Shown: in pieces, positions 1 through 44,580 of the stretch
Layout of the letters: each line of letters opens with the position of its first letter
How positions within the stretch are numbered: the first letter of the stretch is position 1
IMG/VR virus record: IMGVR_UViG_2534682161_000019
DNA length: 44,580 bases
Reading direction: 5' to 3' (one strand)
Origin: a virus
Lineage: Duplodnaviria; Heunggongvirae; Uroviricota; Caudoviricetes
Made by a program: the position numbers and the translations under genes
Notes under the pieces: generated by a model
Databases searched by the model: none
Seen by the model: the letters and a program-made list of their open reading frames with translations, nothing else
Told to the model about the DNA's origin: nothing

Positions 1-390
1 ATGCGTTACCTTTCATCGGTGAAAATAAGCGTACAACAACTATTTATGCTGGCATTAGCGATGATAGTTATTGGTTCTTTCGGAGTGTGTTTATTTGTTT
101 ACTATATTTTTATCGATAATTGATATTTTTTTTGGGTATTAAAACAGAGTGGCGCAAACGAAAATATAAATTCGCTATAAAGACGGGGGTGAGTATTAAA
201 AATAATAACTACTAAGTTAAAATCTTTAAAAGTGTTAAAAACATCACATTTAATTATGTTGGGTACTGGAGAATAACCCGTCGTTTTGTTAAAAATAATT
301 TCGCATGATGAATCCCCCTGTGCGGAGGGGCAATCAGCAAGCAGGAATATGGATAATCGCGGATTCAGGTGCTGATACTGAACTCACCGG

Positions 391-810
391 GTGACACCCG
401 GCGCCATGCAGATGATGAAAGTGATGAGTATACCTGCCCCTCTCCGGAGGGGCTTTTTTATAGGCGAACGGATTTCAACCACAATTTATGAGGCTGCGCA
501 ACTGCGTGGCCTTTTTCGTTTTGCGGGCTGCGGTTCCCCTCTTTTGATTCTCCGTGTAACCGGAGATATTGCGAATACGTATGTGCTTAACGGTAACAGT
601 GTGTATATACCTGCCCAGGTATTTACCATGAATCTGGTGATGCTGGGTAGTGCTGAACACCTGTACTTTAACGGTAACGAGCAAACACCAGTTTTCTCTG
701 CGATCCTTTCGAGGATACAGACAGTGTCTGGAGCGGCAGAAATCCGGGGTATGGTGACGACAGTTACAGACCAGTCTGCATCGCAATCTGGATCAAAGTA
801 TTCAGGCTGA
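391..810 (+). CDS. hypothetical protein, probably a remnant gene of a degraded neighbouring prophage
   Basis: 139-aa ORF in the six-frame track; no motif I recognise; lies just upstream of a truncated lom-like fragment. Confidence 0.25.
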   Translation: MTPGAMQMMKVMSIPAPLRRGFFIGERISTTIYEAAQLRGLFRFAGCGSPLLILRVTGDIANTYVLNGNSVYIPAQVFTMNLVMLGSAEHLYFNGNEQTPVFSAILSRIQTVSGAAEIRGMVTTVTDQSASQSGSKYSG

Positions 811-886
811 ATGCGGGGACACCCGTGACGGTGTCGGTTTCAGGTAATGCAGTGACGGTTATCTGGATGTCGAAGGCGTAAACACG

Positions 887-1170
887 ATGAAGATGCCACA
901 ACTACCGGCAAAACTGAGTGCCGGGTATCTTCATGCCCGTTCTGATATGTCCGGCAGTGATGATTTAACCGGGTTCAATGTGAAATACCGCTATGAATTT
1001 ACGGACACGCTGGGGCTGGTGACGTCATTCAGCTATGCAGGAGACAGGAATCGCCTGCTTACCCGTTACAGTTATACCCGCTGGCATGAAGACTCCGTGC
1101 GTAACTGCTAATTCAGCATGATGGCGGGTGTGGCTTACAGCCGTGTTTCCACCTTCTCCGGGGATTCGTA
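887..1170 (+). pseudogene. lom: truncated Lom/Ail/PagC-family outer-membrane protein gene fragment
   Basis: 74-aa ORF (887-1111) with ...[37 protein letters not shown] almost identical to the interior of the intact Lom at 41239-41838, then a frame break and a further ...MAGVAYSRVSTFSGD piece; the N-terminal signal peptide and C-terminal beta-strands are missing. Confidence 0.7.
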
Positions 1171-1325
1171 ATTAGCTTGCTAAGCATGCGATGTCAGGCT
1201 GATTAGTGAAGTGATGTTGTTCGCATTTTGTCAGGGAGGGGGTATTGAGACTTTTTTGGAGAGTAGAGATCTGGTGTGGTTGTAAAAATTGTTGTTGGCA
1301 TTGAGAGCTGAAAATATACCAGGCT

Positions 1326-1359
1326 CTAAAAAACTAAGGGGTTACCATTTGGTAACCCC
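1326..1359 (-). terminator. rho-independent terminator-like hairpin downstream of the tRNA-Ser 3-prime fragment
   Basis: Perfect inverted repeat GGGGTTACC-ATTT-GGTAACCCC (1338-1359) followed on the minus strand by a T-run (A-run 1327-1332 on plus). Confidence 0.5.
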
Positions 1360-1369
1360 TTATCTTATT

Positions 1370-1429
1370 TGGCGGAAGCGCAGAGATTCGAACTCTGGAA
1401 CCCTTTCGGGTCGCCGGTTTTCAAGACCG
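1370..1429 (-). other. 60-nt 3-prime fragment of a tRNA-Ser gene (serT-like), putative prophage attachment-site remnant (attL side)
   Basis: Reverse complement reads CGGTCTTGAAAACCGGCGACCCGAAAGGGTTCCAGAGTTCGAATCTCTGCGCTTCCGCCA, which matches the anticodon-stem-to-CCA part of E. coli serT as I remember it; the 5-prime half of the tRNA is absent (sequence beyond 1429 is unrelated); integrase lies 140 bp away. Confidence 0.7.
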
Positions 1430-1569
1430 AAGAAAAATAAAGAAAAATCAGTATAATACGCAAAATAGCCGAAAAGTTAATCAGACTTAACACCAAGAAA
1501 AATCAAGATGTTAGGGAGTTATTCAGAGTTAATATACCAGGTCTTTTGCCAGAAAATTTTCTGGATTGT

Positions 1570-2589
1570 CTACTTACTGACCACAAGCGGCAAATCCAGT
1601 GTTGGCGTGATTTTGGTTTTACGATCGTAAATCAACACCTGATTTTCTGTTTTGTGTCCACTGAAAATTTGTTTGTCGCGACTGCTGCCTTCGTAATCTG
1701 AAATTCCTTTGGCTTTTATGTCATGGAAGTTGCACCCAAACGGAACACCGGCTTTTTGCTCGGCTGCACGTTTAGCCTGATTCCACCAGTTGTTCAGCGT
1801 TTTAGCTATGACCTTCCCGCCTTTGGTTGTGTTGATCACATACTCGCATGTGCCGGAAGATACATTTCGGGCTAACTGGATCGCCGTACGTAATCGTGGA
1901 GACCATTCCTTGATTTGTTTGGTGCCGGTCTTGTTTTGCTCAATGTAAATCCCTTTGTCCATAATATCCTGCCATTTCAGCTCGAGCACATCACCGAGCC
2001 TTGCCGCACAGAGATAGGATATCTCCATTGCAATACGTAACTGTGGAATTGCTTCCGCATATATCGCAGCATACTGTTCATCGGTGATGTAAACAGTACG
2101 GGCTTTAAGCGTGAATTTTCTGACTCCTTTGCATGGATTATTTTTCACATACCCACGCTCATATCCCCATCCGTATACGCGACTCAGACTTGCCAGTTCA
2201 TGGTTTGCCTGGGTCTTGCTCTCAAGCCCCCGCTTATCCATGAAAATTCTTACCTGCTCAATTTTTACATTATCAGCAAGCATTTTCCCGAATACCGCCA
2301 GTAATGCCCTTTGATGTTGCCGATAATCTTTTTGGGTTCGGGGGGCCAGTTCTGTAAATGCAGGGGAGTCCATAAACATGTGCCATAATTTAGCTACGGT
2401 CATTATGTCGTGGAGTTTTGCCTTTTCCAGTTCATAATTTTGCCAGACTTTAGCCACGCTGGTTTCCCGCACTCTTCCTAGCTTTATCGTCCTTGTGCTT
2501 CCTTTGGGCTTCCATACGTAACTGTAACCATTCGATCTAACGCGCGGTGGCAGTACATTATCTTTTTTGTCTTTTCTTGGTCTTCCCAT
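1570..2589 (-). CDS. int: tyrosine site-specific integrase (lambda Int family)
   Basis: 339 aa; C-terminal ...FHDIKAKGISDYEGS...FSGHKTENQVLIYDRK resembles the lambda Int catalytic region (GHKSDTMASQYRDDR); adjacent to tRNA fragment; overlaps the xis-like ORF. Confidence 0.9.
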   Translation of the reverse strand: MGRPRKDKKDNVLPPRVRSNGYSYVWKPKGSTRTIKLGRVRETSVAKVWQNYELEKAKLHDIMTVAKLWHMFMDSPAFTELAPRTQKDYRQHQRALLAVFGKMLADNVKIEQVRIFMDKRGLESKTQANHELASLSRVYGWGYERGYVKNNPCKGVRKFTLKARTVYITDEQYAAIYAEAIPQLRIAMEISYLCAARLGDVLELKWQDIMDKGIYIEQNKTGTKQIKEWSPRLRTAIQLARNVSSGTCEYVINTTKGGKVIAKTLNNWWNQAKRAAEQKAGVPFGCNFHDIKAKGISDYEGSSRDKQIFSGHKTENQVLIYDRKTKITPTLDLPLVVSK

Positions 2590-2809
2590 TATTCAGTGCC
2601 TCAAAATCGGGTTCAGCAGAAACCAGTTCAGATACTTTTGACATTGCTGTTAGTCCACGTGGAATATCACAGCGTAGAACTATCGGCTCGTTTTTAGGCC
2701 CGATTAAAAATGGGATGCCGTGCAGTCTTAACTGGTGTTGCTGTCTTGTGTATCGCTTGTATTTCGTGATCTCTTGAATCTCTGCTGGCGATAGAGTTAA
2801 TTCATACAT
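2558..2809 (-). CDS. xis: putative excisionase / small DNA-binding protein
   Basis: 83-aa basic ORF immediately upstream of and overlapping the int start, the canonical xis position; sequence itself not confidently recognised. Confidence 0.5.
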   Translation of the reverse strand: MYELTLSPAEIQEITKYKRYTRQQHQLRLHGIPFLIGPKNEPIVLRCDIPRGLTAMSKVSELVSAEPDFEALNNGKTKKRQKR

Positions 2810-2875
2810 GTGGTCACATGCCTTACAGCATGACCGCCGCCAATATAATTCGGAGGCGGCGATCAGGGTTGAACA

Positions 2876-5359
2876 TTAAAAATCAGCCTGACTCGGGATC
2901 AGTTTTTGTATTGTAGCTGTAACGTATTTTGCCTGGTGACGGGCGTCATCCAGTGCATTGTGGTGCACGCCTTCGAATGGAATAACGGTTCTGGCATCAA
3001 AGTCGATTGTTTTTCCCAGCTCAACGATTGTGCGTACATCGCGATCGTTGTGGTAGCGCCACGGGCAGGGGATGTCCAGACGTTCGTATGAGGTGCGCAA
3101 AATTGCGTTATCGAAAGTTGCACCATTACCCCATACCTGAACGAATTTTTCATCTGAGTATTCGTTGATGAACTCCCGAAACCGCGAAAGGGCATCCTTC
3201 AGTTTTACCTGGTCTGTTAAAATGGCAGCTCTGGCTTCACTGGACTGCTTCAGCCACCATTCGATGGTTCCACCGTCAGGAACAGCCCCTGTATTCATTG
3301 CGTCAGTCAGACTGATAACGATATAAAATACTGGCCCGATTTCCCCTGTTTGTGGGTCGAAGAAAACCGCACCAATAACCACGATGGGCGCATTGGTGTT
3401 GGTTCCCATTGTTTCAAGGTCGATCATCAGGTGGTACCACACTCTGCTGGTGGATGTGATAACGTGATGACCGTTCACCGCAATTAAGGGATCTGCCGTC
3501 TCGCCAGTTTCATTATCGCTGGCGTGGTCCTGAGCGCTGCCAGCATTCTCCTTGTGTGGATGTTCAGCGCCTTCCATTTCCTCCGGATCATTTTCCTGAA
3601 CTTCAACCTGATTCTCTTCATCGAATGTTTCCTGGTATGTTGCGTCGCCCATCACCGCACCACAATCAGGGCAGTTGCCGCCGCCGGTCTGACCGCAGGC
3701 GGTGCAGACTTTTTCCGCTTCCTGTTGCGCTACTGGCTCAGGTTGTTTCGTTTCTGGCTCGTTTTGTAACGCATTTGGGCTGTTTTGTTCCGCGTTCTGG
3801 TCGTTCTGTTCCGTTTCTTGCTGGTTCTGATTCACAGAATCGCGGGTTTCAATCCCCTTCACCCATTTCGGATCATTCGGGTCGCTAATCCCTGCAACAA
3901 ATTCACTACGTGATACAGCAAGCAACTTATCGGCGTCAGGCTGGCTGATATTGGCTGCCTGCATAATTTTGTTTACTTCGTCAGCGGTAACTTTTACCGG
4001 CTCCGGTTGTGCGATCGTGTCAGATGCACCAGTATTTTGTTGTGAACCTGAGTATGTACCGTTTTTGCGGGCAAAATATTCTTCTTTCGTGATTTCAGTA
4101 GCCCCTGCAGCCAGCGCCTTATTCAGACCAGAAAGTTTGTTTGCACGACCGTATTTTTCGCCATCCTTGTCGGTGAAGAGGAAGTAGAACGGCCCCTCAC
4201 GCTCTACAGATGATTCGACTTCCACTTTGCATTCGGTTTTTTCGTTGTCGTGAATTGCCGTTTCCACTGCGTCAGTTTCTGGTACTGGCGACGAGAGAGT
4301 ATTAGCTGTGCCCTGATTTGTTCCTTCGTCATCTTCAAACACGCCCTTTGTAGTCAGGTATTCAGTGATGTATTTGTTCAGTGCCACGGGATCTTTGTGA
4401 ATGTCGATCGGGCGTTCACGGACAAGGCCAAAAATAGTCTGGCGGCTGTAGCGAAGCGCATCAGGTTGTTTGCGCATTGATGCGGAGATGCGCTTCCAGT
4501 CTTCGCGATCTCTGGCGATAACTTCATTTTTAGCCCAGCGAAGGATGCTGCCGTCAATGTTTCCGGCATCCGCATCACCAGGCCAGAGATAGTAGGCCAG
4601 CTCCCTGTCCAGGGTTTTCCATGTCTGCTTGTATTCGCGATGAATGGCGGCAGTTACAGGAGGGATTTTTTCTGCTGGGTTTTCAGTGTGCTGTCGGTTG
4701 GCTTTGGCGCGGGCAAGATCAACAACAGACGTGTATTTTCCAGTCTCTTTGCGCTCTGCGTCCTGCCGTTTTTTCCAGTTACGTAATTCAACCTGAATTT
4801 CGGGCCATTTGGTACCCGGCTTACATTTGTGTTTAACCCATCCGATAGCGAACAGTTTGCGTTCCGGATACATAGCGTTAATTTCAGGCGTTTTCATCAG
4901 TGCTTCAACGATATGCCCGTCAAAGGTAGCCACGTCTTCTTGCAGTAATTCCTGCGCGTCAATCGCCATATCAACGGTGATGTTTTCACATGTACCGAAC
5001 TTAACCAGGACCGCGTTCTGTACTTCAAGGGACAGCTTGTCAAAATTGACGTTAATAGGATCGGATTCTGGTTCGACCGGAATAAAGGAAGCGGATTCCT
5101 CATCCCAGTGGTTTTCCTGCATATATTCGGTATCCCAGGAGTCGATAGCAGGGCGGGGCATGCCGGGTTTATCTTCGCAGACAAGAAATTTATAAGCGCA
5201 GTCCTGAGCAGCAGGATATTGCTCCAGGAATTGCCAGGTAAATTTGGCACGGGCGCGGCGTTCATCACCGGCTTCAATGGCAGTGGCTACAGCAACTGCG
5301 CCCTCTTCTTTTATTGCCTGTTCGTCCGGAATGGCGGCGCAAATAAAGACTTTACTCAT
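2876..5359 (-). CDS. large early-region protein with C-terminal DnaQ-like (DEDDh) 3-prime-5-prime exonuclease domain (type often annotated exodeoxyribonuclease VIII-like in E. coli prophages)
   Basis: 827 aa; C-terminus carries Exo I (MIDLETMGT), Exo II (WGNGATFDNAIL) and Exo III (HHNALDDARH) motifs; Cys4 ribbon CTACGQTGGGNCPDCG; low-complexity Q/N/E-rich linker. Confidence 0.7.
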   Translation of the reverse strand: MSKVFICAAIPDEQAIKEEGAVAVATAIEAGDERRARAKFTWQFLEQYPAAQDCAYKFLVCEDKPGMPRPAIDSWDTEYMQENHWDEESASFIPVEPESDPINVNFDKLSLEVQNAVLVKFGTCENITVDMAIDAQELLQEDVATFDGHIVEALMKTPEINAMYPERKLFAIGWVKHKCKPGTKWPEIQVELRNWKKRQDAERKETGKYTSVVDLARAKANRQHTENPAEKIPPVTAAIHREYKQTWKTLDRELAYYLWPGDADAGNIDGSILRWAKNEVIARDREDWKRISASMRKQPDALRYSRQTIFGLVRERPIDIHKDPVALNKYITEYLTTKGVFEDDEGTNQGTANTLSSPVPETDAVETAIHDNEKTECKVEVESSVEREGPFYFLFTDKDGEKYGRANKLSGLNKALAAGATEITKEEYFARKNGTYSGSQQNTGASDTIAQPEPVKVTADEVNKIMQAANISQPDADKLLAVSRSEFVAGISDPNDPKWVKGIETRDSVNQNQQETEQNDQNAEQNSPNALQNEPETKQPEPVAQQEAEKVCTACGQTGGGNCPDCGAVMGDATYQETFDEENQVEVQENDPEEMEGAEHPHKENAGSAQDHASDNETGETADPLIAVNGHHVITSTSRVWYHLMIDLETMGTNTNAPIVVIGAVFFDPQTGEIGPVFYIVISLTDAMNTGAVPDGGTIEWWLKQSSEARAAILTDQVKLKDALSRFREFINEYSDEKFVQVWGNGATFDNAILRTSYERLDIPCPWRYHNDRDVRTIVELGKTIDFDARTVIPFEGVHHNALDDARHQAKYVTATIQKLIPSQADF

Positions 5360-5452
5360 TTTGTTTTAACCTCATTACAGATTTAAGGGTGAACAAATCC
5401 CTGCCATTGCTGGCATATAAAAATGAAACCGGATATTAATTACGGTGCTGTT

Positions 5453-5644
5453 TTAAAGTCCTGCCGGTATTTCGTTATTATTAGTGTGAGTAGTTTTATC
5501 TACCGGATAACAGTTACCGGGAATTTTTTGTTCTGCTGCTGCAGCCATGCATTCTTTCATTGAACCGTATAAGCCAGTCACCAGCTCAAGAGATTCGCCG
5601 GAAACAAGATAAACTGTCAGAACGAGTGCAAATGTTGTATTCAT
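5453..5644 (-). CDS. hypothetical small protein (hydrophobic N-terminus)
   Basis: 63-aa ORF in the leftward early operon, stop overlapping the next gene start (ATGA). Confidence 0.4.
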   Translation of the reverse strand: MNTTFALVLTVYLVSGESLELVTGLYGSMKECMAAAAEQKIPGNCYPVDKTTHTNNNEIPAGL

Positions 5645-5829
5645 TGTTTATATCCTTTTTGCAGCAGGTCCAGACGAGCCAGCATTGAAGGAATGCATAC
5701 TTCATTTAACAGGTCCTGCTCGAGTTTTCTCTGCTTAATGGCGTCTTCAATAAATGTTTTGTCTCCAGTGATAACGCCAATTTCGAAACGAAGTTCAGAC
5801 GTGATGGCATTACATGATAACTTTTCCAT
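5641..5829 (-). CDS. hypothetical small early protein (RacC-like position)
   Basis: ORF track gives 5641-5934; the internal ATG at 5829 (MEKLSCNAITSELRFEIG...) is preceded by a GAGGA RBS whereas the 5934 start has none, so the shorter start is preferred. Confidence 0.4.
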   Translation of the reverse strand: MEKLSCNAITSELRFEIGVITGDKTFIEDAIKQRKLEQDLLNEVCIPSMLARLDLLQKGYKQ

Positions 5830-6406
5830 TATCGCGTCCTCAACAATGAATTTTGTGATGCGGTGCCTGGTGCCTCCAGGTGACGTTAACCAGTTAACAA
5901 TTAACGCCGGATACAGAGAATCCACCCATAACACTGTTTTTGGTTTTAACTGTTCCGCGTGCGCTGAGCCGCATTCACCGCATCACAAAATTCACTTTTA
6001 AAAAAGGGCGGCAGAGCAGTCACGGAGTAAAACTGATACCGCCAAATGTCACCAGAATATTGATAACAGAGGGCGTTGTAGCGGGGTTGTCACTTAAGCG
6101 TATGGTCAACCTGACAACCCGGTGTCCTCAACGGGGAAAGGCGTCCCTCCCACCCCCGCCATACTTACCGCCGCGCCATTTCGCGGGTCGCCACAACCGG
6201 AAGCGCACGGTCGAATTAAATTTAACGACACCGTGCAGTGAGACGAACTTCGCCGTGCGCTTTCGTGTTGTGTGCCTGCTTTTAACCACGTCAGGCGAGG
6301 TGGTTTCCGTCATTCCCCAACGACAGGAAATCTGTATAATCTGGGTATCCCCAACGATCCAAGGAAATCATATGACAGAGCAAAGAGCACAAGCAGGTGA
6401 TGGTGT

Positions 6407-6613
6407 ATGGACCGGGATGATATTCTTGACAGAATTTTTTATGGCTATTTTCTTGAGCAACTGTTTTCTGTAGCGACTGGTCGTCTCGATAAACTTCTCT
6501 CAGTAGTGAGTATTATCCTCGGTTCATCTGTCATTGGCGGATTCATTCCGGAAATTTCTGGCGTTTTTATTGTTGTGATCGCAACCGTCCAAACGATTTA
6601 TGGATTCGGATAA
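6407..6613 (+). CDS. hypothetical small membrane protein (rightward ORF inside the leftward early region)
   Basis: 68 aa with a long hydrophobic stretch LLSVVSIILGSSVIGGFIPEISGVFIVVIATV; opposite orientation to flanking genes, as sieB is in Rac. Confidence 0.3.
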   Translation: MDRDDILDRIFYGYFLEQLFSVATGRLDKLLSVVSIILGSSVIGGFIPEISGVFIVVIATVQTIYGFG

Positions 6614-6628
6614 AAGTCAGGTAATACC

Positions 6629-6853
6629 ATGAGAAAATCCGCAGAATATTTGCAGCTTTTTGATGATGCAGAAAAATATTCTGATTCGGAATTGAAAATT
6701 CAGTTAAAAACTCTGGAAAAAACAGATAATCATATTTGGTCATCACTTAAAGATATTGCGATCTTAAAAACACAGATCAAAATAGGCGTCTCCATCGAAC
6801 AACAAGAGAAGTTGCCCACAAAATCCAAATTGATGCGATTTCTTTGTGGTTAG
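6629..6853 (+). CDS. hypothetical protein, same frame as 6407-6613 and separated from it by one stop codon
   Basis: 74-aa ORF; ATG 15 nt after the preceding TAA. Confidence 0.3.
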   Translation: MRKSAEYLQLFDDAEKYSDSELKIQLKTLEKTDNHIWSSLKDIAILKTQIKIGVSIEQQEKLPTKSKLMRFLCG

Positions 6854-6942
6854 GAATATCCAGATTGTTAAAGAGCATGCCGGAGGTTTATCCGTGTCCG
6901 GCGCACGCACTTCATCTGCGGAGAACTACTTGAGCTCATTGG

Positions 6943-7158
6943 TCAGTAGTTTTCAATCACTCGCGAAACGTTTAATGCCGCGCTTTTTGCCAGAGTGGTA
7001 ATATCCTGCTCCGCTGACACCAGTTCTTTAGAGAGGCGCTCTTTGTAGTCAGCGGCCTGCTTCAGGTCATTAATGGCGCGTATCTTTCCGCACATCCATT
7101 CGTAAATTTCATCCTCGGTATAGTCTGGTGCGATGATGACGGGTTCTCGTTTCTGCAT
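6943..7158 (-). CDS. hypothetical early protein
   Basis: 71-aa ORF in the leftward operon. Confidence 0.4.
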   Translation of the reverse strand: MQKREPVIIAPDYTEDEIYEWMCGKIRAINDLKQAADYKERLSKELVSAEQDITTLAKSAALNVSRVIENY

Positions 7159-7187
7159 ACTGATTCCTCGAGGTGCCGCTTCGCTTA

Positions 7188-7316
7188 TCAGTCGTTAGAT
7201 TTTGCCGAACTGGAAAGCGCCTGTTTAAACTCACTGAAGCTGAGAGCTTCTTCGCCTTCGGCAAGGCCTTCGAAGTATTCTTCGTAAGCCTTTTCCATGA
7301 TTGCGTCGAAATCCAT
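7188..7316 (-). CDS. hypothetical small acidic protein (42 aa)
   Basis: Not in the ORF track (under 60 aa); ATG at 7316 preceded by AGGTGAG RBS; MDFDAIMEKAYEEYFEGLAEGEEALSFSEFKQALSSSAKSND; fits tightly between flanking leftward genes. Confidence 0.35.
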   Translation of the reverse strand: MDFDAIMEKAYEEYFEGLAEGEEALSFSEFKQALSSSAKSND

Positions 7317-7317
7317 A

Positions 7318-7554
7318 TCACTCACCTGAATTTCTTTCCAGCCAGCGACGCGCGCCAGCTTCGGTTTTAAACGTTTTGCTTCTGGTATACGTCATCGCGG
7401 TGAACGTGCCGTCCTGGTTGGGAAACACGCCGTACACCAGAGATTCGTTGTTGCCAAGATCGATAGTATCCATGCTGACCTCATTTCCCCTTAACGCCGG
7501 GGTAGCGGAACAAAAACCTGCTGCATAGTTATTAAAGTTGAACCCTGCCGTCAT
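7318..7554 (-). CDS. hypothetical protein, first gene of the leftward early operon
   Basis: 78-aa ORF; an alternative start at 7473 (MDTIDLG...) has a GAGG RBS; not Arg-rich, so not an N-like antiterminator. Confidence 0.4.
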   Translation of the reverse strand: MTAGFNFNNYAAGFCSATPALRGNEVSMDTIDLGNNESLVYGVFPNQDGTFTAMTYTRSKTFKTEAGARRWLERNSGE

Positions 7555-7649
7555 GTTCTTACGCCTCGGGCTGGCTACTTAACCCCTGACCACTGCCGGG
7601 TAACTCTAGGTATTGCCCTGCGTTCTGTGGGGCGGGGTGGGTTGGCATG

Positions 7650-7700
7650 TATATAATGTACTTTATGTTCAGTGTTGTAAAGTACTTTGAGTACATTTTA
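7650..7700. promoter_or_regulatory. leftward early promoter/operator region (OL-like) with ATGTACT operator motifs
   Basis: ATGTACT at 7656-7662 (+) and 7690-7696 (-); 13-mer ATGTACTCAAAGT on the minus strand (7684-7696) is identical to one at 8240-8252. Confidence 0.45.
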
Positions 7701-7771
7701 TGTGTAAAAAAATGAGATGGGAAAAAGTGAAGCACAAACCCGGAGGGGGACGCTACCGGATTTATGCTGGT

Positions 7772-8191
7772 TTAAGAGGCTTTTTGTTTTTTCTTTCGTG
7801 CTAACTCTTCGTAAATTGCATTGTACTTTTGTTTTTTCTCCTCAAGAGTTTTTAAAAGTTCATCTGTCTCACTGTCAGGGAGCTCGTCCAGAAGATCAAT
7901 GATGATTTTTTGTCTTGGATTTAACTCCTGATAGAAACGTACCTGTCCACTTTCTTCTGTATCCTCTCCCAAAAGATAGGTTGGTGTTGTTCCAATGAGT
8001 GTTGCTAATTCCCTTAATTTCTCTCGGCGAGGAATTGTTTCGCCATTAAACCATTTGCTAACCGCTTTTGGTGTTAATTTCATTCGACGGGCAATTTCTG
8101 CCTGCCTTCCATGTTGTTCATAACCAGCGTTTTCACAGGCTAGCGCAAGCCTACTGGCGAACTCTTTACGCGCTTTATCTTCATGAACCAT
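7772..8191 (-). CDS. prophage repressor, HTH XRE family (RacR/DicA-like, no S24 peptidase domain)
   Basis: 139 aa; N-terminal HTH (...QAEIARRMKLTPKAVSKWFNGETIP...); acidic C-terminus; divergent from a Cro-like gene. Confidence 0.7.
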   Translation of the reverse strand: MVHEDKARKEFASRLALACENAGYEQHGRQAEIARRMKLTPKAVSKWFNGETIPRREKLRELATLIGTTPTYLLGEDTEESGQVRFYQELNPRQKIIIDLLDELPDSETDELLKTLEEKKQKYNAIYEELARKKKQKAS

Positions 8192-8199
8192 AAGTTCAA

Positions 8200-8260
8200 T
8201 GATATTCGCTCTTGAATGTACTGTCAGTTCTGTTATAGCATGTACTCAAAGTTCACATTG
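8200..8260. promoter_or_regulatory. divergent promoter/operator region between repressor and cro-like gene (OR-like)
   Basis: ATGTACT motifs at 8216-8222 and 8240-8246; shares 13-mer ATGTACTCAAAGT with the OL-like region. Confidence 0.5.
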
Positions 8261-8270
8261 TGAGGGTGAT

Positions 8271-8525
8271 ATGAACCAGAAAACACTTGAAGATGTAATC
8301 AAAACTGTTCGCGTTTCTGTTGTGGCCGACGTTTGTGGTGTCAGCCAAAGAGCAATCTACAAATGGATGGATAACGGAAAATTGCCTCGCACTGAATATA
8401 CCGGCGAAACAAATTATGCTGAAAAAATCGCTCATGCATCAAACGGATTATTTTCTGCCGATGCAATTTTAACTATTGGCAGAAATAAAACTACTACGAA
8501 AAAGCTGTTGGGAGTTGATTCATGA
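8271..8525 (+). CDS. Cro-like / YdaS-family small HTH regulator
   Basis: 84 aa from the ATG at 8271 (RBS GAGGGTGA); HTH-like VADVCGVSQRAIYKWMDNGKLP; divergent from the repressor. Confidence 0.6.
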   Translation: MNQKTLEDVIKTVRVSVVADVCGVSQRAIYKWMDNGKLPRTEYTGETNYAEKIAHASNGLFSADAILTIGRNKTTTKKLLGVDS

Positions 8526-8947
8526 AAATCAAGCATGAGCACATCCGCATGGCGATGAATGCCTGGTCGCATCCGGACGGCGAAAAAGTTCCGGCAGCTG
8601 AAATAACCCGGGCTTATTTTGAACTGGGTATGACGTTTCCGGAACTGTACGACGATTCACACCCAGAAGCCCTGGCTCGCAATACTCAGAAGATTTTCCG
8701 CTGGGTGGAGAAAGACACCCCTGATGCGGTTAAAAAAATTCAGGCGTTGTTACCAGCGATCGAAAAAGCAATGCCACCTCTGCTGGTGGCCCGAATGCGC
8801 AGCCACAGTTCAACCTGGTTTCGGGAGCTGGTGGAGACGCGGGAACGACTGGTGAGAGACGCTGATGATTTTGTCGCAGTGGCGATCGCTGGTTTCAATC
8901 AGATGAATCGTGGTGGTCCGGCGGGAAATGCCGTGGTGATGCACTAA
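8522..8947 (+). CDS. YdaT-like / CII-like early regulatory protein
   Basis: 141 aa directly after the cro-like gene (start overlaps its stop); same position and size as ydaT of Rac; assignment from recollection. Confidence 0.45.
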   Translation: MKIKHEHIRMAMNAWSHPDGEKVPAAEITRAYFELGMTFPELYDDSHPEALARNTQKIFRWVEKDTPDAVKKIQALLPAIEKAMPPLLVARMRSHSSTWFRELVETRERLVRDADDFVAVAIAGFNQMNRGGPAGNAVVMH

Positions 8948-8970
8948 AAGCACGGTGTTCGGAGTTTTTT

Positions 8971-9918
8971 ATGAGCAGCAAGCTTCATGGTCTTGTCTGG
9001 GAAGGGTGTGCCTTCACCGGCATGATCTTATCCAGGGTGGCAGTAATGGCTCGCCTTGCAGATTACAGCAATGACGAAGGTGTGTCATGGCCTGCAGTGG
9101 AGACCATTCGTCGTCAGATTGGGGCAAAGAGTGAATCAACGGTTAAAGCGGCGATAGCGGAACTGGAAAAGAACGGCTGGCTGACGAAGGAGGAACGTAA
9201 GGTCGGTGGGCGTAATGAAAGCAATATCTACCGTCTTAATGTGGAAAAACTCGAAGCAGCAGCAGCGGCGGCGCGTGAGGCATATAAACCGAAAAGAAAA
9301 ATTAACCCGGTAAAAAATGACCCGTCAAATATTGACCCCTCAACGGTTGACCCCTCAAATTTTGATGGATCAACCGTTGATAAAAAACATTCGGTTAGGG
9401 GGACGATGGTTGGCCCCGATCCGTCAGTATTAAAACCTGATCCGCCAGATAAAAGATCTTCTTGTCCGGACGCTTCGCAACCGGACCCGCAGATGGCTGA
9501 ACAGGATTTTTTAACCCGACACCCTGACGCGGTTGTGTTCAGTGCGAAAAAACGCCAGTGGGGCAGCCAGGAAGATTTAGCGTGTGCGCAGTGGATCTGG
9601 GGGCGAATCGTGAGTCTTTACGAGCAGGCTGCCAGCGATGATGGCGAAATCATGCGACCGAAAGAACCAAACTGGACTGCATGGGCCAATGATGTGCGCA
9701 CAATGCGGATGCTGGATGGCAGAACTCACAGACAAATTTGCGAAATGTTTGGTCGGGTACAGCGGGATCCATTCTGGGTAAAAAACATCATGAGTCCGGC
9801 AAAACTCCGGGAAAAATGGGATGAGCTGGTTATTCGTCTGGGGCGTTCGCCTGTACAGCGTTGCGTGAATCACATTTCTGAACCGGATACCGAAATTCCG
9901 CCGGGGTTCAGGGGGTAA
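8971..9918 (+). CDS. replication initiator protein (O-like; N-terminal winged HTH)
   Basis: 315 aa; N-terminal HTH (...VSWPAVETIRRQIGAKSESTVKAAIAELEKNGWL...); internal DPSNIDPSTVDPSNFDGSTVD tract encoded by iteron-like DNA repeats. Confidence 0.6.
   Translation: MSSKLHGLVWEGCAFTGMILSRVAVMARLADYSNDEGVSWPAVETIRRQIGAKSESTVKAAIAELEKNGWLTKEERKVGGRNESNIYRLNVEKLEAAAAAAREAYKPKRKINPVKNDPSNIDPSTVDPSNFDGSTVDKKHSVRGTMVGPDPSVLKPDPPDKRSSCPDASQPDPQMAEQDFLTRHPDAVVFSAKKRQWGSQEDLACAQWIWGRIVSLYEQAASDDGEIMRPKEPNWTAWANDVRTMRMLDGRTHRQICEMFGRVQRDPFWVKNIMSPAKLREKWDELVIRLGRSPVQRCVNHISEPDTEIPPGFRG
9313..9381. repeat. iteron-like direct/inverted repeats inside the replication gene (putative origin)
   Basis: Repeated TGACCC(C)TCAA units (aaaaatgacccgtcaaat / attgacccctcaacgg / ttgacccctcaaat / tttgatggatcaaccgttga) followed by an A-run. 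Confidence 0.45.
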
Positions 9919-9960
9919 GTGTTGATTTGAGGTCATGAAGTTATTTTCTCAGGAGAGTTT

Positions 9961-10362
9961 ATGGGGGCTATTTATACCGAAGAACAGCGGGAAAGATTAC
10001 AGCGTCACATCGTTGACCTTGTACGTAAAAACGGGCGTATGAAAATGCCACAACTGGCATCGGCAACATATGCTTCACATGATTCCATTCGCCGGTACCT
10101 GAAGATGCTGGTGAGCCAGGGCGAAGTGTATGTTGTCAGCGGAAAAGGGGTATTCCTTTCAGAGAGAGTTTACCGTGAATGGCTGGCAAGTTCGGCAAAA
10201 AAATCAAGGGTTATCCGCAAACCAGCACAAAAACAGGGTAAGGCCGGAGTACAACCCTACGACCGGCACCAGAACGTAATTTGCCGGGAATGTCGTAACA
10301 GCGAATCAATGCAGCGGGTACTGGCTTTTTACCGGGGTGGATTTCAGGAGCTCGTATCGTGA
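9961..10362 (+). CDS. hypothetical protein
   Basis: 133-aa ORF; ATG preceded by AGGAGAG. Confidence 0.45.
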   Translation: MGAIYTEEQRERLQRHIVDLVRKNGRMKMPQLASATYASHDSIRRYLKMLVSQGEVYVVSGKGVFLSERVYREWLASSAKKSRVIRKPAQKQGKAGVQPYDRHQNVICRECRNSESMQRVLAFYRGGFQELVS

Positions 10363-10667
10363 AAAAGTGGGTGCGTGCCGAGATACTGATTCTACGGCAG
10401 TGTGCGGGAACAATGACGGTGGAATGTATCGGGATGCTTATTGGTCGTAGTGAGGCTGCGGTCAGAACGAAAGCGCGGGAACTGGGTATTAGTATGATGT
10501 TACGGGGTGATTATCACCAGTCAGCAAAATATCCGCAGAGTGATATTGAGCTGGCGCGACAGCTGCATCAGCTTGGCGTGTCCAGGAGAGAAATCGCCAG
10601 AAAATTTGGAATGCCGCTGCGCACAGTGAATAACTACGTTTATTTCGACAGGAGGGTGTCTGCGTGA
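10359..10667 (+). CDS. hypothetical HTH-containing protein
   Basis: 102 aa with two HTH-like stretches (GRSEAAVRTKARELGIS and GVSRREIARKFGMPLRTV); start overlaps previous stop. Confidence 0.45.
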   Translation: MKKWVRAEILILRQCAGTMTVECIGMLIGRSEAAVRTKARELGISMMLRGDYHQSAKYPQSDIELARQLHQLGVSRREIARKFGMPLRTVNNYVYFDRRVSA

Positions 10668-10897
10668 AAATCCTGTATCAGGATTACGGCCCGGTGGGAC
10701 AGGTGGTTATCAGCAGTACTGTAATGGAGTTCCGGAAGCATAACCGTGTGGTGGATGCAGTACTGTTAGCCTGTCCGGGGATATCGGCGAGCCGTGCAGG
10801 TGTGTTTTTTATGAAGACGAAGTTATATGGCAGTACAGCGTGGATAAAGAAGGCGTACCGGGTAGCGTTACAGGAGGTAAACAGTGAGCGAAATTAA
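10664..10897 (+). CDS. hypothetical protein
   Basis: 77-aa ORF translationally coupled to its neighbours. Confidence 0.35.
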   Translation: MKILYQDYGPVGQVVISSTVMEFRKHNRVVDAVLLACPGISASRAGVFFMKTKLYGSTAWIKKAYRVALQEVNSERN

Positions 10898-11345
10898 CTG
10901 TCAGGCACTGCGAGAGGCGGCAGAGAAAGCAACTAAAGGAAGCTACATCGTAGGGCATACGTCTGTTAACCAGCATGGCAATTTAACAGGAGTTTTTGTT
11001 TGTCAAAAATGGAAAGGAGAACCCGGTGGCGTGATTGCAGAATGTCATGTTAACTGCCTGGTTGAAACAGATGCTCAGGCTTACGCAAACGCTGAATTTA
11101 TTGCTGCCTTTAATCCAAAGGTTGCGCTGGCGATACTGGATAAGCTGGAAGCTAAAGACAAGCGCATTGCAGAACTGGAGGCGAGGGAAATCCAGTTACC
11201 TGCTGGCTTCGACCTTCGATATGGACACCCGATAAATGCTGATGAGCGACATGTGATGATACCTAAAGAAAATGGCAACTGGATTCATCGGACTGACTTA
11301 GAGCACTCACTACGTGTTGCAGGGATTCGTATTAAAGGAGACTAA
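10884..11345 (+). CDS. Ead/Ea22-like protein
   Basis: 153 aa; resembles the Ead/Ea22-like family common in E. coli prophages (recollection only); coiled-coil-like middle. Confidence 0.4.
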   Translation: MSEINCQALREAAEKATKGSYIVGHTSVNQHGNLTGVFVCQKWKGEPGGVIAECHVNCLVETDAQAYANAEFIAAFNPKVALAILDKLEAKDKRIAELEAREIQLPAGFDLRYGHPINADERHVMIPKENGNWIHRTDLEHSLRVAGIRIKGD

Positions 11346-11346
11346 C

Positions 11347-11703
11347 GTGGAAATAAAACCAGAAGATGAGTTAAGTAATATTGTTTTATTTCCGGTAAAA
11401 GAGGATGACCCACGTAATCAGGTTAATTTTCTTTATGAGCCATCGGAAAGACCATATTGTCATCACGACTCTGTCCGGGTTGACGAAAAAGAGCGTCAGG
11501 TCCGCTGTAAAATCTGCGGTGCAGTTGTGGAGCCATTTGACTGGATGCTCTCTGTGGCGAAAAGAGAAACCAGACTGGCAGATGATGTAAGGATCTTGCG
11601 CCAGGAGGAACGGGAAAGGCGGAGAAATATAGAAAAGCTAATTCAGATTGAGCGTAACGTGAAAGCGCGGATACGCAGGGCGACAAAATCCAGAACAGAA
11701 TAA
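11347..11703 (+). CDS. hypothetical zinc-ribbon protein
   Basis: GTG start 7 nt after a perfect AAGGAG RBS (track gives an upstream overlapping ATG at 11314); CHHD...CKICG Cys/His cluster; Arg-rich C-terminus. Confidence 0.45.
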   Translation: MEIKPEDELSNIVLFPVKEDDPRNQVNFLYEPSERPYCHHDSVRVDEKERQVRCKICGAVVEPFDWMLSVAKRETRLADDVRILRQEERERRRNIEKLIQIERNVKARIRRATKSRTE

Positions 11704-11751
11704 TTAAATTTAGCACTGTTAAAAATTTAATCCTTAACCGGAGGTATATCA

Positions 11752-11946
11752 ATGTCAAACGCACAGAAAGTTATTAACGCTGAAAAATATAACGAGTGGG
11801 TGAAAAAGTTCTCAGAGCAGATTTTTAAAATTACTGGCGACGAGAATGCGGCAAAAAATGAATTAGAGCCGTGGACACCTGAAGGTGTCGCCCCAAATTA
11901 TTGCTGGTGGATGTTGATCCAGTTGATGCTGCAAATGAAGCGATGA
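11752..11946 (+). CDS. hypothetical protein
   Basis: 64-aa ORF; GGAGG RBS upstream. Confidence 0.4.
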   Translation: MSNAQKVINAEKYNEWVKKFSEQIFKITGDENAAKNELEPWTPEGVAPNYCWWMLIQLMLQMKR

Positions 11947-11998
11947 GTTATCACAACGATTAATGTCAGGAGGCCGCCCGAAAGGGCGGTAATGAAAA

Positions 11999-12689
11999 GT
12001 GACTGAATTAACCAAAGAGCAATTAATCGAAGAAGCCAAATTAAAAATAGCGATTGCGAAATGCCACCCCAATTCAGGGATGGCACGGGTAGAGGGCGAG
12101 TTATTCAAAATTGCACTGGCATCGCTGGTAGCAGAACCGCTGGTGCCCGTCATGTATAAAGGAATGAAACTGTTAACAAAAGAGGGGCTTGAGCTTATTC
12201 GTGACGGTATTGCGGAGGCTACGGGACTGGAAGCAATGTGTATGGCTGATGCTTTGCTGTCTGGGGGGGGGGGCAGTGCCGTCAGTGCCGAAAGAAATGT
12301 ATTGGCAGGATGCACCAGTTGAAAGTAGCAGCAAAGCAGCTGCATACGCTACAGGCTGGAAAGCCTGCCGCGAAGCCATGCTTCAGTCCGGAAACTTTCG
12401 GGATAATAAGAATTCGTCAACCAACAATTTTCGGGAAATCCCGGAAACGTCAACCAGCTCTCAGGGAACTCCGGCTGGCTGGATAAGCTGTAGTGATGCA
12501 GTTCCTGCTGAATATTGCGATGTGATTCTGCGCGATGATCTCGGGAATGTATTCCCCGGTTCATGGGATAAGGTTTTTTGCCCCACTCGTGGCGGGAATA
12601 AGATGGCTTTTGTGGACAAAGACGGCGTCGAAGTAGAGAGCTCAACCCACTGGATGCCGCTACCAGAATCGCCGAAGGTGGTGAAGTGA
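11999..12689 (+). CDS. DUF551-like protein interrupted by a frameshift at a G11 homopolymer (possible pseudogene, phase-variable gene or sequencing artefact)
   Basis: ORF 11999-12322 and ORF 12189-12689 are in different frames and join across GGGGGGGGGGG at 12263-12273; removing one G gives a continuous ~229-aa protein ending ...WMPLPESPKVVK. Confidence 0.45.
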
Positions 12690-12762
12690 TGGAAAATGAA
12701 TTCGAAAATGCTATCGCCACGGTGCAGCCAAAATCAATAGTTGAGTAGACTTACTCTGAGGC

Positions 12763-12791
12763 TTGACTACGAGGTTACCATTAGGTGTAAT
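12763..12791 (+). promoter_or_regulatory. sigma70-like promoter upstream of the AT-rich island
   Basis: TTGACT (12763-12768), 17-nt spacer, TGTAAT (12786-12791). Confidence 0.4.
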
Positions 12792-12863
12792 TTAGAGTAA
12801 GTTGGTAGCCTCAGTTGTCGAAGAGGCATAATGGTGATTGTTAGTTGATGCAATAATTAAGGA

Positions 12864-13355
12864 ATGTTAATGCCTACTAATGCTGAACAACCAGTATCAA
12901 TTAGTAAACCGAAGACCGTTACACTTCGTGCTTTTGAAATAAAAAACACTGCACTTTCGAAAAGTTCTAGCGAAGCTAAGGCCGATTTGATAGCAAGGCT
13001 TAGTCAAGTAAAACAGGCAAAAGATAGATGCATGTTGTTAAATCCAGAAGATCCTAAGCAGGAAAGAGATGTTCTTTCGTATTTTAAAGAATCTCCTGTT
13101 ACTGATTCAGTATTTTGCACTATGTTAAGGATTACATCTGACAAAGAAATCCAACACATAACAGATTCTCTTTTTGAGAAAGAGGTCTTTTCTCTGGATG
13201 ATATAGAAACATCTCATTTAGATGTGTCAGCAATATGTAAAGGCCATTACTATTTTTGCATGAGTGATGATTTTTTAGTTACAAATCTCCCATTAAATAA
13301 AACGATTGTGCGTTTACAAACGTATCTGAGTTGGTTTACAAATAATGAGCTTTAA
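12864..13355 (+). CDS. hypothetical protein, first gene of the AT-rich island
   Basis: 163-aa ORF; AAGGA RBS favours the second ATG at 12870; no recognised motif; AT-rich codon usage unlike the surrounding prophage. Confidence 0.5.
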   Translation: MLMPTNAEQPVSISKPKTVTLRAFEIKNTALSKSSSEAKADLIARLSQVKQAKDRCMLLNPEDPKQERDVLSYFKESPVTDSVFCTMLRITSDKEIQHITDSLFEKEVFSLDDIETSHLDVSAICKGHYYFCMSDDFLVTNLPLNKTIVRLQTYLSWFTNNEL

Positions 13356-13370
13356 GAATTCACCCCACTA

Positions 13371-13883
13371 GTGTCAGCAAAAGGGAAAACGAAACTTAGT
13401 GATTTAAAAGCCATAATCGTTAAAGATCCAGAACCGTTAGTACCGACTGCTATGTGTGATGAGTCTGGTGTTAGAAGTAAAAAGGGAGAAATTACGGTTA
13501 GCGAAGGTCATAAATCTATCAAGTTAACACAAAAAGTTCTGGATATTATCAGGAGTTCGATGTCAGACTCTGAACAACTTAATGATATGATGCTGAGTCA
13601 AATGATTTCTGCTGAATTGTTAATAAAATTTAAAAAGCCACGCAGAATGACAGATGATGAATATAGTAGAGCTTTAGGGGCTTATTTGAAACCCGTTAGC
13701 GATCTTGATAATGTATCATTTAAGCGAAAAGATAACAAAACAGAAGTGAAAGGCAAGGATTTGCTGTTAACAAAGTCTGTAAGTATTGAAACGACACAGT
13801 CAGGTAAATTAGTTGAGCATCATTTGCTACAAGAGATGAGCAAGTTTTTGCTAGAGTTAAGCAATGAAAAAAATAGCGGTTAG
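13371..13883 (+). CDS. hypothetical protein, second gene of the AT-rich island (same frame as the first, separated by one TAA)
   Basis: 170-aa ORF with a GTG start and no clear RBS; in-frame continuation of 12864-13355 across the stop at 13353-13355. Confidence 0.45.
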   Translation: MSAKGKTKLSDLKAIIVKDPEPLVPTAMCDESGVRSKKGEITVSEGHKSIKLTQKVLDIIRSSMSDSEQLNDMMLSQMISAELLIKFKKPRRMTDDEYSRALGAYLKPVSDLDNVSFKRKDNKTEVKGKDLLLTKSVSIETTQSGKLVEHHLLQEMSKFLLELSNEKNSG

Positions 13884-14325
13884 CGTATTATCAATATTGC
13901 TGCTCACATTGTTGGCTAGTTCAGTCTGGGATGTTCGTCCGGACGGTTTTTTTGCGTCGACAGTTTTTACAATTTCTGGAATAATGTTCTCAATTGGATT
14001 AGGGCTAATTGTGAATTTTAGCACATCCGGTGTAAGGAACCGTGGATACATTCTGCGTATTAGACGTAATGTAATGAGGGTGAGGAATTCATTTCTATTA
14101 TATTTTGGTTTGTCGACTTTTTCTTACATAGCAAATCAATATCTTACTGCTTTTGAGTTTTCTTTAACCTTTGGTGATGGTATCAAAACATGTTTTAGCG
14201 CATCCATATTCTTTTGCTTGCTTATAATTTATTCCTCTATATATTTTGTTGTTAATTTTATAGAGTTGCAAAAACTCAATAATGATATTTTTGATAAAGT
14301 CAATGCGGAAATAACTAACAAATGA
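13864..14325 (+). CDS. hypothetical integral membrane protein (about 4 TM helices), third gene of the AT-rich island
   Basis: 153 aa; hydrophobic segments SVLSILLLTLLASSVW, VFTISGIMFSIGLGLIVNF, FLLYFGLSTFSYIANQYL, FSASIFFCLLIIYSSIYFVVNFI; overlaps the upstream ORF by 20 nt. Confidence 0.55.
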   Translation: MKKIAVSVLSILLLTLLASSVWDVRPDGFFASTVFTISGIMFSIGLGLIVNFSTSGVRNRGYILRIRRNVMRVRNSFLLYFGLSTFSYIANQYLTAFEFSLTFGDGIKTCFSASIFFCLLIIYSSIYFVVNFIELQKLNNDIFDKVNAEITNK

Positions 14326-14523
14326 AATGGCTTTTGTGTGCATGTTAAATAAAGAATACATGGCATCATTTAATGATGTCATGTGTAACGAGCGAAAAGC
14401 CTTTTGAACGGTTTTCATAAGTTATATTGAAAGATAAAATTGCTGCGGGTGCTTGAGGCTATCTGCCTCAGGCATGAACACCAACGGCAGATAGATAAAA
14501 GCCCCACCCGACTATAAATCGAA

Positions 14524-14742
14524 GTGAGGCCCCTATATGCTCGTCACATACAGATTGCCTCTTACGGACCGAAAGGTCAAGGAGAAGCAGGCTATGAAGC
14601 AGCAAAAGGCGATGCTAATCGCCCTGATCGTCATCTGTTTAACCGTCATAGTGACGGCACTGGTAACGAGGAAAGACCTCTGCGAGGTACGAATCCGAAC
14701 CGGCCAGACGGAGGTCGCTGTCTTCACAGCTTACGAACCTGA
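14524..14742 (+). CDS. mok: mok-like overlapping reading frame of the hok toxin locus
   Basis: 72-aa ORF starting upstream of hok and overlapping it in another frame, ending 7 nt before the hok stop. Confidence 0.5.
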   Translation: MRPLYARHIQIASYGPKGQGEAGYEAAKGDANRPDRHLFNRHSDGTGNEERPLRGTNPNRPDGGRCLHSLRT

Positions 14743-14749
14743 GGAGTAA
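14594..14749 (+). CDS. hok: Hok/Gef-family type I toxin (HokD/RelF-like)
   Basis: 51-aa product MKQQKAMLIALIVICLTVIVTALVTRKDLCEVRIRTGQTEVAVFTAYEPEE: single TM helix plus conserved C-terminus; matches HokD as I recall it. Confidence 0.85.
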   Translation: MKQQKAMLIALIVICLTVIVTALVTRKDLCEVRIRTGQTEVAVFTAYEPEE

Positions 14750-14915
14750 GAGACCTGGCGGGGAGAATTCCCTCGCCACCTCTGATGTGTCAGGCTTCCT
14801 CAACGCACCCGCACTTAACCCGCTTCGGTGGGTTTTGTTTTTTCTGTGCATTCTGGTTTACAATTCGCACGCCAGCCTGAACAACTGGCACCTGCTGCGC
14901 CAGCAGAGACAACCG

Positions 14916-15194
14916 ATGGCGCACGATACCAAATTACACAATTCTGATGATTCTGCCGTCTTTGCCAGCAGGCACGGGCTGCGTTCTCACGCATTCAAAT
15001 ATGACTGGTATCAGCACGATCCCTGTACTGAAGAACAGGCCGAATGGCTGATTCATAACTACCGCAGACGTGGGTATGAGTTTAAGAAAGCCCTCAGTCT
15101 CGATTATCGTCACTGGATAATCTACGTCAGGCTCCCTTATTCCGAACGCCCGCCGCGTCCATCCCGCACATTCCAGCAACGGATCTGGAGGTAA
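14916..15194 (+). CDS. hypothetical protein (DUF1364-like/Rem-like position between hok and DUF968 gene)
   Basis: Track gives 14787-15194 with a GTG start and hydrophobic N-terminus; the internal ATG at 14916 yields a 92-aa product; start uncertain. Confidence 0.35.
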   Translation: MAHDTKLHNSDDSAVFASRHGLRSHAFKYDWYQHDPCTEEQAEWLIHNYRRRGYEFKKALSLDYRHWIIYVRLPYSERPPRPSRTFQQRIWR

Positions 15195-15195
15195 C

Positions 15196-16245
15196 GTGCG
15201 GGTATTACTTCGACCTGTTCCGGTGCCGGAACTCGGGCTGGTGGTCCTTAAGCCGGGCCGTGAATCTATGCAGGTATTTCATAATCCCCGGGTACTGGTG
15301 GAGCCGGAACCGAAAAGCATGCGCGGTCTGCCGTCCGGAGCTGTTCCTGCCGTTCGCCAGGCGCTGGCGGAAGATAAATCATTACTGCCATTTTTCAGCG
15401 ATGAGCGGGTGATTCGTGCTGCTGGCGGCGCTGGTGCACTGTCTGACTGGCTGTTGCGTCATGTCAAATCCTGCCAGTGGCCTCATGGTGACTATCATCA
15501 CAGTGAAACCGTCATACATCGTTACGGTACCGGCGCGATGGTGTTGTGCTGGCACTGCGACAACCAGTTGCGTGACCAGACCTCCGAATCACTCGGGCAA
15601 CTTGCTCATCAAAACCTGTCGGCATGGATGATTGACGTCATACGCCACGCAATGAATGGCACACAAGAGCGGGAATTATCGCTGGCTGAATTGTACTGCT
15701 GGGCTGCTGTAAATGATGTAGTGGATGCCATGACCGAAAATATGGCGCGTCGAATCCTGAAGCGTCCGGGTGAAAAAATCCGCTCAATATACCGCGAGAG
15801 CGACATCATACCGGGAGAACCGACAGCCACCAGCATACTGAAGCAGCGCACAAAAAATATTGCGCTACCACCTTACGCCCACCAGCAACAGAACCCACCA
15901 CAGGAAAAGACGGTGGTCAGCATCGCCGTTGATCCGGAGTCTCCTGAATCTTTCATGAAGCGACCTAAACGTCGCCGTTGGGTAAATGAGAAATATACGC
16001 GCTGGGTGAAGACTCAGCCGTGTGCGTGTTGTGGTCAACCAGCCGACGATCCCCATCACCTGATTGGTCATGGTCAGGGCGGAATGGGAACAAAGGCCCA
16101 CGATATTTTTACACTACCGCTGTGCCGGGAGCATCACAACGAACTTCATGCGGATCTGCTGGCGTTCGAAGAAAACCATGGTTCCCAGATTGATTTAATT
16201 TTTCGTTTTCTTGATCACGCCTTTGCAACCGGCGTGCTTGGGTAA
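15196..16245 (+). CDS. DUF968-like protein (YdfU-like) with C-terminal HNH-like Cys/His motif
   Basis: 349 aa; GTG start 5 nt after GGAGG; C-terminal ...CACCGQPADDPHHLIGHG...CREHHNELH. Confidence 0.55.
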   Translation: MRVLLRPVPVPELGLVVLKPGRESMQVFHNPRVLVEPEPKSMRGLPSGAVPAVRQALAEDKSLLPFFSDERVIRAAGGAGALSDWLLRHVKSCQWPHGDYHHSETVIHRYGTGAMVLCWHCDNQLRDQTSESLGQLAHQNLSAWMIDVIRHAMNGTQERELSLAELYCWAAVNDVVDAMTENMARRILKRPGEKIRSIYRESDIIPGEPTATSILKQRTKNIALPPYAHQQQNPPQEKTVVSIAVDPESPESFMKRPKRRRWVNEKYTRWVKTQPCACCGQPADDPHHLIGHGQGGMGTKAHDIFTLPLCREHHNELHADLLAFEENHGSQIDLIFRFLDHAFATGVLG

Positions 16246-16257
16246 AAGAGGTTACTG

Positions 16258-16629
16258 ATGCGTATAGAGTTTGTTTTGCCTTACCCGCCGACGGTGAACA
16301 CCTACTGGCGACGTCATGGCAGCACATATTTTGTATCAAAAGCCGGTGAGCGTTATCGCCGTGATGTGGCGTTCATTGTTCGCCAGCAGCGGTTGAAATT
16401 AAACCTCTCCGGAAGGCTGGCGATAAAGATTATTGCAGAGCCACCGGATAAGCGCCGTCGTGACCTGGACAATATCCTGAAAGCACTGCTGGATGCGCTG
16501 ACACATGCGGGGCTGCTTATAGACGACGACCAGTTTGATGAAATCAATATTGTGCATGGTCTGCCTGTTTGCGGTGGGCGACTGGGTGTGAATATATTCG
16601 TAATAAGAGGATGTAATGATGTTGCGTGA
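16258..16629 (+). CDS. rusA: RusA-family Holliday junction resolvase
   Basis: 123 aa; [12 protein letters not shown]...[27 protein letters not shown] matches RusA (PPS.N.YYR...RRRDLDN...DAL..AG...DD). Confidence 0.8.
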
Positions 16630-16990
16630 TATTCAGCTGGTTATGGAGCGGTGGGGAGCATGGGCAGCAAGTAATCATGAAGATGTAACATGGTCCTCGA
16701 TAGCTGCTGGTTTTAAAGGATTAATCCCGACTAAAGTGAAATCACGTCCTCAGTGTTCTGATGATGACGCCATGATAATTTGTGGCTGTATGGCACGATT
16801 AAACAAGAATAATCAGTATTTGCACGATTTGTTGGTGGATTATTACGTAGGTGGAATGACATTTATGGCTCTTGCACGTAAGCATAGATGTTCTGATGGG
16901 CTTATTGGTAAAAGACTTTATAAAGCTGAAGGTATTATTGAAGGAATGCTTATGGCTCTGAATGTCCGGTTAGATATGGATATGCGGTAG
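16616..16990 (+). CDS. Q: late-gene antiterminator Q (phage 82/21-type, Quu-like)
   Basis: 124 aa; [18 protein letters not shown]...[14 protein letters not shown]...LLVDYYV... resembles E. coli prophage Quu antiterminators; immediately upstream of the late region. Confidence 0.7.
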
Positions 16991-17137
16991 GGATATATAG
17001 TGACGAGGGTTATGTTTTCCGTGTTTATAATTAATATGTTTATTTTTTGATGGTCATGAATTTTATGGAAGGTAAACAAAATGTTGCCAGGTGAATTGAA
17101 AATATTGATAATCAATCATCATCATTAAATAAAAGGA

Positions 17138-17961
17138 GTGTTTATGTGGATTGTGTTAGCACTGTCACTGTCAACTCTCAGTTGGCATAAGGTAGTGGCT
17201 TTTTCATTGTTGACGGTGTCTGTTGTCCTGGCTGTGCTTAATGATATTATTGATTGGCCGGTGTTGTTTTTTGTTGCTACAATCGTTTTTTTTATTATTT
17301 TGAAGTTCAACTGGAAATATAACGCCTGGGCTAAATCCATATATGAAGCTGGCATAGTTTTATCAGCCATAGCATTATCTTTCCATTTATGGCCAGGGTT
17401 TCACAATCCTGTAGTGCTAAAGTCTGTCACTGTCGGACCTCAAAGCACTCCCTATACAATGTATTTTAATTTTGATAAAGCGCTGGTGCCATTTTTGTTA
17501 GTCCTGTGTACAGCTTCTTTGTTTAAAAAAGAAGTGAAATCAGAAGTGTCTTTGTGGAAATGGGGGGCTCTGTTGCTCTCTGTTCCTCTTATACTGTTTT
17601 TGGCTGTTTTTTTGGTGGGTTAAAGCCAGAGATTCATTTTCCAGAGTGGTTGCCAGAGTTTATATTGGCTAATTTGTTTTTTGTGTCTCTGGCAGAGGAG
17701 TCATTATTTAGAGGGTATATTCAATCACGGCTATCAGAAGTGACGTCTCCATTGGTTGCGTTAATTGTGGCGTCTTTGTTGTTTGGTTTTTATCACTATT
17801 CAGGTGGTGCTTTACTTGTATTATTTGCCACGTTATCTGGTGTTGTGTATGGATTGTCATGGATGTGGAGTGGGTGCTTGTGGGTGGCAACCCTTTTCCA
17901 TTTTGGTCTGAATCTGTGTCACTTGTTATTCTTTACCTATCCATTCTTAAAACATAATTGA
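17138..17961 (+). CDS. CPBP-family intramembrane metalloprotease (CAAX protease/Abi domain), disrupted by a frameshift in a T7 run
   Basis: ORFs 17138-17623 and 17554-17961 overlap in different frames; second part carries CPBP motifs EESLFRGY, FGFYHY, HFGLN; adding one T to the T7 run at 17607-17613 restores a single ~275-aa multi-TM protein; AT-rich. Confidence 0.65.
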
Positions 17962-18102
17962 TTTTTTTCTATGGCTTTAAATTTATAACACTGAAAAATA
18001 GCAGTATGTGACATTTGCATGAAAAATATGCACGGCAAAGCATTTACGTACGTAAAAAATCATGTATGCTTTTAAGAGTGGTTATTTCACCGCATAGCCT
18101 GA

Positions 18103-18126
18103 ACCCGCCTCTGAGCGGGTTTTTTG
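18103..18126 (+). terminator. rho-independent terminator after the CPBP gene
   Basis: ACCCGC-CTCTGA-GCGGGT hairpin followed by TTTTTTG. Confidence 0.55.
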
Positions 18127-18248
18127 TGCCCGCAAAGTAGCGCAGTGCGTTAAATGTGCTGGTAGTTATTAATACTGGTCTTTCTGCTTGCTGGCTTTTT
18201 AGACAAGAGTTATTGGTATGTCACGTTAACCAGAAAAGGGAAAAAGAC

Positions 18249-18446
18249 ATGCTAAAACAGCAGGATATGACCGAAACCGCCAGAGTGGTGTTTAATGAAT
18301 TAAGCGTCACCGAACCGGCGACCGTCGGGGAGATTGCGCAGAATACTTACCTTTCACGCGAGCGCTGCCAGTTAATACTGACTCAGCTTGTTATGGCGGG
18401 TCTGGCAGATTATCAGTTCGGTTGTTACAGACGCCTTCCGCAGTGA
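18249..18446 (+). CDS. hypothetical small winged-helix-like protein upstream of the methyltransferase
   Basis: 65 aa from the ATG at 18249 (AAGGGA RBS); ...VGEIAQNTYLSRERCQLILTQLVMAGL... resembles a DNA-binding wHTH. Confidence 0.45.
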   Translation: MLKQQDMTETARVVFNELSVTEPATVGEIAQNTYLSRERCQLILTQLVMAGLADYQFGCYRRLPQ

Positions 18447-18596
18447 AGGCTTTTTAATTTGTGGTAATGGGCGGCTGGTGGGTGTTAGCGGCACCTGCCA
18501 GCCATCTGCTCATGCGTTGGGGTCACAAGCAAACCTCAGGCCCATCTGCTTTGCGCAAAAGCGGTATGAGCCTATCAGAGAAGTGCTTATTGATCT

Positions 18597-19146
18597 ATGG
18601 CTAATACTGTAAAAATATCCAGCTGCGAGTTAATCAACGCTGATTTCCTGGAATTTATCCAGACCTTACCGGAAAACTCTGTCGATCTGATAGTCACAGA
18701 CCCGCCATACTTTAAAGTGAAGCCCGAGGGCTGGGATAACCAGTGGAAGGGCGACGATGATTACCTGAAATGGCTGGATCAGTGTCTGGCGCAGTTCTGG
18801 TGGGTATTAAAACCCGCCGGAAGTCTTTACCTGTTCTGTGGTCATCGCCTGGCATCTGATATCGAAATCATGATGCGTGAGCGCTTTAATGTGCTGAACC
18901 ACATTATCTGGGCGAAGCCGTCCGGGCGCTGGAACGGGTGCAACAAGGAAAGCCTGCGGGCGTATTTCCCGGCAACAGAGCGCATTCTGTTTGCGTCCGG
19001 GAGATTTGGTTGCCGACTTTTTCATGGGGTCAGGCTCCATAATAAAAGCAGCGCTGGCACTTGGGGGCATGGCGTTAAGCGTTGAACTTGAGTCTGAACG
19101 TTTTGAGCATACTGCGGGTGAAATAGTTACGTTGGCAGATAATTAA
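18597..19146 (+). CDS. DNA methyltransferase (N6-adenine/N4-cytosine type, DPPY motif), apparently frameshifted or internally deleted
   Basis: N-terminal frame contains TDPPYF; the SAM-binding motif (PGDLVADFFMGSGS...ALALGG...) is in a different frame ending at 19146; the combined length is short for this family. Confidence 0.55.
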
Positions 19147-19260
19147 ATCACTGCACAATAAGCTAATGAATTGATGTTAACTTCCCGTATTATTGGGCTA
19201 CTTCGAGAGAAAGGTGCATTACATTTCAGATGTATTTCATCTCACATCCGAGGAAGCAAT

Positions 19261-19336
<76 letters not shown>

Positions 19337-19339
19337 TAT

Positions 19340-19414
<75 letters not shown>

Positions 19415-19546
19415 ACATTTGATAGAGGCGTATTGCAGCACTGGCGTATTTTTATTACGTGAGGACAGATTGTTTTTTTAGGAACTCTCAGTTTTCGGGC
19501 TATGTTTTGAGGCCAGGTTAGCCTCAGTGCTGATTTTTTACAATAC

Positions 19547-19615
19547 CGGAATGGTGCATTATTGGTTGGGTTACGTAGTGAGCCCTATGGCAGGTACCGG
19601 TGATGCACCATTCCG
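19547..19615. other. long imperfect hairpin (13-bp stem, ~43-nt loop) downstream of the tRNAs
   Basis: CGGAATGGTGCAT (19547-19559) pairs with ATGCACCATTCCG (19603-19615). Confidence 0.4.
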
Positions 19616-19694
19616 ATGTTGTAAACATCACTTAGAGTAAGTTATAGAACAATTTGCTACTAAGTAAAACCTGAAACCTGGGAATACATCTTTA

Positions 19695-19718
19695 CCGCCA
19701 CACTTGGCGGTTTTTTTT
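19695..19718 (+). terminator. rho-independent terminator (possible tR-prime-like late terminator)
   Basis: CCGCCA-CACT-TGGCGG hairpin followed by TTTTTTTT. Confidence 0.6.
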
Positions 19719-19816
19719 ATTCTGTTTTTTCATGGCTCGCTACGGCGGCCTTTTTCATGTATACCCTGGCGGTTATTATGATGGCTTGTTTATTTGTTCA
19801 TAAGAGGATTGATACA

Positions 19817-20299
19817 GTGGTCACTTATGCTGATATCAGGGCAAAACGGGCCGAAATACTGAAAGCTAAGCAGGAATACATTCAGCGGTTGCGGGATACA
19901 GCCACAAGGCTGGTCAATGCCTATGAGTCTTCACTGGCGTTGCCGGAACTGCAATGGCGAGACATTGAGGGTGAGTTACATCCTTACGTCTATATTTGCT
20001 TCAATGGCTTCAGTGTCCGACCGGAGGATTTGCAGGTAGACCTTAGGGACGGAGTTGCGTTTAAATTATACACAGTTGTTGATGACAATCCCCGCCAGTC
20101 TGCAAGTATGGAAGTTGGTGTAAAGATTGTGCTGCTTGATGGCGATAACCTGACGATTTCAGTTAATGGTTATGGGGACAGAACATTTTCGCACGTAGAT
20201 ACCGATGCAAAAATTAACGAGGTATGCGAGTTCATCAAAGACAGTATTTTAATGTCGATGAATGATGTGAATTTGGCAAAGCATCTCTGCCGAAGATAG
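19817..20299 (+). CDS. hypothetical protein (moron at the position stx occupies in Stx phages)
   Basis: ORF track 19757-20299; GTG at 19817 lies 9 nt after an AAGAGG RBS; no recognised motif. Confidence 0.4.
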   Translation: MVTYADIRAKRAEILKAKQEYIQRLRDTATRLVNAYESSLALPELQWRDIEGELHPYVYICFNGFSVRPEDLQVDLRDGVAFKLYTVVDDNPRQSASMEVGVKIVLLDGDNLTISVNGYGDRTFSHVDTDAKINEVCEFIKDSILMSMNDVNLAKHLCRR

Positions 20300-20509
20300 A
20301 AGGCAGGAGTCGTAAAAAGGAATCGTTCGAAAATCTCAGAATCACCAGGCTGCGCATTTGCGTGGCCTTTTTTGTATCCGCGCCACGCCCGGCGCATATC
20401 AAAAACCACAGAGCCTTTCAGGGGTGAGCTTACGGGATGGTCAGTGTGACTTTCTCTGTGGGCTGGTCACCCCCGGGCGCAGGCTCACCCACTAAAAGGA
20501 AAAGTCACG

Positions 20510-20935
20510 ATGTTTGGTATTTTCAAAAAGAAAACACGCAAGGCCATTACCGAAGTGAAGAAGATGGAGAACCGCGACGCAGTGGAGGCGACCGTCTGGG
20601 GTGCGTATTCCATTGCATACGCTGACGACACCTGTGACTCGAAAGAAATCGCGGTACTGGAGAAAACCATTGCAGCACTTCCTGCCTTTGCGCCGTTCTC
20701 CGGTGAGATTGCACAAATGAGTGCAAATATCCGCGCCCGTTATGAAGCGTCGCCGCGCTCTGCCAATGCTGAAGCCCTTCGCCAGCTGGCTGATGTCGCC
20801 GGTACTGATGACGCAGTGAATGTGCTGTGCCTGTGTCTGGATATTGCAGACCAGGATGGCATTGGGCCGGAGGAAGAAGTACAGCTCAAGAAAATTGCTC
20901 AGGCGCTTCAGTTACCGCTGGAGCAGTACCTGTGA
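20510..20935 (+). CDS. TerB-like (tellurite-resistance TerB domain) protein
   Basis: 141 aa; layout ...AYSIAYADDTCDSKEIAVLE... and ...DIADQDGIGPEEEVQLKKIAQALQL... resembles the two TerB repeat units (ADG..S.EE / SDG.FDDDEK...IA..LG). Confidence 0.5.
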   Translation: MFGIFKKKTRKAITEVKKMENRDAVEATVWGAYSIAYADDTCDSKEIAVLEKTIAALPAFAPFSGEIAQMSANIRARYEASPRSANAEALRQLADVAGTDDAVNVLCLCLDIADQDGIGPEEEVQLKKIAQALQLPLEQYL

Positions 20936-21084
20936 AAAGTGCGCGCCTTGTACTGGCTGCCATCCTGCTGTTTCTGGTAGTGGTGGTGGATTTTACCGGA
21001 CGGCTGATGTCGGTACTGGCAGATGGTGTGCTGGTGGTGATGGTGTTGGTCGTGCTCCGGCCTTTACTGCGCAAATCTGAATAA
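20932..21084 (+). CDS. hypothetical small hydrophobic peptide overlapping the TerB-like stop
   Basis: GTG at 20932 overlaps the TGA of the upstream gene (GTGA); 50-aa product VKSARLVLAAILLFLVVVVDFTGRLMSVLADGVLVVMVLVVLRPLLRKSE. Confidence 0.3.
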   Translation: MKSARLVLAAILLFLVVVVDFTGRLMSVLADGVLVVMVLVVLRPLLRKSE

Positions 21085-21195
21085 CACCACGCAAAAGGCA
21101 TCTGCGGGTGCCTTTGATTGGGTGTTGTTTTTACGGGCCGCTGGTGGCCTTTTTTGTTTCCATTATACAACGCCCGCATCTGCGAGGTGGGGGTT

Positions 21196-21411
21196 ATGAA
21201 ATCCATGGACAAAATTTCAACGGGCATTGCCTATGGCACCTCCGCAGGCAGTGCTGGCTACTGGTTTTTACAGTGGCTTGATCAGGTCAGTCCGTCACAG
21301 TGGGCTGCGATTGGTGTATTAGGGAGTCTGGTTCTGGGCTTCCTGACTTATCTGACAAATCTGTACTTCAAAATAAGAGAAGACAGAAGAAAGGCTGCGA
21401 GAGGTGAATAA
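21196..21411 (+). CDS. S: pinholin S21-type holin with dual-start motif (antiholin/holin)
   Basis: 71 aa [71 protein letters not shown]; matches phage 21 S21 as I recall it; Met1 and Met4 give the two starts. Confidence 0.85.
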
Positions 21412-21908
21412 TGCCTCCATCATTACGAAAAGCCGTTGCTGCTGCTATTGGTGGCGGGGCTATTGCTATAGCATCTGTGTTAATCACTGGTCCAGGTGGT
21501 AACGATGGTCTGGAAGGTGTCAGTTACATACCATACAAAGATATTGTTGGTGTATGGACTGTATGCCACGGACACACCGGAAAAGACATCATGCTCGGTA
21601 AAACGTATACCGAAGCAGAATGCAAAGCCCTCCTGAATAAAGACCTTTCCACGGTCGCCAGACAAATTACCCCGTACATCAAAGTCGATATACCAGAAAC
21701 AACGCGCGGCGCTCTTTACTCATTCGTCTATAACGTGGGTGCTGGAAATTTCAGAACATCGACTCTTCTTCGCAAAATAAACCAGGGTGATATCAAAGGC
21801 GCATGTGATCAGCTACGGCGCTGGACATACGCTGGCGGTAAGCAATGGAAAGGGCTGATGACCCGTCGTGATATTGAGCGTGAAGTCTGTTTGTGGGGGC
21901 AGCAATGA
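21411..21908 (+). CDS. R: SAR endolysin (phage 21 R-type lysozyme, T4-lysozyme fold)
   Basis: 165 aa; N-terminal signal-anchor-release domain ([23 protein letters not shown]) then catalytic ...[26 protein letters not shown]... Confidence 0.85.
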
Positions 21909-22372
21909 GCAGAGTAACCGCGATTATCTCCGCTCTGATTATCTGCATCGTCGTCTGTCTGTCGTGGGCGGTCAATCATTACCGTGATAACGCCATCGCC
22001 TACAAAGAACAGCGTGATAAAAAAGTCAGTGAGCTGAAGCAGGCGACTGCCACCATCGCTGACATGCAGCAGCGTCAGCGTGATGTTGCTGCGCTCGATG
22101 CAAAGTACTCGAGAGAATTAGCCAATGCGCAAGCTGAAAATGAAACTCTGCGTGCTGATGTTACCGCTGGTCGTAAGCGCCTGCGGATCAACGCCACCTG
22201 TCCAGGCTCCGTGCGTGAAGCCACCGCCACCGCCCGCGTGGGCAATGATGCCAGCGTCGAACTCTCTCCAGTTGCTGGACGAAACGTTCTCGGTATCAGA
22301 GACGGAATCATCAGCGACCAGGCAGCATTGAGAACGCTTCAGGAATATATCCGTACTCAGTGCCTGAAATAG
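21905..22372 (+). CDS. Rz: i-spanin Rz
   Basis: N-terminal TM helix then coiled-coil-rich periplasmic domain; ATG at 21905 preceded by a GGGGG RBS (track begins at the upstream GTG 21893). Confidence 0.8.
22125..22331 (+). CDS. Rz1: o-spanin Rz1 (lipoprotein embedded in the +1 frame of Rz)
   Basis: [22 protein letters not shown]... lipobox LVVSAC; proline-rich mature region (PPPPPAW); fully nested in Rz. Confidence 0.8.
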
Positions 22373-22599
22373 TTTTTTCAATGCGTTGTATCGTCGCCGT
22401 ATTTCCGCATTAACAGAGACCGCAGCCCTATGGGGAGACTCCTCTGCGCGAGTGTGCGGGGATAATCAAAAACGATACACACCGGGGTTTACTGCGTTAA
22501 CGGAGCGCGGCGTTGTCCCCTCATAGTCGCCTGGCCGGTGCGATGGTGGAAGAAACCGGAACACATTACAAAATGATAACAATTATCATTTTTCGGGTC

Positions 22600-22700
22600 C
22601 TCCTGGCGGGGTGGGCCTGTACACGGGGCGGGTCGGCGCGGAAAAAAGCGCATTTTTGTGATTTTATCGTCATCATCATCATGTATGTAAACTGTTGTTT
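22600..22700. other. putative cos site (cosN-like cohesive-end region) upstream of the terminase small subunit
   Basis: GGGCGGGTCGGC at 22626-22637 resembles the lambda cohesive end GGGCGGCGACCT; located between Rz and terS as cos is in lambda. Confidence 0.4.
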
Positions 22701-22828
22701 TTAATGTAATTGATACAAAAAAGATGATGGTTGTGGCCAATTTTTGTTCGACATCTTTGTGTGGCGGCATTTCTTTACAAAAAAAACAGAATCACTTCTG
22801 TTCAGAGGGGTATGTGGAGGAGGCGTAG

Positions 22829-23305
22829 ATGGACGGCGAGCTGAAAAATATGAAGTTAAATATTAATCAACTGGCAGCCCTTTCAGGCCTGCACCGGCAG
22901 ACCGTTACCGCAAGAATGGCGGATGTTCCTCTTGCTCCGGGCAGTAATGAGAAGAAAAAACTTTATCTCCTGACGGACCTGATTACTGCGCTGCTGGCAA
23001 AAACACCATCTACCGAAGATGAGGAGATGAATCCACACGATCGCAAGGCATGGTATCAGTCCGAGCGCGAGCGTCTTAAATTTCAGCATGAAACTGTTCA
23101 GCTTGTCCCTGTCAGTGATGTCAGGCGGTCGTTTTCCGTCGTGGTGAAAGCCATTGTGCAGATACTGGAAACCTGGCCTGACAGGCTGGAGAGGGACAGG
23201 GGGTGGACTGCATCACAACTGAACGAAGTGCAGATCGTTGTTGATGAGATCCGTGACACGCTGGAAAAGGCAGTGATTGCCTGCTGTGATGAGGCTGATA
23301 TGTGA
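22829..23305 (+). CDS. terminase small subunit (Nu1-like position, N-terminal HTH)
   Basis: 158 aa; ATG 5 nt after GGAGGAGG; N-terminal LNINQLAALSGLHRQTVTARMADVP; immediately precedes and overlaps the gpA-like terminase. Confidence 0.65.
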   Translation: MDGELKNMKLNINQLAALSGLHRQTVTARMADVPLAPGSNEKKKLYLLTDLITALLAKTPSTEDEEMNPHDRKAWYQSERERLKFQHETVQLVPVSDVRRSFSVVVKAIVQILETWPDRLERDRGWTASQLNEVQIVVDEIRDTLEKAVIACCDEADM

Positions 23306-25425
23306 ATCCGGTTAACGAGTGCCATAGCCGCGCATCCGATATCTGGCGCGAAGTGGCCTCGCTGTTTCGCCCGCCTGGCCGGTTACCAGTAGCGGAAGCC
23401 ATCAGGCGTTATATGCGGGTACCACGGGGAGCCAACACTTCAGGTCCGTGGGAGTCATCGCTGACGCCCTATATGATTGACCCCATTAATACATTATCAG
23501 CCCGTGAATATGACGCGGTGGTGTTTGTCGGACCGGCGCGAACCGGGAAAACCGAAGGGCTGATTGATGGCTGGATTGTGTACGGCATCATCTGTGATCC
23601 GGCGGATATGCTGGTGGTGCAGATGACTGAGACGAAGGCGCGTGAGCATTCCAGAACGCGTCTTTCCAGGACGTTTCGCCACAGTCCGGAGGTCAGTAAG
23701 CGCCTCAGTCCTTCCCGTAATGACAACAACGTCCACGACAAAATGTTTCTTGACGGCTCATTCCTGAAAATTGGCTGGCCGTCGATCACCGTATTTTCCT
23801 CCTCGGATTACCGTCGTGTGGCGCTGACGGATTATGACCGTTTTCCTGAGAACGTCGACGGTGAAGGGGATGCCTTCACGCTGGCATCAAAGCGTACCAC
23901 CACCTTTATGTCCTCGGGGATGACCCTGGTCGAAAGTTCGCCCGGGCGGGATATCACCGATACCAAATGGCGTTGTGGTGGCGCACATGAGGCACCGCCA
24001 ACAACGGGGATCCTGTCACTGTATAACCGGGGAGACCGCCGCCGGTGGTACTGGCCGTGTCCGCACTGCGGGGAATATTTTCAGCCGGTGATGGATAACA
24101 TGACCGGTTACCGGAATAACCCTGATTTTGTGGCTGCCGGGCAGGCGGCCCGCCTGATGTGTCCGCACTGCCGCGGCCTGATTGCTCCGGAACAGAAGCG
24201 TGAACTGAATAACCAGGGGATCTGGCTGCGGGAAGGCGAACGGGCAGCGGCGGATGGCAGTATTACCGGAACCCCTCGAAATTCCAGAATAGCAAGTTTC
24301 TGGATGGAGGGGCCGGCAGCGGCGTTTCAGACCTGGGAACAACTGATTTTTAAGCTGCTGGCGGCAGAAGAAGAGTATGAGCGAACCGGCAGTGAAGAGA
24401 CCCTGAAAGCGGTGGTAAACACCGATATCGGACGACCCTATCTGCCCCGTTCAGCCACGGAACAGCGTAAAAGTGAACTGCTTGAACAGCGTGCCGAGCC
24501 GTTTCCCCGGCGATCTGTGCCGGATGGTGTGCGTTTTATTGAGGCAACGGTTGACGTACAGGGCGGTAAAAATCGCCGTTTTGTTGTGCAGATCACCGGA
24601 TACGGAGAACAGGGGGAACGCTGGATTGTTGATCGCTACAACATCCGGCATTCACTGCGCTGCAGTCCCAATGGTGAAAGTCTGCCGGTTGATCCGGCGG
24701 CATATCCGGAGGACTGGGATTTGTTGCTGACGGATGTGCTCCATAAAACATGGCCGCTGGCTTCTGATCCGGATGTGCGCATGCGTCTGATGGCCATGGC
24801 GGTGGATACGGGAGGGGAAGCCGGGGTGACAGATAATGCCTATCGTTTCTGGCGTCGTTGCCGGAGTGACGGACTGGGCAACAGGGTGTTTCTGTTCAAG
24901 GGGGATGGTCTTCGCCGTGACAGGCTGATTAACCGTACCTTCCCGGATAATACCGGCAGAAGTGCCCGCCGTGCCAGAGCCAGTGGCGATGTCGCGCTGT
25001 GGCTGGTTCAGACGGATGCGTTTAAGGACCGTGTAAATAATGCCCTGTGGCGTGACACACCAGGGCCGAACTATATCCACTTTCCCGACTGGCTGGGGCG
25101 GTGGTTTTACGATGAGCTGACCTATGAAGAGCGCGGCAGTGACGGAAAATGGCGAAAACCGGGCAGGGGCGCTAACGAGGCGTTTGACCTGCTGGTGTAT
25201 GCGGATGCGCTTGCCGTTCTGCATGGTTACGAAAAGATCCGCTGGCCCTCCGCACCGGACTGGGCACAGCGGGAAACGTGGCTCGTTTTTCCGCAGGAGC
25301 GTTCTGGTGAAACGGCATCCCCGGAACTGACGGCCGGGGCAGAAAAACGCCGTCGTCGGAAGAAAAAACTGCGGACGGAGCGTGCGGAAGATAATCCATG
25401 GATAACATCAGGAGGCTGGTTGTGA
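23302..25425 (+). CDS. A: terminase large subunit (lambda gpA family)
   Basis: 707 aa; Walker A VFVGPARTGKTE; paired CPHCG motifs (WYWPCPHCGEYF, LMCPHCRGLI) as in lambda gpA. Confidence 0.9.
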   Translation: MNPVNECHSRASDIWREVASLFRPPGRLPVAEAIRRYMRVPRGANTSGPWESSLTPYMIDPINTLSAREYDAVVFVGPARTGKTEGLIDGWIVYGIICDPADMLVVQMTETKAREHSRTRLSRTFRHSPEVSKRLSPSRNDNNVHDKMFLDGSFLKIGWPSITVFSSSDYRRVALTDYDRFPENVDGEGDAFTLASKRTTTFMSSGMTLVESSPGRDITDTKWRCGGAHEAPPTTGILSLYNRGDRRRWYWPCPHCGEYFQPVMDNMTGYRNNPDFVAAGQAARLMCPHCRGLIAPEQKRELNNQGIWLREGERAAADGSITGTPRNSRIASFWMEGPAAAFQTWEQLIFKLLAAEEEYERTGSEETLKAVVNTDIGRPYLPRSATEQRKSELLEQRAEPFPRRSVPDGVRFIEATVDVQGGKNRRFVVQITGYGEQGERWIVDRYNIRHSLRCSPNGESLPVDPAAYPEDWDLLLTDVLHKTWPLASDPDVRMRLMAMAVDTGGEAGVTDNAYRFWRRCRSDGLGNRVFLFKGDGLRRDRLINRTFPDNTGRSARRARASGDVALWLVQTDAFKDRVNNALWRDTPGPNYIHFPDWLGRWFYDELTYEERGSDGKWRKPGRGANEAFDLLVYADALAVLHGYEKIRWPSAPDWAQRETWLVFPQERSGETASPELTAGAEKRRRRKKKLRTERAEDNPWITSGGWL

Positions 25426-25634
25426 GCACAGAAGAAGCCAGAGAAATGATACAGCGGTACCGTGAAGCGGAAATGGCCGTACTGGAGGGGAAGTCTGTCA
25501 CCTTCAACGGACAGCAACTGACGCTGGAAAGCCTTTCTCAGATCCGCGCCGGACGTCAGGAGTGGGAACGCAGGCTTGCCGCGATGGTGAGCCGCAGGCG
25601 GGGAAAACCGGGATTTAAACTGGCGAGGTTTTAA
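25422..25634 (+). CDS. W: head-tail joining protein gpW-like
   Basis: GTG 6 nt after AGGAGG, overlapping the terminase stop; ~70 aa ending ...RRRGKPGFKLARF (lambda W ends ...RRRGPAGFYV). Confidence 0.7.
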   Translation: MSTEEAREMIQRYREAEMAVLEGKSVTFNGQQLTLESLSQIRAGRQEWERRLAAMVSRRRGKPGFKLARF

Positions 25635-27136
25635 TGGCAATTATTGATGATGTGATAGGCGTGTTCTCTCCAGGCTGGAAAGCGACCAGACTGCGTTCAA
25701 GGGCGTTAATCATGGCCTATGAGGCGGTGAAACCGACCCGGACACATAAAGCCCGGCGTGAAAATCGATCTGCTGATCAACTCAGTAAATATGGCGCGGT
25801 TTCCCTGCGGGAGCAGGCCCGTTTTCTGGATATCAATCATGACCTGGTGATTGGTGTGTTTGACAAGCTTGAAGAGCGGGTGATTGGTGCCAGAGGAATT
25901 ACTGTGGATCCTCAGCCATTACGAAAAAACGGGGAAATGGCGGCAGAGCTGGCTGCGGATATCCGCCGGTTGTGGGCTGAATGGTCCGTGAGTCCCGATG
26001 TGACAGGGCAGTATACCCGTCCCGTGCTTGAGCGTTTACTGCTGCGGACCTGGCTGCGGGATGGTGAAGTGTTTGCGCAGATGGTCAGTGGTGCGGGAAA
26101 CGGTCTGGAACGGACGGCGGGAGTGCCATTCTGGCTTGAAGCGATGGAGCCGGATTTTGTTCCTATGCGCAGTGATGAATCCGCCGGGCTGAATCAGGGG
26201 GTTTTTCTTGATGAGTGGGGCAGACCGAAAAAATATCTGGTTTATAAAAATTATCCGGTCAGTGGTCGGCAGAGTGATACGAAAGAAATCGCCGCCGGAA
26301 AAATGATCCACCTGAAGTTCACTCGTCGTCTGCATCAGACGCGAGGCTCATCCATGTTATCGGGGGTGCTGATGCGGATCAGTGCCCTTAAGGAGTATGA
26401 GGATGCGGAACTGACAGTGGCGCGTATTGCTGCGGCGCTGGGACTGTATATCCGTAAAGGTGACGGACAGGACTATGAAGATCCGGGGAGCAAAGAAACC
26501 GAGCGGGAAGTCCATATCACCCCGGGAATTATTTATGACGATTTGCGCAAGGGCGAGGATATCGGCATGGTCAAATCCGATCGTCCCAATCCCAACCTTG
26601 AAACTTTCCGCAACGGCCAGTTGCGTGCAGTGGCAGCTGGCAGTCGTCTGAGCTTTTCCAGTGCGGCGCGTAACTATAACGGCACCTACAGCGCCCAGCG
26701 GCAGGAGCTGGTCGAGTCCACGGATGGTTACCTGATCCTGCAGGACTGTTTTATTGGTGCGGTAACCCGCCCGGTGTACCGGACATGGCTGAATATGGTG
26801 GTTGCGGCAGGTCTGCTGAAAATTCCGGCGGATGTGGAGATGAAGACGCTATATAACGCGACGTATTCCGGTCCGGTGATGCCGTGGATTGACCCGGTTA
26901 AGGAGGCTGAAGCCTGGCGGATACAGATCCGGGGTGGTGCCGCGACGGAATCCGACTGGATCCGCGCAGGCGGGCGCAACCCGGATGAGGTCAAACGTCG
27001 CCGTAAGGCGGAAACTGAGGAAAACCGCAGGCTGGGGCTGGTCTTTGATACTGACCCCGCCAACGACAAAGGAGGCAACAGTGCCGGAACTGAACAACAG
27101 CGTCAGCAGGCCACCGACAGCCAGCATGAAGAATAA
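25634..27136 (+). CDS. portal protein
   Basis: 500-aa ORF directly after W and before the protease-capsid gene; size and position fit a portal. Confidence 0.75.
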   Translation: MAIIDDVIGVFSPGWKATRLRSRALIMAYEAVKPTRTHKARRENRSADQLSKYGAVSLREQARFLDINHDLVIGVFDKLEERVIGARGITVDPQPLRKNGEMAAELAADIRRLWAEWSVSPDVTGQYTRPVLERLLLRTWLRDGEVFAQMVSGAGNGLERTAGVPFWLEAMEPDFVPMRSDESAGLNQGVFLDEWGRPKKYLVYKNYPVSGRQSDTKEIAAGKMIHLKFTRRLHQTRGSSMLSGVLMRISALKEYEDAELTVARIAAALGLYIRKGDGQDYEDPGSKETEREVHITPGIIYDDLRKGEDIGMVKSDRPNPNLETFRNGQLRAVAAGSRLSFSSAARNYNGTYSAQRQELVESTDGYLILQDCFIGAVTRPVYRTWLNMVVAAGLLKIPADVEMKTLYNATYSGPVMPWIDPVKEAEAWRIQIRGGAATESDWIRAGGRNPDEVKRRRKAETEENRRLGLVFDTDPANDKGGNSAGTEQQRQQATDSQHEE

Positions 27137-29105
27137 ATCCTGGTTCAGGATGCAGGCGGGTGGTCAGGGTGAGGCGGATATTTATATTTATGACGAGATT
27201 GGTTTCTGGGGCGTCACCGCGAAGCAGTTTGTCAGCGATATGAATGCCCTGGGTGATATCACCCACATTAATCTCCACATCAACTCACCGGGTGGCGATG
27301 TCTTTGAAGGCATCGCCATTTTTAATGCCCTGAAAAATCACGGTGCGGCCATTACCGTGTATGTGGATGGCGTTGCCGCCTCGATGGCATCCCTGATTGC
27401 GATGGCCGGTGACACGGTCATTATGCCGGAAAATGCCTTCATGATGATCCATAAACCCTGGGGGATCAGCGGTGGTGATGCGGAGAAAATGCGCACTTAT
27501 GCCGAACGTCTGGACAAACTTGAGTCGGTTATGGTGCCGGTATATGCGCAGAAAACCGGAAAAACTACCGATGAAATTGCCGCCATGCTGGCGGATGAGA
27601 CCTGGATGTCCGGTGCCGAGTGTCTGGCACACGGATTTGCTGACCAGGTGACGCCAGCCGTTAAGGCAATGGCATGTATTCAGTCAACACGTACAGAGGA
27701 ATTTAAAAAGATGCCGGAATCCATCCGAAATATGATCACGCAGCCACACAACAGTGCCCCGCGTGATACCACAGTGACAATCCCTGCACCGGCGGTAACA
27801 GAACCATCACCGGTACCGGCAGTGTCTGATGAGGCGACCATTCGCGCCCGCGTTATGGCTGAGCAGAAAGCCCGCATGTCAGGCATTAACGATCTGTTTG
27901 CCATGTTTGGCGGGCGCTATCAGGCGCTTCAGGCGCAGTGTGTGGCCGATCCTGACTGTTCGCTGGAAATGGCCCGCGAGCGCCTTCTGAATGAAATGGG
28001 CAAGGAGTCCTCGCCGACCAACAAAAACACACCGGCCCATATTTATGCCGGAAACGGCAATTTTGTGGGAGACGGGATCCGCCAGGCGATGCTGGCCCGT
28101 GCCGGATATGAAAATGTCGAGAAGGATAATGTCTATAACGGGATGACCCTGCGTGAATGGGCTCGCATGTCACTGACCGAGCGTGGTATTGGGGTGGCCA
28201 GTTATAACCCCATGCAGATGGTCGGGCTGGCGCTGACGCACAGCACCTCTGATTTTGGCAATATTCTGCTGGATGTGTCGAACAAGGGGCTGATCCAGGG
28301 CTGGGAGGAATCAGAAGAAACCTTCCAGAAGTGGACCCGTAAGGGACGCCTGTCAGACTTCAAAACAGCGTATCGCGTGGGGATGGGCGGTTTTGGTTCT
28401 CTGCGTCAGGTTCGTGAAGGGGCGGAGTATAAATACATCACCACCTCAGATCGCAAGGAGACCATTGCTCTGGCCACTTACGGGGAGATTTTCTCCATCA
28501 CCCGCCAGGCCATTATCAATGATGACCTGAATATGCTGGTTGACGTGCCGATGAAGATGGGGCGTGCGGCGAAGGCAACGATTGGTGACCTGGTTTACAA
28601 GGTGCTGACGGATAACCCGAAACTGTCAGACGGTAAGGCGCTGTTCCATGCCGATCACAAAAATATTGCCACCGGCGGGATCTCCGTTTCCGGGCTGGAT
28701 GCGGCCCGTCAGATGATGCGCCTGCAGAAAGAAGGCGATCGCGCCCTGAATATCCGTCCGGCCTTTATGCTGGTGCCGGTGTCACTGGAGACGGTGGCGA
28801 ACCAGACCATCAAATCGGCCAGTGTGAAAGGGGCGGATGCAAACGCCGGTGTCATTAACCCGATCCAGAACTTTGCCGAAGTAATTGCGGAAGCGCGTCT
28901 TGATGCGGCAGATCCGAAAACCTGGTACCTGGCTGCGGCACAGGGCACCGACACCATTGAAGTGGCCTGGCTCGATGGTGTGGACACCCCCTACATTGAC
29001 CAGCAGGAAGGTTTCACCACTGACGGTATCGCCACAAAAATCCGTATTGATGCCGGTGTGGCACCACTTGACTGGCGCGGGCTGGTGCGTTCGTCGGTGG
29101 CCTGA
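27081..29105 (+). CDS. fused prohead protease (ClpP-like) - scaffold - major capsid protein (Gifsy-2-type head gene)
   Basis: GTG at 27081 5 nt after AAAGGAGG; N-terminal ClpP-like domain (...HINLHINSPGGDVFEGIAIFNALKNH...VDGVAASMASLIAMAGD...MMIHKPW...), central linker, C-terminal ~300 aa resembling an HK97-fold capsid protein. Confidence 0.75.
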   Translation: MPELNNSVSRPPTASMKNKSWFRMQAGGQGEADIYIYDEIGFWGVTAKQFVSDMNALGDITHINLHINSPGGDVFEGIAIFNALKNHGAAITVYVDGVAASMASLIAMAGDTVIMPENAFMMIHKPWGISGGDAEKMRTYAERLDKLESVMVPVYAQKTGKTTDEIAAMLADETWMSGAECLAHGFADQVTPAVKAMACIQSTRTEEFKKMPESIRNMITQPHNSAPRDTTVTIPAPAVTEPSPVPAVSDEATIRARVMAEQKARMSGINDLFAMFGGRYQALQAQCVADPDCSLEMARERLLNEMGKESSPTNKNTPAHIYAGNGNFVGDGIRQAMLARAGYENVEKDNVYNGMTLREWARMSLTERGIGVASYNPMQMVGLALTHSTSDFGNILLDVSNKGLIQGWEESEETFQKWTRKGRLSDFKTAYRVGMGGFGSLRQVREGAEYKYITTSDRKETIALATYGEIFSITRQAIINDDLNMLVDVPMKMGRAAKATIGDLVYKVLTDNPKLSDGKALFHADHKNIATGGISVSGLDAARQMMRLQKEGDRALNIRPAFMLVPVSLETVANQTIKSASVKGADANAGVINPIQNFAEVIAEARLDAADPKTWYLAAAQGTDTIEVAWLDGVDTPYIDQQEGFTTDGIATKIRIDAGVAPLDWRGLVRSSVA

Positions 29106-29127
29106 TAACCGCGTTATCACAATCACT

Positions 29128-29146
29128 GCCCGAAAGGGCTTTTTTT
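29128..29146 (+). terminator. short terminator-like hairpin after the capsid gene
   Basis: GCCC-GAAA-GGGC followed by TTTTTTT; short stem, so weak. Confidence 0.3.
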
Positions 29147-29191
29147 ATGCCTGAAAACAGCCCCCCGGGGGCTGTCCGGAGAGACAGCATT

Positions 29192-29518
29192 ATGGCTAAA
29201 AATTTTGTACAGGACGGCACCACCATTGAGCTGGTGAATGCCGGGGATCAGACCATTCTGAGCGGTGCCGCTGTGGTGGTTGGCAGCATGGTGGCAGTGA
29301 CCATTACCGATATTCCTGCCGGGAAGACTGGTGACGGGTTCGCCGAAGGCGTGTTCCTGCTGCCCAAACAGTCTGCCGACGATATTCAGGCCGGTGTGGC
29401 GGTTTATCTGAAGGACGGGACTGTGCAGCCTGCCGCAGACGGTGCAGTGGCGGCGGGAATGGCATGGGAGCATGCGCCGTCAGGCACCACCACGGTGGCG
29501 GTTAAAATCAATGCCTGA
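29192..29518 (+). CDS. putative head decoration / small head structural protein
   Basis: 108 aa directly after the capsid gene (lambda D-like position and size); Gly/Ala/Val-rich. Confidence 0.4.
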   Translation: MAKNFVQDGTTIELVNAGDQTILSGAAVVVGSMVAVTITDIPAGKTGDGFAEGVFLLPKQSADDIQAGVAVYLKDGTVQPAADGAVAAGMAWEHAPSGTTTVAVKINA

Positions 29519-29792
29519 TCTGTTTGCGCGAATGTGCAGCCGGATGGACCTGGCGACCGTACGCATGATGGGGAAAACGGCGGAGATTAACGGCGTAGTG
29601 TATGACGTGATACCGGAGTATGAGTCTGCGGATATGGGGGCGCTTTCCGGCAGTCAGTTGTCACTGGTGGTGTTTTCAGCGCAGTACCGGCCGGCCCGCG
29701 ATGATGTGGTTGTGTTTGACGGTCGCTCACTGGTGGTGACCCGTTATGACACGTACAACGGTAATCCCCGGATTTTTGTCGAACAGGAATAA
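29511..29792 (+). CDS. putative head-tail joining protein (FII-like position)
   Basis: 93 aa from the ATG at 29511, overlapping the previous stop; lies between head genes and gpZ. Confidence 0.4.
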   Translation: MPDLFARMCSRMDLATVRMMGKTAEINGVVYDVIPEYESADMGALSGSQLSLVVFSAQYRPARDDVVVFDGRSLVVTRYDTYNGNPRIFVEQE

Positions 29793-29794
29793 GT

Positions 29795-30418
29795 ATGGCG
29801 ATAAAAGGTCTGGCGCAGGCCATGAAAAATCTGGATGCGATTAACCGCCGTGCCGTTCCCCGGGCTGCCGCCACGACGCTTAACCGTGTGGCGGAGTCCA
29901 TCATCGCGAAAACGGCCTCTTCGGTTGCCCGGGAGCTGGCGGTCCCACACCGTCTCATCCGTGAGCGTATCCGCCTGCAACGGGCCAGCGCAGACAGGGT
30001 TTATGCGAAGGTCATCATCAACACCGGTAATCTGCCCGCCATAAAACTGGGGACGGCCAGCGTGCGGCTTTCCCGCAGAAAGCGGCGAAAGAAAGGTGAG
30101 CGTTCGGTCACGAAAGGCGGTAGCAGTGTGCTGATTGTCGGGAAACGACGGATCCCGAATGCTTTTATTACCCGGCTGGAAAATGGCCGGTGGCATGTGA
30201 TGCAGCGTATGCCGTGGGCATCATCGTCCACCGGTGCGGACAGCAAAGGGAGGACGAAACGCCACCGTCTGCCGATCGAAGTGGTGAAGATTCCGACTGC
30301 CGGACCGCTGGCAGAAACCTTTGAACGTGAACGGGACCGGATGTACCGGGAAAAATTACCGGTGCAGATGATGAAAGCCATGACGCATCAGTTACGCCTG
30401 GTGCTGAAAAGAAAATGA
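29795..30418 (+). CDS. Z: minor tail protein Z (lambda gpZ-like)
   Basis: 207 aa; MAIKGL.QA..NL..I...AVP.AAA...NRVA.S........VARE...........R.RL.RA..... pattern and ...RLENGRWHVMQR... match lambda Z. Confidence 0.85.
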   Translation: MAIKGLAQAMKNLDAINRRAVPRAAATTLNRVAESIIAKTASSVARELAVPHRLIRERIRLQRASADRVYAKVIINTGNLPAIKLGTASVRLSRRKRRKKGERSVTKGGSSVLIVGKRRIPNAFITRLENGRWHVMQRMPWASSSTGADSKGRTKRHRLPIEVVKIPTAGPLAETFERERDRMYREKLPVQMMKAMTHQLRLVLKRK

Positions 30419-30430
30419 CAGGGAGGGTGT

Positions 30431-30829
30431 ATGAAACACCGTGAAATACGGGCGGCAGTTCTGTCTGCCCTGAAAGAAAATATTTCTGAGCGGGTGAGCT
30501 GGTTTGACGGCCGCCCGGTTTTTATTGATGAACAGGAACTACCTGCTGTTGCTGTTTACCTGACTGATGCGTCTGCTGCTGACGAGTTCGTTGATGAGGG
30601 GACCTGGGAGGCGACACTGCATATTGAAGTTTTTCTCAGGGCAAAAGAACCGGACTCGGCACTGGATATGTGGATGGAAGAGAAAATCCTTCCTGCGCTG
30701 GAGGCGGTTCCCGGCCTCAGTGCGTTACTGCTGAAGATGAATCTTCAGGGGTATGACTACCGCCGGGATGATGAGTTTATGATGTGGGGATCGGCAGATC
30801 TCCTGTGGAAAATTACCTACGAGATGTGA
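30431..30829 (+). CDS. U: tail terminator protein U (lambda gpU)
   Basis: 132 aa [14 protein letters not shown]...FDGRPVF.DE...PAVAVYLT...W.A.LHIEVFL...GYDYRRDD...ITYEM, closely matching lambda U. Confidence 0.9.
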
Positions 30830-30836
30830 GGACGAT

Positions 30837-31586
30837 ATGGCAATACCAAATCCTCTTGAGCCGGTGAAAGGTTCCGGCACCACACTATGGGTGTACACCG
30901 GCACTGGTGATGCTTATGCAAACCCGCTGTCAGACGATGAGTGGACGCGCCTGGCAAAAATAAAGGATCTGACACCCGGCGAGATGACGGCAGAATCCTA
31001 CGATGATAACTATCTGGATGATGATGATGCGGACTGGGTATCCACCGGGCAGGGGCAGAAATCAGCAGGGGATACCAGTTTTACGCTGGCCTGGAAGCCC
31101 GGCGAGAAAGGGCAGCGCGATTTGATCGCCTGGTTTGACAGCAGTGAGAGCCGAGCCTACAAAATCCGTTTCCCGAACGGCACGGTGGATGTGTTCCGTG
31201 GCTGGGTGAGCGCCATTGGTAAAGCGGTGACCGCCAAAGAGGTGATCACCCGTACCGTGAAGATCACCAATATCGGCCGTCCGTCGCTGGCGGAAGATCA
31301 GGGGGACATCACGCCGGTCACCGGTATTACCGTGACGCCATCAACGGGCAATGTGGCAAAAGGTCAGAATATCACCCTGACTGTGGCCGTTCAGCCGGAA
31401 GGGGCGACGGATAAAACCTTCCGCGCCACGTCAGCGAATCAGAATTTCGCCACCATTACCGTGAAAGGGAACACGATCACGGTGAAAGGTGTTGCGGCCG
31501 GTAAAGCGCAGATCCCTGTGGTGACCGGAAATGGTCAGTTTGCGGCAGTGGCAGAAATTACCGTCACGGATGGTGTTGCGGGTTAA
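30837..31586 (+). CDS. V: major tail protein V (lambda gpV) with C-terminal Ig-like domain
   Basis: 249 aa; ...[51 protein letters not shown]...[16 protein letters not shown]... nearly identical to lambda V. Confidence 0.95.
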
Positions 31587-31606
31587 GCTGAGGGAGTGAT
31601 AAAAGC

Positions 31607-32038
31607 ATGTTTCTGAAAACAGAACAATTTGAATATAACGGCGTGTCCGTCACCCTTTCCGAACTGTCTGCGCTGCAGCGTATTGAGCATCTTGCCCTCC
31701 TGAAACGGCGGGCAGAAGAGGCTGAAGCCAGCGGCAACCTGCAGGTGAGCGTGGAAGACATTGTCAGAACCGGGGCGTTTCTGGTGGCGATGTCCCTGTG
31801 GCATAACCATCCACAGAAAACGGAGTCACCGTCAATGAATGAGGCTGTGATGCAGATTGAGCAGGAAGTCCTGACCACCTGGCCTGCTGATGCCATTGCC
31901 CGGGCGGAAGACGTGGTGTTGCGTCTGTCCGGGATGAGTGAGCCTGTTCATGTGGATACGGATATCACCGAAGTGGCGAAAAATAATGCGCTTACTGATG
32001 ATGATTTTTCTGCGGGAAAGTCTTCGACGGCGAGCTGA
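31607..32038 (+). CDS. G: tail assembly chaperone G (lambda gpG)
   Basis: 143 aa MFLKTEQFEYNGVSVTLSELSALQRIEHLALLKRRAEEAEA..., closely matching lambda G. Confidence 0.9.
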   Translation: MFLKTEQFEYNGVSVTLSELSALQRIEHLALLKRRAEEAEASGNLQVSVEDIVRTGAFLVAMSLWHNHPQKTESPSMNEAVMQIEQEVLTTWPADAIARAEDVVLRLSGMSEPVHVDTDITEVAKNNALTDDDFSAGKSSTAS

Positions 32039-32469
32039 ATTTTGCCCTCAGACTGGCGCGTGAGATGGGGAGGCCTGACTGGCGCACCATGCTTGCCGGG
32101 ATGACATCCACCGAATATGCCGACTGGCACCGTTTTTACCGCACGCATTATTTTCAGGATACCCAGCTGGATATGCATTTTTCCGGGCTGATGTACGCCG
32201 TACTCAGCCTGTTTTTTTGCGATCCGGATATGCATCCGGCGGATTTCAGTCTGCTTGCACCCCGACGTGATGATGAGCAGACGGAGATGCCGGATGAGGA
32301 CGATATGCTGATGCGGAAAGCGGCAGGACTTTCTGGTGGTGTCCGCTTTGGGGCTGACGGGAAGGAAATCGTTACGGTCAGTGATGACATGCGGAGCAGT
32401 ACAGAGGATGAAGCCATGCTGATGATGGTGTCTGAGGGAATTCCAGGAGGTGTACGCTATGGCGGGTAA
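31607..32469 (+). CDS. GT: tail assembly chaperone G-T fusion made by programmed -1 ribosomal frameshift
   Basis: Slippery heptamer GGGAAAG at 32014-32020 in the G frame, as in lambda; the -1 frame continues into the T-like ORF (...DWRTMLAGMTSTEYADWHRFYRTHYFQD...), which matches lambda gpT. Confidence 0.8.
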
Positions 32470-35071
32470 TTTTGCCGATCTGACAGCTGTTCTTACACTG
32501 GATTCAACCCGTTTTTCTGAAGAGGCTGCACGGGTAAAGAAAGAACTGGGTGAAACCAGTGACCTTGCGGATTTGATGGCCGGGCGTGTCAGCCAGTCTT
32601 TTAAGAAACAGGCCACTGCCGTTGAACAGGGCCTGAGCCGTCAGGCGCTGGCTGCACAAAAAGCCGGGATTTCCGTCGGGCAGTATAAAGCGGCCATGCG
32701 TACCCTGCCAGCACAGTTTACGGATATCGCCACGCAGCTTGCCGGTGGTCAGAATCCCTGGCTTATTCTGCTGCAACAGGGCGGTCAGGTGAAGGACGCC
32801 TTCGGCGGGATGCTCCCCATGTTCAGGGGGCTTGCCGGTGCGATCACCCTGCCGATGGTCGGGGTCACCTCGCTGGCGGTGGCGACAGGTGCGCTGGCGT
32901 ATGCCTGGTACCAGGGGGATTCCACGCTTTCAGCGTTTAATAAAACCCTGGTTCTTTCCGGTAATCAGTCCGGACTGGCTGCCGATCGCATGCTGACGCT
33001 CTCCAGAGCCGGACAGGCAGCAGGGCTGACGTTTAACCAGGCGAGCGAGTCACTGGCAGCCCTGGTGAATGCCGGTGTGCGTGGTGGTGAACAGTTTGAT
33101 GCCATCAACCAGAGTGTGGCGCGTTTTGCTTCTGCATCCGGTGTGGAAGTGGACAAGGTTGCAGAGGCTTTTGGAAAGCTGACCACCGACCCGACGTCGG
33201 GACTGATGGCTATGGCGCGCCAGTTCCGTAACGTGACGGCAGAGCAGATTGCGTATGTTGCGCAGCTGCAGCGTTCGGGTGATGAGGCAGGGGCCTTACA
33301 GGCGGCGAACGATATCGCCACAAAAGGCTTTGATGAGCAGACCCGTCGCCTGAAAGAAAACATGGGGACGCTGGAAACCTGGGCGGATAAAACCGGGAAG
33401 GCATTCAAATTGATGTGGGATGCCATCCTGGATATCGGTCGTCCTGAATCCTCAGCGGATATGCTCGCCAGTGCGCAGAAGGCATTTGATGAGGCGGATA
33501 AAAAATGGCAGTGGTACCAGAGCCGGAGTCAGCGCCGGGGAAAGACCTCCTCTTTCCGTGCCAACCTTCAGGGTGCATGGGATGACCGTGAAAATGCCCG
33601 TCTGGGGCTGGCGGCAGCCACGCTGCAGTCGGATATGGAAAAAGCCGGTGAACTGGTGGCAAGGGACCGGGCTGAGCGTGAGGCGTCACAGCTGAAGTAT
33701 ACCGGAGAGGCGCAGAAGGCGTATGAGCGCCTGCTGACGCCACTGGAGAAATATACCGCCCGTCAGGAAGAACTGAATAAGGCACTGAAAGACGGGAAAA
33801 TTCTGCAGGCGGATTACAACACGCTGATGGCGGCGGCGAAAAAGGATTATGAAGCGACGCTGAAAAAGCCGAAACAGTCCGGCGTGAAGGTGTCTGCGGG
33901 CGATCGTCAGGAAGACAGTGCTCATGCTGCCCTGCTGACGCTTCAGGCAGAACTCCGGACGCTGGAGAAGCATGCCGGAGCAAATGAGAAAATCAGCCAG
34001 CAGCGCCGGGATTTGTGGAAGGCGGAGAGTCAGTTCGCGGTACTGGAGGAGGCGGCGCAACGTCGCCAGCTGTCTGCACAGGAGAAATCCCTGCTGGCGC
34101 ATAAAGATGAGACGCTGGAGTATAAACGCCAGCTGGCTGCACTTGGCGACAAGGTTACGTATCAGGAGCGCCTGAACGCGCTGGCGCAGCAGGCGGATAA
34201 ATTCGCACAGCAGCAACGGGCAAAACGGGCCGCCATTGATGCGAAAAGCCGGGGGCTGACTGACCGGCAGGCAGAACGGGAAGCCACGGAACAGCGCCTG
34301 AAGGAACAGTATGGCGATAATCCGCTGGCGCTGAATAACGTCATGTCAGAGCAGAAAAAGACCTGGGCAGCTGAAGACCAGCTTCGCGGGAGCTGGATGG
34401 CAGGCCTCAGGTCCGGCTGGAGCGAGTGGAAAGAGAGCGCCACGGACAGTATGTCGCAGGTAAAAAGTGCAGCCACGCAGACCTTTGATGGTATTGCACA
34501 GAATATGGCGGCGATGCTGACCGGCAGTGAGCAGAACTGGCGCAGCTTCACCCGTTCCGTGCTGTCCATGATGACAGAAATTCTGCTTAAGCAGGCAATG
34601 GTGGGGATTGTCGGGAGTATCGGCAGCGCCATTGGCGGGGCTGTTGGTGGTGGCGCATCCGCGTCAGGCGGTACAGCCATTCAGGCCGCTGCGGCGAAAT
34701 TCCATTTTGCAACCGGAGGATTCACAGGAACCGGCGGCAAATATGAGCCAGCGGGGATTGTTCACCGTGGTGAATTTGTCTTCACGAAGGAGGCAACCAG
34801 CCGGATTGGTGTCGGCAACCTGTACCGCCTGATGCGGGGCTATGCGGAAGGTGGTTATGTGGGCGGTGCCGGAAGTCCGGCGCAGATGCGGCGGGCTGAA
34901 GGCATTAATTTTAATCAGAACAATCACGTGGTGATTCAGAACGACGGTACGAATGGTCTGCCAGGTCCACAGATGATGAAGGCAGTGTATGACATGGCCC
35001 GCAAGGGTGCCCGTGATGAAATTCAGACACAGATGCGTGATGGTGGCCTGTTCTCCGGAGGTGGACGATGA
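32459..35071 (+). CDS. H: tail tape measure protein H (lambda gpH)
   Basis: ATG at 32459 8 nt after AGGAGG (track begins at the upstream GTG 32450); ~870 aa, long stretches essentially identical to lambda H (...QALAAQKAGISVGQYKAAMRTLPAQFTDIATQLAGGQNPWLILLQQGGQVKD...). Confidence 0.95.
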   Translation: MAGNFADLTAVLTLDSTRFSEEAARVKKELGETSDLADLMAGRVSQSFKKQATAVEQGLSRQALAAQKAGISVGQYKAAMRTLPAQFTDIATQLAGGQNPWLILLQQGGQVKDAFGGMLPMFRGLAGAITLPMVGVTSLAVATGALAYAWYQGDSTLSAFNKTLVLSGNQSGLAADRMLTLSRAGQAAGLTFNQASESLAALVNAGVRGGEQFDAINQSVARFASASGVEVDKVAEAFGKLTTDPTSGLMAMARQFRNVTAEQIAYVAQLQRSGDEAGALQAANDIATKGFDEQTRRLKENMGTLETWADKTGKAFKLMWDAILDIGRPESSADMLASAQKAFDEADKKWQWYQSRSQRRGKTSSFRANLQGAWDDRENARLGLAAATLQSDMEKAGELVARDRAEREASQLKYTGEAQKAYERLLTPLEKYTARQEELNKALKDGKILQADYNTLMAAAKKDYEATLKKPKQSGVKVSAGDRQEDSAHAALLTLQAELRTLEKHAGANEKISQQRRDLWKAESQFAVLEEAAQRRQLSAQEKSLLAHKDETLEYKRQLAALGDKVTYQERLNALAQQADKFAQQQRAKRAAIDAKSRGLTDRQAEREATEQRLKEQYGDNPLALNNVMSEQKKTWAAEDQLRGSWMAGLRSGWSEWKESATDSMSQVKSAATQTFDGIAQNMAAMLTGSEQNWRSFTRSVLSMMTEILLKQAMVGIVGSIGSAIGGAVGGGASASGGTAIQAAAAKFHFATGGFTGTGGKYEPAGIVHRGEFVFTKEATSRIGVGNLYRLMRGYAEGGYVGGAGSPAQMRRAEGINFNQNNHVVIQNDGTNGLPGPQMMKAVYDMARKGARDEIQTQMRDGGLFSGGGR

Positions 35072-35397
35072 AAACCTTCCGCTGGAAAGTGAAACCCGGT
35101 ATGGATGTGGTTTCGGCCCCTTCCGTCAGGAAAGTGCGCTTTGGTGATGGCTATTCCCAGCGAGCGCCTGCCGGGCTGAACGCTGACCTGAAAACGTACA
35201 GCGTGACGCTGTCTGTCTCCCGTGAGGAGGCCACGGCGCTGGAGTCGTTTCTGGCTGAGCACGGGGGCTGGAAAGCCTTTCTGTGGACGCCGCCTTATGA
35301 GTGGCGGCAGATAAAGGTGACCTGCGCAAAATGGTCGTCGCGGGTCAGTATGCTGCGTGTTGAGTTCAGCGCAGAGTTTGAACAGGTGGTGAACTGA
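35068..35397 (+). CDS. M: minor tail protein M (lambda gpM)
   Basis: 109 aa MKTFRWKVKPGMDVVSAPSVRKVRFGDGYSQRAPAGLNADLKTYSVTLSV..., matching lambda M. Confidence 0.95.
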   Translation: MKTFRWKVKPGMDVVSAPSVRKVRFGDGYSQRAPAGLNADLKTYSVTLSVSREEATALESFLAEHGGWKAFLWTPPYEWRQIKVTCAKWSSRVSMLRVEFSAEFEQVVN

Positions 35398-36095
35398 TGC
35401 AGGATATCCGGCAGGAAACACTGAATGAATGCACCCGTGCGGAGCAGTCGGCCAGCGTGGTGCTCTGGGAAATCGACCTGACAGAGGTCGGTGGAGAACG
35501 TTATTTTTTCTGTAATGAGCAGAACGAAAAAGGTGAGCCGGTCACCTGGCAGGGGCGACAGTATCAGCCGTATCCCATTCAGGGGAGTGGTTTCGAACTG
35601 AATGGCAAAGGCACCAGTACGCGCCCCACGCTGACGGTTTCTAACCTGTACGGTATGGTCACCGGGATGGCGGAAGATCTGCAGAGTCTGGTCGGCGGAA
35701 CGGTGGTCCGGCGTAAGGTTTACGCCCGTTTTCTGGATGCGGTGAACTTCGTCAACGGAAACAGTGACGCCGATCCGGAGCAGGAGGTGATCAGCCGCTG
35801 GCGCATCGAGCAGTGCAGCGAACTGAGCGCGGTGAGTGCCTCCTTTGTACTGTCCACGCCGACGGAAACGGACGGCGCTGTTTTTCCGGGACGTATCATG
35901 CTGGCCAACACCTGCACCTGGACCTATCGCGGTGATGAGTGCGGTTATAGCGGTCCGGCTGTCGCGGATGAATATGACCAGCCAACGTCCGATATCACGA
36001 AGGATAAATGCAGCAAATGCCTGAGCGGTTGTAAGTTCCGCAATAACGTCGGCAACTTTGGCGGCTTCCTTTCCATTAACAAACTTTCGCAGTAA
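35397..36095 (+). CDS. L: minor tail protein L (lambda gpL)
   Basis: 232 aa MQDIRQETLNECTRAEQSASVVLWEIDLTEVGGERYFFCNEQNEKGEPVTWQGRQYQPYPIQGSGFE..., matching lambda L. Confidence 0.95.
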   Translation: MQDIRQETLNECTRAEQSASVVLWEIDLTEVGGERYFFCNEQNEKGEPVTWQGRQYQPYPIQGSGFELNGKGTSTRPTLTVSNLYGMVTGMAEDLQSLVGGTVVRRKVYARFLDAVNFVNGNSDADPEQEVISRWRIEQCSELSAVSASFVLSTPTETDGAVFPGRIMLANTCTWTYRGDECGYSGPAVADEYDQPTSDITKDKCSKCLSGCKFRNNVGNFGGFLSINKLSQ

Positions 36096-36100
36096 ATCCC

Positions 36101-36844
36101 ATGACACAGACAGAATCAGCGATTCTGGCGCACGCCCGGCGATGTGCGCCAGCGGAGTCGTGCGGCTTCGTGGTGAGAGCGCCGGAGGGGGAAAGATATT
36201 TTCCCTGCGTGAATATTTCCGGTGAGCCGGAGGCGTATTTCCGTATGTCGCCGGAAGACTGGCTGCAGGCAGAAATGCAGGGTGAGATTGTGGCGCTGGT
36301 CCACAGCCACCCCGGTGGTCTGCCCTGGCTGAGTGAGGCCGACAGGCGGCTGCAGGTGCAGAGTGATTTGCCGTGGTGGCTGGTCTGCCGGGGAGTGATT
36401 CATAAGTTCCGCTGTGTGCCGCATCTCACCGGGCGGCGTTTTGAGCACGGGGTGACAGACTGTTATACGCTGTTCCGCGATGCCTATCATCTTGCAGGTA
36501 TCGATTTGCCGGATTTTTACCGACATGATGACTGGTGGAAATCAGGTCAGAATCTCTATCTGGATAATCTGGAGGCCACAGGGCTGTATCAGGTGCCGTT
36601 GTCATCAGCACAACCGGGCGATGTGCTGCTGTGCTGTTTTGGTTCATCGGTGCCGAATCATGCCGCCATTTACTGTGGTGATGGCGAGCTGCTGCACCAT
36701 ATTCCTGAACAACTGAGCAAACGAGAGAGGTATACCGACAAATGGCAGCGACGCACACACTCCCTCTGGCGTCACCAGGCATGGCACGCATCTGCCTTTA
36801 CGGGGATTTACAACGATTTGGCCGCCGCATCGATCTGCGTGTGA
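36101..36844 (+). CDS. K: tail assembly protein K (lambda gpK; JAB/MPN plus NlpC/P60-like domains)
   Basis: 247-aa ORF; MTQTESAILAHARRCAPAESCGFVV...HSHPGG... matches lambda K; the 3-prime end overlaps the I ORF by ~100 nt, so one boundary is uncertain. Confidence 0.9.
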   Translation: MTQTESAILAHARRCAPAESCGFVVRAPEGERYFPCVNISGEPEAYFRMSPEDWLQAEMQGEIVALVHSHPGGLPWLSEADRRLQVQSDLPWWLVCRGVIHKFRCVPHLTGRRFEHGVTDCYTLFRDAYHLAGIDLPDFYRHDDWWKSGQNLYLDNLEATGLYQVPLSSAQPGDVLLCCFGSSVPNHAAIYCGDGELLHHIPEQLSKRERYTDKWQRRTHSLWRHQAWHASAFTGIYNDLAAASICV

Positions 36845-37413
36845 AAACGGGGGCCGAAGCCATCCGGGCGCTGGCCACACAGCTCCCGGCGTTTCGTCAG
36901 AAACTGAGCGACGGCTGGTATCAGGTACGGATTTCCGGGCGGGACGTCAGCACGTCCGGATTGACGGCGCAGTTACATGAGGTTCTGCCTGACGGCGCTG
37001 TGATTCATATTGTTCCCAGAGTCGCCGGGGCCAAGTCAGGTGGCGTATTCCAGATTGTCCTGGGGGCTGCCGCCATTGCCGGATCATTCTTTACTGCCGG
37101 AGCCACCCTTGCAGCATGGGGGGCAGCCATTGGGGCCGGTGGTATGACCGGTATCCTGTTTTCTCTCGGTGCCAGTATGGTACTTGGTGGTGTGGCGCAG
37201 ATGCTGGCACCGAAAGCCAGAACTCCCCGTACACAGACAACGGATAACGGTAAGCAGAACACCTATTTCTCCTCACTGGATAACATGGTTGCCCAGGGCA
37301 ATGTTCTGCCCGTTCTGTACGGTGAAATGCGCGTGGGGTCGCGGGTGGTCTCTCAGGAGATCAGCACGGCAGACGAAGGGGATGGTGGTCAGGTTGTGGT
37401 GATTGGTCGCTGA
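36742..37413 (+). CDS. I: tail assembly protein I (lambda gpI)
   Basis: 223 aa MAATHTLPLASPGMARICLYGDLQRFGRRIDLRVKTGAEAIRALATQLPAFRQKL..., matching lambda I; start may be the internal Met (MARICLY...). Confidence 0.85.
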   Translation: MAATHTLPLASPGMARICLYGDLQRFGRRIDLRVKTGAEAIRALATQLPAFRQKLSDGWYQVRISGRDVSTSGLTAQLHEVLPDGAVIHIVPRVAGAKSGGVFQIVLGAAAIAGSFFTAGATLAAWGAAIGAGGMTGILFSLGASMVLGGVAQMLAPKARTPRTQTTDNGKQNTYFSSLDNMVAQGNVLPVLYGEMRVGSRVVSQEISTADEGDGGQVVVIGR

Positions 37414-37472
37414 TGAAAAACGTTTATGTGAAACCGCCTCAGGGCGGTTTTGTCGTTTCTGGAGCGTGAGGA

Positions 37473-40400
37473 ATGGGTAAAGGCAGCAGTAAGGGGCATA
37501 CCCCGCGCGAAGCGAAGGACAACCTGAAATCATCCCAGATGCTGAGCGTGATAGACGCCATCAGCGAAGGGCCGGTTGAAGGTCCGGTGGACGGATTAAA
37601 AAGTGTGCTGCTGAACAGTACGCCAGTGCTGGACAGTGAGGGGAATACCAATATCTCCGGTGTAACGGTGGTTTTCCGGGCAGGTGAGCAGGAGCAGACA
37701 CCGCCGGAGGGATTTGAATCCTCCGGCTCCGAGACGGTGCTGGGTACGGAAGTGAAGTACGACACGCCGATTACCCGGACCATCACGTCTGCAAACATCG
37801 ACCGTCTGCGCTTTACCTTCGGTGTGCAGGCACTGGTGGAAACCACCTCAAAGGGGGACCGGAATCCGTCGGAAGTCCGCCTGCTGGTTCAGATCCAGCG
37901 TAATGGTGGCTGGGTGACGGAAAAAGACATCACCATTAAGGGCAAAACCACCTCGCAGTATCTGGCCTCGGTGGTGGTGGGTAACCTGCCGCCGCGCCCG
38001 TTCAATATACGGATGCGCAGGATGACGCCGGACAGCACCACAGACCAGCTGCAGAACAAAACGCTCTGGTCGTCATACACTGAAATCATCGATGTGAAAC
38101 AGTGCTACCCGAACACGGCACTGGTCGGCGTGCAGGTGGATTCGGAGCAGTTCGGCAGCCAGCAGGTGAGCCGTAATTATCATCTGCGCGGGCGCATTCT
38201 GCAGGTGCCGTCGAACTATAACCCGCAGACGCGGCAATACAGCGGTATCTGGGACGGAACGTTTAAGCCGGCATACAGCAACAACCCGGCCTGGTGTCTG
38301 TGGGATATGCTGACCCATCCGCGCTACGGCATGGGGAAACGTCTTGGTGCGGCGGATGTGGACAAATGGGCGCTGTATGTCATCGGCCAGCATTGCGATC
38401 AGTCGGTGCCGGACGGTTTTGGCGGCACGGAGCCGCGCATCACCTGTAATGCGTACCTGACCACACAGCGCAAGGCGTGGGATGTGCTCAGTGATTTCTG
38501 CTCGGCGATGCGCTGTATGCCGGTATGGAACGGGCAGACGCTGACGTTCGTGCAGGACCGACCATCAGATAAGGTGTGGACCTATAACCGCAGTAATGTG
38601 GTGATGCCGGATGATGGCGCGCCGTTCCGCTACAGCTTCAGCGCCCTGAAGGACCGCCATAATGCCGTTGAGGTGAACTGGATTGACCCGGACAACGGCT
38701 GGGAGACGGCAACAGAGCTTGTGGAGGACACGCAGGCCATTGCCCGTTACGGTCGTAACGTCACGAAGATGGATGCCTTTGGCTGTACCAGCCGGGGGCA
38801 GGCGCACCGCGCCGGGCTGTGGCTGATTAAAACGGAACTGCTGGAAACGCAGACCGTGGACTTCAGCGTGGGTGCCGAAGGGCTTCGCCATGTACCGGGC
38901 GATGTTATTGAAATCTGTGATGATGACTATGCCGGTATCAGCACCGGTGGTCGTGTGCTGGCGGTGAACAGCCAGACCCGGACGCTGACGCTCGACCGTG
39001 AAATCACGCTGCCATCCTCCGGCACCACGCTGATAAGCCTGGTTGACGGAAATGGCAATCCGGTCAGCGTGGAGGTTCAGTCCGTCACCGACGGCATGAA
39101 GGTGAAAGTGAGCCGTGTTCCTGACGGCGTTGCCGAATACAGCGTGTGGGGGCTGAAGCTGCCGACGCTGCGCCAGCGCCTGTTCCGCTGCGTGAGTATC
39201 CGTGAGAACGACGACGGCACGTATGCCATCACTGCCGTGCAGCATGTACCGGAAAAAGAAGCCATCGTGGATAACGGGGCGCACTTTGACGGCGACCAGA
39301 GCGGCACGGTGAATGGTGTCACACCGCCAGCGGTGCAGCACCTTACCGCCGAAGTCACCGCAGACAGCGGGGAGTATCAGGTACTGGCCCGCTGGGACAC
39401 GCCGAAGGTGGTGAAGGGCGTGAGCTTCATGCTTCGCCTGACCGTGGCAGCGGACGACGGCAGTGAGCGGCTGGTCAGCACAGCCCGGACGACGGAAACC
39501 ACATACCGCTTCAGACAACTGGCGCTGGGGCGTTATATGCTGACGGTCCGGGCTGTAAATGCCCGGGGGCAGCAGGGTGATCCGGCGTCGGTATCGTTCC
39601 GGATTGCGGCACCGGCAGCGCCTGTCACTATTGAACTGATACCGGGGTATTTTCAGATAACGGCAGTCCCGCGTCTTGCGGTGTATGACCCGACGGTACA
39701 GTTTGAGTTCTGGTTCTCGGAAAAACGGATTGCTGATATCAGGCAGGTTGAAACCACAGCCCGCTATCTTGGCACGGCGCTGTACTGGATAGCTGCCAGT
39801 ATTAATATCAGGCCGGGCCATGATTATTACTTTTATATCCGCAGTGTGAACATCGTCGGTAAATCAGCGTTTGTGGAAGCTGTCGGCCGGCCGGTTAATG
39901 ATGCTGAGGTGTATCTCAATTTTTTTGAAGGGAAAATAAACAGCACCCTGCTGGGGCAGGAGCTGAACGATCGTATTAATGCCTCGGCATTGCGCAGTGA
40001 AGTTGAGCAACTGGAGGATGAGATCAATCAGCAGATAGAGAGTGATATTGCTGAAGTGACCCAAAAAATCGGGGAGACAGAAAACAGCCTCACACAGCTG
40101 GTTGCGAAAAAAAATGATGAGCTGTCACTGGGTATATCACAGGTGAGCCAGAGAGTGGATAACGTCAGCAGCGAACTCACGCAGACGGTCAGTCAGAGTA
40201 ATGAGGAGAATGCACGCCAGATAGCGCAGGTTCGCCAGTATGTGGATCAAAAAAGCAGTGAAATCATGACGACAACGGACCAGAAGCTGGGAGATCAGGA
40301 GGCCACCATCCAGCAGATACAAAAGGTTCAGACGGACACCAGTAATAACCTGAACAGTATGTGGGCCGTGAAACTGCAGCAGATGCAGGATGGTCGCCTT

Positions 40401-41171
40401 TATATTGCGGGTATCGGTGCCGGTATTGAGAACACCCCTGACGGCATGCAGAGCCAGGTGCTGCTGGCGGCAGACAGGATTGCGATGATTAATCCTGCGA
40501 ATGGCAACACAAAGCCGATGTTTGTTGGTCAGGGCGATCAGATATTCATGAACGACGTGTTCCTGAAACGCCTGACGGCTCCCACCATTACCAGCGGCGG
40601 CAATCCGCCGGTATTTTCCCTGACACCGGACGGGCGGCTGACGGCGAAAAATGCCGATATCAGCGGTAACGTGAATGCGAACTCCGGGACGCTCAACAAC
40701 GTCACGATTAACGAGAACTGTCGGGTTCTGGGAAAACTGTCCGCCAACCAGATTGAAGGCGATCTCGTTAAAACAGTGGGCAAAGCTTTCCCCCGGGACT
40801 CCCGTGCACCGGAACGGTGGCCATCAGGGACCATCACCGTCAGGGTTTATGACGATCAGCCGTTTGACCGGCAGATTGTTATTCCGGCGGTGGCATTCAG
40901 CGGCGCTAAACATGAGCGGGAGAATAACGATATTTATTCGTCATGCCGCCTGATAGTACGGAAAAACGGTGCTGAAATTTATAACCGTACCGCGCTGGAT
41001 AATACGCTGATTTACAGTGGCGTTATTGATATGCCAGCTGGTCGCGGCCACATGACGCTGGAGTTTTCGGTGTCATCATGGCTGGTAAATGACTGGTATC
41101 CCACAGCAAGTATCAGCGATTTGCTGGTTGTGGTGATGAAGAAAGCCACCGCAGGCATCAGTATCAGCTGA
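37473..41171 (+). CDS. J: host specificity protein J (central tail fibre/tip attachment, lambda gpJ)
   Basis: 1232 aa; sequence closely matches lambda J throughout as recalled (e.g. ...[58 protein letters not shown]...). Confidence 0.95.
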
Positions 41172-41190
41172 ATTTTATAACCCATATACG

Positions 41191-41214
41191 GGCGCCAGAA
41201 ATGGCGCCTTTTTT
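41191..41214 (+). terminator. rho-independent terminator after J
   Basis: GGCGCC-AGAAAT-GGCGCC hairpin followed by TTTTTT. Confidence 0.6.
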
Positions 41215-41238
41215 ATTGCAGAAAAGCGAGAGGTAATT

Positions 41239-41838
41239 ATGCGTAAATTATGTGCTGTTATTTTGTCCGCAGTAGTCTGGCAGATCGCCGCTGCTACGCC
41301 AGCGAGTGCAGCAGAGCATCAGTCCACACTAAGCGGCGGGTATCTTCAGTCCCATACTGATATGCCCGGAAACGATGACCTGAAGGGCATTAACGTGAAA
41401 TACCGTTATGAATTTACGGACACGCTGGGGCTGGTGACGTCATTCAGCTATGCAGGAGACAAGAATCGCCAGCTGACCCGTTACAGTGATACCCGCTGGC
41501 ATGAAGATTCCGTTCGTAACCGCTGGTTCAGCGTAATGGCGGGGCCGTCTGTGCGCGTGAATGAATGGTTCAGCGCGTATGCGATGGCGGGTGTGGCTTA
41601 CAGCCGTGTGTCGACTTTCTCCGGGGATTATCTCCGCGTAACTGACAATAAGGGGAAAACGCACGATGTGCTGACCGGAAGTGATGACGGTCGCCACAGC
41701 AACACGTCTCTGGCGTGGGGAGCTGGCGTGCAGTTTAACCCGACCGAATCCGTGGCCATTGATATTGCTTATGAAGGCTCCGGCAGTGGCGACTGGCGCA
41801 CTGACGGTTTCATCGTGGGTGTCGGTTATAAATTCTGA
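41239..41838 (+). CDS. lom: Lom outer-membrane protein (Ail/Lom/PagC family), lysogen-expressed moron
   Basis: 199 aa with signal peptide MRKLCAVILSAVVWQIAAATPASA; beta-barrel sequence ...[23 protein letters not shown]...GFIVGVGYKF as in lambda Lom. Confidence 0.9.
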   Translation: MRKLCAVILSAVVWQIAAATPASAAEHQSTLSGGYLQSHTDMPGNDDLKGINVKYRYEFTDTLGLVTSFSYAGDKNRQLTRYSDTRWHEDSVRNRWFSVMAGPSVRVNEWFSAYAMAGVAYSRVSTFSGDYLRVTDNKGKTHDVLTGSDDGRHSNTSLAWGAGVQFNPTESVAIDIAYEGSGSGDWRTDGFIVGVGYKF

Positions 41839-41863
41839 TTAGCCAGGTAACACAGTGTTATGA

Positions 41864-41891
41864 CAGCCCGCCGGTTCAGGCGGGCTTTTTT
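41864..41891 (+). terminator. rho-independent terminator after lom
   Basis: CAGCCCGCC-GGTTCA-GGCGGGCT hairpin followed by TTTTTT. Confidence 0.6.
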
Positions 41892-41902
41892 GTGGGGTGA
41901 AT

Positions 41903-43993
41903 ATGGCAGTAAAGATTTCAGGTGTCCTGAAGGACGGAGCGGGTGAGCCTGTCGTAAACTGTGCGATTGAATTGCGAGCCAGAAGAACCAGTCCGACAGT
42001 TGTGGTTAATATTGTGGCAACCTGTCTTACGGGAAGTGATGGCGGGTATACTATTAATGCTGAGCCGGGATTTTATGATGTATTTTTGTCCCGCTCAGGG
42101 CATCCTCCTGTAAAGGCGGGGGAAATTTATGTTGCACCGACAGATGAGCCGGATACGCTGAATGCTTTTCTGGATGCACCAAAGGAGGGTGATTTACGCC
42201 CTGAGGTAATGAAGCGTTTTGAGGAAATGGTAAATACCGTTGTTCGCTTGTCTGAGCAGGTGGTCAGTGACAGGGAGAGAGCAGAAACAGCTGCTGATGA
42301 TGCAATCAATGCAGCAACATCTGCGGCGGTTAGTAAGGATGAGGCAGAAGAGCTAAAAAATCAGACACAGCAGAGCGCCGAAGCTGCAGCCGGAAACGCA
42401 CAGCAGACGGCACAGGATGTGACGACAACCGCAACGGCCCGTGATGATGCGGAACGTTTTGCGGGTGAGGCTGAAAACAGCGCACAGACATCAGGCACAG
42501 CGCGGGACGAATCAGTCGATGCCGCCGAACGTGCCCGCCTTTATCATAATACCGCATCATCAGCAGCGACCAGTTCAGAACTGTCGGCAAATGCTGCGCT
42601 GGGGCACAAAAACAGTGCCGCCGAATACGCCCGACAGGCTAAAGCCAGCCAGGATGCAGGTGCAGACAATGCGCAGGAAGCGAAACAGTACAGGGATGAG
42701 GCGCAGCAGATAGTTGATGACCTGAATGCAACAAATGCCAGCACGACAGAAAAAGGTCTGGTGCAACTCTGTAGTTATACGGACAACGACAGCGAGGAAC
42801 TGGCTGCCACGCCAAAGGCTGTCAAAGCCGTCATGGACGAAACGAAAACAAAAGCGCCACTGGACAGCCCGGCCTTCACCGGCACCCCAACCACCCCAAC
42901 CCCACCGGATGATGCCGCCGGTCTGGAAGCAGCGAACGCAGCGTTTGTGCGCAAACTGCTTGCTGCGCTGGTTGGCTCATCACCGGAAGTTCTGGACACC
43001 CTGAACGAGCTGGCAGCGGCGCTGGGCAATGACCCGAACTTTGCGACGACAATCACAAACGCGCTGGCAGGCAAACAACCGCTTAATGACGTCTTAACGG
43101 CAATCAGCGCACTGACGCAACGGGCAGATAATCTTCTGTACTTCAATACAGACGGGAATGCCTCACTGTCTCTGCTGTCAGAGAAGGGCCGCGCATTGCT
43201 GGCGCATGACACGGCTGAAGCCATGCGCACGGAGCTTGAGCTGAGCGCGGCTGCGACGATGGAACCCCAGAGTGATATCCGTGACCGCACACCGGGCAGG
43301 CTGGCCCTGTCCGGGATGTATGGGTTTGGACAGGCATTCACCAGCGCCGAAGCTCTGTCATTTAACGGACAGGCTGATTTCGTTATATGGCTGCAGACAG
43401 TCACCCCGGGGCGTTATGCGGTCAGTATTGCGGACTCCTCCACGCTGCTGGTGGGCACCACGAAATTTAACGGTATCATTGATGTGATGTGGTCACCGTC
43501 TGATAACGATGGTTCAGACTCAGCGCGTAAATTCAAAACGCTGCTGTACTACAACCAGTATTACGAGGATGAGCACAGCATACATTGTATGCGTTATCGC
43601 TACAGTGGTAACAGCTGGAATGCAACATCAAGCCTTATTGTGTATGACGGCAACTCCCTGGCATATCTGATGTCCTCAACCGCCGGTAATGGTCCGTTCT
43701 CATATTACCAATACCCGGCCGTCGGTGTGCCGATTATGGCGGTATATCAGGGAGAAAGTTTTGGTGAAAATGCTTCTCTGGGACTCGGTGATACTGTGCC
43801 GGGTTCCCGTCTTGGTCCTCTGGCCATGAGTGCACAGGTTAGTGATACAGGGACATACGCATCCTCACCGCAGGTTGTGATTGGCGGTGCCGGTGAATAC
43901 AACTTCCCCGGTCGTTACACGGCGCTTTCGGGCCTGGGTAACAATTATGGTACTCAGCGTGGCTTTATCGGTCTTTTTGTACGCATTGAGTAA
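41903..43993 (+). CDS. stf: side tail fibre protein Stf-like (lambda-like N-terminus, divergent C-terminal distal domain)
   Basis: N-terminus MAVKISGVLKDG.G.PV.NC.I.L.ARR.S.TVVVN... and central ...ATPKAVKAVMDETKTKAPLDSPAFTGTPT.PT...NELAAALGNDPNFATTITNALAGKQP... match lambda Stf; the C-terminal ~250 aa differ. Confidence 0.85.
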   Translation: MAVKISGVLKDGAGEPVVNCAIELRARRTSPTVVVNIVATCLTGSDGGYTINAEPGFYDVFLSRSGHPPVKAGEIYVAPTDEPDTLNAFLDAPKEGDLRPEVMKRFEEMVNTVVRLSEQVVSDRERAETAADDAINAATSAAVSKDEAEELKNQTQQSAEAAAGNAQQTAQDVTTTATARDDAERFAGEAENSAQTSGTARDESVDAAERARLYHNTASSAATSSELSANAALGHKNSAAEYARQAKASQDAGADNAQEAKQYRDEAQQIVDDLNATNASTTEKGLVQLCSYTDNDSEELAATPKAVKAVMDETKTKAPLDSPAFTGTPTTPTPPDDAAGLEAANAAFVRKLLAALVGSSPEVLDTLNELAAALGNDPNFATTITNALAGKQPLNDVLTAISALTQRADNLLYFNTDGNASLSLLSEKGRALLAHDTAEAMRTELELSAAATMEPQSDIRDRTPGRLALSGMYGFGQAFTSAEALSFNGQADFVIWLQTVTPGRYAVSIADSSTLLVGTTKFNGIIDVMWSPSDNDGSDSARKFKTLLYYNQYYEDEHSIHCMRYRYSGNSWNATSSLIVYDGNSLAYLMSSTAGNGPFSYYQYPAVGVPIMAVYQGESFGENASLGLGDTVPGSRLGPLAMSAQVSDTGTYASSPQVVIGGAGEYNFPGRYTALSGLGNNYGTQRGFIGLFVRIE

Positions 43994-44007
43994 TGAGGAA
44001 ATCAGGC

Positions 44008-44580
44008 ATGAAAATCAGAGCGGTGAAAGGTATCAGAAACGCACATTATCTTGAAAATGGTGCGGTTGACTGCGAGGTGTTATTTGAAGGTGAAACGGAG
44101 TTCGCCCTGTATACTGCCATACAGGATGATATGGCCCCGACAGGCCAGCATGTCTGGCAGGAGCTGCAAAGCGGGAAATGGGGCGAAATCGCCCCGTTCA
44201 CTGTCACGCCGGAACTTATTGCAGCGGCAAAGGATGCCAAAAGGCGGGAAATTGAGGCATGGCGCGACAGTCAGGAAAACGTTGAGTTTATTTTCACGTT
44301 TGATGGCCGTCGTTTTGATGGCGGAAAAACCTCGCAGTCACGCCTTGCCCCCGTGGTTGCAGCAGCACAGGCCGGACTGCTTCCGGATGGTTTTTTCTGG
44401 ACTGATGCGGATAATAACAACGTCGTACTGACCAGGGAGAAACTTATTGCGCTGAACGATGCCATGATGGTGGCCATGGTGGCGGAGGGATTTAAAATCC
44501 ACGAACGCCAGCGGGAGATGAAGGAACAACTGAATAATCTGGATGACTTGGCTTCAATTCGAGCGTTTGGCATTTGCTAA
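44008..44580 (+). CDS. putative tail fibre assembly/chaperone-like protein (non-canonical)
   Basis: ATG at 44008 7 nt after GAGGA (track begins at 43993); ~190 aa ending at a TAA at the window edge; downstream of stf where tfa normally sits, but it does not resemble lambda Tfa as I recall it. Confidence 0.35.
   Translation: MKIRAVKGIRNAHYLENGAVDCEVLFEGETEFALYTAIQDDMAPTGQHVWQELQSGKWGEIAPFTVTPELIAAAKDAKRREIEAWRDSQENVEFIFTFDGRRFDGGKTSQSRLAPVVAAAQAGLLPDGFFWTDADNNNVVLTREKLIALNDAMMVAMVAEGFKIHERQREMKEQLNNLDDLASIRAFGIC

Follow-up and report, generated by a model that had tools for sequence, protein, structure and literature searches.

A lambda-like prophage in serT, stacked on an older prophage remnant and probably misjoined to an Stx2g prophage tail, in a draft contig of Escherichia coli 7V

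The stretch of DNA analysed here (hereafter the window; 44,580 nucleotides, IMG/VR virus record IMGVR_UViG_2534682161_000019) has as its left end the standard left junction of a lambda-like prophage in the tRNA gene serT, abutting the wreck of an older prophage of about 2.6 kb. Its last approximately 10 kb is, judged by sequence identity, part of another prophage, of the Stx2g type, at potC/potB. By the comparisons given below, the left part of the serT prophage (prophage A) is joined to the tail region of the Stx2g prophage (prophage B) inside a 1.6-kb stretch of the tape-measure gene in the deposited contig, and the window thus ends at potB and not at serT. This join is most likely an artefact of the 454/Celera assembly caused by a collapsed repeat. 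Taken as a whole, two integrations at serT together with a misjoined contig make a likely account and the best of those considered.

Results

Source contig and strain

The window corresponds to AEXD01000008.1:248417-292996 of the draft genome of E. coli 7V and is 100% identical to it over all stretches compared. Strain 7V is a STEC of serotype O2:H25 that carries stx2g and comes from cattle; its genome was built with the Celera assembler from 454 data that included 3-kb mate pairs, and its authors stated that the 3' ends of some phages were not resolvable (PMC3491183). In the text of Steyert et al. 2012, neither the insertion site of the 7V Stx2g prophage nor serT nor potB is named.

The orphan serT fragment and the left attachment site

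The features at the left junction are as follows.

1335..1362, minus strand: intrinsic terminator hairpin for serT (12 pairs, then GTTTTTT; -20.3 kcal/mol, z = -5.1)
1370..1429, minus strand: orphan 3' part of serT, attL core of the resident prophage A (60/60 match to nt 29-88 of K-12 serT)
1430..1569, no strand: phage arm of attL, from the core to int (100% identical in OkiPb01695)
1570..2589, minus strand: tyrosine integrase of the lambda Int type, 339 aa (PF00589, PHROG integrase families, alignment to lambda Int)
2558..2809, minus strand: excisionase-like protein, DUF4224 (PHROG 1266 'excisionase', E = 4e-20)

The minus-strand reading of 1370-1429 (CGGTCTTGAAAACCGG...GCTTCCGCCA) represents the final 60 nt, CCA included, of the 88-nt K-12 serT, which encodes tRNA-Ser(UGA). 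The match ends at base 1430, and OkiPb01695, which has this integrase but lacks the remnant, breaks at the same point. The 5' 28 nt of serT are replaced by phage arm sequence common to other serT prophages, and a junction of this type (at least 80% identity) was detected in about 748 of 5426 complete E. coli genomes (~14%). The earlier note had proposed that only the 3' 60 nt of serT are present, with a terminator hairpin on the far side and an integrase 140 bp away on the near side, and all of this was borne out; the integrase ORF leaves a gap of exactly that length. Its reading of the fragment as the att duplicate of a tRNA-targeting integrase also agrees with the adjoining int, with the empty site in MFDS1022581 and with the intact serT at the far end of the prophage in N96, both of which are described below.

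The tRNA-like stretch might alternatively be a chance likeness, or a misread part of a complete tRNA gene, the latter having been named in the earlier note as grounds for abandoning its reading. ARAGORN found no intact tRNA at the fragment, the tRNAs detected in the window being only tRNA-Thr and tRNA-Gly at 19261-19414, and an Rfam search of the 311-bp slice 1250-1560 gave no tRNA match, even at E<=1. The 60 nt are thus a fragment and not a gene misread, and misreading is already refuted. Together with the unbroken match to serT and the shared phage arm in place of the 5' part, this leaves such alternatives a negligible probability.

The integrase was aligned to lambda Int (1z1b) over its full length, the arm-binding N-terminus included (E = 1e-16), and scored 35 bits against PF00589 (cut-off 27). 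In this alignment, the positions R212, K235, H308 and H333 of lambda Int are conserved, R311 is replaced by Lys (FHDIK, residues ~289-293), and the Tyr lies in LIYDR, just beyond the aligned part. The integrase family is evidently active, as judged by sequence occurrence, since it is present at serT in hundreds of genomes. Elsewhere in the resident prophage, a DicF sRNA (6006-6057, minus strand) and a hok/sok module (14447-14596, plus strand) were detected, and the tRNA-Thr(UGU) and tRNA-Gly(UCC) genes (plus strand) lie downstream of Q.

The terminator hairpin in the window has the stem GGGGUUACC/GGUAACCCC, the variant of the older phage, and the chromosomal stem is GGGGUUAGC/GCUAACCCC. The latter, K-12-type hairpin remains with the orphan on the yccA side, the middle copy, which is that of the window, reads GGUUACC/GGUAACC, and the far copy in N96 is a third variant. 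The three serT terminator hairpins fold at -21.6, -20.3 and -18.8 kcal/mol. As the variants differ by serT copy, each phage supplies a replacement 3' part of serT together with its own terminator. Compared with the chromosomal stem, the phage stems carry paired changes (AGC/GCU to ACC/GGU), with folding almost equal.

The older prophage remnant in the left flank

The following features belong to the remnant, and the complete lom gene near the right end of the window is listed with them for comparison.

1..1369, no strand: right-hand 1.37 kb of the ~2.6-kb older lambdoid serT remnant (100% identical to MFDS1022581 and N96)
273..465, plus strand: copy of an STnc100-family sRNA in the remnant, with a terminator of its own, 436-453 (RF02076, 111.7 bits against a gathering score of 47)
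557..889, plus strand: probable 3' fragment of the tail-tip gene J, in the lambda order J-lom (90-92% identical to gpJ-then-Lom stretches of other E. coli prophages)
905..1166, plus strand: lom pseudogene without its N-terminus and C-terminal third (stop at 1109-1111; 48-bp deletion)
41239..41838, plus strand: complete lom (199 aa, full Ail/Lom ORF)

The remnant begins about 1.22 kb to the left of the window. The order on the contig is yccA, the chromosomal serT terminator, an old serT fragment, an integrase stub, one ORF, tRNA-Arg(UCU), tRNA-Gly(UCC) and then window position 1. The old 3' fragment of serT, which adjoins yccA, consists of 54 nt (window coordinates -1278..-1225). Two substitutions, together with a mismatch in the terminator stem, set it apart in 7V and MFDS1022581 from the unchanged copy of N96, and it looks like the beginning decay of an unselected fragment. 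The integrase stub (171 nt) shows 86% identity to 1471-1740 of the window, at the 3' end of the window int. An outer att copy with an integrase relic is thus present on the far side of the remnant, and the tRNAs, STnc100, J' and lom' stand in lambdoid late-region order. The full remnant was found in only three complete genomes.

The STnc100 stretch is 82% identical to the region of the MFDS1022581 Stx2g prophage directly downstream of stx2gB, before the holin gene, and the intact prophage in the window gave no STnc100 match in Rfam. RefSeq places a 132-aa hypothetical ORF at 412-810, for which no Pfam or PHROG family match was obtained; since the DNA from 557 on matches the ends of J genes, this ORF may be spurious. 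With J' and lom' in the window and a third, older serT fragment with an int stub beside yccA, the suggestion of the earlier note that the window opens in the right end of a degraded, tandem lambdoid prophage can be upheld.

In the lom pseudogene, the first ~27 and the last ~65 codons are absent and positions 30-94 of the 199 of Pfam Ail_Lom are present, so that 905-1166 fails as a functional Ail/Lom gene and the copy at 41239-41838 is complete; RefSeq labels the fragment an incomplete Ail/Lom gene in N96 and MFDS1022581. A truncated lom in the left flank had been noted correctly. Its supposed near-identity to the intact lom was not confirmed: the two are 85% identical over 216 nt (913-1128 against 41328-41543) and 94% identical over 47 nt (1120-1166 against 41583-41629), with a longest exact run of 55 bp. 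The further proposal that the two copies form a recombination substrate between tandem elements was rejected at this degree of likeness; moreover, the intact lom stands in the Stx2g prophage module, so that the pair does not link the remnant with its tandem neighbour.

Comparison genomes and the order of integrations

The bare site, yccA-serT-hyaA, is found in K-12. The complete, stx2g-positive genome MFDS1022581 is 100% identical to window 1-1429 and continues with intact serT and hyaA; by this comparison, it contains the remnant alone and represents a natural empty site for the second phage. The complete genome N96 carries three serT copies in the order yccA - orphan 1 - remnant - orphan 2 - int ... 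intact serT - hyaA, with the intact serT about 50 kb beyond int and 139 bp past the stop codon of the last tail gene. The second att copy and the intact tRNA that belong at the other end of such a prophage are therefore present in N96; they are missing from the 7V source contig because its right arm is chimeric. Two further complete genomes, AP025751 and AP025741, compared via 10-kb flanks, have an identical left arm.

The serT prophage of N96 contains two insertions of the IS66 family (3704-6026 and 29793-32381 of the N96 stretch), one of which truncates lom. In OkiPb01695, int and the early region (3172-23019) are 99.3% identical over 19.8 kb; the late region, which includes a tail sheath and a baseplate, is completely different and illustrates strikingly how serT phages exchange modules. 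OkiPb01695 was rejected as a model of the right end on account of this wholly different, myovirus-type late region.

These arrangements show a two-step history of serT in this E. coli lineage. Two lambda-type phages, each with an integrase that recombines inside the 3' part of the tRNA gene, entered it one after the other. At each integration, the old 3' part was left as an orphan beside int and a working serT was rebuilt at the far end, because each phage carries a replacement 3' part and terminator. The first prophage then decayed to 2.6 kb, of which the int stub, one ORF, tRNA-Arg, tRNA-Gly, J', lom' and the STnc100 sRNA are left. Prophage A, the second, entered the rebuilt serT and produced the 60-nt orphan at 1370-1429, which still has the terminator of the first phage. 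The identity block of the resident phage begins at serT nt 29 and that of the remnant near nt 35. The two positions fall in the anticodon stem-loop and, by analogy with other tRNA-targeting integrases, strand exchange may be placed in the anticodon loop. Williams is said to have described, in 2002, one class of tRNA-targeting integrases that exchanges strands in the anticodon stem-loop.

The right end of the window

The right end is made up of one module.

34437..44580, plus strand: tail module of the Stx2g prophage, with M, L, K, I, J, lom, tail fibre and DUF4376 (99.1-100% identical to the Stx2g prophage of MFDS1022581)

The right junction to potB is identical in 1601 of 1601 bases to that of the MFDS1022581 Stx2g prophage, which is located between potC and potB, and 34437-44580 does not, by this measure, belong to the serT prophage as its right arm. 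The window could be taken, as in the earlier note, for one intact prophage bounded by serT copies, with an intact tRNA-Ser just past 44580, and the arrangement in N96, with serT shortly after the last tail gene, speaks for this reading. Against it, the contig continues past 44580 with a 234-bp spacer followed by potB, potA and pepT, no tRNA-Ser or copy of the 54-nt att core was found within 10 kb of contig beyond that position, and the final ~10 kb is the tail region of the Stx2g prophage. The reading is thereby refuted for the deposited contig, and its probability is very low. The expectation of an intact serT at the far end was right in principle for this type of prophage, as seen in N96, and wrong for the sequence beyond this window; somewhere else in 7V, prophage A probably does end at a serT copy, as that simple reading would have it. 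In another draft genome (171-2272 of the compared stretch), an integrase of 372 aa is encoded, on the other strand, 410 bp past an identical DUF4376 gene, which suggests tandem prophages at that site.

The switch within the tape-measure gene

The gene that contains the switch and its allele types were obtained from sliding comparisons and diagnostic SNPs.

32459..35071, plus strand: tape-measure gene in which prophage A (serT) gives way to prophage B (Stx2g/potB)
up to 32813: allele type A, diagnostic site
33135: allele type B, diagnostic site
33533-33982: allele type B, diagnostic sites
34123-34369: allele type A, diagnostic sites
from 34437: allele type B, diagnostic site

Prophages A and B have in common a stretch from ~32.8 to 34.44 kb (about 1.6 kb) that is >99% identical. 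The window was compared with three A types, namely the complete genome N96, and JAQMUX and AP025741, which were compared as far as window-equivalent 42.5 kb. Before 33 kb, 0-1 mismatches to these were counted in each 500 bp; a handful followed between there and 34.4 kb, and from 34.5 kb on the count rose to 71 in 500 bp. The head genes of the window are without similarity to the MFDS1022581 Stx2g prophage, and from ~32.8 kb to the end mostly 0-3 mismatches per 500 bp to that prophage were recorded, with the exception of patches at 36.5-38.0, 41.0-41.5 and 43.0-44.5 kb with 4-18 mismatches per 500 bp. The base at 33046 is unlike both parental types; this base and the alternation of A and B alleles are compatible with a consensus over collapsed repeat copies.

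The hybrid tape-measure protein of 870 aa was found as an exact copy in this contig only, among 153 billion gene positions; for comparison, 64 blocks of the collection list the flanking exonuclease, and 12 contigs contain the DUF4376 protein. The contigs of sister drafts with the identical left part of prophage A end at window-equivalent 32837, 33246, 33262 and 34596, and in assembly NEMK01 the left A half and the right B half lie on separate contigs. Both flanks of the 7V contig are collinear with K-12, and the contig thus amounts to a deletion of the serT-potC interval. In MFDS1022581, the closest complete genome, this interval comprises about 150 kb of core chromosome, or about 194 kb with the Stx2g prophage, and holds lolCDE, holB, tmk, acpP, fabD, fabG and rne. 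These are essential genes, so a plain deletion would not be viable.

A misjoin is therefore favoured by the uniqueness of the hybrid gene, the breaks of the sister drafts at this place, the skipped essential genes and the alternating alleles. The 454 reads are shorter than the 1.6-kb repeat, and the alternating alleles look like the consensus of two collapsed copies. On the other side, the 3-kb mate pairs could in principle have spanned the repeat, and the patchy A and B alleles could have arisen by heteroduplex repair or could be 7V-specific alleles of prophage B.

The junction might instead be real, the serT and Stx2g prophages of 7V having recombined in the tape-measure gene and the intervening segment having been relocated. 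Crossover between direct repeats about 150-190 kb apart would give a hybrid prophage with attL of serT and attR of potB. In favour of this, the contig runs without a break or an ambiguous base, its ORFs are all intact, the parents are highly alike at the switch, a precondition of homologous recombination, and the patchy parental alleles fit heteroduplex repair. Weighing against a real junction, the collinear flanks are those of a deletion-type product whose skipped interval contains essential genes, and rescue would need a second, near-simultaneous reinsertion. The hybrid gene is found in no other assembly, related genomes that are complete or in long contigs retain A-type tails behind the identical left part, and the sister drafts break at exactly the same place. 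A true crossover was consequently considered unlikely; if it had occurred, a hybrid prophage with mismatched att ends would have been formed and ~150-190 kb of core chromosome, including essential genes, would have moved.

With the misjoin as the preferred reading, prophage A in the real 7V chromosome would keep the tail that belongs to it and end at an intact serT by hyaA, and a complete prophage B would lie about 150-190 kb away. What prophage A looks like at its own right end in 7V we infer from the complete genome N96 and, as far as 42.5 kb, from JAQMUX and AP025741.

Discussion

The biology described here is already known: mosaic lambdoid phages and a stacked prophage remnant at a tRNA att site make it a textbook case. 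Of practical use is a warning on a public draft contig of 7V, which is a reference or prototype strain for Stx2g. The contig fuses the tail region of the Stx2g phage with an unrelated serT prophage and skips ~150-190 kb of chromosome, and limits of the Stx2g phage, inferences on its att site or synteny drawn from it would be misleading. A search past the window for a second att copy can also, with a chimeric contig, falsely refute a right model.

Both repeat-induced chimeric contigs and prophage-prophage recombination would show what is seen here, namely a join inside 1.6 kb of >99% identity, other assemblers stopping at that place and mixed alleles. Here the essential genes in the skipped interval favour the artefact over a true crossover, a judgement made from the consensus sequence.

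The left junction resembles lambda-type integration in the 3' part of a tRNA gene in the orphan fragment beside int/xis, the replaced 3' end and the empty site in a sister genome. Nothing essential differs, and the details particular to this case are the phage-borne terminators and the Lys at the position of lambda Int Arg311.

The locus serT has been listed as a prophage locus in STEC O121, and tandem prophage insertions at several sites have been described in O121:H19 (PMC8767318). The window is like such tandem (piggy-back) STEC prophages in that a second phage occupies the rebuilt tRNA gene of the first, so that three att copies follow one another, and in that the older element is here down to the fragments int', J' and lom'. 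It differs from them in the unusually small 2.6-kb element, in the two phage tRNAs and the sRNA that have been kept and in the decaying oldest orphan.

Follow-up and report, generated by a model that had tools for sequence, protein, structure and literature searches.

A YdfE-type member of the RecE scaffold family carrying a predicted DEDDh 3'-5' exonuclease in the early-left operon of an enterobacterial prophage

The 827-aa protein encoded on the minus strand at positions 2876..5359 of the window, the whole 44,580-nucleotide stretch of viral DNA that was analysed (IMGVR_UViG_2534682161_000019), is by alignment genuinely paralogous to RecE along about 75% of its sequence, the nuclease alone having been exchanged. 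The PD-(D/E)XK (PF12684) domain of RecE, which works 5'-3', is replaced by a 3'-5' domain of the DEDDh type. We propose that the gene is an intact, YdfE-type member of a mosaic enterobacterial prophage family whose proteins share the non-catalytic RecE scaffold, and that it encodes a 3'-5' DNA exonuclease which acts early in the lytic programme and needs no annealase; this reading, taken as a whole, is given an even chance of being correct. The ORF begins with an ATG preceded by GAGG 10 nt to its 5' side; its coordinates and length are those given by an earlier sequence-only reading of the same DNA. The family itself is very common and already catalogued: PHROG 2082 ('exonuclease') matches the protein end to end with 1703 bits, and RefSeq genes 99.8-99.9% identical to the ORF carry the name '3'-5' exonuclease'. 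No paper joining RecE, DEDDh and prophage was found in a literature search.

The DEDDh domain, of the Rv2179c/DexA family, spans aa 641-827 (2876..3439, minus strand) and is the sole catalytic domain of the protein. Pfam PF16473 (Rv2179c-like 3'-5' exoribonuclease domain) matches aa 643-815 with E 6.6e-68 and 228.3 bits against a cut-off of 27, covering positions 2-175 of the 177 in the profile, and no other significant match was obtained with the local Pfam library. The DnaQ-like Exo motifs are confined to the C-terminal part, in agreement with the sequence-only reading. PHROG 255, the family of T4 DexA, matches the domain with E 3.6e-82, and PDB 8kel, a 227-aa 'Exodeoxyribonuclease' whose residues 3-124 are 100% identical to the T4 gene, with E 6.7e-10. 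A Foldseek search of the PDB with the full-length AF2 model, in which this domain is poorly modelled (pLDDT 50-79), returned nothing. Alignment with DexA assigns the catalytic pentad to D647 and E649 (Exo I), D750 (Exo II) and H800 and D805 (Exo III, of the Hx4D form), equivalent to DexA D7, E9, D119, H186 and D191. These residues are kept across the homologues, with the exception of the poorly aligned N-terminal stretch of one of them (P0122). A metal-dependent 3'-5' exonuclease activity is accordingly the predicted one for domains of this type, and DNA rather than RNA is the substrate that we infer.

DexA is a 3'-5' exonuclease cleaving DNA (PMC12153337). The domain shares Pfam and PHROG families as well as all five catalytic residues with DexA and with EcD, its homologue in E. 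coli. DexA is however a stand-alone protein of 227 aa, whereas the present domain forms the C-terminus of 827 aa, and the identity between the two is about 30% over the aligned half. EcD is probably a stand-alone domain as well, since the primers used for it start at the Exo I motif. Some temperate enterobacterial phages also encode DEDDh exonucleases that stand alone (PY54 gp51, YDC107_1 and vB_EcoM-720R4). These share 56-63% identity with aa 644-827 along the whole domain, but measure 190-199 aa, lack the scaffold and occupy other genomic positions.

The main rival to our proposal, though unlikely, builds on this relationship and holds that the protein is a superinfection-exclusion nuclease of the DexA/EcD 'HREX' type, which would degrade the modified (5hmC-type) DNA of incoming T-even-like phages and protect the lysogen. 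EcD digests T4 DNA and spares unmodified DNA, its plasmid-borne gene protects against T4, and bacterial DexA homologues are commonest in Escherichia, with 38% (Kang et al. 2025, PMC12153337). The grouping of the domain with DexA in one PHROG points in the same direction, as does the distance from Exo I to the equivalent of DexA D90, which is 8 residues shorter than in DexA, the published numbering of EcD (PMC12153337) implying likewise. Of 5426 complete E. coli genomes, 3504 (about 65%) contain the family, at up to 9 places per genome, as would be expected of a beneficial prophage gene, and the gene adjoins int, a frequent site of accessory genes. Several points speak against this rival. The equivalent of D90, the tetramer-forming Asp of DexA, is D722, an Asp conserved in all homologues examined, while EcD has Ala; S87 of DexA corresponds to K719. 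W152 and D169 of DexA, reported to be needed on T4 DNA, are aligned by MAFFT with H770 and F787 (Y/C/W and F/I in relatives), in a gapped region made ambiguous by W768 and D786/D788, which lie within two residues; a clear conservation of the positions linked to activity on 5hmC DNA is not seen. According to its primers EcD begins with MIDTET and ends with TIPETYD, which no retrieved sequence matches, and a 23-nt primer-derived sequence of EcD (HAK9828821.1) was absent from the viral and genome contig collections and from all fetched loci. The gene moreover lies in the repressor-controlled early-left string rather than in a cassette obviously expressed in the lysogen, and a role in defence leaves the conserved 640-aa RecE scaffold unexplained.

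RNA is a possible substrate, which weighs against our proposal, because Rv2179c, from which the family takes its name, is an exoribonuclease. On this ground the protein could be a 3'-5' exoribonuclease of the Rv2179c-like kind, or an enzyme acting on small single-stranded nucleic acids, engaged in the turnover of host or phage RNA or in counter-defence against molecules that have free 3' ends, such as retron msDNA or reverse-transcriptase cDNA. The description of PF16473 defines the family on an exoribonuclease, a weak similarity to oligoribonuclease is detected (NCBIfam E 0.011; PDB 6n6a, E 1), some RefSeq copies are named '3'-5' exoribonuclease domain-containing protein', and the small RNA DicF is made from the same operon. 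The closest relative by sequence that has been both solved and characterised is nevertheless a DNA exonuclease, DexA, the scaffold is common to a DNA recombination enzyme, and a literature search found no evidence of defence or counter-defence for the family. This explanation is regarded as distinctly improbable, and the assignment to DNA is retained in what follows.

In the remaining part of the protein, aa 1-640, small folded domains alternate with disordered linkers of acidic composition; the net charge of this part is -45. Domain boundaries were taken from the full-length AF2 model, and all coordinates below refer to the minus strand. The N-terminal unit comprises N1a (aa 1-100, 5060..5359), a small alpha/beta domain of net charge -12, and N1b (aa 101-225, 4685..5059), which is all-helical; both are modelled with pLDDT 87-98 in the two AF2 runs. 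A YdfE-type N1 profile aligned by hhalign to a RecE-type N profile matches aa 13-227 with RecE 10-256 (probability 96%, E 4.3e-9), by which N1a and N1b are distantly homologous to the N-terminal domain of RecE (the PF06630 region); the relationship is called distant because PF06630 itself gives no direct match in the protein. The N-terminal part already has entries in Pfam, the newer families PF27430 and PF27432. N2 (aa 245-345, 4325..4627; pLDDT 89-98) is helical, common to RecE (about RecE 294-353) and found in YdfE-type and RecE-type representatives alike. It is followed by an acidic, T/S/E-rich linker that is predicted to be disordered (aa 346-385, 4205..4324; pLDDT 33-37) and by N3 (aa 386-445, 4025..4204), a small domain of a beta-hairpin and a helix, which occurs in YdfE-type representatives and is modelled with pLDDT 91-96 over aa 390-440.

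The M block (aa 455-570, 3650..3997) is the best-conserved block in common with RecE of the Rac prophage, and the recE gene of Rac-SA53 is 87% identical to the ORF in nucleotides over query nt 1456-1828. It contains two helices, the motif SR(S/G)EFV(A/D)GISDPNDPKW, a Q/N/E-rich tract (aa 500-548; aa 500-545 hold 20% Q, 15% E and 15% N) and a Cys4 zinc ribbon of the form CTAC...CPDC (aa 552-566; C552, C555, C563 and C566). The four cysteines are kept in 11 of the 12 representatives of 50%-identity clusters that cover the region, the twelfth lacking the second pair in the alignment; a chance pattern of cysteines was rejected on this conservation. The scaffold ends with an acidic disordered linker (aa 571-640, 3440..3649) of net charge about -15 and pLDDT 30-38. 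Ribbon and low-complexity tract had both been located by the sequence-only reading; a zinc ribbon and low-complexity or acidic linkers are features of RecE. The same reading had called the N-terminal region unknown, which fails for its relationships: the profile match given above and the homology to K-12 YdfE described below connect it to known proteins.

The direct comparison with K-12 RecE carries the argument for an exchange of the nuclease. BLASTP aligns aa 279-626 with RecE 294-591 (E 5e-64), with hardly any differences in the zinc ribbon and acidic linker, and the alignment stops at query 626 and RecE 591, where the PD-(D/E)XK nuclease of RecE starts. Because the similarity ends where the RecE nuclease begins, the catalytic domain has been swapped, and the scaffold (aa 1-640) is homologous to RecE 1-591. 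The two proteins share the N-terminal domain, N2, the M block with GEFVxGISDPNDPKW, the Cys4 ribbon and the acidic linker. Each scaffold has a strong negative charge (net -45 here and -50 in RecE), and both genes occupy the same early-left operon slot upstream of xis-int. They differ in the polarity and fold of the nuclease, in the absence of RecT downstream of the 827-aa gene and in the N1 region, which is here of the YdfE type. Among 50%-identity cluster representatives each N-terminal type is paired with either nuclease or with neither, and one protein (P0128) consists of RecE 1-440 (90-99% identical) followed by M and a DEDDh domain. The sole lead on the N-terminal part of RecE is a boost to linear-linear recombination, used in direct cloning. 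No function is assigned to this region (PMC11611040).

Many homologues in phage records are labelled 'exodeoxyribonuclease VIII', as the sequence-only reading had stated. It set the label against true RecE, which has a PD-(D/E)XK nuclease and is paired with RecT; the label is not a plain error, given the alignment with RecE, and would be better described as misleading on activity yet resting on real homology. A true functional equivalent of RecE (exonuclease VIII) with an annealase encoded elsewhere could also be read from that label, from the homology of the scaffold and from the match to NCBIfam PRK09709 (E 6e-86). That match reaches 289 bits against an equivalog cut-off of 1269 and covers aa 448-627 only, and neither PF12684 nor another PD-(D/E)XK domain is detected in the protein, whereas K-12 RecE, used as a control with the same library, gives PF12684 at E 4e-28. 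A prophage with 99.3% identity across window positions 1336-21159, whose PGAP annotation supplies the gene names used here, has no gene annotated as an annealase, and none emerged from PHROG scans of 20 further ORFs of the window; tblastn against the window with RecT of two types and RecE nucleases of two types gave chance matches only (best E 0.6). On these searches a hidden annealase or a PD-(D/E)XK remnant was rejected, and functional equivalence to RecE, refuted at the sequence level, is hardly credible. The sequence-only reading had likewise seen no adjacent RecT/Bet-like gene, and its exclusion of a RecE/RecT-type module is upheld: with a DEDDh instead of a PD-(D/E)XK domain and no RecT/Bet partner, the protein cannot work in 5'-3' resection coupled to annealing. 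The same searches produced neither of the two findings that this reading had named as refuting it, a PD-(D/E)XK domain of the RecE kind and an overlooked annealase.

The association of annealase and nuclease extends to related phages. RecT is present in 0 of 80 DEDDh-type phage loci, and a K-12-type RecT in 73 of 80 loci of the PD-(D/E)XK type; a divergent RecT-family gene lies directly downstream in 4 more of the latter (checked in one, L088) and the remaining 3 end at a contig edge, so that all 77 complete loci have a RecT-family gene, although these figures count lineages rather than independent events as the 160 loci are close relatives.

The position of the gene is that of ydfE in a dicBF-type operon. 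Directly downstream, likewise on the minus strand, are an excisionase-like gene (DUF4224, 2558..2809) and, at the end of the early-left string, a tyrosine integrase (1570..2589), the xis and int that the sequence-only reading had placed to the left. Directly upstream, in the same minus-strand orientation, are a ydfD-like gene (DUF1482, 5453..5644) and dicB (5641..5829), followed by the DicF small RNA (6006..6057, minus strand; Rfam RF00039, 77 bits against a gathering score of 48), which marks the operon type. dicB and ydfD are upstream in 72 of 80 related phage loci, and the order ydfA-ydfB-ydfC-dicF-dicB-ydfD-ydfE-int is identical in the window and in the Qin prophage of K-12. YdfE (b1577) is 84% identical to aa 1-256, and the gene is the intact form of the Qin pseudogene: in K-12, an IS2E insertion ends ydfE at about codon 256, so that N2, N3, M and the exonuclease are missing, whereas the copy in the window is complete. 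No functional study of ydfE was found in a literature search.

Purifying selection acts on every folded domain. Against 8 homologues the dN/dS of the whole gene is 0.20-0.26, with 0.12-0.14 for N1, 0.19-0.24 for N2 and 0.05-0.30 for N3 (0.04-0.30 over the folded scaffold domains) and 0.14-0.20 for the DEDDh domain in the comparisons with large dS; the linker at aa 346-385 is near neutral (0.7-1.9). A pseudogene status of the window copy was rejected on these values. That the gene is in decay and without function, left over from a recombination module whose nuclease and partner were lost, as the IS2 interruption in K-12 and the numerous truncated copies in databases might suggest, is very improbable in view of the same dN/dS values, the full-length ORF, the intact pentad and the retention of the gene in the plaque-forming phages Tritos, Evi and HannyBb.

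The preferred reading, an annealase-independent DNA exonuclease on a RecE scaffold, can be summarized as the following conditional scheme, in which scaffold delivery and end processing are both inferred. The protein would be expressed from the early-left string, between dicB-ydfD and xis-int, and after induction or infection the scaffold would deliver the nuclease to a target or partner also used by the scaffold of RecE. A protein partner seems likelier than direct binding to DNA because the scaffold is so acidic. The DEDDh domain would then strip nucleotides from free 3' ends of DNA by metal-dependent catalysis. As this polarity would destroy the 3' tails on which a RecT-type annealase loads, an annealase partner would not have been kept. 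The exonuclease might cut back 3' overhangs or uncover complementary 5' tails, like host ExoIII in annealase-independent joining of linear DNA; E. coli cells require XthA (exonuclease III), but neither recA nor recET, to join linear DNA in vivo (PMC6379578).

Strand exchange would be left to the host. The window is enriched in Chi: the top strand, to which the late genes belong, has 10 sites and the bottom strand has 2, and the octamer is the commonest of its 168 permutations. No anti-RecBCD gene (Gam, GamL, Abc2 or MuGam) is named in the PGAP annotation of the near-identical early region or in the PHROG scans, which covered 20 further ORFs, several small early ones (ydfA/B/C-like or below 70 aa) excepted. 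The lack of an annealase and of a recognisable anti-RecBCD gene, together with many correctly oriented Chi sites, suggests dependence on RecBCD/RecA. Zheng et al. 2025 (Genome Res, PMC12315714) give Tritos as prototype of one class of lambdoid recombination modules, rich in Chi and listed in their Table 1 with a nuclease only, without SAP, SSB or anti-RecBCD. The Tritos copy of the gene, 83.7% identical in nucleotides, has the same place in the order dicF-dicB-ydfD-exo-xis-int, and the window resembles the class in its nuclease, its lack of a SAP and its Chi content; the type of the Tritos nuclease and a RecE scaffold with a swapped nuclease are not mentioned in the main text of PMC12315714 as searched. 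The same source states that DnaQ-like 3'-5' nucleases 'usually inhibit homologous recombination', for which reason one would not by default expect the protein to promote recombination, and that DnaQ-type genes adjoining int are probably outside the Rec module.

A broader interpretation, tentative and quite unlikely as it stands, is that the RecE/YdfE scaffold is a nuclease-indifferent targeting platform whose C-terminal 'warhead' is exchanged by recombination at the M block. Three versions of the scaffold are seen, with a PD-(D/E)XK 5'-3' nuclease (always with RecT), with a DEDDh 3'-5' nuclease (never with RecT) and with C-termini devoid of a recognisable nuclease. The DEDDh form would then be either a second, annealase-independent pathway for DNA ends, by ExoIII-like cohesive 5' tails or by conditioning of ends for RecBCD-Chi, or a scaffold-targeted anti-phage nuclease.

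The same scaffold is naturally joined to a nuclease of the opposite polarity, and the annealase tracks the nuclease and not the scaffold. This amounts to a natural experiment by which the work of the scaffold may be separated from that of the nuclease, for a 590-residue part of RecE that has been without an assigned function for decades. About two thirds of complete E. coli genomes have the gene concerned, many of them more than once; it also occurs in Stx-phage-associated prophages, and it is the sole recombination-type gene in a Chi-rich lambdoid class thought to depend on the RecBCD of its host.

A single open reading frame of 827 codons occupies 2876-5359 (-) in the ORF list of the window, with a GAGG motif 10 nt upstream of its ATG. 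The sole significant domain found with the local Pfam library is PF16473 (Rv2179c-like 3'-5' exoribonuclease) at aa 643-815 (E 6.6e-68), and the catalytic residues of this DEDDh domain are D647/E649 (Exo I), D750 (Exo II) and H800/D805 (Exo III), close to the C-terminus as the sequence-only reading had it. The Cys4 ribbon and the Q/N/E-rich tract noticed in that reading are also real: the former consists of C552, C555, C563 and C566, all four conserved in 11 of the 12 cluster representatives (50% identity) spanning the region, and the latter covers aa 500-545. The best solved sequence relative of the domain is PDB 8KEL, a 227-aa 'Exodeoxyribonuclease' which tblastn against the T4 genome identified as T4 DexA; the T4 dexA gene is tagged PHROG 255, a family also matching the window protein (E 3.6e-82). 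DEDDh exonucleases consisting of such a domain alone (190-199 aa; 56-63% identity to the C-terminal domain of the window protein) are encoded by YDC107_1, PY54 (gp51) and vB_EcoM-720R4 (phage contig loci L168, 3962-4561; L169, 2992-3564; L170, 3992-4564). In vB_EcoM-720R4 the gene, labeled exodeoxyribonuclease VIII, comes after yfdP, yfdQ and a gene for an HD-hydrolase.

The N-terminal 600 or so residues, previously left unplaced, proved to be RecE-like. Residues 279-626 align with residues 294-591 of K-12 RecE (from NC_000913.3) with a BLASTP E-value of 5e-64, the last 170 residues or so being near-identical and including RecE's own CNACGQTGGDNCPDCG ribbon and acidic linker. The alignment ends at RecE residue 591, about the start of the nuclease domain (residues 564-866; PMC11611040), and the NCBIfam RecE model covers only this same stretch of the window protein (289 bits vs a cut-off of 1269). 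PF06630, a family built on RecE residues 1-178, has no match in the first 230 aa; comparison of YdfE-type and RecE-type N-terminal profiles using hhalign nevertheless aligned aa 13-227 with RecE 10-256 (probability 96%, E 4e-9). From both matches, the entire non-catalytic part is therefore RecE-like and the nuclease alone differs, with a predicted polarity opposite to that of RecE. The earlier interpretation was thus half right: it correctly rejected a RecET module, but the protein is strongly a RecE relative. It is firmly supported that the protein joins a RecE-type scaffold (aa 1-640) to a DEDDh exonuclease whose active site is intact.

AlphaFold2 modeling of aa 1-350 with 39 homologues (mean pLDDT 88) predicts that the first 100 residues form an alpha/beta domain, followed by a helical domain (aa 101-225), disorder at aa 225-245 and another helical domain (aa 245-345). 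To these, the full-length model adds a confident small beta-rich domain (aa 390-440, pLDDT 91-96), two helices of moderate confidence (aa 459-483) and predicted disorder at aa 346-385, 503-549 and 568-656. The net charge is -45 for the window scaffold and -50 for that of RecE, and such strong acidity would argue against a general DNA-binding role.

The scaffold family is mosaic. An exhaustive HMMER search with aa 1-640 against 1.84 billion cluster representatives returned only 245 proteins (E <= 0.001). Classification by BLAST showed that the long members carry one of two alternative N-terminal types, YdfE-type or RecE-type, that the N2 domain and the M block (aa 455-570, including the ribbon) are shared between them, and that the C-terminus is DEDDh, PD-(D/E)XK or devoid of Pfam match. 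One representative, P0128, joins RecE residues 1-440 (90-99% identity) to the M block and then a DEDDh domain. Nucleotide identity to recE is high in the M block alone (87%, Rac-SA53), and this block is likely to be the crossover point for domain exchanges.

The association with the RecT annealase was examined in two sets of 80 IMG/VR phage loci, from about 1100 matching loci overall (597 and 497 confirmed stretches in two scans). The first set, with the closest M blocks, is entirely DEDDh (64 YdfE-type and 16 RecE-type N-termini) and RecT is found in 0/80; 72 of the genes lie behind dicB-ydfD, with int next where the contig extends far enough. The second, with RecE-type N-termini identical to K-12, is entirely PD-(D/E)XK and RecT is present in all 77 complete loci, the remaining 3 being cut by the contig end; 73 have a K-12-type RecT and 4 a divergent PD-(D/E)XK domain. 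The RecT partner tracks the nuclease type and the pattern is absolute across the two sets, the 160 loci being close relatives whose counts are not independent events. The divergent loci (L088 at 7001-11157, also L156, L162 and L163) encode a 1030-aa RecE variant with a K-12-type N-terminus. Its nuclease domain in L088, the one locus checked of the four, is 27.5% identical to that of K-12 RecE, and a 350-aa PF03837 RecT-family gene lies directly downstream; this is a third combination of nuclease and partner on the same scaffold. Eight further scaffold proteins of 700-790 aa (P0126, P0130, P0133, P0134, P0148, P0181, P0192 and P0215) have C-terminal portions of 250-350 residues that resemble neither nuclease and hit no Pfam family. 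These may correspond to the 'RecE-2' proteins, which according to Zheng et al. (2025, PMC12315714) lack a nuclease domain.

The gene order in the window (cI-like, ydfA, ydfB, ydfC-like, dicF, dicB, ydfD-like, 827-aa ORF, xis, int) is that of K-12 Qin. DicF was located at 6006-6057 (-) using Rfam (77 bits), with dicB (5641-5829) and the ydfD-like gene (5453-5644) downstream of it; as in Qin, the early-left region constitutes a complete dicBF-type operon. The leftward neighbors, correctly recognized as xis and int at the outset, are a DUF4224 excisionase-like gene and a tyrosine integrase gene. The Qin counterpart, ydfE, is a pseudogene cut by IS2E whose remnant is 84% identical to the window protein over aa 1-256. 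Because of this identity and the Qin-like gene order, the ORF is the intact form of YdfE. On the opposite strand between dicF and the ydfC-like gene, an ORF at 6407-6853 (+) has an in-frame stop at 6611-6613 in the window; its counterpart in the OkiPb01695 prophage is intact (148 aa), in a position resembling that of sieB in Rac.

Megablast detected full-length copies in 3504 of 5426 complete E. coli genomes, in up to nine places per genome, and the gene also occurs in phages Evi, mEp460_ev081, Tritos, HannyBb, PhiR42_1 and in PPompW prophages. Homologues are labeled from '3'-5' exonuclease' to 'exodeoxyribonuclease VIII', the latter name, as anticipated, in part of the records; precomputed Pfam tags include PF27430 and PF27432. 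Judged from sequence, the protein is a widespread, already catalogued RecE-family variant with a nuclease of predicted opposite polarity and no partner.

The reported lack of a RecT/Bet-like gene holds across the window. No gene name of the RecT, Erf, Bet or Sak type appears in the annotation of the OkiPb01695 prophage (99.3% identical over 1336-21159). A further 20 window ORFs scanned against PHROG matched only replication, lysis, packaging, HNH and unknown families, and tblastn queries with two types each of RecT and of RecE nuclease gave chance hits only against the window. The 99.3% identity is confined to 1336-21159, and the early and late halves are mosaic: the late region (21160-44580) encodes a lambda-like siphovirus head and tail in the window, and sheath, tube and baseplate in OkiPb01695. 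In size and order the late genes of the window resemble those of lambda, with endolysin, Rz-like spanin, small terminase subunit, tail completion protein and tail terminator confirmed by PHROG. The left flank (1-1335) is not host core; it carries another prophage's Ail/Lom-family gene and J-tail remnant, beside a tRNA-Ser site, and has an STnc100 sRNA match (273-465). Positions 1-1600 are 100% identical to E. coli N96, whereas the OkiPb01695 prophage abuts yccA. Two neighboring ORFs of 163 and 170 aa, neither with a PHROG match, lie in a low-GC island (0.35) at 12864-13883 (+) and are represented in OkiPb01695 by one 338-aa hypothetical CDS; a moron or defence gene may have been split in the window. 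A sok antitoxin RNA at 14447-14596 (+) adjoins a hok/gef-type gene, annotated by PGAP as frameshifted in OkiPb01695, and phage-borne tRNA-Thr(TGT) and tRNA-Gly(TCC) genes lie at 19261-19414 (+), downstream of the Q antiterminator region.

Chi (GCTGGTGG) occurs ten times on the late-gene strand (3446, 8782, 8827, 11903, 15237, 18474, 21030, 21140, 23610 and 43447, +) and twice on the other (15827 and 15879, -), about 1 being expected, and is the commonest of the 168 permutations of its octamer. Zheng et al. (PMC12315714) describe a group of lambdoid phages that lack recombination modules and have abundant Chi in the correct orientation, and propose that these use host RecBCD; they also note that DnaQ-type nucleases sporadically adjoin int. 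The window pattern fits the Chi-rich, anti-RecBCD-less phages of that study. The class is already catalogued there, since Table 1 includes a 'Tritos' class (nuclease +, SAP -, SSB -, anti-RecBCD -; Chi 21/6 to 7/2) and Tritos carries the same gene (83.7% nucleotide identity, same dicF-dicB-ydfD-exo-xis-int position). No description of the nuclease of this class as a RecE scaffold whose catalytic domain has been exchanged was found in the main text.

The DEDDh domain would act on DNA 3' ends, DexA, its closest characterised relative, being a DNA exonuclease (PMC12153337), and the scaffold would supply targeting, as presumably for RecE. A 3'-5' polarity would remove the 3' tails needed by a RecT-type annealase, which would be why none is kept. 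Trimming of 3' overhangs or exposure of complementary 5' tails is a plausible form of end processing in a Chi-rich phage lacking an annealase. In vivo joining of linear DNA in E. coli requires xthA (exonuclease III), recA and recET being dispensable (PMC6379578); counting against this role, DnaQ-like 3'-5' nucleases 'usually inhibit homologous recombination' (PMC12315714).

The main alternative, an anti-phage nuclease of the DexA/EcD type (HREX), appears unlikely. Digestion of T4 DNA and protection from T4 are reported for EcD, a DexA homologue of E. coli, and bacterial DexA homologues are commonest in Escherichia (Kang et al. 2025, PMC12153337), but the repressed-operon position and the large conserved scaffold fit defence less well. 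By its primers, EcD has MIDTET, at the Exo I motif, as its first residues and TIPETYD as its last. DexA W152 and D169 align with H770 and F787 of the window protein, in an ambiguous part of the alignment, and the D90-equivalent, Ala in EcD, stays Asp; on these residues, HREX membership is unproven. An RNA-directed or counter-defence role is more improbable still.

A decayed remnant is ruled out by pairwise dN/dS of the gene against eight homologues, which shows selection on every folded part: 0.04-0.30 for the folded scaffold domains and, at large dS, 0.14-0.20 for the DEDDh domain, the linker (aa 346-385) reaching about 0.7-1.9. Within one pair, dS varies sharply by domain (DEDDh: 0.008 against locus L010, about 1.0 against others), which indicates intragenic mosaicism. 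That the gene belongs to a repressor-controlled early-left string and is selected as a whole is firmly supported. The 827-aa protein is useful mainly as a handle on the unexplained scaffold of RecE and on the way in which Chi-rich lambdoid phages lacking an annealase deal with DNA ends.

Follow-up and report, generated by a model that had tools for sequence, protein, structure and literature searches.

Three short rightward reading frames lie embedded in the leftward early operon of the 44,580-nt viral sequence analyzed here (IMG/VR record IMGVR_UViG_2534682161_000019; this whole stretch is referred to below as the window), and the question they raise is what, if anything, they encode. The original prediction, made from the letters of the sequence alone, placed them at the position equivalent to that of sieB, the exclusion gene of the Rac prophage, and proposed either a degraded sieB-like gene or a small, toxin-like membrane-protein module expressed in the lysogen. 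All three frames were found on the plus strand where they had been described, one starting from the ATG at position 6372 and the other two spanning positions 6407-6613 and 6629-6853. Our analysis indicates that they probably represent the wreck of a two-gene prophage cassette, the intact copies of which would provide a lysogen-expressed membrane effector controlled by a micro-ORF.

The cassette and its main gene

The prophage in the window is of the Rac/Qin-like lambdoid type. On the minus strand, a RecE-like exonuclease gene (2876-5359), a DUF1482/ydfD-like gene (5453-5644) and dicB (5641-5829; 62 amino acids; Pfam DicB, 3.4e-37) lie on one side of the rightward frames, while a ydfC-like gene (6943-7158), ydfB (7188-7325), a DUF1391/ydfA-like gene (7318-7554) and the gene of a helix-turn-helix (HTH) repressor (7772-8191) lie on the other; beyond the repressor gene follow a cro/ydaS-like gene and ydaT, both rightward. 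The 97-codon ORF that the minus strand shows at 5641-5934 is dicB in over-extended form. The interval of about 1 kb in which the rightward frames reside had been described as lacking leftward ORFs, but its minus strand is not empty: it carries the DicF small RNA at 6006-6057, matched over its full length by Rfam RF00039 (77 bits, E = 1.6e-16). Because DicF maps there, the interval is part of the ydfABC-dicF-dicB operon, and the order in the window reads dicB(-), DicF(-), main gene(+), ydfC/ydfB/DUF1391(-), with the cassette sitting antisense inside the leftward operon between ydfC and dicF. Homology between the window and the Qin prophage of K-12 extends from dicB through DicF to approximately 6275 and resumes at approximately 6878; the cassette is absent from Qin, which has no gene in that slot. 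These breaks delimit a cassette of about 600 bp (~6276-6878) that was either inserted here or lost in Qin.

The two longer frames lie in one reading frame, separated by the TAA at 6611-6613 and five sense codons, and together they constitute a single gene of 148 codons (6407-6853, plus strand) that encodes a SLATT-like protein with two transmembrane (TM) helices and is a pseudogene in the window. The premature stop occupies codon 69, which is CAA (Gln) in intact alleles, and falls directly after TM2, so that the 68-amino-acid N-terminal fragment (6407-6613) comprises the N-terminal helix and the TM hairpin, while the 74-amino-acid C-terminal fragment (6629-6853) starts at internal Met75. The hydrophobic character ascribed to the first fragment was borne out by hydropathy, which revealed two segments (residues ~29-46 and 49-68) with a Pro-Glu turn between them. 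When the stop is read through, the product is 98-99% identical to an intact 148-amino-acid CDS annotated in other E. coli genomes. A megablast search of positions 5900-7000 against 5,426 complete E. coli genomes found the whole region in 72 of them (~1%), and the best locus, 99.6% identical, carries a single 447-nt CDS. The same single 447-nt CDS is annotated by RefSeq as a hypothetical protein in E. coli 06-00048 and 2013C-4991 (WP_065226626.1 and WP_000373334.1). Comparison with intact homologous prophages thus revealed one CDS where the window has two ORFs, and both the proposal of a degraded gene, which here comes down to a single nonsense codon, and that of a small membrane protein proved correct.

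The protein belongs to a sizeable family. In a profile search, 139 of 1.84 billion cluster representatives matched at E<1e-3, mostly 140-190 amino acids long, the remainder being shorter fragments; a word-indexed search returned close relatives only. The intact protein has 148-160 amino acids in relatives. All named members are annotated as hypothetical proteins, lack a Pfam domain and come mostly from Enterobacterales, and scans of the fragments and the intact protein with Pfam, NCBIfam and PADLOC gave no match above threshold. The intact protein matches PHROG phrog_6315 end to end (E = 7e-24); this PHROG has no assigned function and therefore labels the family while explaining nothing. Within the GenBank phage collection, only two cultured phages, Providencia phage PSTNGR2lys and Elizabethkingia phage EKP1, carry a homologue. 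For the comparisons described below, about 100 loci from viral and genome collections were examined, five of them supplied by a scan of genome contigs. Pairwise dN/dS of the main gene amounts to 0.03-0.1, and this value, the intact homologous CDS and the 139 cluster representatives show that the ORFs are not chance occurrences. The position is retained as well: in E. coli, Enterobacter, Klebsiella, Advenella and phage PSTNGR2lys, the family genes run against the early-left operon, with kil-type genes on one side and the repressor gene on the other, an orientation kept even though the members outside E. coli are only 20-45% identical. The Klebsiella member adjoins KilR and exonuclease VIII, and the homologue of phage PSTNGR2lys is located between bet and cI.

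The proline-rich micro-ORF

The third frame, at 6372-6473 on the plus strand (33 codons and a stop; ATG preceded by AAGGAA), is what remains of a second conserved gene. Alignment with two relatives (loci L090 and L002) demonstrated that its first nine codons, MTEQRAQAG, are those of an intact 48-codon ORF and that the window has lost 118 nt between imperfect 13-nt direct repeats (CAAGCAGGTGRTG), with the junction at ~6391-6403. With this deletion, found also in a few relatives, the micro-ORF loses its proline-rich part, and the reading frame of the stump, now shifted, overlaps the main gene by 67 nt. The original prediction listed this 34-codon frame and did not recognize it as the remnant of a conserved partner.

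At nearly all of the approximately 100 loci, an ORF of 25-52 codons (48 or 52 in E. coli alleles) ends just before the main ATG. It is intact at 32 E. coli-type loci and at 46 of the 48 distinct loci outside this group. Likewise, at least five prolines occur in the last 22 residues at 46 of the 48 distinct non-E. coli-type loci, compared with 2.4% of all ORFs of at least 22 amino acids at the same loci. Forty distinct peptides could be aligned on a motif that reads roughly [DE]x[FY]xxH[MIV]P-x3-[RQ]PxPxP[KE]. Substitutions in the micro-ORF are in excess at the third codon position (e.g., 407/294/823 for the three positions) and dN/dS ranges from 0.05 to 0.6, which argues that the peptide itself is under selection, albeit weaker than that on the main protein. 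A stall at consecutive prolines (PPP) was considered as a conserved feature and dropped because, in many members, prolines alternate with other residues (xP) and do not follow one another directly. A PHROGs scan of the proline-rich peptides found no family, and the micro-ORF of phage PSTNGR2lys is annotated (QPB11296.1, MLKVNYASQGDIVPNHLNPKPIRPTPPPPSTPSDGGKK).

The stop codon of the micro-ORF lies inside or against the Shine-Dalgarno sequence of the main gene (TGAGG, TAAGAGG or aggTGA). In 34 of 39 distinct cases, 6-15 nt separate this stop from the main ATG; in the others, the distance amounts to 24-25 nt. Judged by its sequence, such an overlap is the architecture of translational coupling. 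The arrangement resembles type II toxin-antitoxin and abortive-infection pairs in that a small upstream gene is tightly coupled to, and conserved together with, a downstream gene which, in this family, decays only where the upstream ORF has been lost. In contrast to type II pairs, the upstream product is a proline-rich peptide of 25-52 amino acids with no DNA-binding fold, and at six loci the downstream gene has stayed intact although the upstream ORF is lost.

This relationship emerged from the alleles at E. coli-type loci. Both genes are intact at 32 loci, the micro-ORF is deleted and the main gene intact at six, and the micro-ORF is deleted and the main gene broken at 16, while the combination of an intact micro-ORF with a broken main gene occurs at 0 loci. 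The 16 broken loci consist of the lineage with the nonsense codon 69 and of one independent frameshift (locus L126); both independent inactivations are therefore confined to the micro-ORF-deleted background. With just two independent events, the association of main-gene decay with loss of the micro-ORF is suggestive only; it is compatible both with a relaxation of selection on an already disabled module and with an uncontrolled effector being selected against. That six loci keep the main gene intact after deletion of the micro-ORF argues against the peptide being an indispensable antitoxin.

The same alleles bear on whether the two fragments in the window could be functional as they stand, with the 68-amino-acid two-TM peptide and the 74-amino-acid soluble fragment made separately as a membrane toxin and its partner in the lysogen. 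The ATG at 6629, only 15 nt past the stop, is preceded by an AGG at a distance of 7-10 nt, and the allele persists, the exact 68- and 74-amino-acid products being recorded in many assemblies (52 index blocks). Nevertheless, relatives that are 60-68% identical do not retain Met75, and all sampled loci with this allele share identical neighbors and gene order, as expected if the TAA allele represents one prophage lineage. Moreover, that lineage has also lost the micro-ORF, one of its members (locus L008) bears an IS element in the 3′ end of the gene, and the frameshift at locus L126 shows the same background decaying independently. A functional split is thus improbable. Programmed readthrough of the TAA was also considered and was dropped in the absence of any evidence for it. 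We favor the reading that the window copy is a pseudogene, most likely inert, since its micro-ORF is destroyed, with the coupling gone as well, and its protein ends prematurely behind TM2, although a residual 68-amino-acid two-TM peptide may still be made from it.

The leader element and the sieB slot

Upstream of the micro-ORF lies a 34-nt element that contains two overlapping helices and to which we assign no strand. In the window, its first copy (6272-6305) pairs GCCTG (6274-6278) with CAGGC (6292-6296) and CCAC (6286-6289) with GTGG (6300-6303). A second copy (6877-6910), with helices GCCGG/CCGGC and CGTG/CACG, delimits the cassette on the right, and no cargo gene follows it in the window; it is of the type found upstream of the micro-ORF in Klebsiella-type loci and is the sole copy between ydfC and dicF in K-12 Qin. 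At nearly all family loci, the element lies about 100 nt upstream of the micro-ORF start and 180-235 nt upstream of the main ATG. The element and its flanking block also precede sieB in Rac (locus L003, 4567-4601) and, at Klebsiella loci, a different cargo gene; where this leader precedes sieB or another cargo gene, the micro-ORF is missing, the proline-rich ORF accompanying SLATT-like cargo only.

Across 26 distinct versions of the element, 94-95% of the cells are paired, versus 81% in shuffles and 25-46% with the partners slid, and 7-8 of the 10 pairs have changed on both sides. Counting of G-U pairs, with 94.4% paired on one strand and 95.2% on the other, favored neither strand. Read on the minus strand, the element forms a sterically canonical H-type pseudoknot whose loop 1 measures 1-3 nt and whose loop 3, rich in A, measures 7-8 nt, whereas a plus-strand RNA could form the two helices only in alternation. 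Rfam contains no match for it. As sieB of phage P22 is controlled by the cis-antisense RNA sas (PMC12197685), a sas-like RNA at this element constitutes a lead.

If the leader element acts on the minus strand, as it may, and given the antisense RNA at P22 sieB, one could argue that the conserved signal as a whole belongs to that strand, either to the DicF precursor or to an antisense RNA, and that the plus-strand ORFs arose by chance. We give this explanation virtually no weight, and for the main gene it is already refuted: the plus frame of that gene shows strong purifying selection, conservation preserves that frame among proteins with no more than 20-45% identity, and coevolution among its homologues yielded a confident structure (see below). 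A protein-coding cassette remains our preferred reading.

Between the element and the micro-ORF, a conserved leader at 6310-6371 (plus strand) was read from the sequence and from an alignment of 49 upstream regions. It contains the repeats YCCCCAACGA...GGAAAT at 6314-6331 and 6348-6368, which flank a perfect TATAAT at 6335-6340; the second repeat includes the AAGGAA ribosome-binding site. A consensus promoter scan revealed no full sigma-70 site, the TATAAT having no acceptable −35 sequence, and a terminator scan detected only two terminator-like sites, both inside ORFs and at chance level. The ACA(A/G)GGA sequences in the leader were considered as possible CsrA sites, an idea that was set aside.

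The shared leader brings the relation to SieB into focus. In Rac of K-12, the order is kilR(-), kilS sRNA(-), sieB(+), ydaF/DUF1391(-), so that the main gene in the window matches sieB in both slot and orientation, as had been proposed. The likeness to SieB of Rac, lambda and P22 goes further: each gene is directed against the early-left operon, adjoins a gene for an FtsZ inhibitor with its small RNA and a DUF1391 gene, and encodes a small inner-membrane protein of similar size with two N-terminal TM helices and a helical C-terminal part, and in Rac the same two-helix leader element lies upstream. Yet the family has no detectable sequence relationship to SieB. BLASTP against Rac SieB gave E = 0.29 and hhalign a probability of 0.4%, and the Pfam SieB profile (PF14163), which scores Rac SieB at 1.5e-31, misses the fragments, the intact protein and all 100 members scanned. 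In addition, Rac sieB lacks a proline-rich micro-ORF. SieB stops the lytic growth of superinfecting phages and spares its own phage by way of Esc, which is made from an internal start; the family shows no Esc-like conserved internal start. It is therefore highly improbable that the main gene is a decayed true SieB homologue, and "sieB-like" holds for position and not for descent. Similarity to an exclusion protein, whose absence the original prediction had named as counting against it, is indeed absent as far as SieB is concerned; weak similarity to SLATT defense effectors was found instead. The literature added nothing on hotspots at the sieB slot or on KilS.

The SLATT-like fold and the proposed role of the cassette

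AlphaFold predicted the protein with a pLDDT of 69 from six sequences and with a pLDDT of 95.2 and a pTM of 0.86 from 100 homologues. In the latter model, a long N-terminal helix continues into TM1 (residues 3-44) and is followed by TM2 (48-65) and four more helices; the helical C-terminal domain is predicted to be cytoplasmic. Among the top 17 matches of a fold search against BFVD, 10 are annotated as SLATT, including the best ones, and most others are nameless. The SLATT-annotated matches reached a Foldseek probability of 0.82-1.0 (at least 0.95 in nine of the 10) and a query-normalized TM-score of 0.42-0.67, the best of them attaining about 1.0 and 0.5-0.67, respectively, with Foldseek E values of only 6e-3 to 0.2 for the BFVD matches in a class of folds, helical hairpins, that match easily. 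Among the profiles, NCBIfam SLATT_4 detected 26 of 100 members at E<0.01, all weakly (best 2.2e-5), and matched the family consensus at 4.3e-5 with 23.4 bits (cut-off 55), colinearly over both TM helices and the next helix; the PADLOC model of reverse transcriptase-associated SLATT proteins (RTasSLATT) gave E = 0.013. None of the curated SLATT cut-offs of NCBIfam or Pfam was reached, Pfam matched none of the 100 members, and the search for a solved SLATT-like structure that would permit a stricter comparison found none. Collectively, the model and these matches point to a divergent SLATT-like two-TM fold, and we write "SLATT-like" rather than assign membership because all profile scores are below the curated thresholds.

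SLATT proteins (SMODS and SLOG-associating 2TM effectors) are described as predicted pore-forming effectors or accessories, with two to three TM helices, of CBASS, RADAR and UG/Abi-DRT systems (PMC9226505; DRT10 preprint). The family shares with them the two-TM hairpin with flanking helices, a similar size and a context of mobile elements and defense; unlike them, it has a coupled proline-rich micro-ORF and a fixed slot in lambdoid prophages and is not accompanied by a signaling partner. No SMODS/CD-NTase, SLOG or reverse transcriptase gene was present near the loci of E. coli, Enterobacter, Klebsiella, Advenella and the Providencia phage, which leaves a stand-alone SLATT-like protein with no known trigger. 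No paper in the literature searched ties SLATT to superinfection exclusion, and the family, its proline-rich micro-ORF and the shared leader appear to be undescribed there. HepS and PANGU were considered as well and are unrelated systems.

From the position, the interchangeability with sieB and the SLATT-like fold, we infer an effector role for the intact cassettes. Such a cassette comprises the structured leader, the micro-ORF and the gene of the two-TM inner-membrane protein, in this order, and would be expressed from the prophage in the lysogen. The protein would be an effector of abortive infection or superinfection exclusion and, once triggered, would disturb the inner membrane, and the micro-ORF would control this effector either as a translational-coupling leader or as a neutralizing partner. 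In the window, the 118-nt deletion has broken this coupling and the CAA-to-TAA change cuts the protein right after TM2, leaving what is most likely a non-functional copy.

Alternatively, the intact members could serve the phage itself, as a holin-like or lysis-timing protein, as a membrane anchor or, through convergent transcription, as a regulator of dicF/dicB. The lack of a sensor partner and of any match above threshold in the defense libraries would agree with such a role, as would the position of the cassette antisense to the DicF precursor transcript. We nevertheless consider it unlikely, since the gene opposes the lytic early operon in the manner of known lysogen-expressed exclusion genes, is interchangeable with sieB behind the same leader and finds its nearest fold and profile matches among defense-associated SLATT proteins. 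Extending the effector reading, we tentatively suggest that the intact cassette might be a widespread prophage immunity module, exchangeable with sieB, in which a stand-alone SLATT-like effector is gated by a coupled proline-rich micro-protein and the leader may encode a sas-like antisense pseudoknot RNA. The micro-protein could then report on translation status or on EF-P dependence, or it could be a labile neutralizer.

By itself, the feature in the window is an ordinary pseudogene, and the family behind it is of more interest. It suggests that, in Rac/Qin/lambda-like prophages, the sieB slot can take one cargo gene or another, each preceded by the same covarying leader. The family adds a candidate membrane effector that has gone unannotated and that occurs in Enterobacterales prophages and in 72 of 5,426 complete E. 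coli genomes (~1%), together with a conserved proline-rich micro-ORF that annotation pipelines have mostly overlooked. Since the cassette lies antisense to the DicF/dicB precursor, it also deserves attention when DicF expression is interpreted in pathogenic E. coli. Should the module defend against phages, it would represent a SLATT-like effector that operates without a nucleotide-signaling sensor, and SLATT activation would become testable in a two-gene system.

Leader element and repeats upstream of the module

A 34-nt leader element, in which two overlapping helices both covary strongly, is found twice in the window (6272-6305 and 6877-6910) and recurs in K-12 Rac (L003, 4567-4601), in K-12 Qin (L025, between ydfC and dicF) and in the Klebsiella-type locus L020 (5526-5556). 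The opposite-strand cargo behind the element varies: besides the SLATT-like module (a two-TM protein gene with an upstream proline-rich micro-ORF), it can be sieB or a gene of 113 aa. In a minus-strand reading, the element constitutes a canonical H-type pseudoknot; it is absent from Rfam. Ahead of the micro-ORF, a pair of YCCCCAACGA...GGAAAT repeats (6314-6368) lies on either side of a perfect TATAAT at positions 6335 to 6340. Each repeat is predicted to be capable of forming a small hairpin, and the second would sequester the micro-ORF ribosome-binding site. Furthermore, both repeats contain ACA(A/G)GGA motifs, which by resemblance are candidate CsrA sites. Rac sieB is preceded by analogous repeats, although their sequence is unlike that of the window repeats.

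The DicF and dicB side

On the minus strand, we identified a full-length DicF sRNA (6006-6057, 77 bits), whose precursor transcript runs antisense to the plus-strand cassette. Downstream of DicF, at the position of the dicB leader, an STnc100-like match (5852-5992, minus strand) remained sub-threshold: its score is 37 bits, whereas the gathering score is set at 47. As for the 97-codon ORF at 5641-5934 (minus strand), it represents an upstream over-extension; DicB similarity is confined to its last 62 residues, and the equivalent gene annotated in relatives spans 189 nt.

The 3′ end of the SLATT-like gene and its neighbors

In Klebsiella-type loci, the SLATT-like gene ends in an intrinsic terminator that consists of AGCGTCCTGCGGGGCGC and a T8 tract after it (L020, 5500-5525) and is preceded by the conserved stretch ATTGTTAAAGAGC. 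The window retains this stretch at 6864-6876, and the terminator after it is missing. In one assembly from the nonsense-allele lineage (L008, 6408-7729), the gene, already broken, additionally carries an IS in its 3′ end; this IS encodes a transposase with HTH_Tnp_1/rve domains.

In the Enterobacter prophage L016, a second proline-rich ORF (5440-5556, …MSKPIPIIPNHVPPKPRPPAPKKQGTL) directly follows the SLATT-like gene. No coupled gene was found behind this ORF, which may be the leftover of a tandem module.

At 6749-7949 in the Advenella-type contigs L023 and L024, genes encoding a SocA/Panacea-domain protein and an MqsA-like antitoxin adjoin the module; after them come a DNA methyltransferase gene and one for an AAA_15/AAA_21 ATPase. 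Conflict genes pile up in this slot.

Follow-up and report, generated by a model that had tools for sequence, protein, structure and literature searches.

The segment at positions 7653-8532 of the analysed DNA (the whole stretch of 44,580 nucleotides, hereafter the window) is in all probability the immunity switch of a lambdoid prophage, assembled as a mosaic of known modules and operating by the mechanism proposed below. Its overall logic is that of the textbook lambdoid switch, and nothing found here alters it. The ATGTACT motifs flanking the repressor gene, which an earlier note had taken for repressor operators, are half-sites of five longer dyads, and their assignment as putative operators of the adjacent HTH repressor is well supported, both by a matrix derived from phage HK022 alone and by the conservation of the layout in relatives.

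Five 17-bp sites on both sides of the repressor gene

Copies of ATGTACT were found at 7656-7662 (+), 7690-7696 (-), 8216-8222 (+) and 8240-8246 (+), exactly where the earlier note had placed them, and a fifth copy at 2552 (-) is the sole other one in the 44.6-kb window. The count itself is unremarkable (five seen vs 2.9 ± 1.7 expected); it is the clustering that is unusual, because four of the five copies sit within about 300 bp of non-coding DNA on either side of one gene, that of the repressor. The four copies are real half-sites, but the presumed binding unit is not the 7-mer; it is the 17-bp near-palindrome (A/T)TG(T/A)ACT-N3-AGT(T/A)CA, which occurs at five sites, not four:

7656-7672, no strand: predicted operator OL1, ATGTACTTTATGTTCAG; PWM rank 3, score 17.0
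7680-7696, no strand: predicted operator OL2, AAGTACTTTGAGTACAT; PWM rank 4, score 15.9
8183-8199, no strand: predicted operator OR3, ATGAACCATAAGTTCAA; PWM rank 1 in the whole window, score 21.0
8216-8232, no strand: predicted operator OR2, ATGTACTGTCAGTTCTG; PWM rank 5, score 15.2
8240-8256, no strand: predicted operator OR1, ATGTACTCAAAGTTCAC; PWM rank 2, score 17.5

The lambda-like OL/OR logic suggested earlier thus stands as far as the OL-like and OR-like clusters are concerned, but OR contains three sites rather than two, the one at 8183-8199 having been missed.

The ranks were obtained with a matrix (PWM) built from five phage HK022 sites alone, which were read from the HK022 sequence and compared with secondary descriptions (PMC8053113). 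When it was scanned over 44,564 window positions, the sites at 8183, 8240, 7656, 7680 and 8216 were returned as matches 1-5, with scores of 15.2-21.0 against 12.5 for the next-best position in the window and a mean top score of 12.9 for shuffled windows. No site in the window beyond these five rose above the noise of the matrix as an equivalent of HK022 OL3 or OFR, a weak match at 8939-8955 scoring 9.

The 13-mer ATGTACTCAAAGT, reported earlier from both flanking regions, is indeed present exactly at 7684-7696 (-) and 8240-8252 (+), and nowhere else in the window. Its standing as a meaningful shared unit was not borne out: a 13-mer match between OL-side and OR-side sites is seen in only 5 of 83 related loci, and the identity arises because the two sites chance to carry the same variable N3 spacer. 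The 13-mer has no conserved significance.

The repressor combines an HK022/933W-type N-domain with a DicA-type C-domain

7772-8191, minus strand: immunity repressor, 139 aa, HTH_3 domain

The HTH repressor recognised earlier was confirmed as an open reading frame with an HTH_3 domain, and in it a linker joins an HK022/933W-type HTH N-domain (aa 1-75) to a DicA-type helical C-domain (aa 88-139). The N-domain is identical to that of HK022 CI at 44 of 74 positions (59%, E 6e-32), and the recognition helices are near-identical, TPKAVSKWFNGE here vs TPKAISKWFNGE in HK022. In the 933W repressor, K42 and K46 were modelled as base-contacting residues, and the K46A variant lost specific binding (PMC3317979); both lysines (933W numbering) are conserved here, and the residue at position 41 is P both here and in HK022. 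The homologous N-domain with K42/K46, the G(A/T)AC(T/C) core halves, the 3-bp operator centre and the placement of OR3 on the start codon are together those of HK022/933W-type CI systems.

The remainder of the protein is DicA-like. DicA is matched by blastp over aa 30-137 (E 5e-15), phrog_5736 covers aa 27-139 (E 9.5e-20), and the AlphaFold2 model contains a helical hairpin at 92-138; a Foldseek comparison of this model with the PDB returned only generic XRE/HTH matches, at E 1e-3 or weaker, and was uninformative for the C-domain. An S24 peptidase is absent from the 139-aa repressor, which has no PF00717 match and whose C-domain aligns to DicA and not to S24; therefore, the protein is an HK022/933W-type CI by its DNA-binding domain only and not a full-length member of that family. 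An HTH N-domain joined to a DicA-like helical C-domain of ~50 aa, with no peptidase, is the composition of the DicA-type short prophage repressors.

Since the C-domain is of the DicA type and not S24, the switch should not respond to RecA-mediated cleavage, and induction would be either spontaneous or brought about via an as-yet-unfound antirepressor. A tblastn search with Qin Rem gave no match to a Rem-like antirepressor in the window, and the ORF 14916-15194, located at the rem-equivalent position, is unrelated to Rem and has no function assigned in PHROGs. PHROGs likewise revealed no antirepressor among seven further early-right and mid-region ORFs and the three switch proteins. Ten CTG-N10-CAG-like matches to the LexA box were found, none of them upstream of a plausible antirepressor.

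Predicted promoters and a terminator-like hairpin

7653-7681, minus strand: predicted PL, -35 TTTACA (7681-7676), 17-bp spacer, -10 CATTAT (7658-7653), from a consensus scan
8199-8227, minus strand: predicted PRM, -35 CTGACA (8227-8222), 17-bp spacer, -10 TATCAT (8204-8199)
8212-8241, plus strand: predicted PR, -35 TTGAAT (8212-8217), -10 TG-n-TATAGC or TAGCAT (8231-8241), read from the sequence
7731-7768, minus strand: terminator-like hairpin just past the repressor stop, next to a U-rich tract at 7722-7727

On the left side, OL1 falls in the spacer and -10 of the predicted PL, and OL2, 24 bp from OL1, overlaps its -35. The TTTACA hexamer adjoins OL2 in HK022 too, and the DNA of the OL region shares 80% identity with HK022 OL. 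A lambdoid switch has a second operator cluster, OL, over a leftward early promoter beyond the repressor gene; such a cluster is present here and is kept in relatives. PL is predicted to drive ydfA-ydfB-ydfC-dicF-dicB leftward.

On the right side, the gap between the divergent repressor and cro genes is 79 bp, and the dyads at 8183, 8216 and 8240 overlap the predicted PR and PRM. OR3 is centred on the ATG start codon of the repressor and shares 16 of 17 bases with the HK022 site that lies on the HK022 cI ATG; OR3 of 933W is annotated at the equivalent place, over the repressor start. OR2 is separated from OR1 by 24 bp and from OR3 by 33 bp; it falls within the spacer of PR and on the -35 of PRM. 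OR1 covers the predicted PR start site.

The best promoter-like match of the region is PRM, with 10 of 12 consensus positions, and the -10 of HK022 PM is found in the same place. Its predicted start is at or beside the repressor ATG, and no Shine-Dalgarno sequence is present; therefore, the repressor mRNA would probably be leaderless, for which cI and paaR2 provide precedents (PMC8630535). Lambda-like positive autoregulation cannot be assumed, because OR2 is centred at about -33 relative to the predicted PRM start, over the PRM -35. The -10 of PR is weak (TATAGC/TAGCAT), and the 89% E. coli variant does not preserve it well; in HK022 and the Salmonella relatives, CATAAT occupies the corresponding position between OR1 and OR2. 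As this promoter lies below the threshold of the promoter scan, we infer PR, the presumed promoter of cro and ydaT, from its sequence and position.

The hairpin at 7731-7768 has a folding energy of -19.4 kcal/mol (z = -4.8), which none of 200 shuffles equalled, and across relatives its stem is conserved and its loop variable. It is probably the equivalent of tImm, shielding the PL operon from PRM read-through. The PL leader RNA (7474-7646) showed no significant structure (z = +1.1).

Cro, YdaT and the leftward operon

8271-8525, plus strand: Cro, 84 aa, HK022-type; GAGGGTGA Shine-Dalgarno before the ATG at 8271
8522-8947, plus strand: YdaT, 141 aa, CP-933P-type; PF06254; phrog_163 'CII-like activator'
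8515-8532, no strand: predicted YdaT operator (OM-type), TTGATTCATGAAAATCAA, at the cro stop and ydaT start
5641-7473, minus strand: start of the PL operon, with ydfA (7318-7473), ydfB (7188-7316), a ydfC-like gene, dicF sRNA (6006-6057) and dicB (5641-5829)

Both downstream genes named earlier, the Cro-like and the YdaT/CII-like one, were confirmed. Cro aligns with HK022 Cro from residue 1 onward at 62% identity (E 1e-34); DicC gave no match to it, and that of YdaS was marginal (18 aa at E 0.028). In comparison with the PDB, YdaT matches 3c4r (E 2.6e-88) and 8bt1, the CP-933P YdaT chain (E 3.8e-80). The CP-933P protein was shown to be a CII equivalent, its status as a toxin being unconfirmed, and its operator was defined as TTGATT-N6-AATCAA (PMC9986795). 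The only exact copy of this operator in the window is 8515-8532, at the cro/ydaT junction, and a YdaT operator is found at -341 in 83 of 83 loci. With both the family sequence and fold match and the operator at this junction, YdaT here is, on the strength of its sequence, the functional equivalent of CII, and 8515-8532 is likely the control site of a PRE-like leftward promoter.

Toxicity of 8271-8947, which the earlier note had anticipated upon loss of the repressor, is consequently not expected from a YdaT of this CII-equivalent type. The toxic cargo is likely dicF/dicB, known as such and located on the PL side of the switch (PMC10448788), in the leftward operon. The genes of this operon were assigned according to the RefSeq annotation of a 99.8% identical locus and a Rfam DicF match of 77 bits; farther left of 5641, a ydfD-like gene is followed by an exonuclease.

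Relation to known switches

Beyond the similarities of N-domain, recognition helix, Cro and OL DNA already given, HK022 has the same operator consensus, the 24/33/24-bp spacing, the TTTACA -35 of PL and OR3 on the cI ATG. It differs in its 235-aa CI with S24 autocleavage, in its distal OL3 and OFR sites, whose equivalents are undetectable here, and in carrying a conventional CII and Nun in place of YdaT and the ydfA-dicB operon. The spacing is shared with Kp4864-1 and Omnitron as well, whereas a 933W-type record has 24/32 at OR; every one of them has OR3 over the start codon.

The switch of the Stx phage 933W likewise has three OR and two OL sites, an N-domain 49% identical with K42/K46 kept, and operators, annotated in GenBank as CGTACTTTCAGTACG, TGAACTGAAAGTTTT and CGTACTCATGGTTCA, with the same G(A/T)AC(T/C) core. 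In contrast to the system described here, its repressor, which binds non-cooperatively (PMC3317979), has S41 instead of P41 and an S24 C-domain, and the outer operator bases are CG... instead of TG....

The DicA/DicC system of the Qin cryptic prophage, the induction of which is SOS-independent (PMC10448788), resembles the present one in its short repressor with a homologous C-terminal domain and no peptidase, and in the repressor gene being followed by a promoter for ydfA-ydfB-ydfC-dicF-dicB. The DicA N-domain, however, is only 25% identical, DicC is unrelated to Cro here, the Qin operators TTGTTAGT...ACTAACAA bear no relation to those of the window, and the window has no homolog of the Rem antirepressor. 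With the CP-933P paaR2-ydaS-ydaT module are shared YdaT, its operator at the junction of ydaT with the cro equivalent, a short leaderless CI without a peptidase domain, and OR and OL clusters; the PaaR2/YdaS operator consensus GTTTAGTAA is unrelated, Cro is of the HK022 type and not YdaS, and no TA module follows the repressor in the window.

A different account was implied when the region was called Rac-like: a RacR-YdaS-YdaT module would recognise the 7-mer, twice on each side, and the 13-mer, and the cro-like gene and ydaT would be toxic. The gene order is that of racR-ydaS-ydaT, YdaT belongs to the same PF06254 family (31% identity to Rac YdaT), and the early-left leader is 86% identical over 157 nt to the racR-ydaG spacer. 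The resemblance ends there, since neither the repressor nor the Cro equivalent nor the operator sequences are homologous: RacR matches the repressor over a 33-aa HTH stretch only (E 1e-4), YdaS has no real match to Cro, and the Rac intergenic region carries TTAGGC-type repeats with a best PWM score of 9.5. The sites here are 17-bp dyads of the HK022/933W type, with a third one at OR, the 13-mer is confined to a few loci, and YdaT of the CP-933P type acts as a CII equivalent, its toxicity being unproven. We regard this account as improbable. Rac-type and Qin-type operators were both rejected as models for the sites, as both regions use unrelated repeats.

Conservation and relatives

The earlier note had proposed a motif search across related prophages, and its expectation of conservation was upheld: the layout recurs, the half-site cores are conserved and the spacer drifts. 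The top five PWM matches reproduce the five-site layout in phage Tritos, in Salmonella loci with short repressors (62-65% identity) and in the 89% E. coli variant, and the layout also recurs in long-CI phages. Among 85 loci, variation is seen in 5 of 40 half-site core columns vs 39 of 96 of the remaining non-coding columns (Fisher p = 0.0012), and within the operator it is greatest in the N3 spacer. A site at the OL1 position is kept in all related loci and the one at -65 from the repressor ATG (OR1) in every relative; OR2 is invariant among 16 OR haplotypes, and across 44 haplotypes OL2 has conserved half-sites and a variable N3 spacer.

These data also bear on the view that the 139-aa repressor is the decaying remnant of a truncated CI in a cryptic prophage and the motifs are relic operators that have lost their function. 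In its favour, an S24 domain is present in all the other phages with this N-domain (HK022, 933W-type, Kp4864-1 and Omnitron). But the C-terminal 50 aa form a distinct DicA-homologous helical domain that is kept in the Salmonella relatives (30 of 52 residues identical), the half-site cores vary less than the surrounding non-coding DNA, and 410 of 5,426 complete E. coli genomes (~8%) contain at least 80% of the query region. Moreover, Tritos, a plaque-forming temperate phage, has a 'CI repressor' with 100% identity to the one here, and in the Tritos lysogen expression of this CI is 24-fold over background (PMC9928086). Decay is thus very improbable.

That the repeats are products of chance or of AT-rich similarity to -10/-35 elements, with no dedicated binding protein, is scarcely credible: the total of ATGTACT in the window is not above chance and the sites overlap promoter hexamers, but the five best matches to an external matrix all lie here, their position and spacing are kept across genera despite different surrounding intergenic sequence, and conserved cores around a variable spacer are the pattern of a dimer binding site.

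Proposed operation of the switch and its significance

In the lambdoid switch that we favour, the 139-aa repressor would bind as a dimer to the five 17-bp quasi-palindromic operators. OR1 and OR2, 24 bp apart, sandwich the PR -10 and overlap the -35, and for this reason their occupancy would shut off cro and ydaT; OR3, 33 bp further on, lies over the repressor -10, start site and ATG, and its occupancy would result in negative autoregulation. Because OL1 and OL2, also 24 bp apart, cover PL, their occupancy would silence the early-left operon ydfABC-dicF-dicB, and the hairpin terminator past the repressor gene would keep PRM transcripts out of this operon. Cro, being of the HK022 type, is expected by analogy to bind the same sites as the repressor. 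YdaT bound to TTGATT-N6-AATCAA at the cro/ydaT junction would increase leftward repressor synthesis during establishment.

The result is a testable operator map, comprising five sites, three promoters, a terminator and a YdaT site, for an immunity type that some 8% of complete E. coli genomes share with Tritos, a functional phage of the Crohn's-associated strain LF82. It also illustrates that lambdoid switches are built from exchangeable parts: here the specificity module is of the HK022 type, the oligomerisation/induction module of the DicA type, the CII module of the CP-933P type and the early-left operon of the Rac/Qin type.

A more far-reaching possibility, which we put forward tentatively and consider rather unlikely, is that the switch is SOS-blind and flips spontaneously or via an undiscovered antirepressor, and that its repressor cross-represses HK022-immunity phages, forming a one-way shield that gates dicF/dicB. 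If true, the resident repressor might block superinfecting HK022-immunity phages while ignoring DNA damage.

The make-up of the switch may also account for the absence of Tritos from the prophages that genotoxic antibiotics were reported to induce. The only LF82 prophages named as induced by ciprofloxacin were Gally and Cyrano, and with trimethoprim the production of Tritos fell slightly (PMC9928086); we infer the lack of ciprofloxacin induction of Tritos from this naming of other prophages only.

In the Salmonella relatives, the repressor gene is followed by HigB/HigA, a place at which the window has no TA module. A scan of genome contigs returned a single locus, in a Shigella flexneri genome, encoding an identical protein.

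Predicted operators of the repressor

The operator sites of the HK022 immunity region, as read from its sequence, follow the pattern (A/G/T)TG(A/T)ACT-N3-(A/G)GT(A/T)CA. A symmetrised weight matrix derived from five HK022 sites only was used to scan the whole window (44,564 positions), and the five best matches were the following 17-bp dyads.

8183-8199: OR3, rank 1 of 44,564, score 21.0
8240-8256: OR1, rank 2 of 44,564, score 17.5
7656-7672: OL1, rank 3 of 44,564, score 17.0
7680-7696: OL2, rank 4 of 44,564, score 15.9
8216-8232: OR2, rank 5 of 44,564, score 15.2

The sixth-ranked match scored 12.5, and the mean top score in shuffled windows (n = 200) was 12.9. The reverse complement of OR3, TTGAACTTATGGTTCAT, shares 16 of its 17 bases with the HK022 site located on the HK022 cI ATG, and the centre-to-centre distances (OR1-OR2, 24 bp; OR2-OR3, 33 bp; OL1-OL2, 24 bp) are the same as in HK022. 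Two extra matrix matches in HK022, one in the cro-cII interval and a weak one 53 bp from OL2, agree with the published OFR and OL3 (PMC8053113), which supports the reading of the HK022 sites used for the matrix. Homology, statistics and conservation strongly support the prediction, made in the earlier note for the ATGTACT motifs, that the flanking repressor uses these sequences as its operators, arranged in OL and OR clusters as in lambda.

The ATGTACT motifs (7656-7662 and 8216-8222 and 8240-8246, plus strand; 7690-7696, minus strand) and the exact copies of the 13-mer ATGTACTCAAAGT (7684-7696, minus strand; 8240-8252, plus strand; no others in the window) were all found where the earlier note had placed them. 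With one further copy in the 44.6-kb window, the total of five ATGTACT motifs is not unusual (2.9 ± 1.7 expected); the unusual feature is the clustering of four within approximately 300 bp of non-coding DNA flanking one gene on either side. A repeat finder joined the motifs into longer in-register units with 24-bp spacing on both sides of the repressor. Since the HK022-matrix scan ranked five dyads 1-5, the 7-mer proposed as the recognition unit is a half-site, and the full unit is the 17-bp dyad. Similarly, the count of two sites per side has to be revised, because OR holds three; the site on the repressor start codon (8183-8199) had been missed. The significance of the 13-mer likewise needs correction; it reflects a common spacer, and just 5 of the 83 loci compared share it.

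Conservation among related immunity regions is also found. In all short-repressor relatives covered, the top five matches were found at equivalent places, with OR sites at -65, -41, and -8 relative to the repressor ATG and, downstream, a pair of OL sites with 24-bp spacing. These relatives are phage Tritos, whose repressor is the same, an E. coli variant with 89% identity, and two Salmonella short repressors (65% and 62% identity). Kp4864-1 and Omnitron, phages with a long CI, share the OR layout of the window. Among 85 loci whose repressors are almost identical, 5 of 40 columns varied in the half-site cores vs 39 of 96 in other non-coding DNA (Fisher p = 0.0012, which is approximate because the loci are related to each other), and the 3-bp operator spacer was the most variable class. 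Of 5,426 complete E. coli genomes, 410 contain at least 80% of the 1.7-kb core. In both Salmonella loci, OL lies beyond a HigB/HigA-like toxin-antitoxin pair situated between the short repressor and OL (L010, 3553-4220; L011, 3588-4255), a position paralleled by paaA2-parE2 behind PaaR2 in CP-933P.

In 933W, five operators are present and OL3 is absent; the conserved bases at operator positions 2-5 are G, A/T, A, and C, followed by T or C at position 6 (Bullwinkle et al., PMC3317979). A GenBank entry covering an immunity region of the 933W type lists three OR sites, with OR1 given as CGTACTTTCAGTACG, OR2 as TGAACTGAAAGTTTT, and OR3 as CGTACTCATGGTTCA.

Isolated perfect half-sites, TTGTACT and AGTTCAT, occur at 7821-7837 and 7847-7863 within the 3' portion of the repressor gene with weak matrix scores (≈ 9 and ≈ 7), the second also being found in Tritos. 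The weak operator-like sequence ATGCACTAAAAGCACGG at the ydaT stop (8939-8955; score 9, within noise) is probably due to chance, and the distal OFR of HK022, downstream of cro and before cII, is only loosely comparable to it.

Repressor and Cro

7772-8191, minus strand: repressor, 139 aa, HTH_3
8271-8525, plus strand: Cro-like HTH protein, 84 aa, preceded by GAGGGTGA

The repressor matched HK022 CI over aa 4-102 (47.5% identity, E 6e-32) and DicA over aa 30-137, a stretch that takes in the C-terminal part (28.6%, E 5e-15); the Cro-like protein aligned with HK022 Cro from its first residue (62% identity, E 1e-34), and the pairwise comparison with DicC gave no match. The assignment of the switch to a Rac-like family could not be maintained: RacR matched the repressor over 33 aa only (E 1e-4), the match of the Cro-like protein to YdaS was marginal (18 aa, E 0.028), and the Rac and Qin intergenic regions reached at best a matrix score of 9.5, with repeats unrelated to the window sites.

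Multiple alignment and per-domain identity counts divide the repressor into two distinct parts. Its N-domain (aa 1-75) belongs to the HK022/Kp4864-1/Omnitron/933W type, shares 44/74 residues with HK022, 55/75 with Kp4864-1, 54/75 with Omnitron, and 37/75 with 933W, and contains the recognition helix TPKAVSKWFNGE. The modelled base-contacting residues of 933W are S41, K42, and K46, the model being confirmed by the S41A and K46A mutants (PMC3317979); K42 and K46 are present in the window repressor, and position 41 is P, as in HK022. The C-domain (aa 88-139) aligned with DicA and short Salmonella repressors and gave no alignment with the S24 peptidase domain carried by all long CIs. Residues 27-139 matched phrog_5736 (PHROGs). 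In the AlphaFold2 model, five helices form the HTH domain, residues 77-87 a disordered linker, and residues 92-138 a helical hairpin; a Foldseek search of the PDB returned only generic XRE matches. The one notable feature of the switch is that an HK022/933W specificity domain is combined with a C-domain of the DicA type, predicted to be non-cleavable.

In the Tritos record (L003; OV696610, 2245-2993), Cro is annotated as 108 aa with a start inside OR3/PRM, and YdaT is named "Rha family transcriptional regulator"; the 84-aa form of Cro has a Shine-Dalgarno sequence, and its alignment with HK022 Cro begins at residue 1. Both the start and the label are probable annotation errors.

Predicted promoters and terminator

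8227-8199, minus strand: predicted PRM, CTGACA-17-TATCAT, the best promoter-like site of the region
8212-8217 (TTGAAT) and 8231-8241 (TG-n-TATAGC or TAGCAT): weak putative PR, identified by reading the sequence
7681-7653, minus strand: predicted PL, TTTACA-17-CATTAT, overlapped by OL2 and OL1

The position of PRM agrees with the HK022 PM -10 marked in PMC8053113. Its predicted start is at or adjoining the repressor ATG and no Shine-Dalgarno sequence is present, which implies a leaderless repressor mRNA, as described for lambda cI and paaR2 (PMC8630535). OR3 overlaps the last base of the predicted -10, the start site, and the ATG. Lambda-style activation cannot be assumed, since OR2 lies over the predicted -35 with its centre at approximately -33. 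At the position of the PR -10, HK022 and Salmonella carry CATAAT.

A hairpin 3' of the repressor stop codon (7731-7768, minus strand; dG -19.4 kcal/mol, z = -4.8), accompanied by a U-tract (7722-7727), is probably a tImm-like terminator insulating the PL operon; its stem is kept and its loop variable across relatives. It was missed by a simple terminator scan.

YdaT and the early-left operon

8522-8947, plus strand: YdaT, PF06254 family
6006-6057, minus strand: DicF sRNA (Rfam, 77 bits)
5641-5829, minus strand: dicB, in the operon controlled by OL/PL

YdaT is 31% identical to Rac YdaT and matches PDB 3c4r (E 2.6e-88) and the CP-933P YdaT structure 8bt1 (E 3.8e-80). CP-933P YdaT is a tetrameric CII equivalent that stimulates a PRE-like promoter and protects TTGATT-N6-AATCAA at the ydaS/ydaT junction, and its proposed toxin role is unconfirmed (PMC9986795); the suggestion that 8271-8947 is toxic when derepressed needs correction in this respect. 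The sole exact match to this pattern in the window, TTGATTCATGAAAATCAA, lies on the cro stop/ydaT start (8515-8532), and the position of the pattern is unchanged in 83 of 83 related loci.

The leftward minus-strand genes are ydfA (DUF1391), ydfB, ydfC-like, DicF, dicB, ydfD-like, exonuclease, and integrase. With DicF and dicB under OL/PL, derepression is predicted to inhibit cell division, as in Qin.

Induction

The repressor has no S24 domain and has the DicA C-domain in common with DicA, which is not induced by mitomycin C and is relieved by the Rem antirepressor, spontaneous switching, heat, or urea (PMC10448788). Neither a Rem homolog nor an annotated antirepressor was found within the window; the ORF at rem's Qin position (14916-15194, phrog_1212) is unrelated to Rem. 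Tritos, from E. coli LF82, makes plaques; its CI transcript in the lysogen is 24-fold over background, spontaneous release is ≈ 3 × 10^6 genomes/mL, trimethoprim slightly lowers its production, and the only LF82 prophages reported as ciprofloxacin-induced are Gally and Cyrano (PMC9928086). This behaviour is compatible with an SOS-independent switch, short of proof.

Mosaic structure

In its OL DNA the window shares 80% identity with HK022 OL, and in its PL leader 86% with the racR-ydaG spacer of Rac; the YdaT module is of the CP-933P type and the early-left operon of the Qin/Rac type. The closest E. coli relative, OkiPb01695, is 99.3% identical to the window over 1336-21159 only, and the left flank (1-1335) and late region (21160-44580) differ, so recombination has placed the early/immunity half on a different backbone. 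Given this partial match, and since Tritos, with the same immunity module, is a siphovirus (PMC9928086), the module moves between different prophage backbones. The switch type is already known, and the locus adds a new example.

Other elements in the window include a sok antisense RNA (14447-14596, plus strand; Rfam, 103 bits) with a hok-like ORF (14537-14749), a LexA-box-like sequence, CTGTAAAAATATCCAG, at the start of a DNA-methyltransferase-like gene (18607-18622), an STnc100 sRNA match close to the left end (273-465, plus strand), and two tRNA genes (19261-19333 and 19340-19411, plus strand) in the late-regulatory region of the prophage.

Follow-up and report, generated by a model that had tools for sequence, protein, structure and literature searches.

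A repeat array and adjoining conserved element within the initiator gene of a lambdoid Escherichia coli prophage as a putative replication origin

Does a cluster of short repeats inside the replication initiator gene of an E. coli prophage form the origin from which the prophage replicates? The window (the whole 44,580-nt stretch of DNA that was analysed) comprises an almost entire lambdoid E. coli prophage carrying IS66 insertions. Its genes run in the order integrase, exonuclease, dicB, immunity region, replication, Q, lysis, head, and tail. The first-pass annotation placed iteron-like repeats at 9313-9381 within the initiator gene and proposed them as the prophage ori. The initiator family, the placement of the repeats in a protein linker, their conservation at the DNA level, and their covariation with the N-terminal domain support that proposal. 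The array and a conserved element just downstream of it together are probably the prophage replication origin, with the units as putative initiator-binding iterons. The initiator gene and its upstream neighbors are:

7772-8191, minus strand: DicA-like repressor gene, upstream of the initiator gene
8522-8947: YdaT/CII-like gene, upstream of the initiator gene and after a cro-like gene
8971-9918, plus strand: replication initiator gene, 315 aa (open reading frame; PHROG 391, Pfam HTH_36)
8971-9285, plus strand: N-terminal winged-helix DNA-binding domain, aa 1-105 (AlphaFold2 pLDDT 73-88)
9487-9852, plus strand: C-terminal domain, homologous to its counterpart in lambda O (BLASTP; pLDDT 60-89)
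9856-9915, plus strand: C-terminal tail resembling the final 20 residues of DnaT from E. coli, ending in SEPDTEIPPGFRG (14/20 identical)

The initiator gene occupies the position of lambda gene O, after the repressor, cro-like, and CII/YdaT-like genes. On its 3' side are genes for a DUF977 protein and for other DNA-binding proteins. The gene is 100% identical to a gene in the chromosome of E. coli strain N96, where it is annotated merely as "helix-turn-helix domain-containing protein." Its product belongs to PHROG 391 ("replication initiation O-like," E 1e-113), and HTH_36 (aa 25-71) is the only Pfam domain in it. Neither Phage_rep_O nor Rep_3 was matched in the Pfam search, and the repeats lie inside the gene, unlike those of the iteron-plasmid Rep type.

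Structure prediction divides the initiator into two folded domains separated by a linker. The AlphaFold2 model was built from an alignment of 42 homologues; a single-sequence model (pLDDT 43.5) was set aside. The N-terminal domain is laid out as helix-helix-helix-helix-beta-hairpin in the model, and its predicted fold resembles dimeric winged-helix regulators. Foldseek matched it to PadR, MarR, and ArsR winged-helix dimers with probability 1.00, and a sequence search of solved structures gave weak winged-helix matches only. Remote homology of this domain to lambda O was considered and rejected, as hhalign with a 33-sequence profile gave a probability of 0.1% against the lambda O N-terminus and BLASTP against lambda O gave no alignment in the N-terminal part. 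The linker (aa 109-171) has pLDDT values of 29-42, below 50, and is predicted to be disordered. It is followed by a helical C-terminal domain (aa 173-294) and a disordered tail. By BLASTP, aa 177-288 align with aa 171-270 of lambda O at 40% identity over 112 columns (E 1e-25). The repeat array and a decayed fifth unit fall wholly within the DNA that encodes the linker.

The array consists of four 12-bp units, each an imperfect palindrome (TTGA-N4-TCAA), at 9317-9373 with a spacing of exactly 15 bp. Unit orientation is determined by the central CCCC or GGGG.

9317-9328, plus strand: putative iteron 1, ATGACCCGTCAA, direct, 10/12 to consensus
9332-9343, plus strand: putative iteron 2, TTGACCCCTCAA, direct, 12/12
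9347-9358, plus strand: putative iteron 3, TTGACCCCTCAA, direct, 12/12
9362-9373, minus strand: putative iteron 4, TTGATGGATCAA, inverted, 10/12 to TTGAGGGGTCAA, with a GATC inside
9395-9406, minus strand: decayed fifth unit, TTAGGGGGACGA, inverted, 8/12 match (manual count), 33 bp after unit 4

The first-pass annotation had described direct and inverted copies translated as DPSNIDPSTVDPSNFDGSTVD and followed by an A-rich stretch. The repeats are present where it placed them, the array peptide is as it gave, and both orientations occur, three units being direct and the fourth a degenerate inverted copy. A repeat search (GACCCGTCA, GACCCCTCA, and GACCCCTCA again, at 15-bp spacing) and Tandem Repeats Finder (15-bp period, 3.2 copies, 9318-9365; second period of 30 bp, 9318-9380) agree on the array. 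The stretch that follows it holds an A6 run at 9382-9387, which at six A's is trivial. The repeat search also returned an inverted repeat whose 20-nt arms, at 9340-9359 and 9361-9380, are 90% complementary. The hairpin that these arms could form (9340-9380, z about -2.5) was rejected as an independent feature because it is a by-product of adjoining direct and inverted units. The internal dyad symmetry of each 12-bp unit is consistent with binding by a dimer. Further downstream, TTAGGGGGACGA appears to be a decayed copy of TTAAGGGGTCAA, which in Erwinia and Edwardsiella relatives lies 33 bp past the last regularly spaced inverted unit.

The number of motif matches in the whole 44.6-kb window is unremarkable (5 against 3.1 expected). 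Four of the sites lie inside 60 bp, and none of 300 windows simulated with a first-order Markov model contained a cluster of more than two; the analytic expectation for a four-site cluster is about 4e-8. The window holds no other cluster of the motif, and its frequency elsewhere in the prophage is not above chance.

Homologous initiator genes were collected from phage records (SfIV, mEp460, and Klebsiella phages), from IMG/VR, and from one genome per species. After duplicates were removed the set comprised 62 genes from a wide range of Enterobacterales, representing Escherichia, Shigella, Klebsiella, Erwinia, Mixta, Edwardsiella, Yersinia, Proteus, Providencia, Serratia, Gilliamella, and other genera. 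Pairwise identity of the N-terminal domain falls as low as 44% among them. A linker array with a 15-nt period is kept in all 62, with 3 to more than 10 units. Among E. coli relatives, 948-nt and 963-nt alleles differ by exactly one unit (four and five units, respectively). The subfamily nearest to the window sequence comes from Erwinia, Mixta, Edwardsiella, and Kosakonia, and in it direct TTGACCCCTCAA (encoding IDPSN) alternates with inverted TTGAGGGGTCAA (encoding VEGST) at 15 bp.

Modestly A+T-rich regions flank the array on both sides, and the one downstream is conserved across the family:

9282-9321: A+T-rich tract, 72% A+T, the least stable 40-mer of the gene and at the 98th percentile of the window
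9410-9469: conserved A-rich element with three GATC sites, present in 57/57 anchored homologues

The upstream tract is found in the subfamily of the window type and is absent from SfIV-type relatives. The downstream element reads, in order, TTGGCCCC GATCCGTCAG TATTAAAACCT GATCCGCCAG ATAAAAGATCTTCTTGTCCGG. Its first block, TTGGCCCC, is half an iteron, and the iteron-like GATCCGTCAG (9418-9427) and GATCCGCCAG (9439-9448) are 21 bp apart; the element possibly holds two weaker putative initiator sites about 21-24 bp apart. Its core, GGATCCGTCAG, is 85-100% conserved per position in the 57 anchored homologues, and a family consensus containing GGGGATCCGTCAGTAAA is present even in the most distant homologues. 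Across the family, the element carries one to three GATC sites per 66 nt against 0.23 expected, and in the window four GATC sites lie within 91 bp (9368-9458) against about 0.26 expected. Both aspartate codons in the element are always GAT, whereas GAC prevails in the units. Mean A+T content in the family is 62-63% in this element compared to 49% for the gene. The 40-mers on either side of the array are just 65-72% A+T in the window, and there is no single clear unwinding element. We consider 9410-9469 the best candidate for a counterpart of the lambda AT-rich region. The extent first proposed for the origin, 9313-9381, contains the array and is too short; the whole element would reach roughly from 9282 to 9486.

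Adenine methylation and DnaA binding were considered as further properties of this region. Many relatives have a Dam-type methylase gene directly after the initiator gene, and the GATC element together with this frequently adjacent phage Dam gene could make initiation methylation-sensitive. DnaA boxes were rejected as part of the origin, since the window contains 82 against 80 by chance. One perfect box lies at 9240-9248, and the corresponding stretch has a perfect box in 1/57 relatives. No phasing of A-tracts at 10.5 bp was obvious by eye.

The principle of an origin embedded in an initiator gene is textbook knowledge. Our literature search for the origin of this initiator family found no paper describing it, and it is apparently undescribed in the literature searched. 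The Rac prophage origin oriJ with YdaU was rejected as a known counterpart, because YdaU, a DUF1376 protein, belongs to another family and is followed by a DnaC-like gene. Dam-sensitive iteron plasmid origins such as P1 oriR, as well as oriC, have repeated initiator sites beside a GATC-rich, A-rich stretch. The prophage array likewise adjoins an A-rich stretch with clustered GATC that is conserved family-wide. It differs from these origins in lying inside the initiator coding sequence, in having no Rep_3 protein, and in having no conserved DnaA box.

The closest parallel is the lambda origin. In both phages the origin or putative origin is embedded within the initiator gene, where the linker that joins the DNA-binding and C-terminal domains is encoded (by the annotated iterons in lambda). 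Several repeats with internal dyad symmetry and an A-rich stretch to their right are also common to both (PMC7466680). The two initiators share a homologous C-terminal domain, and both genes follow a cII-like gene. The placement of the repeats in the linker and the homology of the C-terminal domains support the first-pass reading of the array as an ori. The N-terminal domain of lambda O is Phage_rep_O, whereas that of the prophage initiator is HTH_36, so the prophage origin would be analogous to ori-lambda and not the same origin. Lambda iterons are 18 bp long and 20-24 bp apart; the prophage units are 12 bp long, spaced at exactly 15 bp, and of mixed orientation. The A+T-rich region of the prophage is weaker than that of lambda, and in place of a P gene after the initiator gene, the initiator itself ends in a DnaT-like peptide.

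Other lambdoid phages provide further comparisons. Lambda has four iterons and Stx phages have six, the initiator linker gaining residues with every additional unit (PMC7466680). Variation in iteron number by whole units is thus shared by the Stx phages and the prophage family, with its 3 to more than 10 units. The Stx phages differ in having true lambda-O-type initiators and lambda iterons, for which binding and replication were tested experimentally (PMC7466680). P22 and phage L encode distantly related lambdoid ori-binding proteins (gene 18) with their own repeats in the coding region, and in phage L six imprecise copies of an 11-bp unit were taken as the origin from sequence alone (PMC8022706). 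The present argument for an origin is of the same type. The P22 and phage L repeats and initiator N-terminal domains are different from those described here, and these phages have an adjacent DnaB-type helicase gene (gene 12), which the prophage lacks.

Under the proposed mechanism, induction of the prophage would lead to transcription from the early rightward promoter and to synthesis of the initiator. Units 1-4 would then be bound by dimers of its winged-helix domain, which might also bind the weaker GATCC(G/A)TCAG sites. The resulting nucleoprotein complex would stress the duplex and cause opening in a flanking A+T-rich stretch, for which the best candidate is 9424-9463 in the conserved GATC element, with 9282-9321 as a second option. 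Host DnaB-DnaC would be recruited through the C-terminal domain and the DnaT-like tail. At a spacing of 15 bp, adjacent sites lie on nearly opposite faces of the helix. A wrapped, lambda-like O-some cannot simply be assumed, because the spacing in lambda is about 20-24 bp.

Iteron arrays also have control roles in plasmids, including autoregulation, titration, and handcuffing. Handcuffing by iterons has been described (PMC5397158). The prophage array could bind the initiator for such control only, with strand opening and replisome assembly elsewhere in the prophage. The 15-bp phasing unlike that of lambda and the lack of a strongly A+T-rich region adjoining the array would fit such a role. Against it, the array resembles the proven lambda origin in position and modular organization, it is linked to an A-rich element with GATC sites that is universally conserved, and the window offers no second cluster of the motif. 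The array is also ill-placed for promoter control, being in the middle of a gene and some 1.1 kb downstream from the divergent repressor/cro region, the expected site of the early promoter. We therefore regard a purely regulatory array as unlikely, and an origin at the array and its downstream element as the better explanation.

Exchange of gene modules among lambdoid phages shows which part of the initiator the repeats accompany. Among IMG/VR loci with a C-terminal domain 96-99% identical to that of the prophage initiator, 46 have the window-type N-terminus and 33 have that of mEp460. Initiator genes of the mEp460 type contain five repeats of 23 bp, unrelated in sequence to the 15-bp array, and an A-rich tract of their own comes after these. 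Sequence common to the two types resumes at about 9449, and a module boundary lies at about 9449-9465. The 15-bp array is retained in relatives with other C-terminal domains and other downstream genes. The repeats belong to the N-terminal DNA-binding module. Cognate initiator-iteron pairs are a classic argument in lambdoid phages and have been stated for lambda, P22, and L (PMC8022706).

The same boundary might suggest that the conserved DNA is a recombination joint between modules, or else the target of another protein, either a host factor or a downstream product (DUF977 or another helix-turn-helix protein). The GATC cluster would suit recognition by Dam or SeqA, and genes for winged-helix proteins lie immediately downstream. 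The array, however, accompanies the N-terminal domain and not the downstream genes. SfIV and Klebsiella phages without DUF977 keep the array, and the mEp460 type carries a 402-nt gene at the DUF977 position ("LygF") yet has different repeats. A recombination joint would have no need of 3-10 phased palindromes. Recognition by another protein, or a role in recombination, is accordingly very improbable.

Codon choice was used to separate selection on the DNA from selection on the peptide. Units were defined at the protein level and compared with the rest of the same genes. In the units, 75% of serine codons are TCA and 0.7% are AGY, compared to 26% and 37%, respectively, elsewhere in the same genes. 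Aspartate is encoded by GAC in 77% of cases in the units and 40% elsewhere. The third base of the codon preceding a unit is T in 81% of cases (25% elsewhere), irrespective of the amino acid encoded, and the first base of the following codon is A in 70% (27% elsewhere). In the subfamily nearest to the window sequence, two unit copies lie in another reading frame, giving the peptides SGGQN and LRGQN, and their DNA motif is intact. These patterns indicate that selection acts on the DNA of the array units and not on their peptide.

Synonymous sites are conserved over a region larger than the array:

9301-9486: DNA for the disordered linker with near-frozen synonymous sites (codon identity 0.85; aa 111-172 of the reference)

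Codon identity was computed from a codon alignment of the 62 genes at columns with a conserved amino acid. Pairwise values were 0.85 for this region but 0.40 for the N-terminal domain and 0.36 downstream of the linker, so that synonymous variation in the flanking domains is normal (p = 5e-12 by the Mann-Whitney test, although the genes are related by descent and p-values overstate their independence). An overlapping reading frame was rejected as the source of this constraint, as there is none of at least 40 aa between 9140 and 9576. Searches found no promoter-like or terminator-like sites in 8900-10000 and no relevant Rfam RNA families in 7000-11000. That the repeats are a slippage product of a low-complexity linker (pentapeptide D-P-S-x-x) with no function as DNA would fit the predicted disorder and the change of copy number by whole 5-aa units, but this explanation has minimal probability and appears already largely refuted, because synonymous positions are frozen here alone, bases flanking the core are conserved though the encoded amino acids differ, and inverted and frame-shifted copies retain the DNA motif with different peptides.

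The tail of the initiator is 70% identical to aa 160-179 of DnaT, both ending in IPPGFRG, and is predicted to be disordered. No similarity to DnaT was found beyond these last 20 residues, and the NCBIfam DnaT model matches the initiator at positions 160-179 alone (16 bits against a cut-off of 201). Relatives are named DnaT in some phage records; that identity was rejected because full-length similarity is absent. DnaT is a replication-restart factor, while the prophage initiator is a putative origin-binding protein.

The annotated genes after the initiator gene include no lambda P, DnaC, or DnaB gene. In relatives with a lambda-O-like C-terminal ending, the initiator gene is followed by a homologue of lambda P (PF06992, E 4e-59 and 1e-53). 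Where the ending is DnaT-like, either no loader gene or a DnaC-like AAA+ gene comes next, and the combination of a DnaT-like ending with a DnaC-like gene mirrors the host dnaT-dnaC operon. From this correlation between the C-terminal ending and the downstream loader gene, we tentatively suggest that lambdoid replicons without a loader may capture host DnaB-DnaC through a DnaT-like peptide (...SEPDxxIPPGFRG), a possibility that we rate well below the origin assignment. According to reviews, the way in which DnaT recruits DnaB-DnaC is not known (PMC4132743, PMC5778457). If the suggestion is true, the tail peptide would be the still undefined element for DnaT's own recruitment of DnaB-DnaC. Nothing specific was found in the literature on "initiator-solo" modules and DnaT tail function.

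The initiator is widespread. Megablast matches to the gene, many of them partial, occur in 3,053 of 5,426 complete E. coli genomes, and a protein search returned 923 clusters. Relatives are carried by SfII, SfIV, phiP27, and phages of Klebsiella and Yersinia. When plasmids were examined for signs of autonomous replication, most matches proved to be prophages within large records. There was also a circular phage genome of 44 kb, and a 16-kb circle carries an initiator that reads as frameshifted, possibly through sequencing error. Present-day activity of the putative origin in this particular prophage is uncertain, given the IS66 insertions in the prophage and the presence of one degenerate and one decayed unit.

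If the assignment is correct, an origin has been located for a very common, unstudied replication module. This would make it easier to annotate prophages, to interpret read-depth peaks after induction, and to design replicons derived from phages. It would also caution against synonymous recoding of the initiator linker. The DnaT-like tail provides a testable handle on recruitment of DnaB-DnaC by DnaT. The array would be a clean case of function at the DNA level overriding coding constraints in a disordered linker.

The initiator gene contains a mosaic joint, and its array and flanking sequence were compared with those of relatives. Three features are located in the window as follows:

9240-9248, minus strand: DnaA box, a perfect match (TTTTCCACA), some 70 bp 5' of the array
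about 9449-9465 (2470-2540 in the relative L003): mosaic joint, placed where identity to mEp460-type initiators begins
9961-10362: gene encoding a DUF977 winged-helix protein, the next gene after the initiator, labelled "Ren-like exclusion protein" in PHROGs

On the 3' side of the joint, the initiator gene has 88.7% nucleotide identity to mEp460-type initiators. The N-terminal domain of the latter has no relationship to that of the window, and neither do their repeats, which comprise five 23-bp units. In IMG/VR, one C-terminal module (96-99% amino acid identity) occurs with both N-terminal types. Within the array, the number of units changes in whole 15-bp steps among relatives (L004-L083 from IMG/VR, and L086, L091, and L137). 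Relatives from E. coli have four or five units, and those from Edwardsiella and Providencia have up to about 10; the Edwardsiella array contains a 45-bp super-repeat of direct-direct-inverted units.

In all 57 anchored homologues, the DNA sequence of an A-rich element of about 60 bp with three GATC sites (9410-9469) is conserved, and this conservation is stronger than that of the iterons. Relatives often carry a phage Dam methylase gene directly 3' of the initiator. Therefore, initiation may be sensitive to methylation. The DnaA box at 9240-9248 is probably fortuitous because DnaA boxes occur at chance level across the window, and a perfect box is present in the equivalent stretch of only one of the 57 relatives.

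The prophage is interrupted by IS66-family elements (about 17662-20250 and 44017-44580). One separates the Q region from the lysis genes and adjoins a truncated DNA-methyltransferase pseudogene (20682-21080), and another, at the tail end, adjoins a truncated lom-like gene (43331-43927). This prophage may be less than fully functional. The interval from the Q region to the lysis genes also holds two annotated tRNA genes (Thr and Gly; about 21346-21499).

The position of the DUF977 gene is occupied by ren/P in lambda and by a 402-nt gene, "LygF", in mEp460-type phages. SfIV and the Klebsiella phages have no DUF977 gene. A 15,977-bp circular plasmid record (NZ_CP148542.1) contains nothing but the section of a lambdoid prophage that covers immunity, replication, Q, and lysis. 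Its initiator is of the window's type but reads as frameshifted, and the next gene is DnaC-like. Either a lambda-dv-like circle or an assembly artefact could account for this record.

At the C-terminal end of the initiator (9856-9915), 14 of 20 residues are identical to the C-terminal peptide of host DnaT (...SEPDTEIPPGFRG). Relatives with this DnaT-like tail have either a DnaC-like gene or no loader gene downstream, whereas those with a lambda-O-like ending have lambda P homologues. This correspondence between tail type and downstream loader gene hints that the DnaT-like peptide would recruit DnaB-DnaC.

What the first reader, a model, noticed from the sequence alone, without database searches (positions are those of the whole stretch)
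12263..12273. G11 homopolymer interrupting a DUF551-like gene: possible slipped-strand switch
Seen: an 11-G run sits exactly at the junction where ORF 11999-12322 and ORF 12189-12689 change frame; deleting one G yields a continuous ~229-aa protein ending in the WMPLPESP-type C-terminus typical of DUF551 prophage proteins (recollection). Established: long poly-G tracts are hypermutable by slipped-strand mispairing and are also a classic sequencing-error site. Inference: phase-variable ON/OFF expression, a pseudogene, or artefact.
Basis: partly seen in the sequence, partly recalled or inferred. Interest (0 to 1): 0.5.

Follow-up and report, generated by a model that had tools for sequence, protein, structure and literature searches.

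The report
Length-variable poly-G tract splitting a prophage gene
An 11-G run really does break a prophage gene of unknown function (DUF551 family) in this E. coli window, and the same run is 7 to 13 Gs long in otherwise identical prophages from other isolates, so it is a genuine slippage-prone hot spot, here at a gene-breaking length, with no evidence that it is a purposeful switch.

Summary
G11 lies at 12263-12273, where ORF 11999-12322 (107 aa) gives way to the +1 frame that runs to 12689. Removing one G gives a 229-aa protein with a C-terminal DUF551 domain (Pfam E=8e-17).

Public assemblies carry the same gene with G7, G8 (seen as a protein only), G9, G10, G11, G12 and G13. G11, G12 and G13 copies have flanks of about 6 kb with no substitution, or one, relative to the window. 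The exact G11 product occurs on 13-24 contigs from separate samples, so a one-off assembly error is unlikely. More distant relatives read GGGGCGT at this site; two substitutions give G7. The tract encodes a Gly run in a low-confidence linker at a junction between mosaic gene modules.

Out-of-frame lengths outnumber in-frame ones (about 54 contigs against 10, not independent samples). Both neighbouring genes are also disrupted in the window.

Best reading: a replication-slippage hot spot in a dispensable delayed-early accessory gene under relaxed selection. The window carries a truncating allele that slippage could reverse. Adaptive phase variation is not excluded, but nothing here tests it. 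Recoding is unlikely. This is a new member of a known kind and of modest interest.

The parts
12263..12273 (+). G11 homopolymer. It encodes the Gly run of the linker ...ALLS-G(n)-AVPSVP... and is out of frame at this length.
   Evidence: Other assemblies carry G7, G9, G10, G12 and G13 at the same site, checked on DNA. G8 is inferred from protein P0122.
11999..12322 (+). Truncated upstream reading frame: 107 aa, made of N-terminal module residues 1-88, then GGGG and a 15-residue out-of-frame tail (19 residues after Ser88), then a stop.
   Evidence: The identical 107-aa protein, P0121, is on 13-24 public contigs.
12276..12689 (+). Rest of the gene in the DUF551 frame. Possible restart codons are GTG 12276, GTG 12285 and ATG 12297. 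The mechanical ORF starts at 12189.
   Evidence: Annotators called 137-, 134- and 130-aa products from these starts (P0137, P0136, P0133). Whether any of them is translated is unknown.
12477..12677 (+). DUF551 (PF04448) domain, residues 160-226 of the repaired protein.
   Evidence: E=8e-17. In the AlphaFold model it is a beta-strand domain with pLDDT about 70. W217, L220, P221 and P224 are invariant in a 51-sequence alignment.
12274..12290 (+). Imperfect 9-nt tandem repeat CAGTGCCG / TCAGTGCCG (encodes VP-SVP) directly after the tract.
   Evidence: The relative L043 has a single copy.
11752..11946 (+). Upstream neighbour, 64 aa. It is frameshifted relative to a 70-aa version by a 1-nt deletion in GGTGGG at about 11906-11910.
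   Evidence: alignment with L039. PGAP flags the same gene as frameshifted in strain OkiPb01695. The PHROG match stops at residue 54.
12864..13883 (+). Downstream neighbour. It is a single 337-aa ORF in relatives but is split in the window by a TAA codon at 13353-13355, where relatives have TTA.
   Evidence: The intact 337-aa gene is present in OkiPb01695, L021 and L039.

Best explanation
The G11 run is a real, slippage-prone homopolymer inside the flexible Gly/Ser/Pro linker of a mosaic DUF551 accessory gene. The gene lies in the rightward early region of a lambdoid prophage, between the replication genes and the hok / DUF968 / RusA / Q block. The tract probably arose from GGGGCGT by two substitutions, giving G7. 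Once that long, it gains and loses single Gs by strand slippage during DNA replication much faster than the flanks gain substitutions. Lengths of 7, 10 and 13 keep the 228-230-aa protein intact. Lengths of 8 and 11 stop after 106-107 aa. Lengths of 9 and 12 run into the third frame and give 161-162 aa. The window carries the out-of-frame G11 allele, so the N-terminal module is cut off from the DUF551 domain. Out-of-frame lengths predominate in public data and both neighbouring genes are also disrupted, so the gene is most likely dispensable in lysogens and the tract length is drifting under relaxed selection. That makes it a slippage-inactivated gene that slippage could restore, not an evolved switch. 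Shown: the tract, the frames, the allele series and the identical flanks. Inferred: replication slippage as the cause, the ancestry from GGGGCGT, neutrality, and the placement of the gene in the early operon.
For: The tract and the two frames are. The allele series is at protein level and at DNA level: G7 (L039), G9 (L020-L028), G10 (OkiPb01695 and L035), G11 (window, L011-L019, L034), G12 (L029-L032, L036, L037) and G13 (L033). One search shows no substitution, or one (L011), relative to the window across about 6 kb of flank (3.3-3.5 kb upstream and 2.7-3.4 kb downstream, in the loci long enough) among G11, G12 and G13 loci. A second haplotype carries G9 and G10. A sub-haplotype with a different upstream junction carries both G11 (L015, L017) and G12 (L031, L032). 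Contig counts are G11 13-24, G9 14-16, G12 11-13, G10 6 plus OkiPb01695, G13 2, G7 1 and G8 1. Homology to hundreds of E. coli prophage genes begins exactly after the tract, and the tract lies in a low-confidence stretch of the model with pLDDT 28-46. The neighbouring genes are broken. The general mechanism is described in PMC7241687. From my own knowledge, G/C runs of 8 or more are the classic contingency tracts of Neisseria, Haemophilus and Campylobacter.
Against: No reads were available, so switching within a clone was not observed. Contig counts are not independent samples: most of the nine G9 contigs shown come from one run series, SRR12406xxx. The neutrality argument is therefore weak. 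Ten NCBI contigs end at the tract (proteins P0123-P0126, L038). That could reflect sequencing noise at long G runs, which may inflate the apparent length diversity. Persistence of the tract in three haplotypes could also reflect selection for mutability.
Confidence: 0.62

Rival explanations
1. The tract is an adaptive contingency locus. Reversible slippage switches the DUF551 gene ON (G7, G10, G13) and OFF, or between alternative products. This would give the phage or lysogen population bet-hedging in a DUF551-dependent trait.
For: The tract is above the usual length threshold. It is polymorphic on identical backgrounds and changes the reading frame. It sits in a linker where in-frame length changes should be harmless. 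It persists in three haplotypes. The third frame stays open for 72 codons in G9 and G12 alleles. DUF551 proteins have reported host phenotypes: yfdS mutants are H2O2-sensitive, and an Ea22 variant carries the domain (PMC4776307, PMC10834534).
Against: There is no phenotype and no within-clone switching data. In-frame alleles are the minority, about 10 of 64 contigs. The neighbouring genes are also disrupted. By position the gene belongs to the rightward early region, which is normally repressed in a lysogen (my inference, not tested here). The tract is confined to one rare lineage: 1 of 5426 complete E. coli genomes.
Confidence: 0.2
2. The window's G11 is a sequencing or assembly error, and the true genome has an in-frame G10.
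For: Long homopolymers are classic error sites. The closest complete genome has G10. The window and OkiPb01695 also differ at several other short homopolymers. Some assemblies break at the tract.
Against: The exact 107-aa G11 product occurs on 13-24 contigs from separate samples, in both NCBI assemblies and Logan assemblies of read runs. Their flanks are identical to the window. A systematic error would not give 9, 10, 11, 12 and 13 on the same background.
Confidence: 0.1
3. The frameshift is corrected during expression, by ribosomal +1 slippage of tRNA-Gly on the G run or by RNA polymerase slippage. In that case G11 would still yield full-length protein.
For: A run of GGG codons permits re-pairing of tRNA-Gly, and 11 identical bases exceed the length of the RNA:DNA hybrid (my own knowledge).
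Against: The frameshift configuration is not conserved: in-frame alleles exist and the length varies. No stimulatory element was looked for. A transcriptome-wide study in E. coli found that all slippage insertions in homopolymers were in A or T runs and concluded that G and C runs are not prone to slippage (PMC5574713).
Confidence: 0.05

Closest known systems
Homopolymer contingency loci (slipped-strand mispairing phase variation), for example the gonococcal pgtA poly-G (PMC2193922), Bordetella pertussis homopolymeric tracts (PMC1891110), Mycobacterium tuberculosis glpK (bioRxiv 10.1101/717272) and the poly-G frameshift in Salmonella Gallinarum mod (PMC3152355)
   Same: A G/C run of 7 or more inside an ORF. 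Repeat number is polymorphic among near-identical sequences. Changes of plus or minus one base toggle the reading frame.
   Different: The host is E. coli, which has working mismatch repair and where homopolymers this long are very rare. One study gives 9 nt as the longest run in MG1655 coding sequence (PMC5574713). The gene is a phage early accessory gene of unknown function, not a surface or modification gene. Neither reversibility within a clone nor any phenotype has been shown.
DUF551 (PF04448) prophage proteins: YfdS of CPS-53 and the Ea22 V2 variant of Stx phages
   Same: The C-terminal DUF551 domain with the conserved W-MPLPE-P end. The mosaic N-terminal and middle modules. The location among early accessory genes of lambdoid prophages (PMC10834534, PMC4776307).
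   Different: This lineage has a particular N-terminal module, and it alone has the poly-G linker. The biochemical function of the family is unknown. The fold search gave no significant match.
Slippage-generated pseudogenes at homopolymers, for example the poly(A) tracts of Buchnera discussed in PMC5574713
   Same: A homopolymer indel inactivates a gene that is under weak selection.
   Different: The tract here is G rather than A or T, so rescue by transcriptional slippage is unlikely. Intact alleles still circulate in the population.

Membership tests
SSR / homopolymer contingency locus (slipped-strand phase variation) | A simple repeat above the hypermutable length, located in an ORF or a promoter | tested here: met
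   G11 lies inside the coding sequence and is the only G/C run longer than 6 nt in the window.
SSR / homopolymer contingency locus (slipped-strand phase variation) | Repeat-number polymorphism among otherwise near-identical sequences | tested here: met
   G7-G13 occur across assemblies. G11, G12 and G13 loci show no substitution, or one, relative to the window across about 6 kb of flank.
SSR / homopolymer contingency locus (slipped-strand phase variation) | Length changes switch the reading frame between full-length and truncated products | tested here: met
   The products are 228, 229 and 230 aa for G7, G10 and G13; 106 and 107 aa for G8 and G11; 161 and 162 aa for G9 and G12.
SSR / homopolymer contingency locus (slipped-strand phase variation) | High-frequency, reversible switching within a clonal population | not testable with these tools
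   This needs raw reads or a fluctuation assay. There is only an indirect hint: in haplotype B, a G9 contig of 14642 bp against a longest G10 contig of 14643 bp. The G10 contigs could not be fetched.
SSR / homopolymer contingency locus (slipped-strand phase variation) | The switch has a phenotypic, selectable consequence | not testable with these tools
   The function of DUF551 is unknown (PMC10834534, PMC4776307). There were no PADLOC hits and no PHROG family of known function.
DUF551 (PF04448) protein | A Pfam match above the gathering score | tested here: met
   62.3 bits against a cut-off of 22, E=8e-17, residues 160-226 of the repaired protein. In the window the domain lies in the downstream frame.
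DUF551 (PF04448) protein | The conserved C-terminal W-MPLPE-P motif | tested here: met
   W217, L220, P221 and P224 are invariant across 51 homologues.
Programmed frameshift or transcriptional slippage recoding site | The frameshifted arrangement is conserved among orthologues | tested here: not met
   In-frame alleles exist and the tract length varies from 7 to 13. More distant orthologues have no tract.
Programmed frameshift or transcriptional slippage recoding site | The sequence is of a kind known to make E. coli RNA polymerase or ribosomes slip efficiently | not tested
   Literature only: G and C runs were reported as not prone to transcriptional slippage in E. coli (PMC5574713).
Sequencing or assembly artefact | The variant is unique to one assembly | tested here: not met
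   The exact G11 product is on 13-24 contigs, from both NCBI assemblies and Logan read-run assemblies of different samples.

The most novel reading that the evidence does not exclude
The tract could be a true phage-borne contingency locus in E. coli that works as a three-way switch. G7, G10 and G13 would give the full N-module-linker-DUF551 protein. G8 and G11 would give the N-module alone, possibly with a DUF551 fragment initiated separately at GTG 12276 and using the G run as a Shine-Dalgarno-like element. G9 and G12 would fuse the N-module to a 72-residue basic tail from the third frame. This would diversify a lysis-lysogeny or stress-related trait across the phage and lysogen population.
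Probability: 0.1. Interest if true: 0.6.

Novelty: new member of a known kind. Interest (0 to 1): 0.3.

Why it matters
E. coli is usually described as lacking homopolymer contingency loci, and long G/C runs are almost absent from its genes. This is a documented G7-G13 length series on identical prophage backgrounds. It gives a natural, trackable slippage marker in E. coli and a ready-made ON/OFF allele set for a DUF551 protein, a widespread prophage domain with no known function. It also has a practical side. The site causes split or partial gene calls and contig breaks in many public assemblies, so annotators should treat the fragments as one gene. If the switch proved adaptive, it would be an example of phase variation encoded by a temperate coliphage.

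Tried and rejected
1. Exact-pattern scans for the tract with variable length found nothing in the GTDB representative genomes, IMG/VR viral contigs or JGI metagenome contigs.
2. The phage collection holds only the shared middle module, not this gene.
G12 was reached instead through the window-encoded 103-aa C-terminal ORF and through neighbouring genes. The haplotype-B G10 Logan contigs could not be fetched, so I could not check whether G9 and G10 occur in the same run series.
4. The AlphaFold model was poor overall (mean pLDDT 55), and Foldseek against the PDB gave nothing below E=0.1, so structure gave no clue to function.
5. PADLOC gave no hits and every PHROG hit was to a family of unknown function.
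6. I checked whether other DUF551 variants that sit upstream of the same low-GC island carry homopolymers. None did.
7. I considered and set aside a G-quadruplex (a single G11 cannot form four tracts) and the antisense ORF 11863-12345 (never called by any annotator and lying inside the coding region). Neither was tested with a tool.
8. Torres-Cruz and van der Woude 2003, on slipped-strand mispairing in E. coli, is not held in the library.

Full report
**Observation.** The window has 11 consecutive Gs at 12263-12273. ORF 11999-12322 (GTG start, 107 aa) enters the tract in frame, and the +1 frame is open from 12189 to 12689. Removing one G gives a 229-aa protein. Its residues 160-226 match Pfam DUF551 at E=8e-17. 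No other G or C run in the window exceeds 6 nt, and only 2 of 100 dinucleotide shuffles gave as many G9 matches. The description and coordinates are correct.

**Context.** Window 1336-21159 is 99.3% identical to a lambdoid prophage of E. coli OkiPb01695 (NZ_AP042570.1), which lies next to yccA. That prophage has an integrase, dicB/ydfA/ydfB, a ydaS/ydaT-type immunity region and replication genes. A string of small accessory genes follows (Ead/Ea22-like, DUF551), and then hok, DUF968, RusA and Q. The remainder of the window holds lambda-like structural genes best matched in strain N96. The gene lies on the + strand, downstream of the replication genes. I infer that it is a delayed-early gene that is repressed in the lysogen.

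**The allele series.**
- In OkiPb01695 the tract is G10 and PGAP annotates an intact 229-aa DUF551 protein.
- A search of the large protein collection and a listing of cluster members returned a whole series:

| Tract | Product | Protein id | Contigs | Where seen |
|---|---|---|---|---|
| G7 | 228 aa | P0001 | 1 | Logan |
| G8 | 106 aa | P0122 | 1 | Logan (protein only) |
| G9 | 161 aa | P0053 | 14-16 | E. coli and one Shigella dysenteriae record |
| G10 | 229 aa | P0128, P0129 | 4 and 2 | Logan; NCBI |
| G11 | 107 aa | P0121 | 13-24 | identical to the window's product; includes E. coli STEC_7v |
| G12 | 162 aa | P0139 | 13 | includes a 5.19-Mb contig |
| G13 | 230 aa | P0132 | 2 | NCBI and Logan |

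- I fetched DNA for 29 loci and read the tract directly. The lengths were G7, G9, G10, G11, G12 and G13, always followed by CAGTGCCGTCAGTGCCG.
- Ten NCBI contigs end at the tract (partial proteins of 84-88 aa; L038). This shows that assemblers struggle at the site. The cause could be mixed populations or read noise.

**Rate relative to the flanks.**
- Comparing outward from the tract, every G11, G12 and G13 locus of the window's haplotype has no substitution, or one (L011), relative to the window. The comparison covers about 6 kb of flank in the loci long enough.
- The second haplotype, that of OkiPb01695, carries G9 and G10.
- A sub-haplotype with a different upstream recombination junction carries both G11 (L015, L017) and G12 (L031, L032).
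- Tract length therefore changes much faster than point substitutions accumulate, which is the signature of slippage at a homopolymer.
- It is not wildly unstable. All nine G9 loci fetched (eight from the run series SRR12406xxx and one NCBI assembly) read G9.

**Origin and protein context.**
- More distant relatives with the same N-terminal module read TCT GGG GCG TCA GTG CCG (Ser-Gly-Ala-Ser-Val-Pro).
- Two substitutions convert GGGGCGT into G7 without changing the length, which is the allele seen in L039. Expansion would then give G8-G13. This path is my inference.
- Homology to hundreds of E. coli prophage DUF551 genes, including those of Stx phages, begins exactly after the tract. The tract therefore sits at a junction between modules.
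- In an AlphaFold model of the G7 allele, an N-terminal helical hairpin (residues 1-44, pLDDT about 80) and the DUF551 beta-strand domain (155-222, pLDDT about 70) are separated by a low-confidence region. The Gly run lies in that region.
- In-frame changes in length should therefore be harmless, which fits the coexistence of GG, GGG and GGGG versions.

**Selection.**
- Counting contigs, out-of-frame lengths (about 54) far outnumber in-frame ones (about 10). These counts are inflated by clonal sampling and are not a test.
- Both flanking genes are also damaged in the window. The 64-aa ORF at 11752-11946 has a 1-nt deletion relative to a 70-aa version. PGAP also flags this gene as frameshifted in OkiPb01695.
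- The 337-aa gene downstream is cut by TAA at 13353-13355, where other haplotypes have TTA.
- Three consecutive lesions suggest relaxed selection on this accessory block. I therefore rank neutral slippage and decay above an evolved switch.

**Rivals.**
- An artefact specific to this window is unlikely, given the recurrence of the exact G11 product in independent samples from more than one source archive.
- Recoding is unlikely. The frameshift is not conserved, and a transcriptome-wide study in E. coli found slippage insertions only in A or T runs (PMC5574713).
- Adaptive phase variation remains possible. The mechanical criteria are met, and DUF551 proteins have been linked to host phenotypes (yfdS and H2O2 sensitivity, Ea22 variants; PMC4776307, PMC10834534).
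- However, there is no phenotype, no within-clone switching data and no enrichment of ON alleles.

**Comparison with known systems and novelty.** Mechanistically this matches homopolymer contingency loci as defined in PMC7241687. Examples are pgtA (PMC2193922), Bordetella tracts (PMC1891110) and the Salmonella mod poly-G frameshift (PMC3152355). Three of the five defining features were tested and met. Reversibility within a clone and a phenotype could not be tested. The protein is a DUF551 family member by Pfam and by motif. I know of no report of this tract; the literature searches found none. It is a new member of a known kind. It is notable mainly because G runs this long are almost absent from E. 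coli genes: PMC5574713 gives 9 nt as the longest run in MG1655 coding sequence. Interest is modest.

Noticed in passing
window 11752-11946 (deletion at about 11906-11910): The 64-aa ORF just upstream is frameshifted relative to a 70-aa version in L039: GGTGGG has become GGTGG. PGAP flags the same gene as frameshifted in OkiPb01695, and the PHROG match ends at residue 54.
   Followed up: partly
window 12864-13883 (TAA at 13353-13355): The downstream gene is a single 337-aa ORF in OkiPb01695, L021 and L039. In the window's haplotype a TTA-to-TAA nonsense change splits it into a 161-163-aa piece (depending on the start chosen) and a 170-aa piece.
   Followed up: partly
window about 12750-14500: A low-GC island (GC 0.29-0.38, against about 0.5 around it) carries the 337-aa ORF and a 153-aa predicted membrane protein (13864-14325). 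Neither has PADLOC hits, and the two halves of the 337-aa ORF have no PHROG hits (the 153-aa protein was not scanned against PHROGs). The pair recurs downstream of different DUF551 variants in several lambdoid prophage contexts. It may be an uncharacterised moron or defence cassette.
   Followed up: partly
window 11974-11989: A 6-bp GC stem with a GAAA tetraloop (CCGCCC-GAAA-GGGCGG) lies in the 52-nt spacer between the upstream ORF and the GTG start of the DUF551 gene. No T run follows it, so it does not look like an intrinsic terminator.
   Followed up: no
window 17607, 17962, 19473, 20470, 21126; also 14622: The window and OkiPb01695 differ at other short homopolymers: T7/T8, T7/T6, T7/T6, and C5/C7 about 40 nt upstream of a TerB-family gene. 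An 11-nt direct-repeat indel lies in the hok region, where OkiPb01695's Hok is flagged as frameshifted.
   Followed up: no
L038 and proteins P0123-P0126 (NCBI assemblies): Ten draft-assembly contigs end within a few bases of the poly-G tract and give partial 84-88-aa proteins. P0127 shows a scrambled G-rich continuation. The site breaks assemblies.
   Followed up: partly
window 12274-12486, third frame: The frame entered by G9 and G12 alleles stays open for about 72 codons and encodes a basic tail (QCRQCRKKCIGRMHQLKV...). This may be chance, and its conservation was not tested.
   Followed up: no
window 1-1500: The left end of the window matches an Ail/Lom outer-membrane protein gene and hypothetical-protein genes, with a tRNA-Ser annotated under the match in two of three records, at 100% identity in three complete genomes. 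The same stretch also has a partial, roughly 90-92% match to a region annotated as Lom plus tail protein J in other strains. The prophage therefore seems to abut the end of another prophage.
   Followed up: no
L035 (AP025751.1), downstream of the DUF551 gene: In this complete genome, which carries G10, an IS3-family element (HTH_Tnp_1 plus rve ORFs) is inserted between the DUF551 gene and the low-GC island.
   Followed up: no

Follow-up and report, generated by a model that had tools for sequence, protein, structure and literature searches.

The broken genes of the lambda-like prophage analysed here very probably carry genuine, inherited inactivating mutations, accumulated stepwise in dispensable accessory genes of an element transmitted vertically within a single E. 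coli clone. The window (the whole 44,580-nt stretch of DNA studied, IMG/VR record IMGVR_UViG_2534682161_000019) is 100% identical to AEXD01000008.1 of E. coli STEC_7v, and is filled by the prophage, which is located downstream of yccA and next to the remnant of an older prophage. The prophage is considered to be vertically inherited because related strains have identical host flanks (2.4 kb, identical in all seven strains compared), and these strains gave no sign of a recent horizontal spread of the whole phage. No close match was found among sequenced phage isolates, the best hit being 91% identical over 36% of the early region. The first-pass annotation named four lesions (a G11 tract in a DUF551-like gene, a T7 tract in a CPBP gene, a stop codon in a low-GC island and a split methyltransferase gene), all of which were found where it had placed them. 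Two further lesions, a CAA>TAA change at 6611–6613 and a 1-bp deletion near 11910, had escaped it, and its proposal that the disruptions fall in accessory genes holds for six of the six now known (Table 1).

Table 1. Features of the prophage considered in this study (positions in the window)
Position	Strand	Feature	State	Basis or remark
6407..6853	+	Accessory early-left gene, PHROG 6315	148 aa when intact; CAA>TAA at 6611-6613	
10884..11345	+	Ead/Ea22-like gene	Probable remnant; C-terminus truncated or replaced	
11752..11963	+	Small gene, PHROG 4659	70 aa when intact; GGG>GG at ~11909-11911	
11999..12689	+	DUF551 gene	Frame lost at poly-G tract	Sequence comparison, domain match
12263..12273	+	G11 tract		Gly linker between N-terminal part and DUF551 domain
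12870..13883	+	Island gene, RexA-like fold	Interrupted by TTA>TAA at 13353-13355; full length 337 aa	
13864..14325	+	Membrane-protein gene, RexB-like candidate	Intact, 153 aa	Overlaps island gene
17144..17961	+	CPBP/Rce1-like intramembrane protease gene	Frameshifted; 272 aa when intact	
17607..17613	+	T7 tract	Intact state, T8	Recurrent slippage site
18597..19146	+	N6/N4 DNA methyltransferase	Remnant	Alignment to intact 1059-nt gene of L061
21196..44580	+	Lysis, head, tail module	Checked genes all intact	Comparison with N96
23302-25425	+	TerL	707 aa	
32459-35071	+	Tape measure		
37473-41171	+	J	1232 aa	

Lesions in the accessory genes

In the DUF551 gene, the frame passes at the G11 tract from ORF 11999–12322 (107 aa) into 12189–12689; G10 would give a whole protein of 229 aa, and the DUF551 domain (aa 160–226) lies downstream of the tract. 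Lengths of G7, G10 and G13 are in frame, all others being out of frame. Public assemblies with identical flanks range from G7 to G13 (G7 variant, one contig; G8, one; G9, 14–16; G10, ~7; G11, 13–24; G12, 13–24; G13, three). The G10–G13 states occur on one haplotype, contigs with G9 and G10 are identical over 14,044 bp, and in both lineages tract length is the sole difference between contigs over 14–20 kb. In-frame copies account for ~11 of ~76 contigs, fewer than the one third expected for random lengths, in a sample that is clonal. To judge from these assemblies, the tract appears to be hypermutable, toggling the DUF551 frame between otherwise identical prophages and leaving it mostly out of frame. 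Other DUF551 homologues lack a G tract at this site and carry CTGGGGCGTCAGTGCC instead, and the DUF551 region was matched in only 28 of 5426 complete genomes.

The CPBP gene would encode its whole product with a T8 tract, and its CPBP/Rce1-like domain (aa 169–258) also lies downstream of the tract. The window shares T7 with GCA_048027635.1, and the same pair carries the 7171A SNP; in sister isolates the tract is T8 and the CPBP gene is whole. T7 also occurs in three unrelated SRA runs, and is present in two alleles, one of them 99% identical to that of the window; T9 is likewise found in two alleles. Both variants are rare (T8, 78 contigs; T7, ~6; T9, one). A separate lesion, a +4 (TTAT) insertion, was found in GCA_047669315.1, and the gene thus seems, from sequence comparison, to have been hit repeatedly and independently (T7, T9, +4 insertion).

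The stop codon of the low-GC island sits in a conserved motif, NEL-L-EFTP, and the corresponding codon is TTA in the closest relative. The single 337-aa ORF is ancestral, because full-length homologues (~330–345 aa) occur across Enterobacterales; the two fragments are present in 84 and 83 contigs. The product was assigned a RexA/RdgC-like fold, and a simple hydropathy scan picks out three strong hydrophobic segments in its partner, with a fourth that is weaker. Sequence homology of the cassette to RexA/RexB was not found (hhalign probability 0.1%, BLASTP E 0.06), the cassette had no matches in Pfam, PADLOC or PHROG, and family searches with the 153-aa partner gave none either.

The methyltransferase gene is indeed disrupted, by an internal, out-of-frame deletion of ~502 bp (nt ~399–900 of 1059) rather than a point frameshift, with a junction near 18995/18996. 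The remnant keeps the DPPY motif, whereas FxGxG has been put out of frame; the homologue at full length has 358 aa. PGAP labels the gene ‘incomplete’ in all relatives, and the 40-aa tail ORF is present in 261 contigs, the deletion allele being common to many different prophages.

The two additional lesions also lie in accessory genes. The stop in the 148-aa gene, which falls beyond the range covered by the first-pass annotation, is at codon 69; the gene is intact in OkiPb01695, and the TAA lineage has fragments of 68 and 74 aa whereas the TTA lineage has the full 148 aa. In the 70-aa gene, the window reads TGGTGGATG where N96 reads TGGTGGGATG; PGAP calls the orthologue ‘frameshifted’, and a 64-aa product is present in 66 contigs. 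The Pfam match of the Ead/Ea22-like gene spans only profile positions 1–95 of 139, and PGAP describes its orthologue as ‘incomplete; missing C-terminus’. Outside the genes, a T8 tract at 19711–19718 is private to the window, every relative covering the site having T9.

Intact counterparts are known for all six broken genes (DUF551, 229 aa; island, 337 aa; CPBP, 272 aa; methyltransferase, 352–358 aa; the 148-aa gene; the 70-aa gene). The lesions remove conserved parts of the products: the DUF551 domain, the Rce1-like domain and methyltransferase residues ~134–300, and the island TAA lies inside a conserved motif. The genes with the two nonsense codons, the methyltransferase deletion and the small frameshift are pseudogenes that have become fixed.

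Recurrence and order of the lesions

Homopolymer-biased sequencing error, which had been proposed as an explanation for the disruptions, found no support, as the lesions recur in independent assemblies and are of mixed types, rather than homopolymer indels alone. It is highly improbable that they are consensus errors of an early draft assembly, the genes being in reality intact. Two of the lesions do lie on long homopolymers, the intergenic T8 tract is private to the window, and the exact prophage of the window was not found in the RefSeq complete-genome set. Short-read platforms struggle with poly-G runs of 9–13 nt, and part of the G-tract variation among short-read assemblies could be technical noise at these lengths. 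However, none of the six lesions is private to one assembly: G11 was found in at least 13–24 contigs from independent projects, G9 was seen again across many runs of one study, and T7 recurs in GCA_048027635.1, with the shared SNP, and in the three unrelated runs. Homopolymer errors cannot explain the stop codons or the 502-bp deletion, which are found in tens to hundreds of contigs, nor are there any stray frameshifts in 23 kb of late genes, the A8 and T7 runs of J and gpT included. At least 10 independent assemblies, 0–5 SNPs from the window over 3–20 kb, carry all four of G11, the island TAA, the small frameshift and the methyltransferase deletion. The lesions are heritable, being common to independent isolates of one near-clonal prophage lineage (0–5 SNPs per ~20 kb). 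The lesions, the way in which they recur and nest, the polymorphism of the tract and the integrity of the late genes are direct observations.

Four kinds of event are involved: base substitutions creating stops (CAA>TAA, TTA>TAA), loss of 1 bp from a short run of G, removal of ~502 bp from within the methyltransferase gene, and replication slippage at long homopolymers (the DUF551 G tract; T8>T7 in CPBP). The methyltransferase deletion is the oldest, followed by the small-gene frameshift and then by the two nonsense codons, which define the TAA lineage; T7 is the youngest, and marks a subclade consisting of STEC_7v and one other isolate. The length of the poly-G tract appears to change faster than point mutations accumulate.

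Intact late genes and the causes of clustering

All 24 lysis, head and tail genes compared with strain N96 are at full length, with no internal stops, and late-gene pN/pS is 0.26 against the same strain. The terminase, tape measure and J genes, which the first-pass annotation reported as uninterrupted, are all open, and a search of clone members for late-gene lesions found none. The integration, regulation, lysis and virion gene set is undisrupted; the tail-fibre assembly gene crosses the end of the window, and attR lies outside it. LT-II and Stx prophages carry an identical TerL, and their head module is nearly the same; one prophage with such a head module is present in the same genome assembly, and the late module is exchanged among lambdoid prophages as well as shared. 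The clone is recent, with only a handful of SNPs, and intact structural genes inside it provide little evidence on ongoing selection. Late-gene damage was probably purged while the lineage still spread as a phage.

Accessory DNA, by our own division into accessory and core genes, makes up ~13.1 kb of ~38.8 kb of coding sequence (34%), and the location of all six independent lesions within it has a probability of ~0.0015 (~0.013 for the four lesions first named). The two slippage lesions are not significant by themselves, and are placed on the longest coding tracts. Selection may nevertheless be unnecessary: the clustering could reflect slippage-prone tracts in AT-rich or unusual accessory genes together with old pseudogene alleles in mosaic modules, the late genes being intact through the youth of the prophage or through recombination with co-resident prophages. 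This explanation, which we consider rather unlikely, is consistent with the excess of runs of at least 7 nt in the early half (13 of 17 before position 22800), the occurrence of the methyltransferase deletion in many unrelated prophages, a clone diversity of just 0–5 SNPs per 20 kb, and the near-identical head modules of other prophages, including the one in the same assembly. It accounts poorly for the four of six lesions that lie away from long homopolymers, for the clustering probability given above, for the late-gene pN/pS, and for the A8 and T7 runs in J, which are still intact. Our view that selection was the cause rests on earlier phage history and on six lesions, and, like the dispensability of the broken genes, is inferred.

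The earlier suggestion that cargo genes are decaying is supported, as the lesions are inherited, form a nested series in age and take away conserved domains. The accompanying suggestion of switching is supported mechanically, and for the G tract (G7–G13) alone; the nonsense codons, the 502-bp deletion and GGG>GG are irreversible. Adaptive phase variation, in which selection would maintain the G tract, and possibly also T8, as contingency switches that vary the expression of accessory genes (DUF551, the CPBP/Abi-like protein) in lysogen populations, is improbable. Its attraction is that, in two lineages, no other character changes as fast as G-tract length, which puts the gene in frame in some prophages and out of frame in others that are otherwise identical, that the Gly linker would tolerate two to four Gly, so in-frame lengths would stay functional, and that the CPBP tract has been altered in both directions. 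In E. coli K-12, the longest run in coding genes is 9 nt (PMC5574713), shorter than the 11-nt run here. However, the G tract is lineage-specific (the site is CTGGGGCGTCAGTGCC in other DUF551 homologues), its in-frame states are a minority, no function is known for DUF551, T8 is short for a switch and its intact state predominates, and the remaining four lesions are irreversible. Also improbable is the broader proposal that the lesions reflect selection to silence or toggle defence-type cargo, rather than neutral decay, with a true DUF551 phase switch, repeated CPBP/Abi-like knock-outs, and the inactivation of a RexA-like gene in a Rex-like cassette not recognised before. The overall pattern is that of accessory genes decaying in an ordinary way, with a single slippage hot spot in addition.

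Comparison with known systems and implications

Decay of lambdoid prophages is known in pathogenic E. coli, from the ‘defective prophage pool’ of O157 Sakai and from the literature on prophage domestication, a process that typically erodes lysis and virion genes first. The window resembles Sakai-type decay, in which point mutations, small indels, deletions and IS insertions build up in vertically inherited lambdoid prophages, and it has mosaic modules common to Stx and LT-II prophages. Unlike in typical domestication, its lysis and virion genes are free of all detected lesions, as if selection were acting on the phage and not the host. Contingency loci are uncommon in E. coli. Homopolymer phase variation at such loci has been described in Bordetella, Neisseria, Haemophilus and Campylobacter (PMC1891110). 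The DUF551 tract shares with them a long intragenic poly-G, changes of ±1 among near-identical isolates and the gain or loss of frame; it differs in not being conserved in homologues and in being mostly out of frame, and is known here from assemblies alone. The methyltransferase resembles the orphan N6/N4 methyltransferases downstream of Q in lambdoid/Stx prophages, in gene order (Q, small ORF, methyltransferase, tRNAs) and in family (PF01555; full-length versions of 352–358 aa), but the copy in the window lacks ~502 bp, although this allele is itself widespread. Lambda RexA/RexB is a phage exclusion system (PMC11077077); the island cassette, unlike the lambda genes, lies between the replication genes and Q rather than beside the repressor, and its RexA-like gene is interrupted by a stop codon. 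It is an uncharacterised two-gene cassette, widespread in Enterobacterales, with a first protein of lambda RexA-like fold.

For annotation, these ‘frameshifts’ are best left uncorrected and annotated as true pseudogenes, and comparison of public assemblies can replace read-level checks. Current views of prophage evolution are left standing. The prophage provides a dated series of accessory-gene losses within one clonal lineage, and its natural poly-G tract could be used as a fast marker or for testing how unstable repeats are in E. coli.

Prophage layout and broken genes

Its ORFs, its composition and its match to annotated genomes mark the window as a lambda-like prophage, located downstream of yccA. 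Exact searches with its proteins and retrieval of the contigs concerned traced it to AEXD01000008.1 (E. coli STEC_7v), which has 100% identity to the window over 20,480 bases. The left part carries, in order, genes for an integrase and a large exonuclease, an immunity region with repressor, YdaS and YdaT, and an HTH_36 replication gene. These are followed by a set of small accessory genes, DUF968, RusA, Q, the CPBP gene, the remnant of a methyltransferase gene and two tRNAs, and then by lysis genes and a lambda-type head and tail module whose last genes are J, Lom and the tail fibre genes. The first ~1.3 kb, upstream of the integrase, is an older remnant of another prophage, found in all clone members and containing a 74-aa Ail/Lom fragment with ~84% identity to the Lom gene at the opposite end. 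In Stx phages, this tRNA site holds tRNAs together with toxin genes; the window has no toxin genes there. No phage in the phage-isolate collection is closely related to the prophage over its early region.

The disruptions listed in the first-pass annotation (G11, T7, TAA and the two-frame methyltransferase) are all present, and codon-by-codon comparison with relatives added two further lesions. The methyltransferase (PF01555, matching type II and orphan methylase models), described initially as split, is indeed broken, but alignment to the intact 1059-nt gene traces the frame disruption to an out-of-frame deletion of ~502 bp (nt ~399-900). The small GGG>GG deletion lies at a site with no long homopolymer, and the remaining early genes are full length in comparison with relatives.

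Coordinates of lesions and associated features (window positions)
Feature	Position	Remarks
Older prophage remnant	1-1335	Ail/Lom fragment (e.g. 887-1111)
148-codon early-left gene	6407-6853	
CAA>TAA	6611-6613	in the 148-codon gene; outside the range of the first-pass annotation
70-codon gene	11752-11963	just upstream of DUF551
GGG>GG deletion	near 11909-11911	in the 70-codon gene
G11	12263-12273	splits the DUF551 gene
Island	12750-14420	35% GC
Island gene	12870-13883	337 aa when intact
TAA	13353-13355	breaks the 337-codon ORF
Partner gene	13864-14325	153 aa
hok	14596-14751	intact
Sigma-70-like promoter match	17084-17112	10/12 positions; just upstream of the CPBP gene
PHROG 26389 match	17554-17961	CPBP gene
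T7	17607-17613	splits the CPBP gene
Methyltransferase remnant		occupies two frames
tRNA-Thr(TGT), tRNA-Gly(TCC)	19261-19414	downstream of the methyltransferase remnant
T run	19694-19718	after a terminator-like hairpin
Intergenic T8	19711-19718	in the T run

OkiPb01695, the closest annotated relative (99.3% identity over window 1336-21159), has the same methyltransferase remnant, but G10, T8 and TTA leave its DUF551, CPBP and island genes intact, at 229, 272 and 337 codons respectively. Its hok gene (positions 16439-16605 of its contig, L003) is frameshifted by an 11-bp insertion, whereas that of the window is intact; each lineage thus has private accessory-gene lesions. IS3-family insertions were found in the early region of the clone members L044 and L038, L048 and L032, and L039 and L051, the sites lying between DUF551 and the island, beside the 148-codon gene and within the exonuclease gene. 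Like the lesions of the window, these IS insertions are located in or between early-region accessory genes.

The island is a two-gene cassette. Its first protein was modelled with a lambda RexA/RdgC-like fold and has full-length homologues in many Enterobacterales, and the second has 3-4 hydrophobic segments. Neither gene matched Pfam, PADLOC or PHROG, and PADLOC and Pfam returned nothing for the 148-aa gene. By fold and gene arrangement only, the cassette is a candidate remote Rex-like exclusion system: when the island proteins were compared with lambda RexA and RexB by profile and by BLAST, no similarity was detected. The split ORF does not represent an ancestral two-gene state, since every distant homologue is one ORF of ~335 aa.

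Inheritance and age of the lesions

The predicted truncated products were searched as exact sequences in a collection of 15 billion proteins, and the encoding contigs were then retrieved. The N-terminal fragments were all found: the 107-aa DUF551 G11 product in 13 contigs, the island gene halves in 84 and 83, the 159-aa CPBP T7 product in 5, the N-terminal part of the methyltransferase in 13 and the 64-aa product of the small gene in 66. A near-clonal lineage (the TAA lineage, with two nonsense codons) comprises at least 10 independent assemblies, each 0-5 SNPs from the window over 3-20 kb; G11, TAA, the small frameshift and the methyltransferase deletion are present in every one. GCA_048027635.1 has T7 together with the 7171A SNP of the window; in sister isolates the tract is T8 and the CPBP gene is intact. 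Homopolymer-biased sequencing error, one of the explanations initially offered, was therefore rejected: the lesions recur across near-clonal independent assemblies, and T7 is shared alongside the 7171A SNP. Consensus error stays plausible at one site, the intergenic T8, which is T9 in all relatives covering the site; no other difference is private to STEC_7v.

The lesions can be ordered by age. The methyltransferase deletion is the oldest, being common to several different prophages, with its 40-aa tail ORF present in 261 contigs. It is followed by the small frameshift, which is present in the TAA lineage, in its sister TTA lineage and in OkiPb01695, and absent from strain N96. The two nonsense codons come third and mark the whole TAA lineage, and T7, the fourth, marks one subclade.

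Homopolymer tracts in the DUF551 and CPBP genes

The product of the poly-G tract is a Gly linker that precedes the DUF551 domain. The expected products for G7 to G14 were generated and looked up; G8, G9, G10, G11, G12 and G13 were all found with identical flanks, together with one G7 variant. In the TAA lineage, a single SNP haplotype bears G10 (complete genome AP025751.1), G11, G12 and G13, and over 18-20 kb, tract length apart, these contigs show no more than a few private changes. In the TTA lineage, G9 versus G10 is the sole difference over 14,044 bp between contigs from one run series. Tract lengths are in frame in ~11 of ~76 contigs. Other DUF551 homologues lack the tract and have CTGGGGCGTCAGTGCC in its place. 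Among 5426 complete genomes, just 28 match the region, and scanning IMG/VR with a pattern of the tract and its flanks yielded no hit, because the tract is too lineage-specific. Given the length variation between identical flanks and the lack of a tract in homologues, the G tract arose recently and is highly unstable, moving the frame back and forth, although some of the spread in length could be technical. The switching initially proposed for the accessory genes applies to this tract alone and in a mechanical sense only, and not to the remaining lesions; comparison of tract lengths and homologues gave no sign of selection on the instability. Transcriptional slippage is unlikely to rescue the G11 frameshift, as slippage insertions in E. 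coli were found only in A/T runs (PMC5574713).

The CPBP gene, which encodes an Rce1-like intramembrane protease, has been struck repeatedly, with four variants beyond the T7 of the window's subclade. T7 also occurs in an allele 99% identical to that of the window, in three unrelated runs; T9 occurs in two different alleles, one of them the window's; and a T8 sister isolate (L013, GCA_047669315.1) has a separate +4 (TTAT) insertion, equivalent to window ~17246, that frameshifts the gene. Intact T8 is dominant, with 78 contigs for the window's allele. A 71-nt T7 query found no T7 form in complete RefSeq genomes (11 records, all T8), with a sensitivity limited by the 28-nt word requirement, and the gene has no megablast-level match in the phage-isolate collection. 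Positions 16-135 of PHROG 26389 (135 positions) match residues 153-272 of intact CPBP, the segment that the T7 frameshift leaves as a 135-aa C-terminal ORF, so split CPBP genes may already be present among deposited phage genomes.

Late genes and accessory-gene decay

The structural genes are intact, as first reported: all 24 of the lysis, head and tail genes compared are full length, and the late genes have a pN/pS of 0.26 relative to N96 (~98% identity). The ~10 kb available from clone members contains no late-gene lesions. Seven strains have the same host flanks, from which the prophage lineage is judged to be vertically inherited and young; late-gene intactness within the clone is thus weakly informative. 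In GCA_037967425.1 (L056) and GCA_004745695.1 (L059), TerL is identical and the head module near-identical (equivalent to window ~22400-33100), with early and lysis regions completely different from those of the window; one has LT-II-like enterotoxin genes and the other Shiga toxin genes. This indicates module sharing between lambdoid prophages.

Accessory genes account for 34% of coding DNA in our own classification and contain six of the six lesions (p ~0.0015), the two slippage lesions alone being accounted for by the location of the longest coding tracts. The decay of accessory genes first suggested is supported by heritable lesions of differing age shared across lineages. Overall, the pattern is one of ordinary accessory-gene decay in a prophage, plus one notable hypermutable tract.
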